Shown here piece after piece: positions 1-64,000 of a stretch of DNA of 64,000 nucleotides (the first letter of the stretch is position 1; every line of letters starts with the position of its first letter). The stretch comes from Eledone cirrhosa (taxonomy: Eukaryota), in contig OZ024749.1 of the NCBI GenBank assembly GCA_964016885.1, forward strand, positions 19,840,001 through 19,904,000, given 5' to 3'. Position numbers and translations under genes: made by a program. The notes beneath the pieces were generated by a model. The model worked only from the letters and a program-made list of their open reading frames with translations, was not told the DNA's origin and did no database searches.

Positions 1-767
1 ATATATATATATATATCATATATATATATATATATCATATATATATATATCATATATATATATATCATATATATATATATCATATATATATATATCATAT
101 ATATATATATCATATATATATATATATCATATATATATATATCATATATATATATATATATCATATATATATATATATATCATATATATATATATCATAT
201 ATAGTATATATCATATATATATATATCATATATATATATATCATATATATATATATCATATATATATATATCATATATATATATATCATATATATATATA
301 TATATATCATATATATATATATATATATATCATATATATATATATATATATCATATATATATATATATATATCATATATATATATATATATATCATATAT
401 ATATATATATATATCATATATATATATATATATATCATATATATATATATATATATCATATATATATATATATATATATCATATATATATATATATATAT
501 ATCATATATATATATATATATATATCATATATATATATATATATATCATATATATATATATATATATATCATATATATATATATATATATCATATATATA
601 TATATATATATATCATATATATATATATATATATCATATATATATATATATATATATCATATATATATATATATATCATATATATCATATATATATCATA
701 TATATATATATATATCATATATATATATATATATATATATATCATATATATATATATATATATATAT

Positions 768-798
<31 letters not shown>

Positions 799-1011
799 CA
801 TATATATATATATATATATATATCATATATATATATATATATATATCATATATATATATATATATATATCATATATATATATATATATATATCATATATA
901 TATATATATATATATATCATATATATATATATATATATATCATATATATATATATATATATATATCATATATATATATATATATATATCATATATATATA
1001 TATATATATAT

Positions 1012-1046
<35 letters not shown>

Positions 1047-1409
1047 TATATATATATATATATATATATCATATATATATATCATATATATATATATATA
1101 TATATATATCATATATATATATATATATATATATATCATATATATATATATATATATATATCATATATATATATATATATATATATATCATATATATATA
1201 TATATATATATATCATATATATATATATATATATATATATCATATATATATATATATATATATATATCATATATATATATCATATATATATATATATATA
1301 TATATATCATATATATATATATATATATATATATCATATATATATATATATATATATATATCATATATATATATATATATATATATCATATATATATATA
1401 TATATATAT

Positions 1410-1440
<31 letters not shown>

Positions 1441-1465
1441 CATATATATATATATATATATATAT

Positions 1466-1496
<31 letters not shown>

Positions 1497-2997
1497 CATA
1501 TATATATATATATATATATATCATATATATATATATATATATATATCATATATATATATATATATATATATCATATATATATATATATATCATATATATA
1601 TATATATATCATATATATATATATATATATATATATCATATATATATATATATATATATATATCATATATATATATATATATATATATCATATATATATA
1701 TATATATATATATATCATATATATATATATATATATCATATATATATATATATATATCATATATATATATATCATATATATATATATATATATATATATC
1801 ATATATATATATATATATATCATATATATATATATATATATCATATATATATATATATATATCATATATATATATATCATATATATATATATATATATCA
1901 TATATATATATATCATATATATATATATATATATCATATATATATATATATATCATATATATATATATATATATCATATATATATATATATATATCATAT
2001 ATATATATATATATATCATATATATATATATATATATCATATATATATATATATATATCATATATATATATATATATATCATATATATATATATATATAT
2101 CATATATATATATATATATATCATATATATATATATATATATCATATATATATATATATATATCATATATATATATATATATATCATATATATATATATA
2201 TATATCATATATATATATATATATATCATATATATATATATATATATCATATATATATATATATATATCATATATATATATATATATATCATATATATAT
2301 ATATATATATCATATATATATATATCATATATATATATATATATATCATATATATATATATATATATCATATATATATATATATATATCATATATATATA
2401 TATATATATCATATATATATATATATATATCATATATATATATCATATATATATATATATATCATATATATCATATATATATATATATATATATATCATA
2501 TATATCATATATATATCATATATATATCATATATATATATATATATCATATATATATATATATATCATATATATATATATATATCATATATATATATATA
2601 TCATATATATATATATATCATATATATATATATATCATATATATATATATATATCATATATATATATATATATATATATATGATATATATATATATATCA
2701 TATATATCATATATATATATATATATCATATATATCATATATATCATATATATATATATATATCATATATATATATATATATCATATATATATATATATA
2801 TCATATATATATATATATATCATATATATATATATATATCATATATATATATATATATCATATATATATATATATATCATATATATATATATATATCATA
2901 TATATATATATATATCATATATATATATATATATCATATATATATATATATATCATATATATATATATATATCATATATATATATATATATATATAT
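1..2997. repeat. Giant (TA)n microsatellite regularly interrupted by C (TCA variant units)
   Basis: Pure TA dinucleotide with a periodic C; the IY/MIY ORFs here are artefacts. Confidence 0.97.
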
Positions 2998-3002
2998 GCT
3001 CA

Positions 3003-3438
3003 ACATGCATACGCATGCCAAAAAGATGTATGCAAATACAAAAATTCAAGGCTAATGTCTCTGTAAGTTTATAATCCACAGATAAAATGCGTATAGACAC
3101 ATAAATATGAAATAAGTGTATACACATATCCGTACACTCACACACACGCGCGCGTATATGCATAAACATACACATAATTACGAACATACATACACACACA
3201 CACCCCCACACACATATATATGTGGATATAATATTATCATAAGCACATGGATATTAATTCACTCACATAAACACTGCCACACACATTTAGATCAAGATAC
3301 AGAAATTAGGTGGGAGGGGGGGAGAGAGAGGTCAGTATTCAACGGTTTGGGCAGACTGCTTATTTATAGATGTATCTATAAACTAATAAATAAAAAGAAA
3401 AGAAAAGAAAAAGAAAAAAGAAATATATCAAGAAAATA

Positions 3439-3440
<2 letters not shown>
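3003..3440 (-). mobile_element. 3' UTR/pLTR segment of Penelope-like element 1 (left arm of a long inverted repeat)
   Basis: Reverse complement of about 8615-9060, e.g. ACATGCATACGCATGCCAAAAAGATGTATG at 3003 vs 9031-9060; lies downstream of the minus-strand PLE ORF. Confidence 0.75.
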
Positions 3441-3498
<58 letters not shown>

Positions 3499-5040
3499 CA
3501 TCTACACATACAACACACACACACACACATATATAAACATATACATATATATATATACACACATACATATATATATATATATATACACACATATATACAC
3601 ATATATACACACACACATATATAGACACACATATATATACACATACACGCACATATACATACACATACATACTTATATACATACAGACATACACATACAT
3701 ACATATATATACACACATATACATACATACATACACACATACACACATACACATACATAGACATAGATATATATTCACCCACACATACGTACTTATATAT
3801 ACGCATATATACAAATACTTACGCATCCATATATCGGTATATACATACAAACACCACTACACTCTCACACAACTCAGACATACAAAGAAAAAGGTATATA
3901 CATATACACATATACACATACAAATAGAGATACATATACATATATATATATATATATATATACATACATATATATATATACATACATATATACACATATA
4001 TATACATACACACACATACATGTACACACACATACACATACATACATACACACATACATATATAGTCACACACACACCTACACAAACATACACATACACA
4101 TATATGTACATACATACACATACATACATACATATACACACATATATATATATATATACACACATACACACATACATACATACACACACACATACATACT
4201 CATACATAGACATAGATATATATTCATACACACATACGCACTTACATATACGCATATATACAAATACATACGCATCCATATATGCGTATATACATACAAA
4301 CACCACTACACTCTCACACAACTCAGACATACAAAGAAAAAGGTATATACATATACATATATACACACATTAATAGAGATACATATACACATATATATAT
4401 ATATATACACACATACATTTATATATATACCCACACACACATACAACCATAAACACACATACAAACACATACATACACACATATATACATATATATACAC
4501 ACACACAAAAACACACATACACATATATATATACATATATATACATATACACACCTTCACATATATACATATACACATAAGTTATATTATAATAATAAAT
4601 AATATATATATATACACATACGAATATATATATACACACATAGATATACATATATATATATATACACGCACACACACACACTCACATATATATGTGCGCA
4701 CACGTACATATATACACATACACACATATACATGTGCATACATGTACATACACACATATACCCACATAGATACGAAGATAGACATATATATAGAGAGACA
4801 TACATATACATACACATATATACATACACATACATACACACATATATATATATATACACATATATATACACATGCATATATACACATATATACATATACA
4901 TATATATATACACACAATCATACATTCTTATTTGCATGCGCATATATGTATTTTTATACTCAGATATAAACACCCAAACATATATACACCTACCTACATA
5001 TATATTCATACATACACGCTTACAAACACAGATGATAATA
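3440..5040. repeat. Compound (CA)/(TA)/(TACA) microsatellite with an internal direct duplication (about 3760-3930 and 4205-4385)
   Basis: Low complexity; the unique block CAAACACCACTACACTCTCACACAACTCAGACATACAAAGAAAAAGGTATA occurs twice. Confidence 0.85.
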
Positions 5041-5199
5041 GTATGGGGGAAAGGGGGGGGTGGAAAAGGGGATTATAGTAAATATATGTTTCAAGAAACA
5101 TAGAATATTAATCTGTATTTGGATCTCAATATATGTTTTTACATAGTTTCAGTGTTAGGAAATGCAAGAAATAAGGCAAAATTATGCATTTCAAAATAA

Positions 5200-5595
5200 G
5201 TATACCATTAATTATATGTTAACTAAACTAAAGATAGTTAACATATTGATTTCTAAGGTGTAAATTAGTTAGGTTTATAATATTTGAAGCAGAATTTTGA
5301 AGTTAAATAGTAGTAGAGTATTAATTATAGTATAACTAAATTAAAGTTATTAACGTTATGGTATCAATATTAGGAAATGAATTTAGTAATAGGGAAAAAA
5401 CAAATAAAGTATTACATCGGTAGTAGAATATAAATTATAGGTTAACTAAATTAAAAATTATATATTAATTTCTATAGTATATGTTAATTAGGTATATAAT
5501 AAATAAAACAGATATTGTATTTTATCAATAGCAGAATATAATTATATGCAAATAGAAATCAAAATTAATACATATACATATACATATACATACAC

Positions 5596-5626
<31 letters not shown>

Positions 5627-6135
5627 TACATACATACACATACATACATACATATACATATTTTTTTCAAAAATTGCAAAGAATATATTAACTAGGTATA
5701 CATCCAAAACACATCCCATTCTATGATTACATGACACTCTGCAATCCGTCTGTATAAGGATACTAATTTTAAGCCAATTAAATTAAATTTTTAGGTTGAC
5801 TAAATTTAAAACCAAATTATAAATATATTTCTAAAATGTATATTAATTAGGTCTATAATACTAAAAATTATTTCTCTGTCATTGGATACACGATATTTTG
5901 TTATATTTTATCTGTAAAGGAATTTAATAAAAGGTTTAAATAAATTAAAATTAATCTATAAAATAAATTACTAAGTATATATTAGTAATATTTAAAGGTT
6001 TTTCACAATTTATGATTACACAATATTTTATATTCTCATCTGTAGTAGAATTTTAATTAAATTAAATTTACAGGTTAACTAACATTTAAATTAAATTAAT
6101 TTCTAAAATAATGTTATTAATTAGGTTTATAATAT
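5200..6135. repeat. Degenerate AT-rich tandem repeat in the presumed PLE 3' UTR
   Basis: Recurring AGGTTAACTAAATTAAAATTA-like and TAATTAGGT.TATAAT motifs. Confidence 0.55.
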
Positions 6136-7895
6136 TTAAATGTTTTTTTTAAGTTTATGATTACACGATATAATTAATTCCTGTCGTTTATTTAATAGGA
6201 TATCCTTAGATTTCATTATTTCAAATAGTTCTTGGGAACATAATCTACATTCATTTCTATTATTTTGATAAGGGGTGGCTCTTTTGAGCACACTCCAGGT
6301 CAAATCATATTCTATATTCTTATTTTTATAACTATTGATTTTTTCTGCTAGAGATGTTGTATTAGCCAGTGCGGCATTTTTAAAACTATGCTTGTGGGTA
6401 TTAAACCTTGTCTTAAAATTGTTAGAGGTAGCTCCTATATATGAGCAAATAGAATCTTTAGTGTTAACATTACATTTATAGACTATGTTGTTAACAAGAC
6501 AATTCCCTTTTAATGGGCAGTTTGCTTTGTTTCTACAGTTACAACCTTTCGTTAATTCTGTATTTGAGGAGATATTATGGTTAATTTGATGTACTGGTGG
6601 TATACTTATGGTTTTCTTACATTTATATGCATTATAGGCACTTATATTTTGTTTTATGTTATTTGTTGTTGAGTATGAGAATTTAACTGTAGACCTATTT
6701 AAGATTTGATGGTATTTGTGGTTTGGCGGGAAGTTTTTCTCTAGGATATAAAAAATTTTTTTAGCAATATTATCCTTAATTTGTAAATTAAATGGAGCAT
6801 TATACCAAGTAACCCGTCTATTACGGTTTCTATGTTGTTTATTATTTTTATTATTTTTATAGGTTGTATCGTGATGTTTACTAGGAGGATTAATGTTAAT
6901 GATCTCATCACAACCATTTTTAGTTATATTTGTAGATTTAGGTGTTTTATCTTTTTTATTAGGAGTTTTATTATTAATATTTATTAGAGTTGTATGATGA
7001 GTAGTTTTTTGAGAGTTACTATATTTTATATTAGAAGATTTGGTATTTTGGGGTATAGTGTGGGTGGCATTTAGGTGTGTACTTTTCATTTGGTGTTTGT
7101 TGGTAATATTAGGTTGTATGCTTTTAGTATTTTTAGTAGAAGGTATATATTCTAATCTATTTTTGTGGCCACTTCTATCTAGAGCTTCGTTATAGAAGGT
7201 CGCATTTTTATCAAATACATCTTGGTTAGAAGAAAGGTTAGAAATTCTAAGTGATATATTATATGCAAGGTTTTTAAGGATAGATTTAGGGTGATTAGAT
7301 TGTGAGTGTATGTAATGTAAGTTTTGGTTTGGTTTATGGTAAGGTTGGTAGATACCCGTAGCTAAATCTAAAGTTATATCTAGGAAATTTACTACTTTAC
7401 TTGTTTTTTCAAAAGTAATATTAAGATTATAATAGTCTTTAAGGAGAGTTCTAATATGTTTTTTGTTTTTTTCAATTTCTGAAAGGCTAAGGTTGTTAGA
7501 AAGAAGAAGACAGTCATCCCGATATAAACCACCTTTGAGGTGGGGAAAGGAGGCATTTATGTTGAAAAGGAGAAAGAGGCCCACAAGATCAGTAATTTGG
7601 GCGGAATCGCTTGAACCCATAGTAATATCAAATAGATTACTATATGTGTTTCTGGTCCAGTATTCATTCTGAAATTCAATAAGTGTTAGTCTAGCATGTG
7701 TAATAATATTAATGTCATCCAAAGTTAAGTTAGATCTATTTTTAGCAAATATCAATGCTTTGTTCAGGAGTATAGGTGATATAGAAGAATAGTAATTATC
7801 TATATCAAATTGTAGAAATGAAGCAGAAGATTTACATCTAATATTTTTAAACCAGTTAATTACCTGGGAGGTGTTTTCCCAGAGTGGTAAAATAA
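6136..7895 (-). mobile_element. Penelope-like retroelement ORF (Naiad type), RT + C-terminal GIY-YIG endonuclease, 5'-truncated
   Basis: Frame extends upstream of the ORF call: [27 protein letters not shown] (RT motif A), FDITMGSSDSAQITDLVGLFLL, GLYRDD, VNFLDITLDL, WYNAPF, CNCRNKANCPLKGNC, VYKC..YIGAT..FKTRFNTHKHSF, CRLCSQE. Confidence 0.92.
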
Positions 7896-7916
7896 CGTAT
7901 ATGTATATATATATAT

Positions 7917-7970
<54 letters not shown>

Positions 7971-8071
7971 ATGTGTGTGTATATATATATATATATATAT
8001 TTATATGTGGGTATGTATGTGTATGTGTGTATATATATGAGTGTGTTTATATATATACGTGTGTAGATGTG

Positions 8072-8112
<41 letters not shown>

Positions 8113-8153
8113 GTGTATATGTATGAGTGTGTATATATATACGTGTGTTGTGA

Positions 8154-8194
<41 letters not shown>

Positions 8195-8583
8195 CGTGTA
8201 TGTGTATATGTGTGTAAAAATATATATATATATATATATATATGTGTGTTTATGTGTGTATGTGTCTATGTATTTATATGTGTATATGTATGTGTCTCTA
8301 TATGTATGCGTGTGTGTATGTGTATTTATATGGTATGTGTATGTATATGTATGTGTATGTATGTGTTTGTATATATGTGTATGTATATGTATGTATATGT
8401 ATGTGTGTGTATGCGTGTGTATTTATTTATATGTCTATATGTATGTATATCGATGTATATTTTATATTTTACTTGTTTGTATATATATATGTATGTGTAT
8501 GTATATGTGTATATATATATGTGTGTGTATATATGTGTGTATATATATGTGTATATATATATATATATATATGTATATGTATA

Positions 8584-8618
<35 letters not shown>

Positions 8619-9559
8619 TTTCTTGATATATTTCTTTTTTCTTTTTCTTTTCTTTTTATTTCTAAGTTTATAGATACATTTATAAATAGGCAGTCTGCCG
8701 ACACCGTTGAATACTGACCTCTCCCCCCCTCCCACCTAATTTCTGTATCCTGATCTAAATATGTGTGGCAGTGTTTATGTGCGTGCATTAATGTCCATAT
8801 GCTTATGATAATACTATATACACATATATATGTGTGTGGGGGTGTGTGTGTGTATGTATGTTCGTAGTTATGTGTATGTTTATGCATATACGCGCGTGTG
8901 TGTGTGAGTGTACGAATATGTGTGAGTATATGAATGTGTGTATACATTTATTTTATATTTATGTGTCTATACGCATTTTATCTGTAGATTATAAACTTAC
9001 AGAGACATTAGCCTTGAATTTTTGTATTTACATACATCTTTTTGGCATGCGTATGCATGTGAACATATATCTTTATGCAAATATGTGTACGAAGTTAATT
9101 ACATGTATATACACACACCTAACTGCATAAAATTTTTTGTATTTTCATTGGTCAATTTGAACTCTGTTCCCAAACGGACCTGAAATTTTGAATTGTTGTT
9201 ATTATCAATAAATATATTTCATTATTTCTGAAGACGGCATATATATGTGTTTGGTATGTATATTTAATTTTGATAGTTTGTATAATTTTGTATAATTTTG
9301 TACATAGATCTGTTGAATATGCATGCCAATTCTAACACATATATATCCTAGAAACGATCGTTAAATAATGAACTTTTTTTGTTTAATATAAGGAACTGTT
9401 TCATTGTTTTATTCATTATTTTTTTAATATTTTATCTTGACTCTGTATTCCGTTTATCTTTCACCGAAAGTGATTTTTCATTGCATCTCTTCTTTCCATG
9501 ATATCCGGATTACATTGAGTTCTTCATACGGATTGGACACTACCGTAAACTCTTGGTAG

Positions 9560-9565
<6 letters not shown>
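7896..9565 (+). mobile_element. Inverted copy of the PLE 3' UTR/pLTR at the 5' truncation point
   Basis: 8615-9060 mirrors 3003-3440; it continues into unique sequence carrying a hammerhead and ends at (TA)n. Inverted 5' pLTRs are a known PLE architecture. Confidence 0.7.
9218..9372 (+). ncRNA. Type I hammerhead ribozyme with long stem II
   Basis: Stem I TTCATTATTT(9218)/AAATAATGAA(9363); CTGAAGA at 9228; stem II ATATATGTGTT...AACACATATAT; GAAAC-GATC-GTT at 9351 (palindromic minimal stem III). Confidence 0.78.
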
Positions 9566-12819
<3,254 letters not shown>

Positions 12820-14630
12820 TGCCCTCTCATTCTCATGTGAAAGTTTGAGTGCAATCTCGGTGTCAAGTAGTGCACGTTTCAAATAGGATTCCTTCTTGTT
12901 TTTGTTTTGTTGACTATTCAACTGGTTTGAGAGTTTAGTTCTACGTCTCATAAGGATTTTCCTATCTCTGGGAATAAGATTTTTGTGTCTGTTTGCCTCT
13001 TTCTCCGGGACAAACTTTTTGCATATAGTGTGTATCGTTGTCATGAAGTGTTGAAATTGTGTGTTAGTGTCTTGTGTGGCGGTGTTTTCACTCCATGTTT
13101 GCTACCGGATTTCACTCTTAATCTTTTTCCAGTTAGCCTTGTAGAAGTTAAGGCTGGATAGCGTCCCGGAGCTTCTTAGTGGTTTTGTCTCTGTTGGTTC
13201 TCTTGGACCACATATCATTAGCTCTACTAAGTTATGATCCGAGAGAATTGTTGGTGTCACCTTTACATTGTGGATGAGCACTTCGTTGTTTGTAAAACAG
13301 AGGTCCAGAACATTTTCGCCTCTTGTTGGGAGGAGTATTCCTTGCTCCATGAACAGCCTGTGTGTGAGGGCCAGCAGGGATTCCGTCTGTCTCTGTTCTA
13401 TTGACGTCATTCCAGGGAGGAGGTGGCCCTCAGGCCATTTGACCTTTGGTAGGTTGAAGTCTCCCAGCAGTAGGATGTTGAGACCCTGGTCCAGTTTGTC
13501 AAGGACCTCTTCTATCCTACTTAGGCTATCCTCAAATTTACCCTTATGACTGGGGGCATCGGGCGGCCGATATGTGACACATATTACTGTCTATAGTTGC
13601 TTCATATGTATTATCAGTGTGTCACAGACTGAGTTTGAATGTGTCAACAGTACAATTGGTGTGACATCTTCACGGATATACAGAGCAACCCCACCATGAG
13701 TTCTCTCCTTCCTGTCCGAACGAAATACAGTATATTTCGGTATATGCATTTCTGCATCTGCTATACTGCTTGCCAGGTGCGTTTCGGTTAGTGCCATGCA
13801 TAGTGCTTGATTGCTTATGGCTAAGTCTCCCAGGTAGGAAATTTTACTCATGTTACTGAGTTTCACCAGGCCTCTGACATTCAGTAGCGGCACTGGTGTG
13901 ACTTTTGGGGTGCCAGTAATGGCTGTCGGTATGACACCTGGTCTGGTGTCAGCGGCGGCCACTCTGGGTCCCTTAACTGTGGTGGTCTCGAGTGCTGGTG
14001 TGGATGACCCTGGCTCTGGAGACGATGCAACCAGGTTAGCTGTCCCACAATCTTCTCTGCCTAAAAAATTTTTCAATATAAAGTTTTTCTGATCTGCTGC
14101 TGCCATCTGTATCTCGTCGGCATGTGCGTGCCTTCTCCTTGTTGGTGCGGCACGCGCGACATCAGCATACTTCTGGAGCGGCTTATTTCAGCTTTGGCTA
14201 GGGCATGTTGCACGAGTATGATGGGCATAGTTCGTTTGAGACCTAGGGTGGGCGAATCTGCATCCCATCCCTGTCTCTCCATGCCAGCATGTCCCGTTCT
14301 TGAAAAACTTGCACATTACTTGGGTTTTTTTGCTCCCAGTGTCTCGGTGCTTTCTGTTCTTCCTTTGAACAGTTGTCCACTGGTCCCTCTGCGCTTGGTT
14401 CTCCTTCGGAAGGTGATTTCGCTTTTCACCTTTGCCCTTTGCTTGTTGGTTGCCCGGCCTGCGGCGGAGGGTATATCATTTTCTTTCAGGTCCGTGCTTG
14501 TGCTCTCCTCCTTTTCTTTTTCCCTTTCCCTCTCTTTCTCCCCATCCCTCTCTTCGGTTTTCTCCTCCCTGAGGACACGGCTTAGCATCGCCATATGTGG
14601 TGCTATGAGGACATACGCCTTCTCAATTTC
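12820..14630 (-). mobile_element. CR1/L2-group LINE fragment: ORF1 remnant with CCCH zinc finger plus APE endonuclease; RT missing
   Basis: LLNVRGL..ALTETHL..RSDRKERTHGGVALYI; GDFN; PTRGENVLDLCFTN; SDHNLV; CKFFKNGTCWHGETGMGCRFAH at about 14245-14313; stops and frameshifts. Confidence 0.75.
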
Positions 14631-14667
14631 TTTTTTTTTATATATATACATTATATTATATTATATA

Positions 14668-15000
14668 TCATCATCATCATCAAGGTTTAGCGTCCGTGTT
14701 CCACGCTTGCAAGGGTTTGGACGGGGGTTTTCCCACTTGAGGCAAGAGTGGTTGTCTTGCTCGCATAGGACTGTCTGGCGGGTTTTCTACAGCTGGATGC
14801 CCTTCCTAACACCAACCACATTTACAGTGTGGGGCTGGGAGGTTTTTACCGTGTTGCCTACACGGCCACATTTACAGCGTGGACTGTGTGTTTTTTTTTG
14901 TCGTGACACCTACACGATCTCATTTGTTTCGGCCTGGATGTTGTGGCACCAACATAACTTTATATTGAAAGGGGCAGTGTGGATGGGGTGGGGTGGTGGG
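14668..15000 (-). mobile_element. RTE 3'-tail/SINE-like repeat with (ATG)n tail
   Basis: (CAT)n...GTCCGTGTTCCACGC...TTCTACAGCTGGATGCCCTTCCTAACACCAACC. Related copies at about 21440-21730, 26350-26630, 34255-34420, 35025-35200, 42360-42660, 46870-46965 and 61645-61815. Confidence 0.8.
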
Positions 15001-15157
15001 ACGGGGGTGTGTTTTGATAGAGATGCCTATATATATATATATACATTATATTATATATATATATACATTATATTATATACATTATATTATATTATATATA
15101 TATATACATTATATTATATACATTATATTATATTATATATATATATATACATTATAT

Positions 15158-15188
<31 letters not shown>

Positions 15189-15273
15189 CATTATATTATA
15201 TTATATATATATATATATATATATATTATATTATATATATATATATATATATATACATTATATTATATTATAT

Positions 15274-15335
<62 letters not shown>

Positions 15336-15340
15336 TATAT

Positions 15341-15376
<36 letters not shown>

Positions 15377-16444
15377 TATATCTATATATATATATATATA
15401 TAAAGGGAAGATGGACATTGTTTGGTGTTCCGAACTTGCATGCTACACCGTTCAGCCAATTTTCATGAAACCTCACACATATATAAAACTCAACGCGTAG
15501 AGTGGAATAGGCTACTTGAAATTTTCGAAAAATCGATAATCGGGCCCTATGACAGAATGAAATTTTATGTGAATTCGAACACAAGAACTCTTAGTTTACA
15601 TCTGGCGCAATAAAAATAAATTTCATATGCCCATATAAGGACGTGCGTTATTGATTGGACGGCCAGCTGCATGTCTTCCCAGCTGTCTCAGTAAACAACC
15701 GACCATTAAAGAGTTTATCTTTTCATATTCCACCTTATTCAAGTGGAAATACAGTATTATCCCTATCTGAAAATGGAAACAAACTTAATGGTGTCTTTTG
15801 TGATGCTAAAAGCTGTGAGTAAATTTTCAAACAGTCTTAAATAATCATGCTTTTTGAAAAAAAACATTACTAAATAATACGTTGACCAAGTTGTATTGTA
15901 CACATACAAAGTTGTAAAAAATGTTACGTCCGTACCAATGTTTTCCTTTTTTAAACAAAAGATTCTAAAAAATTACTTCATTTATAATAGTCTTTTGCAC
16001 AGGAAGTGAGTAACTTTTCGGGTGTTTAAACGTAAGTTCATCAGGGTTTGTGTCTTCATTATTAGCCCACCTCTAATGGCATTTTTTGTTCTGCTTACGA
16101 CTAAATGTTATGAGCGTATTTGCAATTAATTGCGCACACGTGCACACCTGCATGCAGATAGACACTGATAGCCAATAAAAAATCGATAACTTGCTTATTA
16201 AGATATCGGTCAAAAAGAGAGATTGAATGTACTTTAGAACATTTTTTGAATATATTGTTCTTTTTGGCATATGTCAGAAATATAGCTACTATACACTTTG
16301 GTTATTTTCTGTAACTAAAAAAACGGTTCCTTTTGGGTGGATACTTAACGAGAAAAATCCTAGGGTTTTGGACAAGTTGTTTTAGGCGCTGTATAGATGC
16401 CTATTTTGTCACACCTTGGTCATGAATTCGTATTCTTTTCCAAT

Positions 16445-16701
16445 AGATATTTTCCGCTCTATAAGGCTCACCAGGATATAAGGCGTATCATTTAAAATCA
16501 GGTCCGCGCAACGGTGTGTAAGGCCAACCAGGAAAATGCTATCTTCTTTACTTTTAGTCTAGATCTATTACTTCTGTTAGAGCCGTGATCGATTACCATT
16601 GTATTATTTATACATAAGGCTCACCGGAGTATAAAGCGCAGAGCTGTTTTTTGATTAAATTTAATTATTTTAAGTGCAATTTATAGACCGGAAAATTCGG
16701 T
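16445..16701. mobile_element. pogo/Tc1-mariner-type MITE nested in the Helitron
   Basis: Imperfect TIRs ATTTTCCGCTCTATAA ... TTATAGACCGGAAAATTCGG|TA; internal ATAAGGCTCACC repeats. Confidence 0.65.
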
Positions 16702-16824
16702 AAGTTATTGTAATCATATTTCCAAACCTTCCCATTCACCAGTAACCATGCTAACGAATCTGGTGTCATCTCTCTCTGTATTTAATCACCTCTCTCTAAC
16801 CTAACAGCTTCGTTACACGTCGTT

Positions 16825-16905
16825 ATGCCCACACGGAAACGTTCAAGACTTACCTCCAAAAAAGGTACAGTTACTGCTTTGAGACAACGAATTAGGCGTT
16901 CTCAG
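16825..16905 (+). CDS. Helitron N-terminal mini-ORF, exon 1 (MPTRKRSRLTSKKGTVTALRQRIRRSQ)
   Basis: ATG at 16825, 27 codons, CAG|GTATGA donor, phase 0. Confidence 0.6.
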
Positions 16906-17140
16906 GTATGAGTTCATTCACAATTGATTAATCCTTTATGCAATATTCTCCCTTAATGTTAGCAAGTTCTGCGTTTATCCTAACTGTCACCACTTTTAAG
17001 CAACTACAACATTCTAATCGTAGTTATATTAAATTTATTGTCTTACCTTGATTCCCTTTTGTTCATGTTAGACTTTTCTCATTTACTATTGACACTGCCA
17101 TTGGCTTAGCTAACCAGTAGAATTAATTAATTTTCTCTAG

Positions 17141-17383
17141 GAAACACCTGCTGAGCGCGAATCTCGACTCGCTGATAGACGTCTTTCCCGGCTGGTTGAG
17201 TCACCAACATCACGTACGACAAGGCTTGCTGATGTTCGCCTTCGTCGCCAACAAGCGCTGACGGAGGAATCACCAACATCCCGTCAGACGAGGCTTGAGG
17301 CTGTGGCAAAGGGCAATAACCCTAGATACAATTTTGATCAACTTTTTTTCACCTATAGCAAATTTACCGGGACAGGTCTTTAG
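17141..17383 (+). CDS. Helitron N-terminal mini-ORF, exon 2 with STPR-like repeats
   Basis: TTTTCTCTAG| acceptor, phase 0; ETPAERESRL..ESPTSRTTRL..ESPTSRQTRL; open to TAG at 17381-17383. Confidence 0.62.
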   Translation, partial: ETPAERESRLADRRLSRLVESPTSRTTRLADVRLRRQQALTEESPTSRQTRLEAVAKGNNPRYNFDQLFFTYSKFTGTGL

Positions 17384-18097
17384 CTACTCAAATCTACTTC
17401 AGAGATCACGCATTGATGTAAAAAATCAATAAAACTGAAGCGGGGCTCAATTTTGCACAAAAAAACAAGGCAAAGTTACACATGGGAAAACTTTTTACAG
17501 GAACGTCCTATATTCTTGAAAACTGTCACAAAAGACTCGCCATTATGCCGCGGTTAAGATAAAGGCCCTTTTAATTCTTCTTCTGCACATGTGAGCACAA
17601 AAATTGTAAAAAAAAAAAAAAAACCCCTGAAAGTAATCGACATTTTCACCCTGCTTTAAATTAACTGAACATTCAATATCAAGCGATTTTGAATTCCGTC
17701 AGTCGTGCAGAGAACAATTTCAACGATACACTGTGTAACTACAATTAATAAATTACACACCTGTGTCTACTAACCTATTTTTTTTCATTGAAGTTCAAAG
17801 TTTTGAACCTGTGATGCGCGGGAAGTAACTTTCACACATGCTAACAGACCAAAGGTCGACTTACACCCGGGCAACGCCGGGTACTTCTGCTAGTTATTTA
17901 TATATATATATACATTATATTATATATATATATATATATACATTATATTATATTATATATATACATTATATTATATTATATTATATATATATATTATATA
18001 TATACATTATATATATACATTATATTATATTATATTATATATATACATTATATTATATTATATTATATATATATACATTATTATATATTATATATAT

Positions 18098-18230
18098 TAC
18101 GTCCCTTTACAGTCTGAGTTCAAATCCCGCCGAGGTTTACTTTGCCTTTCATCCTTACGGGGTCGATAAAATAAAGTACCAGTAATACACTGGGTAATTG
18201 CTGGCCTTGTGCCTAAAGTAGAAACAATTA
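18098..18230 (+). mobile_element. tRNA-derived SINE fragment (B box + body)
   Basis: GAGTTCAAATCCCGCCGAGG..CTTTGCCTTTCATCCTTACGGGGTCGATAAAATAAAGTACCAG. Copies at 23483-23620 (+), 24215-24300 (+), 27375-27510 (-) and 48430-48520 (-). Confidence 0.75.
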
Positions 18231-18455
18231 TATATTATATATATACATTATAAATTAGTGTAACGTCATGCTGGGTTATCTGTATATATGGAGGATATAG
18301 ATAGATATTATATAATACATAGGGGTTGGAACTACAGCTTGTTATCTATATATATATGGAGGATATGTTTATATATCGACATCATATTACATATAGGTGA
18401 AGGGGGCACAATGAGTTATCTATATATATATATATAGAGAGAGAAGATATATATA

Positions 18456-19721
18456 CAGGGTGTGGACGATATTTGTTCGCAATTTTCAACTGCTAATTTT
18501 ATGCAATTTTTTTTTACTTCCGTTGTCATTCTTGTCTTTATAAAAACAGTGACTATATTTCTATTATTTATTTTCAGAATAATTGATTATGAATAATTTT
18601 GAACCTCCAAATTTGTGGAAGAGACACGGAGTTCTTCTTGGAATCCGCGCCGGGAGGACAAATAAGGAAATTTCAGACTTTCTCAGCGTCAGCAGGAGAA
18701 TGGAGGAAAAGGTCAGAAAGGAATTGGAAGATTCAGGATTCGACTACGAAGCAATATCAGAGAGGAAAACACATGATCGACGATTTGACGCCTTCAGAAT
18801 GCCCGAGTTCGCCTCTGAAGTTCAGGATATCATCAACAATGAACCTAGCAAGTCGATGCCTGCCAAGAAAGGCGTGGATGAAAAGCTCATTAGGCTGGTG
18901 GTACATGAAGACATTCGCTACGTTTCATACAAGATGAGGAAAGGACAATTTCTGTCAAAGGCGATGCAAGAAAAGCGACTGCGACTGAAGCACGCAAAGA
19001 AGCTGATCAACAAGTTGAAACATCCACTGGAGCCAGACATGCTGTGGTTTTTCTCCGACGAGAAAAACTTCTGCCAAGACCAGAAGATCAACTCCCAGAA
19101 CAACAGGTGACTCGCTGTCTCATCCAAAGACGTGCCCAGAGTCATGCAGACAAAGTTTCCAGTGACAACATTGGTCTTAGGTGTCGCCAGCAGTCAAGGT
19201 GACGTCATGCCACCTCACTTCATCCCTTGAGGGCCTCAAGCTGAACACCGATGGCTATATCAGCATTCTGAGCGAGATAGTAAAGCCCTGGATCAACCAG
19301 GTAGCTGCAGGTAGGCCGTTGGTGTGGCAGCAAGACTCAGCGCCATGCCATACCAGCTGAAAGACCCAAGCCTGGCTGTCAGAGAACTTTGTCGACCACA
19401 CTTCACCTGACATCTGGCCTCCCAGCTCGCCTGACTGCAACCCCCTCGACTTCTTTGTGTGGGACACAGTGGAACGAGACACCAACAGATCTAGCTGCAA
19501 TACGAAAGACGATCTGAGGGCCAGGATCACAAGTGTCTTTAGGGGCCTAAGTTGCGGGACAGTGACGAAGGCCTGTAGCCGGTTCTGAGGCCGTCATCAA
19601 AGCCAATGCAGATTTATCGAGTGAGATCGAAAGAACAAATCATGAAGACAAACTGACCCAAGTTTGATAAATATATCTTAAAAAATAAAACTACTGTTAT
19701 TTTTTCCTAGTCTGCACCCTG
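18456..19721 (+). mobile_element. Tc1/mariner transposon, DD37D (maT) family, full length but pseudogenised
   Basis: TA|CAGGGTG...CACCCTG|TA; WFFSDEKNF; WQQDSAPCH + 37 aa + NPLD (WPPSSPDCNPLDFFVW); internal stops and frameshift; interrupts a minisatellite continuing on both sides. Confidence 0.93.
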
Positions 19722-20037
19722 TATACACATTATACATTGATGTAGGGTTGCACTGGGTTATCTTATATATGGAGTTTATAGATATATTATACATAAGAGC
19801 TGGGCCATGATGAAGTATGTGTATATATGGAAGATATATATATATAGACATATTATACACATTATGATTCTTATATATAATTATTTTGGTAGATTTTGAT
19901 TTAAATAAGAACCCATTAAAACTGGTTTTGGTTGGGTTAGTATCAAAAGGGTCGAGATATGAGAACAATATAAAATTGGTGGTTTTGGTCAGAGTTGTTG
20001 GTCAAAAGTGTTAATAAGAAAACCTACAGAAACTTAC

Positions 20038-20112
20038 CTTCAGTTCAAGATTGTCATCTGTACCTAAGAATCTTTTTAACACAGGCAAACTGGAGAATTT
20101 AACATGATCCAC
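20038..20112 (-). CDS. RCL1: RNA 3'-terminal phosphate cyclase-like protein, exon 4 (VDHVKFSSLPVLKRFLGTDDNLELK)
   Basis: TTCCAG| acceptor, AAG|GTAAGT donor, 75 nt, in phase with exon 3. Confidence 0.9.
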
Positions 20113-20400
20113 CTGGAACAGTGATTAGATAATCAGGTAAACAGCATTATTAATTAATTTAATAGTTAACTTAGTACCAACTTAACTGTTAGGTTAATTA
20201 CTAACAACACCTGCACATGGTTCACCTGGCACAGTAATTAAATAACCAGGTAAATATTAATTAATAGTTAACTTAGTAATTAACCTAATAATCAAGTGGG
20301 TACTAACAACACCGTCACATGATCCACCTGGAACAGAAATTAGATAACCAGGTAAGCATTATTAATTAGTTGAAGTAATAGTTAACTTAGTAATTAACCA
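20102..20400. repeat. About 110-bp tandem repeat x3 duplicating the RCL1 exon 4 acceptor
   Basis: ACATGATCCACCTGGAACAG at 20102 and 20317, variant at 20215, each followed by AATAGTTAACTTAGTA. Confidence 0.85.
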
Positions 20401-20494
20401 AAAAGTCCTGTGGTCATTAACGTAATGTAGTAAATGAAGGAAAATAACTAATTAAAATCACACACAAAATGAAATAGAAGAAGGGTGAACTCAC

Positions 20495-20670
20495 CGAAGC
20501 GTCGTCTAAATTATGGGTGACTCCACGTAAAACAACTTTGAGGGGTTTCTTTGTAAAAGGGGCCAAACAAAAGAGGGGCTCAAGATAATAAGTAAGGCCT
20601 CGGCCTATGTGGCATTCATGATCGAAGCTCCCCCCCGAGAGCATACCAGGGTGGAAAAGAATTGAGGTTC
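20495..20670 (-). CDS. RCL1: RCL1 exon 3 (TSILFHPGMLSGGSFDHECHIGRGLTYYLEPLFCLAPFTKKPLKVVLRGVTHNLDDAS)
   Basis: 176 nt, TTTACAG| acceptor and |GTGAGT donor; matches the RCL1 PG.L.GG..HDC..R.IGYYLE..LAPF.K.PL..LRGVT motif. Confidence 0.95.
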
Positions 20671-20807
20671 CTGTAAAAAAAAAATCACACAACATAATAA
20701 ATAGTTATTTAGATTTACTTAAGTATTAGTAATAATAGTTTATTAACTCTTTACATCCTGTACCACATTAACAAGACATTCTTAAAAAGTACCATGACCA
20801 CATGACA

Positions 20808-20990
20808 TTAACCCATGACTATATTTACTATTGTATTTTCATAGTAAAAGCTTTATTTCACATGATATCGAATCTATGAGATTTTGATATTTATTTTGAG
20901 AACAATACCTTAACATCAGTATAAGTGGCTGGTTACAGCTGGTTTGAACAGAAAGAGGTGAGAGAATTCAGGCCGGATAAGGCCGGTTCA
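20808..20990. mobile_element. Degenerate copy of the piggyBac-type MITE
   Basis: Homologous to 48178-48397 and 28645-28866. Confidence 0.7.
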
Positions 20991-21039
20991 AACAGTAATG
21001 TCTTTATTTTAACACTGCAAATTTTCACAACAATCTGTC

Positions 21040-21375
21040 TGATAGTAAAGATACTATAAACATTTGAATTAACAAATCACATGAAACTACATTAGTAAGT
21101 CATTCATGAAAAGTACAAAACAGCACTATGACTGCAGCACATTGAAAATTAAAGTCTCTACTCTAATACTGGAAATGTTCACAATGATTTGTTCACTAGT
21201 AAAGATACTATAAACTTTTGAATTAACAAACTACATTAGCAAGACATTCTTGAAGAGTACAAAACAACACTATAACTACATCGCATTAAAAAGTAAAGTC
21301 TTTACTTTAAAACTGAAAATGTTCACAATCTGTTTACTAGTAAAGATACTATAAACATTTGAATTAACAAACTTA
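21040..21375. repeat. About 140-155-bp tandem repeat in RCL1 intron 2
   Basis: TAGTAAAGATACTATAAAC.TTTGAATTAACAAA occurs three times. Confidence 0.8.
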
Positions 21376-21734
21376 GATATTTTCTGCTAAATCACTTCAG
21401 GATGTTTTCAGTTAAAAGTCATCCTGTCATTTTTATGCTCAGTCCAAAGCACCCAATCCACCCTGTAAGGTGGTCTCAGGTTACATGACAAAAAGCACCA
21501 AACCCACTCTATAAGGTGGTCATGCTGGTGACACAAAAAAAAGCACCAGGTCCACCCTGTAAGGTGGTTGTGCTAGTGGATATGATAAAAAGTACCCAGC
21601 CCATGCTGTAAATATGGTTGGCTTTAGGAAGGTCAACCAGCCATAAACAGTTCTATATGAGCTGATTTGACTTGTCTCACAACATCAGGACAACTAGTCT
21701 AACCATGCTAGCGTGGAAAATGGACGTTATTTAC

Positions 21735-21806
21735 CTGTCTCATTAATGGTAACTCTGGATCCATTTGACAATTTTTCAAGTAAAGCGATCAAAGACAATT
21801 CATATT
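21735..21806 (-). CDS. RCL1: RCL1 exon 2 (EYELSLIALLEKLSNGSRVTINETG)
   Basis: 72 nt, TTTTAG| acceptor and |GTAAAT donor; phase 1 on both sides. Confidence 0.95.
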
Positions 21807-22049
21807 CTAAAAGAAAAGAAATGAGATTAATAAAATAACTACAAGTAATGACCATAACTACATTATATCTGGTGTGGTGGGTCAGGTTGAGTGTAGTTAT
21901 AAGGATTATAACTATAGTATCGATTTGTTTGCATATATGGAAAGGCAATTAAGTTATAACACACACATATATCATGATCAATCAAACTTCTGAACCGATC
22001 GTAAAACGATGAACTGATTAAGCACCAATCTTTGCATATATATATATAT

Positions 22050-22390
22050 ATATTGCTTTGGCCCCACTTGGTCACGAATGACCATGGTTTTGCACCTAGA
22101 AAGTTTCCCTCCGAGGCACAAGCAGGGCAAGGATTTTTGCGGAAGACCAGTAGTCGCCCATTCATACCATTCTCACCTCTCGACGCCGCCGATGTTATCC
22201 AAAGGAAAGGCAATGACCGATACAGCTTGGTACCAGTGACGTCGCAACTCATTTCTACAGCTAAGTAAACTGGACCAACGAGAAATAAAGTGTTTTGCCC
22301 AAGGACACAACGCACCACCCGGTCCGAGAATCGAACTCACAACCTCTCAATTGCAAGCCCAATGCTCTAACCACTAAGCCATGCACTTCA
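22050..22390 (-). mobile_element. tRNA-derived SINE
   Basis: A box TGGCTTAGTGG, B box GTTCGATTC, followed by GTTGTGTCCTTGGGCAA; similar heads at 34087-34230 (+), 27035 (+) and 48860-48980 (+). Confidence 0.8.
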
Positions 22391-22821
22391 CACACACACA
22401 TATATATATATGTGTGTGTGTCTTCAGGTAAATGAAAATATCTTGTCCGACCAACTGGATCCAATGCGTGTACATGTTAATATCCTGCCATCGGCTCACG
22501 TGTAGGTGTGTGTATGTATGCGTATGTATATATATATATATAATAATTAGGGAACAAAGAATTAGTATTGCCTCATATATATATTTAATTACATATTACT
22601 GCCGTCCAGCTCGAGGAACGATCGATTATGTTTGTTCCTGATTCTGGAATCGAAAGCTCCACAAATATGTTTACACATGTAGACTAACAATATATATATA
22701 TATACGTGTATGTATGTAAAAAGCAAACTAAAATCTCTCTCTCTATATATATCAACGGAGCATGCGACGAAATGAATCCGGTGAATCGGATGAGATAGTT
22801 TCAGTTATATATATACAATAC

Positions 22822-22951
22822 CTTGTAATCCCGGATTATCATCGCGATTTCGTATATTAGATATTCTCATAGATCTTCCACTTAGTATAGACAACGCCAA
22901 CCTTTGACGAAAGAAATTACAACCTTCGTATTCCAATAAACTTCCTGACAT
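22822..22951 (-). CDS. RCL1: RCL1 exon 1 (MSGSLLEYEGCNFFRQRLALSILSGRSMRISNIRNRDDNPGLQ)
   Basis: Diagnostic GCNF.RQRL.LS.LSGR...I..IR..DDNPGL N-terminus; 130 nt, G|GTATTG donor. Confidence 0.96.
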
Positions 22952-24697
22952 CTTGCTTCTGTCTTTATTTTGAAGCACGTGTTGTAAAGTCAGTGCCACC
23001 ACACAACGGTGTCACTCACAAGTAAACCACCACACAAGTTGTTTCCGGTTTCTCGGTGACTTCGTTCTTTACTTTACTTCCCTTGATTAAAAAAGTCCCT
23101 CTTCATTTGTCGGATTCCCATTATTTTAATAATTTTATTGACTTTTTTCTGTCCCCAGATTATTTATGGTTGACGATTAGTAGAATGATAAGAGTGTTAG
23201 ACAAAATGTGTTTTTACACTCATACACAAACTCTGTTTTCGCCTGTACTGTCATAAAGTTTTTCTTGATGTGGACCCTTTGTGGTTAATAAAGAAATCAT
23301 TTTATTTTGTATTTGTTACGTCTATTTACGTTTTGAGATTCTTTTAAGATTAATAAAATAAAGCACCAGTTAATTTTCATATAATATAGTACGTCCATTT
23401 CAGAATACAGATATAACTTTATCGTATACTTTGCTGCTTGGCACATTCCTTTATATATTATATTTAAATGCTGTCCATCATAGTTACGTCCCTTTACGAT
23501 CTGAGTTCAAATCCCGCCGAGGTTGACTTTGCCTTTGATCCTTACGGGGTCGATAAAATAAAGTACCAGTAATGCACTGCTTAATTGCTGGCCTTGTGCC
23601 TAAAGTAGAAACAATTATATTTAATGCTATCTGTTTTTATAGTGTGAGTACAATTTTACGCGTGGCAGCATATATATATATAATATTAATAAATGGAAAC
23701 TATCTTTATAAAACCATATTTATTTTATTATATATTTCAAGGGTACCAAAATTTTGGTACGCACTCATCAGATAAAATACAAAAGTTGTTTTACAGATAG
23801 TGACATATTTCATATGTCACTATCTGTTATAAACTAAATTTGTCGAATAATCAACAAATTAAATAACTCATTGCTTATATATATATATATATATATAAGC
23901 AATGAGTTATTTAATTTGTTTTATATATATATACACGCGCACAAATTAATTTCGTTTCGTCATTTGAGTTTATGCCATTTCGTTTTTTTTTGCTTTTACT
24001 TAGATGAAAGCTTCAAATAAGTCGCTCGCTACGTTGTTACCTCCCTTTATCTCGTTCCTCTTCAATGTTGAATACATCAAATAAACCGACCGCATTTCTA
24101 TAGAAACACACTTTTAGGACTACGTAATATAATATATATTTTTAAAGAGATGTTTGGGTATGCCGTACTGTAGCTAGAGTTTGTGCCGCCCGGTGCGGTA
24201 TTCATTCCTGGTTATTGCGCTCTGAGTTCAAATCCCACCGAGGCCAGCTTTGCCTTTCCTCCTTTCGAACACGATAAAAATAGTACCAGTTCAATACTGA
24301 GATCGATTCCTCCGTTTTCCGGGAAAAAATCGATTTGAAACAAGTTGGATGTCACATTAGTTAATGATAGCACACAGAAAAAAAAAAAAAAAAAAGATTT
24401 CCCATCGAAATCGAGAGGGTGGTGCTCTAAAAATTTACCAAAGAAAGACGTGCTTCACTCGCTCTATAAGCTATACTATATGGTTTATGATTTGAAAGGA
24501 ATTTGGCTGCTACTTTTAGCAGGCTGAGCGTCTACAATGATGTCGTCTCGTTTATGTCATTGAGTGTGTTAATCACGTGTTGTACCATAACGAGGAGAGT
24601 ATAAACAAACCTTGCACTCCTCCAGACAATAGTAAGTAGCGTGTTGAAAGAGTCGGAGAACGAACGAACGAACTCCCAGCGTTATCCCAACAACGCT
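22952..24697. promoter_or_regulatory. Divergent RCL1/METTL4 intergenic promoter region
   Basis: Lies between two diverging ATGs; CpG-containing unique patches; ETS-like TTCCGG at about 23043 and 24317; transcription starts not determinable. Confidence 0.5.
23721..23779 (-). ncRNA. Type I hammerhead ribozyme (solo pLTR remnant)
   Basis: Minus strand TATTTTAT-CTGATGA-GTGCGTACCAAAATTTTGGTACCCTT-GAAAT-AT-ATA-ATAAAATA; flanks resemble the pLTR at 61925-62040. Confidence 0.8.
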
Positions 24698-24916
24698 ATG
24701 AGTATTATATGTCAGAACGAACATGGCTGGGTGTTGTGCCACTGTAAGGCTGTCCAAGATATATATAGACACTGTAGACAGGAGCCACCCGGTTCCGCTA
24801 CCCGGTCTTACAGATGGAAAGCTGATCTCTTTAAAATCCATTCACCATTTCTTATGGATACACAGTTTCAGAAATTACCGTCTGGCGCCACTGAACAGCA
24901 GACACAGAATAAGAAG
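24698..24916 (+). CDS. METTL4: N6-adenine methyltransferase METTL4, exon 1
   Basis: MSIICQNEHGWVLCH..YRWKADLFKIHSPFL resembles recalled vertebrate METTL4 MSVVHQLSAGWLLDH..FVFRPELFDVTKPYI; 219 nt, AAG|GTATAC donor. Confidence 0.78.
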
Positions 24917-25239
24917 GTATACACGCGTACACACATACACAAATATATATATACATAGCCATCTATACACAGATAAATATATATATACCTACCTACACAC
25001 ACACATATATATGTATACGTTCTTCTACACATATATATGTATAGTGAAAAGTTAGTGTCTGACGGCTGAGCTTACGCCGATTCAAAGGCGAGCGGATAAC
25101 TTTTCACTATACATATACAGCTAGATTCGGCTCAAGCTGTAGAAACAGCTTCAGCCGTCAGGGTCCTGACACTTTTCCTATATATATATACGTACACATA
25201 CACACTCTCTCTCTCTCACATATATATATACATATATAA

Positions 25240-26630
25240 CTCCTATATGCGGATGATCTCACATTTATAGCCGAATCTATGGTGGAACTAGAGAAGAAAT
25301 TCCAAACAGGGACTAGAAAGAAAGGGTCTCAAAGTCAACCTGACAAAGACTAAGGTACTCGTAAGTAGACGAGAAAACAGAACCCAGATCCCCTCAGTGA
25401 AATGGCCTTGCTTTGTATGTAGGAAAGTTGTAGGTAGGAACTGTATCCTCTGCCCCAAATGCAAACAATGGGTACACAAGAGATGTAGTGGGATCACAGG
25501 AAGCTTAACTAAGAATGTAGGCAAGCAGCAAACGGACACAGGAAACTTAACTAAGAATGTAGGCTTCGCTGGGACAGCAAGCAGCAAACGGCCACAGGAA
25601 ACAGGCACTACCAAACTGTGGGAGGGCTCTGTAGAAACAGTAGACAGCTTCTGCTACCTAGGTGACCGAATTAGCAGCGGAGGTGGGTGTTCGGAAAGTA
25701 CAATAACTAAGGTAAGAACGGGATGGAAGAAGTTCAGGGAGCTACTGCTAGCTGCAAAAAGCTTTTCCCTCAAAACGAAAGGCAGACTGTTTGATGCATG
25801 TATACGAACAGCAATGTTACATGGTAGTGAGACCTGGGCGCTGTCTGTAGAAGACTTGTGTAGATTAGAAAGTACAATAACTAGGGTAAGAACGGGATGG
25901 AAGAAGTTCAGGGAGCTACTGCCACTGCTAGCTGCAAAAAGCTTTTCTCTCAAAATGAAAGGCAGACTGTTTGATGCATGTATATGAACGGCAATGTTAC
26001 GACATCCGATGGATGTGTAATAGTAATGTACGGGAACGGCAAAGCATAAACAAAACTGAGAAAGAGACTGAGCATAAGAGGAATCAAATGCTGTGTGCAG
26101 GAGAGGAGGTTGCATTGGTATGGGCATGTGATGCATATGAGGGATGACAGCTGCATAAAAATGTGCAGAGCACTAGAAGTCGATGGAAGGCGCAGAGTGG
26201 GGAAACCCAAGAAAACCTGGGATGAGGTGATAAAAGCCAACCTTTCCCAATTGCACCTCTCAAAGGCGATGACACACGACTGTGACCTCTGGCGTCATGC
26301 AGTAATACAGAAGACCCGACTTCCCACAGGTACAAGCCGAAGCTGAAGCATATAGACAATATGCTCCCACTGCAAAGTGGTCGTGGAGGTGTCACGGCAA
26401 AAAAGCACCCAGCCCACACTGTAAAGTGGACGTGTAGGCGTCACGGAAAAAAAGCACCCAGCACTTACTGTAAATGAGGTTGGTGTTAGGAAGGGCATCC
26501 AGCTGTAGAAATCAAGCCAGAATCAGTTCCTGTATGAGCAAGACAAGGTCAGCCGACCGGACACTGCCCACAACAGGACAACCCGTCTAACCCATGCTAG
26601 CGTGGAAGAACGGATGTAAAATGGTGATGA
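25240..26630 (+). mobile_element. RTE-clade LINE 3' fragment with PHD-like finger and internal duplication
   Basis: LLYADDL, KGLKVNLTKTK, WPCFVCRK..C..CKQWVHKRC, FCYLGD, MLHGSETW, RLHWYGHV, GKPKKTW; 25697-25820 is repeated at 25870-26000. Confidence 0.9.
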
Positions 26631-26679
26631 TATATATGGCAGTGTGTCAGGGTCAGTAAATACAGAATCTATACAGCAA

Positions 26680-27012
26680 CTGGAGAGAAATAAAGTAACT
26701 CTATTAGAGGAGTATGAGTGACGGCATGTGGATGGACTGAGAGAAAAGCTGGTTATAAGAGGAATAAAATGTCTGTGGGAAAGAAGACGGTGCTGGTATG
26801 GACATGTGATGTGTATGGATGAGGAAGAATGCTGGGTGATAAAGTACCAGGGGATCGCAGTGGAAGGAAGATCATAGAAGACCTGGATAGAGGTGGTTAG
26901 AGCTGATCTCAACATTCCGAACCTCACACTGGGTCAAGGGAGATGGTGGTGGAGAGGATTTGTTCAAGCCTTGCAAGCATGTAAGAGTGGATGTAAAATG
27001 CTGATGACGATG
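26680..27012 (+). mobile_element. Old RTE LINE 3' end
   Basis: RRRCWYGHVMCMDEEEC..KTWIEVVRADL and (ATG)n tail. Confidence 0.7.
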
Positions 27013-27034
27013 ATAATATATATTAGCTCATATG

Positions 27035-27300
27035 AAGGCACGTAGCCTAGTGGTAAGGGTGTTGAACTTACGACTATTATGTTGTAGGTTTGATTCCTGG
27101 GCTGCGTTGTGTGTTGTGTTTTCATTTCTGTTTCTCCAGTATACTTAGCTGAAAGTAACTAACAGCAATAGCTGGGAGTTTAATGCTGCAATGGACTGGC
27201 GTTCTGTCCAGGGGAGAGTCTTGTACTCTCAGTTGCCTCATGCCACGGACACCTGGGTAAACACCAACCTGATGAGCCACCAGGCTCACAACAGACTTAT
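27035..27300 (+). mobile_element. tRNA-head SINE with V-domain-like body
   Basis: TAGCCTAGTGG A box, GGTTTGATTCC B box, then CTGCAATGGACTGGCGTTCTGTCCAGGGG..CCTGATGAGCCAC. Confidence 0.6.
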
Positions 27301-27921
27301 GGGCGAAGTTTCGCTTTGAGAGTAATTTTGCCAAATATATGCTTAGCTTGAAATGTAAATAATAATAATAATAATTGTTTCTACTTTTGGCACAAGGCGA
27401 GCAATTACTCCAGTGCATTACTGGTACTTTATTTTATCGACCGCGTAAGGATGAAAGACAAAGTTAACCTCAGTGGGATTTGAACTCAGACTGTAAAGGG
27501 ACGTAACTCTATGTCGGATCCTCTACCGATACTGGCCTCTTTGAATTACTGAAACGAATAAGTTTCGTTTTAGTGTGGTTCTTTTTTTTAATTTTGTAAT
27601 ACACGTGCTTTTAAAATGAAATTAAATAATTTTACATACGCATGACACGTTATGTACATTTTGTTTGCAAGTACAAACATTTAGTTAAAATTGATATACC
27701 TAGCACAGGACAACGCGTCTAACCCATGCAAGCGTGGAAAAATGGACGTAAAACTGATGATGATGATGATACCTATTCTAAACCCGAATCACACAGCTTA
27801 TAAAATAATTTTATCATTGTTTTTACTTTAAGAAATGTGTTTGGACGCATGAGTTTTAACTAATTAAATATGATTATAAGTTTAATAAAAATATAAAATG
27901 TTTATTATTTTGTCTTTGCAG

Positions 27922-27984
27922 AAGAAACGCAAAATTTCTGATTTGAATGTTGGAGAAATCCAGGCGATAGAATATCACGAGGAA
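27922..27984 (+). CDS. METTL4: METTL4 exon 2 (KKRKISDLNVGEIQAIEYHEE)
   Basis: TTTGCAG| acceptor, |GTAAGT donor, 63 nt, phase 0; matches recalled METTL4 KKRKR...NQGELDAMEYH. Confidence 0.85.
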
Positions 27985-28059
27985 GTAAGTCAGTTTATTA
28001 TATAAATGTGATAGTTATGCCATAACAGAATTTAATAAATTTAGCTACCCCTATCATGG

Positions 28060-28235
28060 ACCAATTGTCTGGAATAATTTTGTGTGCAAAGATGCAACTC
28101 TTCTAGACTCAAAAGATGTTATATATATACATATAAAATGGTATACCTAATTGAATGTAACAAATGTAAGGAGTTCTACATGGGTAGCACGACTCGAACA
28201 CTTCACACTCGCATTAAAGAACACCAACACACGCT
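28060..28235 (+). mobile_element. Penelope-like GIY-YIG endonuclease fragment
   Basis: VYLIECNKCKEFYMGSTTRTLHTRIKEH. Confidence 0.75.
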
Positions 28236-28239
28236 CACA

Positions 28240-28570
28240 AGAGATATAATTGAGATATTAAATTTGGATGAGTATCAACTATTTGTATGGAAGCATATAC
28301 AAGATATAATCGAGATATTAAATTTAGATGAGTATCAACTATTTGTATGGAAACAGAAAAAATATAATCAAGATATTAAATGTGGATGAGTATCAACTAT
28401 TTGTATGGAAGCATATAAGAGATATAATCGAGATATTAAATTTAGATGAGTATCAACTATTTGTATGGAAACAGAAAAAATATAATCGAGATATTAAATT
28501 TGGATGAGTATCAACTATTTGTATGGAAGCATATAAGAGATATAATCGAGATATTAAATGTGGATGAGTT
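28240..28570. repeat. About 60-bp tandem repeat x5-6 with alternating variants
   Basis: ATATAATCGAGATATTAAATTTGGATGAGTATCAACTATTTGTATGGAA repeated. Confidence 0.92.
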
Positions 28571-28644
28571 CATGTGGTCGATCTGCTGGTGATATATTTG
28601 ACAATATTTTATCTCATATTTCCCAATGACACCCAACTCCCTAA

Positions 28645-28866
28645 CCCTTTAGCATTTAAATCGGCCATATCCGGCCAGAATCCACTCACCTCCTTCTGTT
28701 AAAACCAACTGTAACTGGCCGCTTATACTGATGTTGAGGTATTGTTCTCAAAATAAATAAGATCAAAATTTCATAGATTCGATATTATGTGAGACAATTA
28801 TGTAAGGTAAAGCCTTTACCACAAAATTACAATAGTATATAGAGAGTAATGTAAATGCTAAAAGGC
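28645..28866. mobile_element. piggyBac-type MITE
   Basis: CCCTTTAGCATTTA...TAAATGCTAAAAGG; inverted homolog of 48178-48397. Confidence 0.75.
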
Positions 28867-29910
28867 TAATCATATTCGTATTTGTCTTATTGATTTTTCT
28901 CAGTAAAACTTTTCTCAAGGTAGGCAATTCTAATTTTATATTGTACAGTTATTTCTCTTCCACAAAGTTATTTCCCTTGAAAATGGGTTTTTTTTAAAAG
29001 AATATTTAAAATGGTTGTCTTGACTGGTTTGATTTATTATTCGATTTTCTATACGATAGAATGGTGTGGATGTATTATAACATGGTTTTAAAGATGGACT
29101 ATTGGTTGATGAATTGTGTCTGAAAATGACCATTGGATGGGCTGTGGTTTGAGACTGACCATTGATTGATAAATTGATGGACTGTGGTCTGAGAGTGTTA
29201 TTTCCATTTACATACCCACACAAAGCAATTACATCCCTATCAAGACCAATACACGGCAGAGAGAGAGAGGGGTGGGGTGGGGGGAAGAGACTCTATTGTC
29301 CAAGGGCAGACAATCCCCTCTAAATAGAGGGGACATGGTAAACAACCCAGTCCATACTGTAAAGTGGGGTGCTGTTAAGGAAGGCATCTAGATGTAGAAG
29401 GCACACTAAGTATAACAACACAAGCAATAACAAAGTTGGCCACTCTTTTCTCACTTGTGATATGTACCACGTGACAGGGGTCTGTATTTGGGGTGTAGCA
29501 CATGATAGGGGTTTGTGGTAGGTGGTATGACAAGAGATTGGAACTCTGGATAACATGACAGTATATAATTATATGTCTTGACTGCTTTGATGAGAGCGTC
29601 CTTAGACAAATGTAAACATGCACACATATGTATATATGAAGAATTTGGGACCCTGCCGGCTGAGTTCCTGCCATTTCAGCAGCTAGATATGATATATATA
29701 TATATATAAGCCATAATGGTGTGGGGGTCCAGTGTGGTTTATTTTGAAGAGTAAAACGAAATATGTACTTTGTGGTGACAAACGAATTTTTTAGGCATTT
29801 GATATATATATATATATATATGTATGTATATAAACATATATATGTATATGTGTATACACACACATATATATATATGTATACGTGTATATATACACACACA
29901 TATATATATG

Positions 29911-29948
<38 letters not shown>

Positions 29949-30077
29949 TATCTATGTATATGACCTCCCTCTTCCACTTTGATGTTTTTGCCTGGTCATA
30001 GTTTCCTTTATTCAAATTACAACTTCACAACACTTCATACAATTTCTCATCACAATTATATATATACACACACAAAT

Positions 30078-30115
<38 letters not shown>

Positions 30116-30689
30116 GAACGGAAAAAATGAAACAAAATTTCATTTCCCACTCTTAGTACGGCTGTTACTAAGTATGTATACGTACATACATATATGTATA
30201 CAGACGTACAGTAGTATGTATATATATATACATACATGCACACATATATATATGTACGTATGGATTCACCGAACATGTATTATAATGCTCGGTGTGTTTG
30301 TAAACAAACATCCCGTATTAAGCCGTAGTGTCCAGCAACCATCGTTGCTCGTTTGTTCAACACTGACAAAGGAACGCTGTAGTAATTTCAAGCTTATTAG
30401 CTATCGCCAGCAACGTATACCTTTCTGCCAGATTGTTGAACGTATATACTTACCTTATGCATATTAACGGCTGAGTAGCCCAATTTGCATATCGAGTGGG
30501 TTAATCGGCCGGGTGCACCGAAAACGATAAACGGAAAAAATGAAACAAAATTTCATTTCCCACTCTTAGTACGGCTGTTACTTAAATATAAGTATGTATA
30601 CGTACATACATATATGTATACGTACATACATATATATATATGTACATACATATATGTATGTATGTACACATATATATATATGTGTGTAG

Positions 30690-30786
<97 letters not shown>

Positions 30787-31169
30787 CATACATACACACA
30801 CATATATATATATATGTGTACATATGTATATACATATATATATATATATATACACACACAGATACATATATCTATGTATGTGTATATTTATGTATATACA
30901 TGGTGGTTGTCTGCTCTTTACAAATCTTGACCTCGTCTTGTACCTATAACTGCTCTGTTCTACCATGTGATCTTAGATAACTTTTAAGCCCTGAAAGAAG
31001 ATCTCACTACAAATACTAGAGCAATGTCTCTCATTTCAGCATTGGTTCCATTATTTGTTTGTTGGGAATGTTCAAGTGCTGCTCCAATCCTGTACATGAC
31101 TTGCAGGTTTTTCTTTTGACAAACATGGCATACATATATAGGTGTATGGGTGTCATATATATAGCCATG

Positions 31170-32425
31170 CACTTTTTGTCGTGACACCTACATGACCACT
31201 TTACAGTGTGGACTGGGGGCCTTTTGTTGTGGCACCAAAACTACTATTTTACAGTGTGGACTGGGCTCCTTTTGTCGTGGCACAAAAACTACCAATTTAC
31301 AGTGTTGGCTGGGCTCCTTTTGTCGTGGCACAAAAACTACCAATTTACAGTGTGGACTGGGGGCCTTTTGTTGTGGCACCAAAACTACCATTTTACAGTG
31401 TGGACTGGGCTCCTTTTGTACCAAAACTACCAATTTACAGTGTGGACTGGGCACCTTTTGTTGTGGCACCAAAACTACCATTTTACAGTGTGGACTGGGC
31501 TCCTTTTGCACCAAAACTACCAATTTACAGTGTGGACTGGGCACCTTTTGTTGTGGCACCAAAACTACCATTTTACAGTGTGGACTGGGCTCCTTTTGCA
31601 CCAAAACTACCAATTTACAGTGTGGACTGGGCACCTTTTGTTGTGGCACCAAAACTACCATTTTACAGTGTGGACTGGGCTCCTTTTGCACCAAAACTAC
31701 CAATTTACAGTGTGGACTGGGCACCTTTTGTTGTGGGACCAAAACTACCATTTTACAGTGTGGACTGGGCTCCTTTTGCACCAAAACTACCAATTTACAG
31801 TGTGGACTGGGGGCCTTTTGTTGTGGCACTAAAACAACAACTTTACTGTGTGGACTGGGCTTCTTTTGTCATGGCACCAAAACAACTACTTTACTGTGTG
31901 GACTGGGCACCTTTTGTCATGGCACCAAAACAACCACTTTACAGTGTAGACTGGGCACCTTTTGTCGTGACACCTACATGACCACTTTACAGTGTGGACT
32001 GGGGGCCTTTTGTCGTGGCGCCAAAAGTACCACTTTACTGTGTGGTCTGGGTACCTTTTGTCGTGACACCTACGTGACCACTTTACAGTGTGGACTGGGG
32101 GCCTTTTGTTGTGGAACCAAAACTACCACTTTACTGTGTGGACTGGAGGCCTTTTGTTGTGGCACCAAAACTACCACTTTACTGTGTGGACTGGGGGCCT
32201 TTTGTTGTGGCACCAAAACTACCACTTTACTGTGTGGACTGGGGGCTTTTTGTTGTGGCACCAAAACTACCACTTTACTGTGTGGACTGGAGGCCTTTTG
32301 TTGTGGCACCAAAACTACCACTTTACTGTGTGGACTGGGGGCCTTTTGTTGTGGCACCAAAACTACCACTTTACTGTGTGGACTGGGGGCCTTTTGTTGT
32401 GGCACCAAAACAACCAGTTTATAGT
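31170..32425. repeat. 39-bp minisatellite (about 30 units, with 39+33 higher-order blocks) expanded from an RTE 3' UTR
   Basis: Unit TTTACAGTGTGGACTGGGGGCCTTTTGTTGTGGCACCAAAACTACCAC-like; the same unit occurs 2-3 times in other RTE tails. Confidence 0.93.
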
Positions 32426-32589
32426 GAGGACTGGGGGCTGAGGTGTTGGAGGTACATGGGGATTGGAGAGTTAGATTTATGGTGGGGCACTTATCTGGTG
32501 GTGGGTGGGTGTGCAGGGAAATGGGTGGAGTGTTGTGATGTGGGAGGTGTATGGAATGGGAGAGGAGGGAGGTGATGTATATAAGATGT

Positions 32590-33995
32590 ATGCTTCAACC
32601 TGTGCACATTGGAAAGCAGATCTTCTGTATTATTGCATAATTCCAGAGATCTTGATCTTGTGTCATTGTCTTGAAGAGGTGCAATTCTTCGTAAGTCTTC
32701 CTACTCTGAGCGCCCGGCACCTTTTTATACAGCTGTTATCCTTCATAGGCATCACATGGCCATACCTATGCAATCTTCTCTCTTGCAAACTGTACACAGA
32801 ACAAGGCTATTTCCCCGAGGGGATCAGGGCTCTGTTTTCCTTTCTTCTTACTAGGACTTTGGTTTTTGCCATGTTGATTTTAAGACCTTTAGATTTTAGG
32901 CATTGCTTCCAGATTTGGAATTTCTTCTCTAGTTCTGTCATAAAGTTAGATCATCTGCAATCAGAAGTTTCCATGAGCAGCCAGTCTTAAACTCTTCTGT
33001 TATAGCCTGCAGAATGATAATAAACAGGAGAGGGCTAGAGACAGAGCCCTGATGGACTCCTACTTCCACACTAAATTCTTCACTATAGTCATTATTAATT
33101 CTAACTTTGCTGACTGTTCCTCTATACATGGTTTGTACTGCCCTCACTAGCCACTCATCTACTCCTAGTTTTCTAAGCATCCACCAGATTATGGATGGGG
33201 GACTCTGTCAAAAGCTTTTTCCATCTCAATAAATGTCAATTAGAGGAGTTTACTTTCAACTAGGTATTTCAGATGTAGTTGCCTCACAAGGAAGAGGCCA
33301 TCAGTGGTAATTTTATCTTGCACAAATCCAAACTGCATCTCATCTGGATTAACTCAGTCCCTAATCAGCTGTGGAATAACTCTTTCTGTAACCTTCATTA
33401 CCTAGTCAATCAACTTGATGCCTCTATAGTTTTCTCTGAGTAGACCATTTCTTTTGCCCTTGAAGCAGTTGATGATGATGTTGTTGCTACTCCTGTCTTT
33501 GAGTATAACCCCATTTTGGTTTACTATACGGGTGACTATGGTGTGTCCCGCCATCTCAGACACTTTTAGTATCTCAGTAACTCTCTCTGAAGGTCCAGCT
33601 GCTTTGCCTATCTTCATATACTTGATTGTCTTACTACTGCTGACTCATACAGCTGGTCTCTCTGTTGGGTTTACTTGGAGCAAACTATCTTCTTCCCATG
33701 CACTCTGCTCATTTAGTAGTCTTTCATGGTGGCACTTTCATAGTGCTACCTTCTTTTCAGCGTCAGTGAGGGCAAGTACACCATTATCATCTTGGATACA
33801 CTTCTCTCCGTCAACATCATAAATTTCCCTGACACACTGCCTTGAAATCCTGAACACCTCATGCCTTTGGTCCTCGTATTGGGGAACGTGTTTAATTTTT
33901 TTATTTTCTGCCTCCCTTCTTGCAAAGTACACTTGTCACCTAGCTTCTCTCCTAGCAGCCTGGTAGTGTTCTCTACTCCCCCTTTCTGCCAATAT
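32590..33995 (-). mobile_element. Decayed RTE LINE (RT region)
   Basis: GKAAGPS, NYRGIKL, EVGVHQGSVSSPLLF, ADDL; many disruptions. Confidence 0.88.
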
Positions 33996-34033
33996 ACATG
34001 TATTTATATGAATATGTTTATGTGTGTGTGTAA

Positions 34034-34089
<56 letters not shown>

Positions 34090-34437
34090 AGGCACATGGC
34101 TTAGTGGTTAGAGCATTGGCTTTGCAATCGAAAGGTTGTGAGTTCAATTCTCAGACCGGGCGATGTGTTGTTTCCTTGAGCAAGATACTTTATTTCACAT
34201 TGCTCCAGTTTACTCAGCTGCAGAAATGAGATGATAGAGACTGGGGTCCTTATCATTCCACTGTAAAAGTGGTCGTGGAGGTGCCACGGCAAAAATGCAC
34301 TCAGCACTCACTGTAAATGAGGTTGGTGGTAGGAAGGGCATCCAGCTGTAGAAATCGAGCCAGAATCAGTTCCCGTCCCACCCTTGCAAGCAGGGAAAAG
34401 TGGACGTAAAATGAAATGATATATATATACGGGGTTA

Positions 34438-34889
34438 TAGGGTGCAGCATAAATACTGTTACAAAATATCAAGTGGGTTTAATTCATGATATTAATTACT
34501 TTGTTATTGATCTTATTGCTTGAATATTAACCTAATCTTATAAACTAACTATTTTTGCGGGTTATATAAGGATTCATTGCAGAAATGTCCTTATTATTGA
34601 AAAGAAAATTTATAATTGATCAGCATGAGAAAAGGAAAACTCCATCTCAGATTTTTAAAGCTGGGAAACAGCTTGGAATTAACAGAATGCTCATCAAAAG
34701 GACCTTTGATCACTTCAAAGAAACTTCCTCAACAAAAGACAAGCCAAGATCAGGACATCCTTGCACCTTCAGGACATCAAAACTCATAAAAAATGTGTGT
34801 GGGAATATCCCGCACCACAATATTGATACAATAAATAATTCAGGAGTTATAAGCATTTTATTTTGTAACAGTATTTATGCTGCACACAA
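34438..34889 (+). mobile_element. Internally deleted Tc1/mariner (maT-like) element
   Basis: TIR GTGCAGCATAAATACTGTTACAAAATA (34442) with reverse complement at 34859-34885; HTH fragment KTPSQIFK..DKPRSGHPCTFRT. Confidence 0.85.
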
Positions 34890-35199
34890 ATATAGTTTGC
34901 TAATATGTTGTGGAACTAACTTTATACTGAACTCGTCCTAAGGACTGAGTGCTTTACTTCCTATCGATATAACCTCCCAGTGTTCTACCACTATATATAC
35001 ATATATGTAAATATATTTGTATGTATCATCATCATCATCATCATCGTCATTTTATGTCCACTTTTCCCTGCTTGCAAGGGTGGGACGGGAACTGATTCTG
35101 GCTTAATTTCTACAGCTGGATGCCCTTCCTAACACCAACCTCATTTACAGTGAGTGGTCGGTGCTTTTTTTCCGTGGCACCTACACGCCCACTTTACAG

Positions 35200-38100
35200 A
35201 CAACAACAACACCAACACCAAGGAAAATACGAATAATATCTACATCAGTGACAACAACAATAACAGCAATAATGACAACACCACCAACACGGATAATTCC
35301 ACAAAGAAACCAAAATCTCCTTTGCACAGACAGTTCAGAAAAAGGAGGAACTGACATATCTTGACATAACAAATGCCGAACAACTTTTAAAGGACGCTAG
35401 GAGATATGTCACTTTCGAAAAGAATGGTGTTTTCAGCATCAATTCTCCGGTAGAAATCCGCAAGGAAACTGCTCTCAAAACGATAGTTTTTAGGAGAGTT
35501 TCCAATTCTACCCGAAAACCAGTCCAATTGTCACAGAAAGAAATTGAACTGGTTTTCAAAAATTCAATGAATGATATTTCATTCATTCAAAGAAGCAAAC
35601 TCTTTGGGAGTATTTTGGTACTCATGAAGGATCAATTGACGGCCCAAAATTACTCTGTGTCGCCAATTGTATCCAAATTGTATACCTTTTTCCCTACATA
35701 CATGGGAAAAAGGACACAAAAGATTAAAATTACGAGTGTCACACCAAAGGTGAACATATGGTGGATGCTGTGCGGCTTCATCAATTTTGATGAAGACAGA
35801 ATACTGTCAGTAGGAAAGTCCCCCAGAGATGTATTCAATGGGACTAGCATTGAAGTTCTGGTGCAAATGAGCCCAGAGCGAATAGCTATGATCCCACAAC
35901 GTGTACTCCTGGACGGACTCACCTACATAAACTTTTCGGTTGAGGGTAGGCAGCCTTCATGTTACCACTGCTTTAGCAGGGGTCACCTGAGGGCTTCCTG
36001 TCCTAAATTAATGAGTCAAAAAAGGCTCTTCTGCCGACACCCATCAAAACAACACAACCACCAACACCACCACAACAACAACATCACCAACACACAAAAA
36101 TAACCACAACAAACACAGTCCCATCTAAAACCACTTCAAAATCACATACAGACACAACAGCTCCCCAAGACATACCCCTCCCCAATCACACAGACGATAC
36201 AACAGATGAGGCTATCTCGCCATCACCCAGTGAAGACGAGGGAGAACCCCATCGCTCGAAAAGAAAGAAAAGACATCACAAAAGCAAAAAACCAGCAAAC
36301 ACTACCACAAACAACAAAAACATCACAAACAAAACCCCACCTCCTGAAAACAAAATACCTACAACAAAACGAAAGCACACACAAGAACTACAGACAAAAA
36401 CAAACACAACACAAGAAAATTACACTTACACTTACATAAACACTGAAAACAAAACACTAATGGAGACCATCACGAACAACCCTTCGGTGAAAACTGAAGG
36501 GAAAACTTTCGCCCACTCTATTAAAAATAACAAAAAACTGAACCTAAAACTGATTAGGGTCCCTATACAAACTTATAGGTCCCTAAAAGAAACATTTGAA
36601 AAGGATGTGGGGAATTCCTGCGTGAAACCACTTAACCACGTCCTTCTCAAATGTCTCCCCACCCCAGACACCCCCATCCCACCAGCCCCCACCCCACCAA
36701 ACATCTCCGTCCCCACCCCGCTGGAAACCACCACCCACCCAGACAACCCCTCCAACACCCCCATGGAAATCGTGCAGCCTGGTCCCCAGGAGACGAAGGG
36801 TGAGTGATCTCTTTTCCTCTTTTAACTTTTCAGCACCAACATGGCCAATATAAGAGTTGGATGTGTGAACGTACGCGGCCAGGTTGCACAGTATGGATGT
36901 AGTAGCCATTTGCGAGTCCAGGATCCACAACGAGCGACAGCTAGCCCCCATCTTCGATGACTTTGAGATCTACGCATCTCTCTGTCGGCCAGGGGGTGGG
37001 GCGGGGTTGCCGTTTTGCTGTGAAAACACCTGGGCCTCGTAACACAAATGGTACATCTGGACCCGGAGGGTCGACTGGTGGTCCTAGACGTTGATGGTAG
37101 TGAAGGTGGAGCCTTCAGGCTGGTGGCTGCATATGCCCCATCCGGGACACCGCGGCCAGACTTCTTCAAACGTCTAGAGACTTTTCTGGGAACGTCCCGC
37201 TCCTTGTTTTTAGTGGGGGACTGGAATGGAATCCTAGATGCACGTTGGGACTATGTGGGAGCATGTCCTGATAAAGGGTGGTGTAACAGCCTCAAACAGT
37301 TAATCGACCGATTTGACCTGGCCGATAGATATCGACTAGATTTTCCGACTGTGCCACTGTGGACGTGGACTAATCGCAGCGGAACATCTAGATCGTACCT
37401 AGATAGGGTTCTAGTTAGAAATAAGGATAGGGACATGTTAAGCTGTCCACAAATGTTCATGGTTGCCTATTCAGATCACAAACTAGTGACCTGCATGGCC
37501 AACCTTGATAGAACCCATAGACAAGGACCCGGCTACTGGAAGCTGAACTTGTCGTTACCGACAAGCAAAGCCTACAGTAGACGGATTAGCACTTTAGTTA
37601 AACAGCACTTGACAGGGGCCATTGTCAACAACAGATGGTGGTACTCTCTCAAGAGGGCAGTTAGATTAGACTCGTTAGTTTTTAGTAAAGAATTAGCGTT
37701 AGATAGAAATAGAACCGAGAAGGAACTGGTAGATAAAGTAGAATAGGCAATTAGAAGTGGCAACGTAGCCAGCGTGCTAGCAACGAGAACGGCCTTGGAC
37801 CAGTTCTTCGACGCAAAGCACGAGGGCTGCGTTGTTAGAAGCAAAATACGTGCTCTGGGAAACGAGGGAGCCAAAGCTGTTAGCTGGGCCCGAGTGACGG
37901 AGGCAAAAAGTGGCAACAAGTCCACGATTCGGTCTTTGAAGGACCAAAACGACACGTCATACGTGAGCCGAAGCAGATGTGTGCGGCCTTTCAGCGGCAC
38001 TTTGCTGAACTGTTCGGGGGAGGGGGCGGCGCGCCAGGAGAGGCTATGGATTTCGGTCCATACCTCGACGGCCTACCGCGACTCTCGGACAGCGAGGCAA

Positions 38101-40445
38101 AGTTCTGCGAAAAGCCGATTTCAGCCGCTGAGATAGGGGACGCGCTGAGCCAATGCGGCAAACGCAAGTCTCCAGGTCTCGACGGTCTACCCTACGAATT
38201 TTACGTAGCAATGCTGGACTTATTCTCCGGTCTCCTGGAAGCGGTCTACTGCAACTGGCGACAGAATGGGAGAATTCCCAGTTCTCTGACCAGAGGCATA
38301 GTCACACTAGTCAGGAAGGACGAGAATAAGGGGGATGACATAGGCAACTTCCGGCCCATAACTCTGCTAAACACCGAGTTACAGATTTTGGCCAAGGTGT
38401 TGGCAAAGAGGCTGGCGCTTGTCGTCGGGAACCTGGTGGGAGAAGCACAGACATGCGCAATCCCGACCAGGTCCATACATGACAACCTCCACCTCATGCG
38501 ATACATCATAGAGAGGGTAGGGTGTAAACCCGGCTTCGGTGGGGACCTGATCAACTTGGATCAGTCTAAGGCTTTCGATAGGGTTGACCATCGTTACCTG
38601 GATGCGGTACTTGAGGCGGCAGGCTTCGAACCCGTGTTCAGGGGCTGGATTGCTGCAATGCACAACAGCAACATCTACTCAAGGGTCAAGGTGAACGGCT
38701 ACCTCTCGGAGCCGTTCCATATTACGCGATCCATTCGACAGGGATGCCCTCTTTCCTCCCTTCTGTACGTACTGACTCTCGAGCCACTACTGCGGAAGTT
38801 GGAGCTATTGCAGGGCATCCCTCTGGAACCGGGACTGCGGAAGCGGCGTCGGCCTAAGCCGACGACGTCGCAGTAATGGTGTTGAGCGCCTCGCAAATTG
38901 AAGAAGTCGGCACCTTACTGAAGGAATATGAAAGTTTCACATGAGCGAAGCTGAACCGGGACAAGTCCATCGGTTTGCAACTCGGATCGTGGAGAGACAA
39001 ACTGATGCCTTCCGATGGCGTCATCGGACGCTAGACGGAAGGACCGGTAAAGCTGCTCGGGGTCTGGTTTGGTCCAGACCTCCAGGTGGAGAAGAACTGG
39101 AACGAAGTGATGGCCAAGGTGTTTGCACTCACCCAGAAGTGGGCCAAGTGCAAACTATCTTTGAAAGGTCGAGTGGAGGTGGCGAACACTTTTATAGCGT
39201 CCGCCATCTACTACCGCTTGACCGTCGTGCCTTGTCCAACCAAAACGCTCACCAAAATGGAGCGCGCGCTCTTCCAATTCCTTTGGAAGAGGCGGGCTCC
39301 TTTGGTGAGAAGATCCATCTGCTGCCAACACCCTTCTAACGGAGGGCTGGGGATGCCGTGGTTGACGATGCACAAACACGCGCTCAGGCTGCAACATCTC
39401 TACGTATACCTCACCAGACAACCGGTGTGAGCCCCGTTTGTGAGGCGAGCCTTCCCACGACTCGTCTCGCTGATCGAGCTGCAGTCCTGGGTCAAGCAAA
39501 GACTGAGGAAAATGGGCGACTGGCACATCGAATGTGCTCAGGCGCTCAGCCCTCTGGCAGGCGGACCCGGTGATCAGTGGAGACCCCACTTCGTCATTCT
39601 ATAGAGGGTTGATCCGCAGCAAGTGCGACGATGCGCTCGGTGAAACTCTAGGCGTAGAGGAAGATGAACTGGCCAGTCTGTTCGGTAGGACCTTCCGCCC
39701 GGGACCGATGGACAACTTCCAAAAGTCCCTGGCTTGGCAGTGCTACCGAGGAGCTCTACAGACATGGGCGCCCGGGCAGGGACCCTGCAAAAAAGATCTG
39801 TCCGAGGTGCGTGCGAGACGAAGAAACCGTCGCTCTCACATTCATACACTGCCCGGGCGTCACTGACCTGTGGGGCTATGTTGAACGACTATTGTCGCGG
39901 GTGGGACCAATCTGGTTGACCACCGAGTCCATTGTCATGATCAAACCGCCACCCTCCTTCAAAAACGAAGGAGAGGCGGTTTTCCTTTGTGTGATAGCTA
40001 TGGCGAAAGAGGTTGTATGGTGGACAAGGTTGAAAGGGCTGAGGTCAGACACCTTTCTCTCCGGCCAACAACTGATTCTTTTTTTCAAATACCACTGTGG
40101 AAGAAGAATCAGGATGGAGAGAGAGGTGCTGTACCCCAGCAAGTTTTATGAAAGGTGGGTGAAAGTGACGAGAATGGCCCGAGTGAATGGGCCTTCTCTT
40201 TATATCAGCCTGTAGGTTGAGGAAAAGGAGAAGGAGAGGAAAGGAGTACAAACTCTTCGTACTCCTGGTTGCACATTTTTTCGGGGGTATGTGTTACCCA
40301 TATAAACTGTCTCTCCCTATTGGGGAAAATCGACTAATTTTTAAATTGCATTTGTGATAACATTTTACACGTTTTTATTGTATGTAAACTTCCCCCTTTG
40401 TATTTGTCCCCTTCTTTTGTGCCCCTGAGGCTAATAAAGAAACAT
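35200..40445 (+). mobile_element. Near full-length L1/Tx1-clade LINE, disrupted (ORF1 with CCHC knuckle; ORF2 APE-RT-zinc finger)
   Basis: ORF1 VEGRQPSCYHCFSRGHLRASC; ORF2 from 36841 MANIRVGCVNVRG, GDWN, SYLDRV, SDH, GYWKLN, KSPGLDGLPYEFY, NFRPITLLN, LDQSKAFDRVDH, RQGCPLS, CPRC..ET..HC; AATAAA at 40433. Confidence 0.93.
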
Positions 40446-40499
40446 ATCTATATCCCTCTCTCTGACTGTCTGAAAATGAGTATGTCTGCCCACCCCATA

Positions 40500-40830
40500 C
40501 CATTTGTCTCCACCAACACCACCACTGCTACCACCCCAACCACCAACATCACCACCATTGCCACCACAACTAACCACCACCACTAGCACTTCCGCTGCCA
40601 CCACTTCTACCACCACCACTATCACCACCACTGCCATAACTGCTACCACCATCACCATCATCACTACCACCACCTCTACCAACACCAACACTACTACTAC
40701 TACCTCTACCACCACCAACACTACCACCACCACCACCTCTACCAACATCACCACCAACACTACTACTACCTCTACCACCACCAACACCACCATCACCACC
40801 ATCACTACCACCACCTCTACCAGCACCAAC
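40500..40830. repeat. (ACC/ACT/AAC)n trinucleotide repeat
   Basis: Poly-Thr and poly-Val ORFs are artefacts. Confidence 0.9.
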
Positions 40831-41322
40831 ACTACCGCCACCAACACTACCACTACCTCTACATTGTGGTAACAACAACACTACCGCCACCAACACTACC
40901 ACTACCTCTACATTGTGGTAACAACAACACTACCGCCACCAACACTACCACTACCTCTACATTGTGGTAACAACAACACTACCGCCACCAACACTACCAC
41001 TACCTCTACATTGTGGTAACAACAACACTACCGCCACCAACACTACCACTACCTCTACATTGTGGTAACAACAACACTACCGCCACCAACACTACCACTA
41101 CCTCTACATTGTGGTAACAACAACACTACCGCCACCAACACTACCACTACCTCTACATTGTGGTAACAACAACACTACCGCCACCAACACTACCACTACC
41201 TCTACATTGTGGTAACAACAACACTACCGCCACCAACACTACCACTACCTCTACATTGTGGTAACAACAACACTACCGCCACCAACACTACCACTACCTC
41301 TACATTGTGGTAACAACAACAA
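40831..41322. repeat. 49-bp minisatellite, 10 copies
   Basis: ACATTGTGGT recurs at 40861, 40910, 40959 ... 41302 (period 49). Confidence 0.95.
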
Positions 41323-41443
41323 CAACTAAGTTATATTTATAATGTGCAATGATTTCATACAAGACAGGTTTCTGTCATCACTTCCACCCTCACCCTGCCC
41401 TCCACTGTTTACACACACTGTGTATGTGTAGACAGTGAGAGTA

Positions 41444-41519
<76 letters not shown>

Positions 41520-41590
41520 AATATATTTATATAAATACAGATACATGTGTGTGTGTGTGTGTGTGCATGTATAAATACATATATATGTGT

Positions 41591-41623
<33 letters not shown>

Positions 41624-41631
41624 TTGTGTCA

Positions 41632-41678
<47 letters not shown>

Positions 41679-42359
41679 CATACAGATATACAGGCATATA
41701 CATATATATATATTTACATGTATGCATACACACACTCTTGGATGCATACATAATATACCCTTTGAAATATGTACATAAACAAATACACACACTCTCAAAT
41801 GTACTCTCTCACACACACACACACATAGATACACACACACACACACATATATATATACACAGCAACACACATATATATATATATATACATTCCTGATATA
41901 AAGATGTATATCAAAATTGCTAATTGGTTTGGAATGTAAAATTCATGGTGAAAAATGAAATAACTTATAACTTGTTGACACTTATGACTGAATATGTATG
42001 AATATGTGTGTAAGTGTGTGTGTGTCTCTGTGTGTCTGTATGTGTGTGTCTGTCTGTGTGTATCTGTATGTCTATGTATCTGTGTGTGTCTATGTGTATT
42101 TATGTATGCGTCTTTGTGTGATATGTGCATTGTGTCTGTGTTTGCATTTATGTTTTCGTACTTGTATATCGTGTGTGTGTGTATGTATATGTGTGTATGT
42201 ATATATATATATGTGTATGTGTGTGTGCCTGTGTCCCAATTAACAGGAATTCAGTGTGTGTGTGTGTGTGTGGAAAAGTATACATAAATATACATGTGTG
42301 TATATATATCATCGGCATCACTATTTTATATCTGTTTTCCATGCTGGCATGGGTTGGAC

Positions 42360-45300
42360 TCATCATCATCATCATCATCGTTTAACGGCTATCTTCCATG
42401 CTAGCATGGGTTAGACATATGTTGTCCCACTTGAGGCAAGATTGGTCGGATGACCGTGTCTCGCTCATATAGGACTATCTGGCAGGTTTTCTACGGCTGG
42501 ATGCCCTTCCTAGCACCAACCACGTTTACAGTGTGGAACTGGGAGGTTTTTACTGTGTGACCACATTACAGCGTGGACTGTGTGTTTTTTTTTGTCGTGA
42601 CACCTACACGACCTCATTAGTTCGGACTGGATGTTGTGGTACCAATATAACTTTAGTGAGAAAGGGATGGTGTTGGCGGGAGTGGAAGGATGGAGTAGAG
42701 GTAATGGGTTGGGGTGTATGTTTGGTTTGGGGGGCCCTACTGACTGTAGGTTAACTTTGCATGTAGGGAAGGCGGGTCTTCTGTAATACTGCGTGGCGCC
42801 AAAGATCTCGATCCAGTGACATTGTCTTAGAGAGGTGCAAGTGTGCAAGGTTGGAATTTATCATGTCGTCCCAGGTTTTTTTTGGTCTACCTACTCTGTA
42901 ACTTCCATCAATTTTGATCGCCCTGCACTTTTTTATACAGCTGTCGTTTTTCATTCGCATCACGTGACCATGCCAATGTAATCTTCTCTCAAGTAAACAG
43001 CATCTAATTCCTCTTATTCCTAATTACTCACTTAGTTCATTTATGTTTTGCCATTCATGTATTACACATCCAAAGGAGCATGCATGCTTCGTTCCTTTCC
43101 AGCCTGCACAGATCCTCTGCACACAATGCCCATGTCTCATTGCCATGTAACAGCCTGTCTTTCATTTTTAGGGAGAACCCTTTAGCGGCTAATAGTGGTA
43201 TAAGCTCTCTGAACTTTTTGCATCCCGTTCTGACTCTGGCTACTGTATTTTAAGAGTCCCCTCCACCACTGGTGATTTTGTCACCCAGGTAACAGAAAGT
43301 GTCCACTATTTCTATAGAATCATTTGGGCAGTAGAAGGAGCTAGTATCCTGTGGGCACTTGCTACTTATTGCACCTGAGCATTGGCTACATATAAAATCT
43401 ATGTTCTTAGATAGCTTGCCTGTGATCCCACTACATCTTTTGCATTTGGGACAGAGAATGGAATTTCTACCTACTCCTTTCCTACACACTAAGCATGGCC
43501 ATTTCCCAGAGGGCACCTGTGCCACTAGAACTTTAGTCTTAGACAAGTTAACTTTAAGGCTTTTTGATTCTAGGTCATGCTTCCTGTTTGGAATTTCTTC
43601 TCTAGTTCAGCCATAGACTCAGCTATGAGAGTTAGATCATCTGCATATAGAAGTTCCCATGCGCAGCTGGTCTTAAACTCCTCTGTTATAATAAACAGGG
43701 CAATAATAAACAGGAGGGGGCTAAGGACAGAGCCTTGATGAACACCAACTTTTACGCTAAACTCTTCACTATATTCGTTGTTAATTCTAACCTTGCTGAC
43801 TGTATCTTTAAATCTTTAAATGGCTTGTATAGCTCTCACAAGTCATTCATCTACTCTTAGTTTTCTAAGGGCCCACCAGATAATGGAGTGTGGAACTCTA
43901 TCAAAGGCTTTCTTCAAGTCAACAAAAGCTAAGTAGAGGGGTTTATTTTTAGCTAGGTACTTCTCCTGTAGTTGTCGTACAAGGAAAAGAGCATCTATGG
44001 TACTTTTACCTGACACAAACCCAAACTGCATTTCGTCTATATCAATTTGATCTCTGATTAGTTGTGCTATAACTCTTTCTGTGACCTTCATGACCTGGTC
44101 AACTAACTTAATGCCTCTATAGTTTTCTCTATCTAGGGCGTCTCCTTTACCCTTGTAGCAGTTAACGATGCTGCTGCTACGCCAGTCGTTTGGTATGACC
44201 CCATTCTGTATTACTTGGTTTACTATCCGGGTGACCATAGTATGTCCCATCATTCCAGATGCTTTCAACATCTCAGCAACTATCTCCGAAGGCCCAGCCG
44301 CCTTGCCTGTCTTCATATCTTTGATTACCTTACTTATTATACTACCTTTAACTTGCACCGCTGGTCCTTCTTTTGGATCGATTTGGGGCAGACTATCTTT
44401 TCCCCATTTATTCTCCTCATTTAATAGTCTTTCGTAGTGACACTTCCAAGCTACCTTCTTGTCAGTGAGGGCAAGTACACTATCATCATTACGGACACAC
44501 TTCTCCCCAACAATATCACGGTTTTCCTTGACACATTATCTTGCAATCCTGAACACCTCACGTTTTTGGTCCTCGCGTTGTAGAACATGCTTGAACTTTC
44601 TATCCTCTGCTTCCCTTCTTGCAAGGTACACTTGCCTCCTAGCTACCCTCCTGGCCCCTTGATAGTGTTCTCTACTTCTCCCATCCCGCCATACTTTCCA
44701 AGCCTGCTTTTTGGCCTTGATTGTCTATGCCACCTTACTGTTCCACCACCAAGTTACTCTCCTCCTGCCAATAGGTCTGCTCCAGCCACAGATTTCATCT
44801 GTCACTTTCAGCAGGTTCACTTTCAAGAATTCCCACTGTTCCTCTATATTGTACGTCTCTAATTGCTCTTCCTTATTGTCAAAAGCATCAAGTAATAAGC
44901 TTTTATGACTATGGGGTCCTTCAACTTCCATATTCTTCTCCTGAAAGTAGTCCTCTGACTATGAGGACACTAACTACTAGGCTATGTTGGGAGGTGCATT
45001 CTTCATGGGGGAAGGACTTAGTGTTTACAACAGACACTCTATCACGTCTTCTAGTAAGGATATAATCTGTTCCCCTGATCTGTGGGTGATCAAGTGATTG
45101 TCTTGTTTTTTGAAGTTTGTGTTACAGATAGTTAGGCATCACAGAATTCCAGGATTCTGAAACCTTCCTCATTTCTAATACCAAACCCATAGCCTCCATG
45201 GATTCCGTCATAGCCATCACAATGTTGTCTAATGTGACCATTCAGGTCGCCAGCATTAATTAAGTAGTCACTGTCGGTTATTTGGGAGGTAGTGTGCATT

Positions 45301-45585
45301 AGCGATTCATAGAACCTGTCTTTTATAATGTCAAGCAGGCCAGATTGGGGTGTATAAGCAGATATTATTGTCGCAGTAGTTCGATTTAGAACTAGTCTTA
45401 TTTTAATTATTCTGTTATTCACTCTATTTATGACAATTACCTTATCTACACATTTTTCTCCTAACATAATTCCTACTCCACCCAGTCCGTTGTCATTTCC
45501 CACCCAGAAAAGTTTATAACATTGTTTTTTACCCACAATGAATCTAGCAGACCCACCTCTCCACCTAGTCTCTTGAACACAACAT
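42360..45585 (-). mobile_element. RTE LINE, nearly full ORF span (APE + RT + PHD), decayed
   Basis: CVQETRW, ISAYTPQ, GDLNGH, NYRGIKL, QFGF, AFVDLKKAFDRV, WPCLVCRKGVGRNSILC..FICSQC, GRPKKTW, (ATG)n tail. Confidence 0.92.
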
Positions 45586-45597
45586 ATATATATATAT

Positions 45598-46145
45598 TAG
45601 ACTGTTGGAACTAGCTGTTGAAACAGCAAGAGCTCAGCAGTCAATCCTGACTCTTTCTAATATAATCATACTCTACTATCTCAAGTATTGAGTACTATGT
45701 TGAATAATGGTCTAAATAATTTAATACTGGTTTACTCCCCATATATGTATACATACACACATGGTCTGAAACAACAATAATAACTAGGTCACTGGCTGTC
45801 TCCGAATCAAATATTTTTTTCTGTATTTTCTCTGTTTGTGTATGCCATAATCTCTTTATTGATTAAATGATTATGCAATATACACCTGATGATGTTGCCA
45901 GGATCTTGCATAACCAGGACATTGAAATATATATAGTGTTTTTGCATCAATAAAACTTTAAAGGAACATCACCAGTCCGGCCTCTTGTTATTGTAATCAA
46001 ACCAATATTTAACTCCATTCCTGCACGAACCACAGGATTCAACATCAACGATAGATGAGTTGCGTAACGTAGAGTGCTTTTCCTACTATCGCATCATGGT
46101 TAAATAAACAGAATGACTAAACGGAGTGGTGAACCACTAAACATG
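45598..46145 (+). mobile_element. Probable solo Penelope-type pLTR between (TA)n tracts
   Basis: Non-coding unique block containing a hammerhead followed by AATAAA. Confidence 0.5.
45873..45947 (+). ncRNA. Type I hammerhead ribozyme
   Basis: ATGCAA.TACAC-CTGATGA(45886)-TGT..ACA-TT-GAAAT-ATAT-ATA-GTGTTTTTGCAT; stem I CAC/GTG plus TGCAA/TTGCA. Confidence 0.68.
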
Positions 46146-46374
46146 AATGTATGTATATATATATTTATTTTGTATATATATATATATATACAGAATAAAT
46201 GGAGGAGAGGCAATATGTTTAAAACCAAATTTTACTTCTTACATTATGTTTCATCTATACAACAGTGAATAACAGTCCACACATATTTTTTTGTGCATGT
46301 ACATATACTGTATCACACTTTTTCTCTCTCTCCTCCCTTCTTATGATACATATCTCCCCTTTAATTATATATAT

Positions 46375-46618
46375 GCGCATGTAGGATGACCGATGGGTGA
46401 AGAAGTGCCAGGAAATGCCAGTTGAAGGAAGACGTGGTAGAGGTAGACCACGAAAAACATGGGCGGAGGTGGTGAGAACAGACCTCAGATCGTTGAATCT
46501 CACGGTGGAGATGACGAAGGACCGTGACGAGTGGAGAGATGCTGTGCTGAATAAGACCCATCCCACCCTTGCAAGCAGGGAAGAGCGGACGTAAAATGAT
46601 GATGATGATGATGATGAT
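46375..46618 (+). mobile_element. RTE LINE 3' fragment
   Basis: VEGRRGRGRPRKTWAEVVRTDL..DRDEWR, (GAT)n tail. Confidence 0.85.
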
Positions 46619-46685
46619 AATATATATATATATATATATATATATAATAAAATAAAACAAGGACGAGTGATTACTCCTTCATTAC

Positions 46686-46865
46686 GTTTATAGGTTGGTG
46701 ACGTGTGTTTTACCACCGATCAGCTCAAGGTTCGATCTGTATCGATCTAGACGGACTCTGTAATCTAAGCGTCTGACGAGCCGCGGATTACAGAGTCGGG
46801 CTAGATCGATACAGATCGAACCTTGAGCTGATCGGTGGCGAAACGCGCGTCACCAACCTATAAAC
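46686..46865. mobile_element. 180-bp fold-back element with hammerhead core
   Basis: 80-bp arms, 20-nt loop; CTGACGA(46773)-GCCGC..GTGGC-GAAAC-GCGC-GTC(46851); stem I weak. Confidence 0.65.
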
Positions 46866-47860
46866 ATAAAACGAGCGAGACGACCAATCTTGCCTCAAAT
46901 GGGACAATTCCTGTCTAAACCCATGCTAGCGTGGAAGATAGACGTTAAACAATGATGATGATGATGACACTCTGTCTAGCTCTACACTTCGATACAGAAG
47001 TGTACCTAAACATCGAGTGCTCACCCGGGTGAACGTACAGTAACTCCAAGTTACACTCCCTATATATATATATATATATATATACATCGAGATGAGTTGG
47101 TTGACATAGCAGAGTGGTTTAGATACTTGTACTAGGTCTCTGTTTTGAGATCAAATCCCAGTGAGGTCTACTTTCCCTTTGAAGTCAATAAGGTAAGAAC
47201 CAGCCCAGTACTGGTGCTGCCCCCCTCTCTCTCTCTCCAGTCACATCCTGGATGGTGTCCTGTATCTAAACGATGGAGGGAGGATCTGGTGGATGTGTAT
47301 GTTTGCTTGTGACTACATGGGCGGTTAAAACCCTTAGTGAAAGCATGGTACATTACTATCAAGTCATACTCGATTGTCTGTTACGGCAGTAGTTGTTGTG
47401 TATCTATATAGCATCATCATCATCATCATCATTTAAAGGGTTGGACCAAGTCAGTACTTACTGACCTTTCAGATGGGTCGGTGTGTGTGTGTGTGGTGGG
47501 GTGATGTTGGGGACATCTCACTTAACATTTATTCCCACACTCTCTCTCTTCCTTTGATAAGTTTTCTATGACTGGGTTCCCTTCCTATCACCAGCCACTT
47601 TACAGCATGTACTGGGGGCATTTTATTACTTTTCTTTGTTTTTTTTATTGTATGTATGTAAATTAAGTGAAGTTTTTGTCGTACGTAGCCTTGGTTAGCT
47701 TAGAAATTCCAGTCATATTGGTTTCTAATTGAGGCCCAAGGTCATCAAATTTGGGGGAAGGGAAAAGTTGATTAAATCAACATTCAATATTGGTTTCTAA
47801 TTTAGACACACCATCATCATCAACATCACTTCTAAATACCTATTTTCTATGCTTGCATGG

Positions 47861-48076
47861 GTGTTATAATGGTGTGACACACCTGTTTTGTATATTTGTG
47901 TGTAACGAAGGTAACACCCAAGGTATTCACCAGGTGTAATTCTGAATTACCAACGAGAGACTACAACAAGACTCCATACACAGTCTCTGTGACAGTTCAT
48001 TTCTGTTCTTATTTATAGACTTTACGCCTAGTCAACTTTTAGTTACATGGGGGTATTCAGGGTTTTTCCCACAACG
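47861..48076. mobile_element. Possible solo LTR inserted in an RTE-tail repeat
   Basis: Interrupts the CATGGG|TTAGACAGG consensus; starts TGTTATAA and ends CCACAAC; no clear TSD. Confidence 0.3.
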
Positions 48077-48177
48077 AGTTAGACAGGTTGTCCTGTTTCA
48101 AGGTTTATCTAGTCAGGTGACCATGTCTTGCCCGTATATTACATTTTTGGCTTTGTTTCTATGGCTGGATGCCTTAA

Positions 48178-48397
48178 CCCTTTAGTATTTACATTACTCT
48201 ATATCTACTATTGTATTTTCACAGTAAAGGTTTTACCTTACATAATATCTCACATAATATTGAATCTACGAGATTTTGATGTTATTTATTTTGAGAACAA
48301 TACCTTAATGTAGGTATGAGTGGCAAGTTATGGCCGGTTTGAACAGAAAGAGGTGAAAGAATTCTGACTGGATATGGCCGGTTTAAATGCTAAAGGG
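48178..48397. mobile_element. piggyBac-type MITE
   Basis: TTAA|CCCTTTAGTATTTA...TAAATGCTAAAGGG|TTAA. Confidence 0.88.
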
Positions 48398-48796
48398 TTA
48401 AATGCCAGCAAATTTGTGGGAAGGGCAAAGCTGATTGAATCAACCCTCAGTATGCAACTGGTACTTTATTTTCTTGACCCCAGAAGGACAAAAGGCAAAG
48501 TTGACCATGGCAGGATTTTAAAACAAACTGCAGTCTGCCTCCTGATTTCAGTGAATGGTGAAACACAAACACACTCGTTATGCTTCAGTTCATATGTTGA
48601 TTATAGCTTTACTAATTAACCACTTAGTCACATATGTTCTTCTCCAAATGTCAGCTTAATTATTTTTAAAATTAAAACTACAGTAATTTTATCCGTAACT
48701 AATGAAGGCTGTTTTTTTAGGTTAGGGAGGTGAATACATTTCTCTTTCTCCTCGCTCTCTGTTCCCTAGAGAAGTTTTGTTTCAGTTGGTAGGGTG

Positions 48797-48847
<51 letters not shown>

Positions 48848-49199
48848 ATTTCTGTAATGTGTGTGGTCTAGTGGTTAGGGTGTTAGATTCACAATCATAA
48901 AGTGGTGGGTTCATTCCCAGTCTGGTTGATTCTTGTGTTGTGTTTTTGAGCAAGGCATTTCATTTTATCTTGCTCCAGTTCATCACACACACATATAAAC
49001 TCACACACACACACATATAAACTCACACACACACACACATATAAACTCACGCACACACACACATATAAACTCACGCACACACACACACACATATAAACTC
49101 ACACACACATACATAAACTCACACACACGCCATATTTCATGAGTATAAATGTATTAAGTTTATCATAACATTTTTTAACCCTATATATATAGATATACA

Positions 49200-49690
49200 C
49201 TTCGTTTTTTAATTGTTTTACAAAATTTCTTATCTGAAACCGTGTGTTGAAACAGATATTGTTATACTTTGGGAGGGTCATGCTGCCAATAAAAACACAC
49301 ACACCTGTTGGTTTTCACTTCAATTTATTATACATTTCCGGTTGGTTGGTTTGATAACTGGATGGTTGTTTATATATTGTCAAAGCCCTTTCGTCACACA
49401 TTCTGTGACCTCCTCAGTGACTGGGTTTTTATTTTGTGTCTCTTCTTTGTTCTATCCTACACCATCTCGTTCTTGTGACAGAACACACAAAAACAAGATG
49501 GTGTAGGACAGAACAAAGGAGAGACACAAAATAAAAAACCCAGTCACTGAGGAGGTCACAGAATCTGTGAGGAAAGAGCTGGTTATCGAATCATCCAACC
49601 AACCAACCAGAAATTTATAATAAATTGAAGTGAAAAAATCAACAGGTGTATGTGTTTTTATTAGAAGTATGACCCTCCCAAAGTATAACT
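49200..49690 (-). mobile_element. Palindromic hammerhead element, diverged copy
   Basis: Inverted arms 49256-about 49467 and about 49496-49689; homologous to 59943-60510 in opposite orientation, including the unpaired tail. Confidence 0.82.
49379..49421 (-). ncRNA. Type I hammerhead ribozyme
   Basis: GTCA-CTGAGGA-G-GTCACA-GAATG-TGTGAC-GAAAG-GG-CTT-TGAC. Confidence 0.8.
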
Positions 49691-50221
49691 ATATATAGTG
49701 ACCACTTTATGACCACTTTACAGTGTAGGCTGGATGCTTTTTGTCGTGATGCCTACATGACCACTTTACAGTGTGTGCTGGATGCTTTTTGTTGTGACAT
49801 CTTCATGACCACTTTACCGTGTGGCTTTTTGTTGTGTCACCACCACAACCACGTTATAGTAGGGGCTGGCGACTTTGTTGGGAGAGGTGAGTGGGGATTG
49901 AGGTGGTGGGTGTTTGGGCATGTGTGAGTGTTAGGATGTGGGAAGAAAATGGAAGGTGGTGCACACTGTATGTGTGCTTCAGCCTGTGCTCATATGGAGG
50001 CAGGTCTTCTGTATTACTGTATAATGCCAGAGATCTTGATATATGTATATATATAATGAAGAAAGTGTGTAAGGAACCAGGTGGACCATAACGCACCAGA
50101 GTACTTGATACTTAGGATAGTAGAGTGGGTAATAGGAAAAGTTCCGGCCTTTTCAACAGCTAGAGTTCGGATCTAGCTGTCGAAACGGCCGGAGCTCGGC
50201 TGTCGGGATCCTGACTCTTTA

Positions 50222-50309
<88 letters not shown>

Positions 50310-50354
50310 AGTGTGTGTGTGTGTGTGTGTAGCTGTTGGCTAGACACATTATAT

Positions 50355-50541
50355 CAGACCTGCCAATCTCTAAAAACCCAAATGGGAAGTATCATGAAAA
50401 GAAGTGTCCCAAAACAGGGCAAAATGGGGAGATTTTACATAATGAAAGCTATACCTATTTTCACAAGAGAAGACATCTTTCACCTCCACCCCAAAGTGGA
50501 TGGGAGATCTCCTCGTTGGGCAGGAAGACTTTACAGGTCTG
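50355..50541. mobile_element. Short MITE
   Basis: TIR CAGACCTG...CAGGTCTG flanked by ATAT. Confidence 0.55.
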
Positions 50542-50580
50542 ATATATATATATATACATATACATACACATACATACATA

Positions 50581-50935
50581 CAGTGTACCCCCAACATTTG
50601 CGGTCCCGGTTATGTGTGGAATTTTCCTTTGAACCTAACTAATAATTGTTTGTGGTTACCACCGCATATTCGCGGAATTGTAAATATCTTAAGCAATTTT
50701 TTAATGGCTTTTTTCGTGGCAATATATATATTTTTAATGCTAAATTATTAATAACAATATACTGCATTCACCGGCCTATTGGATGGCTCTTCACATAAAA
50801 CGGTCCCTCTTTTTTTATTATGTTTTACGTTATATTTAGAAGTTTATAGTCATTTTTATGGACCATGTCCAATATTCGCAGGTTTTTCACTCTTCGCGTG
50901 TGTTCTAGGAACGTAACCCCCACCGGGAGACAAGT
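50581..50935. mobile_element. Tigger/pogo-like MITE, degenerate
   Basis: TA|CAGTGTACCCCC..TTTGCGG start; TTCGCG..GGAACGTAACCCCC end motif. Confidence 0.55.
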
Positions 50936-50990
50936 TTATATATATATGTATATATACCATAAAGAGAGACAAACACAGATATATATATAT

Positions 50991-52239
50991 CTGCAAAGAC
51001 CCTCAACAAGATGATTCTTAACAGGATCCAGCCCGAGATGGAGAAGAAGCTCAGGGACAATCAGAACGGTTTCAGAGAGGAAAGATCAACCACCAGTCAC
51101 ATCCTGATGCTGAGGAGGATATTAGAGGGAGCTAGAGCAAAGTGCCTTCCTGCGGTCATGGTTTGACTTTAGGAAGGCCTTTGATTCTTCATCACTGCCT
51201 GATGAAGATCTAACAGGCTTATGGAATCCCCAAGAAGCTAGTGGACCTGATATCATTGCTCTATACCAACACCAAAGCCTGATGGGATGACAGAGTTCAT
51301 TGAGATACTGGTTGGAGTGCTCCAGGGAGATACATTGGCTCCCTACCTTTTTATCATTGTAGTGGACTATTGTATGCGCCTTGCGCTGGAGAAACACCAG
51401 GTCTCTGGCTTTACTGTAACACCTGCTCAGAGCAGGAGAGTTAAGGCAAAAAAGATATCAGATGCTGAATTTGCCAACGACATAGTTTTGGTGACAAACA
51501 CAGTGAAGGAGACAGAGGATTTGATGCAGGCGGTGGAGACTATGTTGATGGGTGTGGGGTTGAGAATGAATGAGATTAAGACAAAATATCTGGTAGAGAA
51601 TATTAAGAAGCCAGAGAAGATTACTAATGTAGGCGAGAAGCCGCTAGAATTGGTTGAGGACTTCCTGTATTTGGGAGCAAAGATTGGGAATACGGAAGAT
51701 GATGTGGTTGAGAGGAAGAGCAAAGCCTGGGCGGCGAACCACAGCTTGAGATCGGTGTGGAAGTCGGACCTTCGTAAAGACCTGAAGATCTGCCTCTTCG
51801 TTGCTATAGTGGAGTCTGTGCTGTTGTACGGGTCTAAGACTTGGACACTGACCAAGAAACTCACTCAGATGGTGGATGGGTGCTACACGAGAATGCTGAG
51901 GATGGCTCTAAACATTAATCAGTATACACTGAGGATGAAGAACTCAGAGCTGTACGGGAGCCTCCCAAAAGTCAGCTCAAAAGTGACACAGAGGAGACTG
52001 AGGTTAGCTGGACATGCTCACCGACATCAAGAGTTGACATTGCATTCAGTGTTCCTGTGGGAGCCCCTGTATGGCACACTGGAAGAGGAAGACCGAAGTT
52101 ATCATATGTTGATGCCCTAAGGACAGACACTGGTCTGTTGGAGACGCAGGACATGGCAGCAATAATGAGGGACAGAGACCACTGGAGAGAACTCATCCAT
52201 GGATCTCGGGAATTTTACCCGCCCCAGATAGATAGATAG
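50991..52239 (+). mobile_element. 5'-truncated RTE-group LINE with (GATA)n tail
   Basis: NQNGFR..STTSHIL, DFRKAFDS, GVLQGDTLAPYLFIIVVDY, FLYLG, ESVLLYGSKTW, RRLRLAGH. Confidence 0.9.
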
Positions 52240-52427
52240 TTGTCCCCAGTATTCATGGACGTTACATGTATAATATATACATTCATGCACACGTGTGTGT
52301 ATGTGTAAAGCTGTTGGTTAGACACATTATATTTACATCCTTCTTATCAATTCATCTTCAGCCAGGTTACTTAAATGATGTAAAGTTATGAATAACTTTC
52401 AGCCAACTTATCTATCTATATATATAA

Positions 52428-52565
52428 TCTTCTATATATATAAAACAGAAGATGTCTGTCTGTCTGTCTGTCTGTGTAACCGCATGCATTTCTATATTTT
52501 ACAATCGATTTGCACCAAATTTCATATATAGGTTTCTGAAGAGTTATACCGGGTACCACTGCTAG
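52428..52565 (+). mobile_element. Miniature Helitron (about 138 bp)
   Basis: A|TCTTCTATATATATAAAAC, (GTCT)n, 3' CCGGGTACCACTGCTAG|T resembling the 17893 terminus. Confidence 0.7.
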
Positions 52566-52591
52566 TATCTAATAAAAACAACAATAGCAAC

Positions 52592-53358
52592 TGTGGTTAG
52601 AAAAAGCTATCTCACTTACCGCTTTTCATAGGCGCCGCTAAATCCCATGGCTGGTTTCTCCTCTTCCACATGCGTCCAACTCATTAACACCCGGGAGCTG
52701 CCAAACTTGCGTCCACACCGTTCCTGGTCACCACTAGAGAGAGACCAATCTGCTGGCCCTTCCGGTCGAGCACCCTTCCGGTCAAGCACTCTTCAGGTCG
52801 AGCACTCCCCAGCTTCCGGCCACCGCACACCACATCATACCCCCCCCCCCCCCGATCTCAAGGATCAATTTTCCCCTTGTCCTTCTGCATATGAAAGTCT
52901 GCTGTCCAGGTTGGTGGTTTGCGACTTCTTTGCGATCTCCGCAGTGTTGGGGCTGCACTTTGTTGAGTTTCCTCTTCCTCGGAGTCCGTTGACACAGTGA
53001 TTCTATGGACATCCAGGACATGATGTGGTACTCCGTCCACGGACACATTGTTCTGGGAATTTACAGCCGTCACCGTTCCCCTTCCCCATTGAGATGTGCA
53101 ACGTGCATCTGGGGGCTTAACCCAGACTTCTTTGCCCACCTGCATGAATGCATTCTCTCTCCCCACTGGCCGTTGTGGTGGCGCGCACGGGTGCCGCCAC
53201 TCGTATCTGAATACTGCTCTGTGTGGCACCGATTCCTCAACCTGTCCCACCCGAGGGGACATGTTGTACCAGAACACTGCCTCCATTGGTGAGATATGGC
53301 CCCACTCCGCCATTGCCTTGATTGTCCGGTGGTGTCGCTCCACAATTCCATTCCAGCA
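52592..53358 (-). mobile_element. Gypsy LTR retrotransposon 3' fragment (integrase C-terminus, PPT, probable 3' LTR)
   Basis: NGIVERHHRTIK..AVFWYN..EVWVKPP..CTSQWGRG; poly-G PPT at about 52840-52854; putative LTR about 52837-52592 ending CA. Confidence 0.8.
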
Positions 53359-56300
53359 ATATTTTCCCATGTATCAGCAGAGATGTTAGCGTCTTTCAAG
53401 GAATCCTTATACCTCTTTTTTGGTTTATGAGGCGGTCGTTTTCCTTTAACCGACTCTCCATAAAAGAGTTGTTTTGGTATTCTAGAATCCTTCATCCTGG
53501 CAAAGTGACCACTCCAACGGAGTCGTTGCTTAAGCACAAGAGCTTCTATACTGTCACACATAGAGCTTTCCAAAATCTCGACATCACTGATGTGGTCCCC
53601 CCAGTGAACGCCATGGATCCGTCTGAGACACATCTGATGGAAACGCTCCAATTGCTTAAGGTGGTGTCGATATGTGACCCAGGTCTCGCAGGCATAAAGA
53701 AGACAAGAGAGCACACATGCCCTGTACACCTTTACCTTTGTCCTCCTGCATATGTCTCGCCGACCCCAGAGTCGCCTTTCTAGCTTTCCGAAAGCATCAC
53801 TTGCTTTCCTAATCCTAAGTGAGATTTCACTGTCAAGGTTGCTGTATCGATTGACAGTGCTTCCCAGGTAGACAAACTGATCAACCACTCCAAGTCGTTT
53901 ACCATACACATAGATATTTGGCTCAGTGTACTGCCTACCAGGGGCAGGTTGGTACATGATGACAGTTCTCTTGAGACTGACAGTCAATCCTAGGGCAGTG
54001 CAAGCGTCAGAAAATGCATTCAAAATGTGCTGCATATCACTCTCTGTGTGTGCTACAAGATCGCAATCATCTGCATACAAGAGGTCTCTTATGATTGATG
54101 TAAATACTTTTGTCTTTGCAGCAAAGCGCCTGATGTTAAATATGCTGCCTGAGGTTCGATATCGGATGTAAACACCATGCTCACAATTCCTGAATGCAAT
54201 ACAGAAAACCATTGCAAAGTATATGGCAAACAGGGTCGGTGCTGGAATATCCCCCTGTTTCACTCCATTTTTTACTGAGATAGGCTCCGACATGTTACGT
54301 CCGACATTAACCTAAGCCTTCATGTCGCCATGGAAAGACCTAACTAAAGCAAGGAACTTATCAGGGCAACCAAGTTTCTGGAGAACCTTCCATAATGCAT
54401 CTCTGTTAACAGTATCGAAAGCTTTTGTCAGATCGACAAAACCTGATACAGATCCAAGCCTTGTTCCATGCACTTCTCCTGGAGCTGTCTAGCTGAGAAG
54501 ATCATATCAGTAGTGCCGCGTCCAGCACGAAAACCAGATTGACTTTCAGGAAGAACACAATCTGCAATGTGTGTCAGCAGACAGTCCAGAAGCACCCTAC
54601 ATAAAACTTTCCCTACGACAGAAAGCAATGATATACCTCTGTAGTTCCCACAATCATTCCTGTTACCCTTTCCCTTGTACAAGACCACCATTACTGCATC
54701 TCTCCAGTCCTCAGGTACGGATTCATTAGCCCATATCCTGCCAAACAAAGAGTGAAGATGTTGCAGGAGTCTCTCACCACCATATTGTAGGAGCTCAGCA
54801 TGTATGCCATCCATACCTGGAGATCTTCCACTGTTCAGCTTCGAAATAGCCACTGCAACGTCCACAAGCATCGGAGGTTCTGCGAGAGCTACTTTCACAG
54901 GACTTTCTGGAATGAGATTGAGGAAATCTTCACTGACGACAGACGGCTGATTCAAAAGATCATCAAAGTGCTCTCGCCACCTTCGTAGAATTCCTTGTGA
55001 GTCACAAAGAAGTTCTTTGCCATCCTTGCTGCGAAGCAGTGTCACCAGAGAAGAAGACGGTCCATAAACCTCACGCAAGAGACTGTACAACAGCCTTGTG
55101 TTATTGGAATCTGATGCAGTTTGTATCTCACCAGCCTTCTCACTCCACCACTGATCCTTCATCTGAGAAAGACTCCGCCTAACACGTGATTTTACATCCT
55201 TGAGTTCCTCATGCAACGTATTCTTCTCCTGTGGTTTTGCCGTCAAGTAGCGCGACAGAGCATGCCTCTTATCAGCCAACAAGTCTTCTATATGTACATC
55301 ATTCTCATTAAACCAGTCCTGATGTTTTCTCTGCACCAATCCCAGAACACGCCTGCCTACATCATAAACCGACTTTTTAAGGGTCGGCCAATCCTCACCA
55401 AGATCTGCAGCCTGCATCTCTTCTTCCAATGTCCTCTTCACATTTTTATCCTTAAGACGAGCAGCATTCAATCTTTTGGGCAGGGCAACACCAGGAGCCC
55501 AGATTTTACGTTTAGTGATTAGTTTCACTTTTGCGCGTACCAGGCGGTGGTCCGTCCAGCACTCAGCTCCACGAAGAACACGAACACACTGCACATCCTG
55601 TCTGTCACGCATCCTGACTAGGACGTAGTCCAAAAGATGCCATTCCTTAGATGCAGGATGCATTCATGTGGTCTTGAATTTGTTCTTTTGTTGGAACATG
55701 GTGTTGGTAACACACAGATCCAGCTCCTCACACATCTGCAGCAGGAGCATACCATTGTTGTTACACTTTCCTACCCCATGCCTTCTGATTACATTCCATG
55801 TGTTAAAATCCCTACCCACTCTAGCATTAAAGTCACCAAGCACGATGACTTTGTCTGCCTGAGGGATATTTCTTAAAACACCTTTCAAGGCATGGTAAAA
55901 GGACACTTTTTCTTCATCGACAGAATTCATAGTTGGAGCATACACACTCACCAGGGTCGCATATCTTCCTTTGTCCAGCGGAATTCTCATGGACATAAGA
56001 CGCTCACTAATCCCTACTGGGAATTCTTCTAATTTATTCACAAGTACAGTCTTAACAGCAAATCCTACCCCAGCCTCTCTTCTGGTTCCTTCATCTTTTC
56101 CTTTCCAGAAGAATGTATATTCTCCACAAAATTCTCTAAGATGACCATCTCCAGCTAACCTCGTCTCAGATAAAGCCACGATGTCAAGATCGTAACGTCG
56201 AAGCTCCTTTACAACAAGAGCGGTCCTTCGTTCAGGACGCTCCAAGGAATCCCTGTCAAGCAGCGTCCGTACGTTCCAGCAGCCAAGACTAAATGCCTTG

Positions 56301-56400
56301 TTTGGCTCTATTACAATGGCACGATGACGAGCGGGCCCATGCTGTGATAACCTGGGGCCCCTGCCCTTATTGCCAATTATCTTTTTTGTTCCAGAACCTA
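53359..56400 (-). mobile_element. RTE (BovB-like) LINE, APE + RT, few frameshifts
   Basis: GCWNVRTL..RPERRTALV..ALSETR, SVYAPT, LGDFNARVG, WHLLDY, NYRGISLL, ESQSGFR, GVKQGD, LLYADD, LLYACETW. Confidence 0.94.
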
Positions 56401-56466
56401 AATTGCCAATTATCTCTTTCTGGAACATCATTGAATTTGAAAAAAAAAAAAAGTAATAATAGTAAC

Positions 56467-56499
<33 letters not shown>

Positions 56500-56503
<4 letters not shown>

Positions 56504-57930
56504 TATGCAATTTGGTATTAGTAAGTGTGGAGTCATTGTGATGAAGAGGGGTAAGCTGAGCAGAAGTAACGGAATCCAGGTACCAACAGGTGAGATGATA
56601 AAGGAAATTGACTCTGAAGAAGGATACAAGTATTTGGGCGTTCTGGAGGCTGATGACATCAAGAACAAAAAAATGAAGGAATTGATATGAACTGAATACA
56701 TTTGGAGAGTAAGGAGCGTATTAAAGTCACATCTGAACAGTAGGAATGCCATAAGTGCAGTAAATTCCCGAGCTGTGTCTATTATTAGGTACAGTGCGGG
56801 AATTCTGAGATGGAATGTTGCTGAACAAAAAGAAATGGATAGGAAGACTAGGAAGCTATTGACTATCTATAACATGTTCCACAAGAGGAGTGATGTCGAT
56901 AGACTCTACTTAAGGAGATCTGAAGGTGGAAGAGGTCTTATCAGCATAGAGGACTGTGTTCAGATGGAGAAAAACAACCTACACAAATACGTGACTGATA
57001 GTAAGGAGCCAATGCTCAGAACTGTACTGAAGGAGGGGACAATAGGCCAGGGGATGTCCAAGGAGGAAATAACATCAAGGAGAAAGAGCAGCCTTCAGGA
57101 AAAATCCCTTCATAGTACCTTCTTTGAGAAAACTGAATTTAGAGATCCACAGACATGTAACTGGTTGAAAAGAGGAGACCTTAAAAAGGCTACAGAAGGA
57201 ATGTTAATGGCTGCGCAGGAGCAGGCCCTCAAAACGAAGTGGTTGAAACACCATATTTACAAGGAGGAGGCTAACCCACTGTGCAGGATCTGTGGAGAGA
57301 GAGAGGAGACTGTGGCTTACATTGTATCCGAGTGTAAACACCTAGCCCAGACTCACTATAAGGGCTGGAGACATGATGTGATGGGCAGGGTGATCCACTG
57401 GCACCTATGCAAAGTAAACAATTTACCACATTCTGAGAAGTGGTATGAGCATAAGCCAGAGGTGGTGATAGAAAACGATCAGGTGAAGGTGCTGTGGGAT
57501 TTTAGGATACAGACGGACAAGAAACTGGAACACAATAGACCTGACCTGGTGGTTGTGGACAAAGAAAAAAGATCGTGTCTGATTGTGGATGTGGCCTGCC
57601 CATTCCACACGAGAGTGCAAGAGAAGGAGAGGGAGAAAATTAACCGATACCAGGACTTAAAGTGGGAGGTAAAAAGGATTTGGAACTGCCATGAAGTCAA
57701 AGTGATCCCGATTGTCATAGGCGCACTAGGGACTATCTCAAAAAGTTTCCAGGGATGGTTAAAGAAAATTGGCCTCTTCACGCTTTTTGGAATGCTTCAA
57801 AAGGCATGCTTGCTGGGAACAGCAAGAACCCTCCGATACGTCCTGAATATCTGAGGCTGCAGGTAGTGGCTTGATATTCATTTCAACAAACTTTCCAGTT
57901 AACTAACATCAATGACTGATACTCAAAGAG
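56500..57930 (+). mobile_element. R4/Dong-clade LINE (restriction-like endonuclease), 5'-truncated, within (TAA)n
   Basis: MQFGISKC, YKYLGVLE, RLYLRRSEGGRGL, AAQEQAL, CRIC..ET..ECK..RHD, HNRPDLVVVDK, DVACP; (TAA)n on both sides. Confidence 0.92.
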
Positions 57931-57984
57931 TAATAACAATAATAATAATAATAATAATAATACACTATTAATAATTATTAATGC

Positions 57985-58255
57985 ACTCGTGCAATGCCTG
58001 TGCGTGACAAATATTTTTAAAGTGAGGAAAGACTGTGCACTGAGCCAATCCCACTCTCTGAGTGACAGTAGCTATAACCCGAAAAGAAAAGATCAACATC
58101 ATCGGTAACTACTGAGCCGCAGGTTTTATGTTGGAGTTAACCCAGTTTCCTGAGATGCCTTCTCCTAGAAGAATGCCCTGACAAGGGCTAGGGGTTATTC
58201 ACTCCCAGTGGTTTAACTGCGCGATCGGGCATCCAGCCCGATTATTCCTATGTCC
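57985..58255 (-). mobile_element. Probable 5' UTR of the RTE at 53359-56400, separated by the Dong insertion
   Basis: Minus strand CTAGGAGAAGG motif recalled from RTE 5' UTRs; same strand and upstream position. Confidence 0.45.
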
Positions 58256-59587
58256 CCGCGCAAAAAAAAAAAAAAAAAAAAAAACTCACTTATTGACACT
58301 TATACGTACGACATACACACACACGCATACATATCCGTGCACACACACGCATACATACGCGCGCACACAGCAACACTCGTACATACAAACAAACACACAC
58401 ACGCTACTCACTTACACACATACACACACACATATCATTTCATTTTCATATACATATATATATATATATATATTACCGTCATTACTGATACAAGATTACA
58501 AGATTATGTCAACTGTTGACTTTCAAGAGTTTGTATAGTTGAAGCCGTTCGTATTACAGTCCAGTATTATTATAATTGCTTTACAGCATAGAGTTATGGC
58601 TCTCCACGGAGTCAACAAAAGAGAGTACCAGTGATGCGCTGGACCAGTCGCTGGATCCGTGCCAAAAGCAGAAAAATTATTATTAAAGTTGTTTTCTTAA
58701 GGCCCGGTCGCTGGTGATGGTGGCGGTGGTGGTGGTGGCGGTGGTGGTGGTGGCAGTTGATGTTGTTGTTGTGTTGTGTGCGTGTGTGTGTGTTTTGTTA
58801 TTTTGAGTATTTTTGTTTGTTTGTGGTTTTTTTTAATTTTTATTTTTTTAAATCTTTTGATGCCGCTGTTGTTGTTGTTGTAAATGTTCATTTCAATTCA
58901 TTCTGAAGCTGTTGTTGCTGTAAACATTAGTACCGGTGTTGTAGATGTTGGGGTTGAAATCTGGTCGTTTGACTGAGTGATGTATATACACACATATACA
59001 TACATATATATATTATATATTATATATTATACACACATATACATACATATATATATTATATATTATGTATACTCCAGTCCTACAAATTGTAGAGTGCTTC
59101 TTATCCGATATCTGCATTGCTTTATTGTACTACAATAAAACTCACCTCCTACATACATATATATATATATATATATACACATTCAACACAGAGTAGAGAG
59201 TTTGACAACAGGTCGATGACTTTAGTCTAGATAGGGTAATGACATGTGATGGTGGGGAGAGAGTGTAGACGTTATTGTGGTGGTGGGGGACAGTGAGATG
59301 TATCTAGTTCATTTGTCCGTTTTCTTCTCTTTGCAAAATTTGAATTTTAGCCATGTTATATTGAGATGTAAGTAAATGTAAAATATAAATAAGGATTGTT
59401 CTGGGAAAATATACTAAAATATTTGTGTAACTTCCACAAACTTCTGTCGTGACATTCCCGAGTCCAGTGATCAAAAAATTGTTGTATTTTGATGTTTCAG
59501 AATACAAAAATTAATTAAAAACTTACCCCACAAAAAGACAGCGTGTGTTGTCCTATCTATAAGCTCCCTCATACATATATATACGTA

Positions 59588-59649
<62 letters not shown>

Positions 59650-60101
59650 GAGAAGAAAGAAGGATACTGCGTGGTTGCACATGGGTTACATATGATAAAA
59701 ATAGTCCTTCGTCAGAGATTTGCCAACCATCATTGATATTTCATCGCATTAAAAATCATATACCTCAGGTTGGTGCGAGCAATAACTAAAAAAAGCTATT
59801 GGGACAAGTAAATCGCGTAAAGCGAGTGAGACAAGTAAACAACATAGAAGGATGAAAGCAACGCAAAGATGGGAATAAACAAGCAACATGGTTGTCCGGT
59901 CAGCATAAGCTGGGTGGATTTCATGTATATATATATATATATATATTGTTATACTTTGGGAGGGTCATGTTGCCAATAAGAAACACACGCACCAGATGCT
60001 TTCACTTCAATTTAATTTATTATATATTTATAAATTTACAAATTTATAAATTTCTGGTTGGTTGGTTGGTTCCACAACCAGATAGTTGTTTATATATATA
60101 T

Positions 60102-60146
60102 AGTCATAGTTCTTTCGTCACACACTCTGTGACCTCTTCAGTGACT
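60102..60146 (-). ncRNA. Type I hammerhead ribozyme (mirror copy)
   Basis: Reverse complement of 60252-60296. Confidence 0.85.
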
Positions 60147-60251
60147 GGGGATTTCTTTCTTCGTTTCTGTGCCTTTCCTTTCTTCTATCCTACGCCATTT
60201 TGGCGTAGGATAGAAGAAAGGAAAGGCACAGAAACGAAGAAAGAAATCCCC

Positions 60252-60296
60252 AGTCACTGAAGAGGTCACAGAGTGTGTGACGAAAGAACTATGACT
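60252..60296 (+). ncRNA. Type I hammerhead ribozyme
   Basis: AGTCA-CTGAAGA-G-GTCACA-GAGTG-TGTGAC-GAAAG-AA-CTA-TGACT. Confidence 0.85.
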
Positions 60297-60507
60297 ATAT
60301 ATATATAAACAACTATCTGGTTGTGGAACCAACCAACCAACCAGAAATTTATAAATTTGTAAATTTATAAATATATAATAAATTAAATTGAAGTGAAAGC
60401 ATCTGGTGCGTGTGTTTCTTATTGGCAACATGACCCTCCCAAAGTATAACAATATCGGTTTCAACACACGATTTCAGATAAAGAATCTTGCTAAACAAAT
60501 TCAGAAA

Positions 60508-60561
<54 letters not shown>

Positions 60562-60624
60562 CTCTCTATCTTTATATATAAATATATATAGGTTTAATAA
60601 AGGTGAATGCAGATGCAGTGTACG

Positions 60625-60990
60625 CTGTGTGGTGGTGGTGGTGCTGGTGTAGTTGGATGTGTAAAGGTGGTAGTAGTGGTTGATTGTGGTTGTGGTGGTT
60701 GTAGTAGGCGGTTAGTGGTTGTGATGGTGGTAGTAGTGGTGGTGGCGGTAGGGGTTAGTGGTTGTGGTGGTGGGGGTTTGGTGGTAATGGTGGTAGTTGT
60801 AGGGGTTAGTTGTTGTGGTGGTGGAGGTTTGGTGGTAATGGTGGTGGTGGTGGTAGGGGTTAGTGGTTGTGGTGGTGGGGGTTTGGTGGTAATGGTGGTG
60901 GTGGTGGTGGTAGGGGTTAGTGGTTGTGTTGGTTTGGTGGTAATGGTGGTGGTGGTGGTGGTAGGGGTTAGTGGTTGTGGTGGTGGTTTT
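60625..60990. repeat. (GGT)n-derived minisatellite
   Basis: Repeats of GTAGGGGTTAGTGGTTGTGGTGGTGGGGGTTTGGTGGTAATG. Confidence 0.85.
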
Positions 60991-61924
60991 GTAAGTAAAT
61001 TTCATTTCATTTCCAGTTCAATGCCAGGCTTTGTTTTCTGCAGAAGGTGAGGTGTGGTGTGGCAGTGTGTGGTATGGAGGCTACCCCCCCCCCCCCTACA
61101 ACTCCACATCCCTCACCCGGAGCACCCTCACCTTAAATTGCCCTTGTCACCACAACCACTCCTTCCCTTCATACCACCACCACCTCCATCCCCACCACCA
61201 CCACCTTACAATACCAGATGTTGGAGCATGTGTTGGGGTGGCTAAAGGTGAGGGGAGGTCAGCATGTTTGTTACATTGTAGTGCAGCTGCACATTGAATT
61301 ACAGCATTGACGCGCATGCACACATACATGCACTCATTCACACATACATGCACTCATACAAACATGCTCATACATATGCACTCACACACGCAGGTACTCA
61401 TATACACACTCATGTCCACACACATGCATTCACTCACTGACATGCACTTACTCAAACATACACACATACACTCACTCACATGCTCATATATATGCACTCA
61501 CACACACACACTCATGCTCATACACATGCACTCACAGCCATACATCCACATATGCAAATACACACACACATGTACACACACATATAGATGCAAATACACA
61601 CATATGCACACACACACACATACACCCCCCCCTCATATATATATGTATCATCATCATCATCGTTTAATGTCTATCTTCCACGCTAGCATGGGTTAGACGG
61701 GAGTTGTCTCAATTTGAGGCAAGGTTGGTCGAGTGACCGTGTCTCGCTCGTATAGGACTATCTGGCAGGTTTTCTACGGTTGGATGCCCTTCCTAACACC
61801 AACCACATTTACAGTATATATATAACCAAAAGTTAAACAAGGTTCATTGATTAATCAATGAATATAGTTTTACAATAGATTAGAAGCACTCAAGAAAGAA
61901 GTTTTCTGGAGTTATTAATATTAC

Positions 61925-62256
61925 TTCAAAATATTAATAAATATAGACATTCATGTGATCAAATATATTTTATTATATATATTTCAGAGGTACTGTGCTG
62001 TTTCCTCAGTACGTCCTCATCAGATAAAATACATAAATTGATGTATGACATACCTCAACTGTACTGATGGTTCAATTCCAGTCTTGACTGCCAAGACTGG
62101 AATTGAACCATCAGTACAGTTGAGGTATGTCAGACATCAATTTATGTATTTTATCTGATGAGGACGTACTGAAAAAACAGCACAGTACCTCCGATATATA
62201 TATAATAAAACATATATTTTGATTATGTGAATGTATCCATTTATTAATATTTTGAA
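61925..62256. mobile_element. Fold-back pLTR pair of Penelope-like element 2
   Basis: About 160-bp arms around GTCTTG-ACTGC-CAAGAC (62081-62097), directly upstream of the PLE ORF. Confidence 0.85.
61966..62031 (-). ncRNA. Type I hammerhead ribozyme; the plus-strand mirror at 62147-62211 has GAAA>GATA
   Basis: TATTTTAT-CTGATGA-GGACGTACT..AGTACCTCT-GAAAT-ATAT-ATA-ATAAAATA. Confidence 0.78.
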
Positions 62257-62268
62257 TAATATATATAT

Positions 62269-63739
62269 ATGTATAGAGCTGATACCTCTAACAACTTTGA
62301 CATCACAATGGGAGCATCCGATTCATCCCAATTGACAGATTTAATTGGTATCTTTATTTTGAACTCTTTGAATCGGAAAATTCCTCAACTTCGCGGTGGA
62401 ATTTATCGTGACGATGGACTCTTTACTATCTTAAATTGCAACATAGTTAACCTTAACCTTAAAGAACAATATACGTAATCTCTTTAACCAACATAACTTA
62501 AAAATTGAATTTGATAAAAGCATCAAACTAGCTAATTTCTTGGATGTATCTCTTAATCTTGACACTGGCCTATATTACCCTTACCATAAAAACAATGAGA
62601 ACCTAAATTATGTTAATTTTAAATCTAACCACCCCACTAATATTAAGAATGCTATAGTTAGTAATATTGGAAAAAGAATATCTAACCTATCTTCTAATAA
62701 AAACATCTTTGATGCTAACGCCAATTACTATAATAACGCGCTTTCTAAAGCCGGTTATCCTGATAAAATCAAATATAGTAAAGAAACAAATTCTAGAAGA
62801 TCTTACAGTAGAATAATTAATCATGATCATTCCAATAACTTTAATAAAAGACCTAGATACAAAAACATAATCTGGTATAATGCTCCTTTCTCCATCTCTA
62901 TTAATAATAATATTCCTAAATTATTCTTTAGTGCCTTAAATAAATGCTTCCCTCCCTCACATATCTATAGTAAAATATTTAACAAACACACTATAAAATT
63001 TTCCTATTCGACCTCCTCCAACATCTCCAACATTATCTCTAAACACAACAATAAAATACTAAATACTAAATCTCTTCCTTCGAACACTGAATATCATAAT
63101 AATAGTAATAGTACTCCCGACGTCATTGTAAACTCTAGGCTAATTTCTGCAAACCCAAATATGTCAAACGCAACTTCGTTAAATGTTCTTAATCCCATTC
63201 TAAATCAAGAAACTATTATTCCTATCGTAAATAACTTCTCCAATCCAATTCCTTCTATAGATAACACTAGGTCACTTGTTAATAACTCTGTTAATTTCTC
63301 TAATCGCAATTGTAATTGCCCTGTTAAAAATAAATGTCCTCTCAACAACCATTGTCTTGAAAAAAACTTAATCTACGAATGTAAAGTTATAACTGACACC
63401 AATTCCTTTACCTATTTTGGCTCCACTTCCACCTCCTTTAAAGCTCCTCTTTATAATCATCATTCGTCTTTTAAATACCAACTTAAAAGAACCAACACGG
63501 CACTCTCAGAACTCATATGGTCCTTGAAAGACAAAAATATTAACTATAACATCTCTTGGAAGAAGGTTTGTTCTGCTTCTCCATACTTGAATAGTTCTCT
63601 ATCCAAGACATGCAATCTCTGTTTATGTGAAAAATTTACCATTATATCTAATTTAGATTCTATAATAAATAGATGCACTGACTTGTTTTCTCTCTGCTTG
63701 CATAAATTCCACAGAACATTCCATAAAGTATACAGCTAA
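62269..63739 (+). mobile_element. Penelope-like retroelement ORF (Naiad type), 5'-truncated, frameshift at about 62460
   Basis: FDITMGASDSSQLTDLIG, GIYRDDGL, NFLDVSLNL, IIWYNAPFS, CNCPVKNKCPLNNHC, IYEC..YFGST, CNLCLCEK. Confidence 0.92.
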
Positions 63740-64000
63740 TATCTAATACTTTACCAATTTAAAATCTTTTTCTCAAAGGCACATATATATATATACATAT
63801 ATATTTCTTTAAAAATATACCCATCTTTCTACCTTATTTCAATGTTATTTATTATACATTATATAATACTAGTTACTCATTCTATATCACTCCTATTTAT
63901 CACTTTCCTTTCTTTCTTTTTTCCTTTTTTCTTTTCTTTTTTTCTTTTTCTTTTAATTTTTAACCTCTAATCTGTACCTTTTCTTCCTAGATACTTCTCA

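Follow-up and report, generated by a model that had tools for sequence, protein, structure and literature searches.

Insertions of Penelope-like elements (PLEs) often comprise an inverted, 5'-truncated copy of the element together with a tail of 30-40 bp at one end, as described in the accessible part of PMC8557442. For Penelope of Adineta vaga, the available sections of PMC3846280 report pseudo-LTRs (pLTRs) that include the first codons of the open reading frame (ORF), inverted pLTRs, palindromes at junctions and target duplications, and propose self-priming on an antisense template. In these same portions of text, both papers name the formation of PLE inverted repeats and tails as unresolved. 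Minimal hammerheads are found in PLE pLTRs, where a single motif did not cleave in vitro, and Schistosoma mansoni carries dual motifs on opposite strands, 100-700 bp apart (PMC4209133, available part). With regard to PAc, a Poseidon element of Anolis, both strands were cut and extended in vitro, two internal start sites bound the tail, and a dimer is predicted; its hammerhead is protein-assisted, with a cleavage that is dispensable for insertion, and the inverted products are left unexplained in the sections available (PMC11167929). In LINE-1, twin priming at one insertion site gives an inversion, and an extra G marks a capped, full-length template (PMC4859970, in extract). In non-LTR retrozymes, direct repeats follow one another in tandem, and a single strand carries two or more hammerheads (10.64898/2026.07.22.740005, in extract).

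Here, we describe a perfect palindrome in a stretch of 64,000 nucleotides from Eledone cirrhosa, referred to below as the window. The palindrome itself is a known kind of PLE insertion, namely an inverted pLTR insertion of a Neptune-like PLE. We propose, with a probability of roughly 0.85, that it consists of head-to-head terminal repeats of a young, high-copy PLE and was likely made at insertion by copying one capped RNA twice. A literature search by titles and abstract openings, covering papers outside subscription, found no published account of cap-marked, same-template arms in PLEs.

Structure of the palindrome

The two inverted arms are located at positions 59943-60197 and 60201-60455 of the window; each is 255 nt long, they are 100% complementary in the assembled sequence, and a TTT loop separates them. 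Among pairs at most 600 nt apart, this is the longest inverted repeat in the window. The insertion corresponds to G000:C9:19899943-19900510 in a genome of 3.0 Gb. A preliminary description of this DNA had reported 255-bp arms, a 3-nt loop and no mismatch, as well as an extra tail of about 55 bp on one arm and (TA)n on both sides, all of which was borne out.

The left arm and loop (59943-60200, minus strand) form an inverted pLTR copy without tail, whose outer end lies 26 nt into the PLE ORF, at the 'short' site. The right arm (60201-60455, plus strand) is a sense pLTR copy with 99% identity to the pLTR of the autonomous element (L092:4424-4678), and only this arm continues into the PLE 'tail' (60456-60510, plus strand), which is the ORF stretch from the short end site to the long end site. 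The region had been described as devoid of coding capacity; in fact, positions 60430-60510 of the plus strand are the first 27 codons of the reverse transcriptase (RT)-endonuclease ORF of the PLE, cut off where the insertion ends. With these 27 codons only, the window copy is likely a dead end.

The TTT loop is a templated extension of the left, minus-strand arm into the A run upstream of the repeat, with L092 as template, and the tail-less arm is the longer arm at this junction. The head-to-head junction (60195-60205) has one T common to both arms, is without a cap-like C, and falls in the region where transcription of the element is inferred to start. Both PLE families considered here have kept the word AAAATGGCG at this point (60201-60205 of the window; L092:4420-4428), and we take it to resemble a YY1-type start element. 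On the outside, the insertion is flanked by the left (59926-59946) and right (60510-60556) parts of the (TA)n target, inside which a target-site duplication would be indistinguishable.

The autonomous element

The autonomous partner was located via three evenly spaced hammerheads, 4,423 bp apart on contig C1 (locus L092). The tandem unit at this locus measures 4,423 bp, and its open frame extends over 1,329 aa from stop to stop, or 1,318 aa from the ATG at 4653. The order in L092/L093 is pLTR-ORF-pLTR, and the pLTR includes the ORF start. The right arm and tail of the window copy are equal to L092:4424-4733 except for 3 bases in 310 nt; as the copy differs so little from an intact element, the insertion is recent, in agreement with the preliminary description. 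Another search for the autonomous element, by the tail followed by a non-TA base, gave 280 matches, and 0 of the 30 loci examined led into a long ORF. Locus L036 was considered as a continuation into the element body and rejected, the continuation being unique flank.

The Pfam search gave no match for the L092 ORF or for the neighbour ORF. The C-terminal 769 aa have 163 homologues, the best of which (68% identical) is an octopus protein labelled RT-domain. A structure model of these 769 aa, built with 64 sequences, has a mean pLDDT of 90, and telomerase RTs take the first four places among its PDB matches (E 6e-8 to 9e-7); the ORF also has a profile match to an RT at 1e-5. The motifs of the ORF include DKSG, YVDD, a C-x4-C-x2-C linker and a GIY-YIG core enclosing two cysteines. 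By motif, the endonuclease is of the GIY-YIG type with CCHH, showing a VVY...YIG core, two cysteines between and two later histidines, and its sole PDB sequence match, a weak one, is an intron endonuclease (E 0.26). The linker is present in L092 and in the sister-family copy L198, and an alignment of 64 proteins shows its cysteines to be invariant. A long in-frame, low-complexity stretch rich in Asn, Thr and His lies in the N-terminal part of the ORF (L092:5400-5950) and recalls the Asn-rich ORF inserts of Adineta vaga Penelope (PMC3846280, available part).

These features fit a C-terminal-endonuclease PLE of the Neptune/Nematis type, a clade assignment made by motifs. As in the Neptune and Nematis elements covered by the available part of PMC8557442, one ORF encodes an RT followed by GIY-YIG, with a CX2-5CxxC linker and CCHH, and the element shows partial-tandem pLTRs with a hammerhead, an inverted 5'-truncated copy, a tail at one end and (TA)n targets. 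In contrast to the PLEs in that text, the tail here is 55-59 nt long instead of 30-40, and the window copy is an inverted pLTR pair without a body. As in Adineta vaga Penelope (PMC3846280, same sections), the pLTR holds the first ORF codons, the tail extends them, and an inverted pLTR lies at the 5' side. The palindrome is almost certainly a pair of PLE pLTRs.

Copy number and outer ends

A search of the genome with arm and tail gave 1,367 candidates, and the 40 that were scored are all 99-100% identical. The exact 46-nt stretch of the hammerhead occurs 3,819 times (control 0), and head-to-head junctions with a spacer of at most 30 nt give 492 matches, a few of them nested double counts. The view of the origin given in the preliminary description stands in part: it missed that the arms are terminal repeats belonging to a Penelope-like retrotransposon, copies of which number in the thousands.

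The element has two fixed outer ends, 26 nt (short) and about 81-85 nt (long) into the ORF. Exact ends running into TA number 11,704 for the long, tailed form and 13,652 for the short form, with controls of 0. The two sites are 59 nt apart in the ORF start, and both are AATAT and overlap the (TA)n target. Of the 3 loci passing the filter, only L021 has a clearly non-TA site; an 11-bp target duplication is visible there, compared with 8-10 bp in Adineta vaga Penelope; the families of that species have very few copies, whereas the family described here has more than 10,000 ends (comparison with the available part of PMC3846280). A further 459 matches continue into the ORF, again with controls of 0, and, among the matches listed, 12 are in one local array. 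At G000:C1:132947044-132947576, a tandem array of 12 listed units with a period of 46 bp consists of the tail-to-ORF junction of the same family.

Pairing of the arms

The junction sample comprised the first 46 loci in contig order out of the 492 matches, obtained with a search pattern that forces both arms to reach the start of the repeat. In this sample, 42 junctions pair a short with a long arm, one has a partial tail and three have an unreadable end; no short-short or long-long pair is present among the 46. The spacers derive from upstream sequence of the element itself, in trimmed or joined form; 37 of them are distinct, and the commonest, of 27 nt, is found at 5 of the 46 loci in both orientations relative to the tail (2 and 3). 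Where the junction is lopsided, the short arm is the longer in 8 cases, as in the window, and the tailed arm in 8.

Pairing was also seen from the ends. A head-to-head short end lies within 9 kb of 36 of 84 long ends, when about 0.012 per end would be expected; as exceptions, 6 long ends are in long-long head-to-head pairs and 43 are without an exact short partner within 9 kb. Of 30 tail-anchored loci, 20 have an inverted piece no more than 1.5 kb away, and at 16 of these the short end is visible. Arm lengths form a continuum up to kilobases, and both arms often extend into the 3' end of the ORF.

Concordance of the arms and cap-like base

The arms were compared in 44 copies (47 junction loci minus 3 without a complete arm). 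They differ by 0.91 substitutions within a copy, compared with 3.66 between copies. One variant is present in both arms of 20 copies and in one arm of a single copy, the expected numbers being 9.6 and 21.9; overall, a variant that several copies share is nearly always present in both arms. Among private variants, 38 are arm-specific and 15 are in both arms, the latter spread over 10 copies that include the window copy, and fully identical arms are found in only 18 of the 44 copies. Concordance extends to pairs with spacers of 0.4-6 kb: in the 8 pairs parsed out of 11 candidates, the values are 1.1 and 7.3 substitutions, and 20 shared variants are in both arms and 0 in one arm. To judge from the sequences, these shared variants show that both arms have the same source locus, which is not strictly the same molecule.

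The upstream A run is reached by 72 of 92 arms. Of the 49 arms that end on an RNA A, an untemplated C follows in 32, including 12 that count only if a longer T run is allowed, and at most 17 of the 32 cap-like ends are free of slippage ambiguity. By analogy with LINE-1, we read this C as a probable copy of the cap; both start site and cap are thereby placed from DNA junctions. All six junctions with a cap-like C on both sides have the same start class on the two sides, and both ends are within 1 nt of each other in 22 of 27 junctions (mean 8.4 and maximum 19 in 10,000 shuffles). The matching starts could partly come from annealing of two like ends.

Model of insertion

A route in which two cDNAs are made from one capped RNA is, in our view, the probable origin of the palindrome. 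The GIY-YIG endonuclease would cut both strands of a (TA)n tract, and each free end would prime reverse transcription at one of the two AAUAU sites inside the ORF start. Priming of one end at the short site and of the other at the long site would leave the tail on a single arm. In the window, synthesis of both cDNAs would have continued through the first pLTR and ended close to the capped 5' end, and a one-base overlap would have served to join the two 3' ends. At other loci, longer or unequal arms may arise if a later pLTR of a tandem transcript is used for priming, or if synthesis stops early. We lean slightly towards a stricter form of this model, in which a two-site complex primes both cut strands on one capped sense RNA, one per fixed site. 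Nearly every insertion would then be born as a short and tailed pair, and a pLTR-only palindrome would be the complete product of first-repeat priming.

The inverted parts that twin priming produces in LINE-1 correspond to separate RNA stretches, whereas both arms of the palindrome described here cover the same stretch. PAc resembles the present family in having AT-rich targets and two start sites inside the ORF that bound the tail, and belongs to a different clade; the available text of PMC11167929 gives no strand-specific start site and no primer homology for PAc, whereas both sites here overlap the TA target. While PMC3846280, in its accessible sections, favours antisense self-priming, the junctions of this family favour two cDNAs from a capped sense RNA.

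If correct, two-site priming would account in one model for the inverted repeat, for the tail on one side only and for the requirement of tandem copies, and would replace antisense self-priming. Each palindrome could then also act as a promoter facing outward in both directions, and such ends number more than 10,000 in this genome. The hundreds of perfect palindromes of at least 250 bp are plausible sources of dsRNA and fragile sites. With an element that is intact and was recently active, and with hundreds of young junctions, the family allows sharp predictions: fixed pairing of short and long ends, one template for both arms, and capped starts at the centre.

Hammerhead motif

The hammerhead motif, of type I, occupies positions 60252-60296 of the plus strand, with a mirror copy at 60102-60146 of the minus strand that is implied by the 100% inverted repeat. 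Its 45 nt comprise a 5-bp helix I, the core sequence CUGANGA followed by a single unpaired base, a 6-bp helix II, GAAA, and a helix III of 2 bp; cleavage is predicted after the CUA triplet at 60289-60291, i.e. after position 60291. In the window, Rfam gave no match at the gathering score and, at E of at most 10, 45 matches to generic hairpin models only, none to a hammerhead, and the fold of a 61-nt stretch with the motif is no more stable than that of shuffled sequences (z -1.12). The motif therefore rests on its core and on covariation in helix II, where 6 pairs are kept with 2 double changes between the window family and its sister family. Helix I has 5 bp here; in the sister family, it has 2 bp adjacent to the core. 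The intact hammerhead claimed for each strand in the preliminary description is thus confirmed as a motif, with a complete and mirrored core, while the Rfam and folding results do not carry the word 'intact' beyond that.

The motif resembles the minimal hammerheads in the available part of PMC4209133 in its short helix I, its long helix II preceded by an unpaired base, and its helix III, which is small or lacking in those motifs. Unlike in those hammerheads, loop III (AA) is not palindromic here, and for this reason the helix of a dimer is predicted to be weak (0.4 kcal/mol, versus -1.8 for the sister family). A pair of hammerheads on opposite strands cannot form a tandem dimer. None of 60 end-anchored arms starts at the predicted cleavage site (one partner arm starts 2 nt away), and 10 of the 60 start within 20 nt of the start of the repeat.

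Either full strand is predicted to fold as a perfect 255-bp rod of about -460 kcal/mol, compared with -11 for the hammerhead fold, which agrees with the earlier proposal that a transcript through the locus forms rod-like dsRNA competing with the ribozyme. The further proposal of a built-in switch is not supported. In read-through from either side, the antisense arm would be made first, so that the ribozyme would be masked during synthesis, and transcripts from the element's own inferred start would be without the antisense arm, as this start lies at the centre of the palindrome. Given also the 2-bp helix III and the unstable dimer helix, a ribozyme/antisense switch appears unlikely from these predictions. 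We infer that the hammerhead is a passenger of the pLTR. Formation of dsRNA by read-through transcription of the palindrome is plausible; no RNA run was among the sequencing runs listed, which is no evidence either way.

Alternative explanations

The main rival, which we consider unlikely, involves the same element: one strand would fold back and prime itself, either on an antisense template or by snap-back of a cDNA, and the endonuclease would later trim the tail from one arm. Identical arms, shared variants and matching starts would all be accounted for at once. Fold-back is the published reading of head-to-head PLE palindromes (PMC3846280), and the attribution of the tail to endonuclease resolution in PMC8557442 is in line with trimming (available parts of both). 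However, fold-back of a tailed cDNA predicts that the extra bases are always on the tailed arm, whereas the lopsided junctions are divided 8 to 8 and the tail-less arm is the longer one in the window. A single strand could hardly give rise to loops of one base or to a cap-like base on both sides, and the cap-like bases point to a sense, not an antisense, template. Symmetry could instead have been maintained after insertion by arm-to-arm gene conversion, as the preliminary description suggested, or by cruciform repair, and the 15 private variants in both arms of 10 copies, the window copy among them, are in favour of this. The 38 arm-specific private variants and the presence of fully identical arms in only 18 of 44 copies argue against it, and concordance is no lower between arms separated by 0.4-6 kb than between adjacent arms. 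Gene conversion is therefore not needed, and we regard it as improbable.

The idea of a dedicated non-autonomous palindromic element, or of a viroid-like or retrozyme-like RNA, copied as a unit and containing a switch, is largely refuted. Viroid-like RNAs with ambisense ribozymes are circular RNA replicons with different ribozymes per polarity. The palindrome shares with them and with retrozymes a small, non-coding unit with a type I hammerhead and a ribozyme motif on both strands, but its second motif arose by DNA insertion, as a mirror copy of the first, and the DNA context points to a retrotransposon insertion. The viroid-like design suggested in the preliminary description is not supported. 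Copying as a unit would suit the fixed outer ends, the hundreds of near-identical palindromes and the recurrence of some spacers, such as the 27-nt one (5 of 46), and the available part of 10.64898/2026.07.22.740005 reports animal retrozymes as non-autonomous PLE derivatives. Against this stand the 37 distinct junctions in 46, the recurring spacer that lies either way round relative to the tail, the arm lengths that are continuous up to kilobases, and, at this locus, the lack of tandem direct hammerheads, with one motif per strand. In addition, the rod leaves no room for the ribozyme fold, and the predicted cleavage site is not the starting point of any of the 60 end-anchored arms. Finally, perfect palindromes are a known class of artefact of assembly or of fold-back reads, and at this locus the palindrome is known from the assembly alone. 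Three DNA-like sequencing runs match at 0.78-0.80, and as all three come from one sample, they give no independent support. Nevertheless, an artefact is the least probable of these explanations, since the two flanks are different unique sequences, the tail is one-sided, and the same rule-bound structure recurs at many loci with patterned junctions, aged copies with diverged arms and the 11-bp target duplication of L021. Production at insertion from a capped PLE RNA remains the reading that we prefer.

Sister family and neighbouring elements

A sister PLE family (L198, G000:C1:14385500-14395000; L199 and L008) is arranged in tandem with a period of 4,147 bp and has palindromic pLTR pairs of its own. 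It has the ORF start in common with the window family, with synonymous changes, and the same two end positions; in the copy examined, its ORF is in two frames. A degenerate hammerhead pattern covering both families gives 11,432 matches. With regard to pairing, 3 loci of the sister family are of the short and tailed kind, and, at one locus (L190/L191) that lies at a tandem array, both arms carry tail sequence. A 5'-truncated RT piece of this family lies about 700 bp beyond the end of the window (L127:2900-3600, G000:C9).

The window contains a second, older PLE insertion of another family at 61963-63739, with inverted arms of 124 nt that are 95% identical. By eye, the minus strand of its left arm has a hammerhead-like motif with a helix I of 7 bp. 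Its 5'-truncated frame of 430 aa has a CxCx5C linker, CxxC and CxH but no CCHH. Judging by motif, it fits the Hydra clade in the available part of PMC8557442.

Long ORFs at 12000-62000 of the window resemble, by eye, transposon fragments and simple repeats, and no host gene was identified among them. Broken frames resembling non-LTR retrotransposons, with endonuclease and RT motifs seen by eye, are located at 13100-14190, 37000-40200, 43800-45600 and 51250-57850. A minisatellite of 27 copies of 48 bp occupies 31174-32438, a 49-bp array of 10 identical copies lies at 40827-41321, and a short transposase-like frame is found at 18583-19110.
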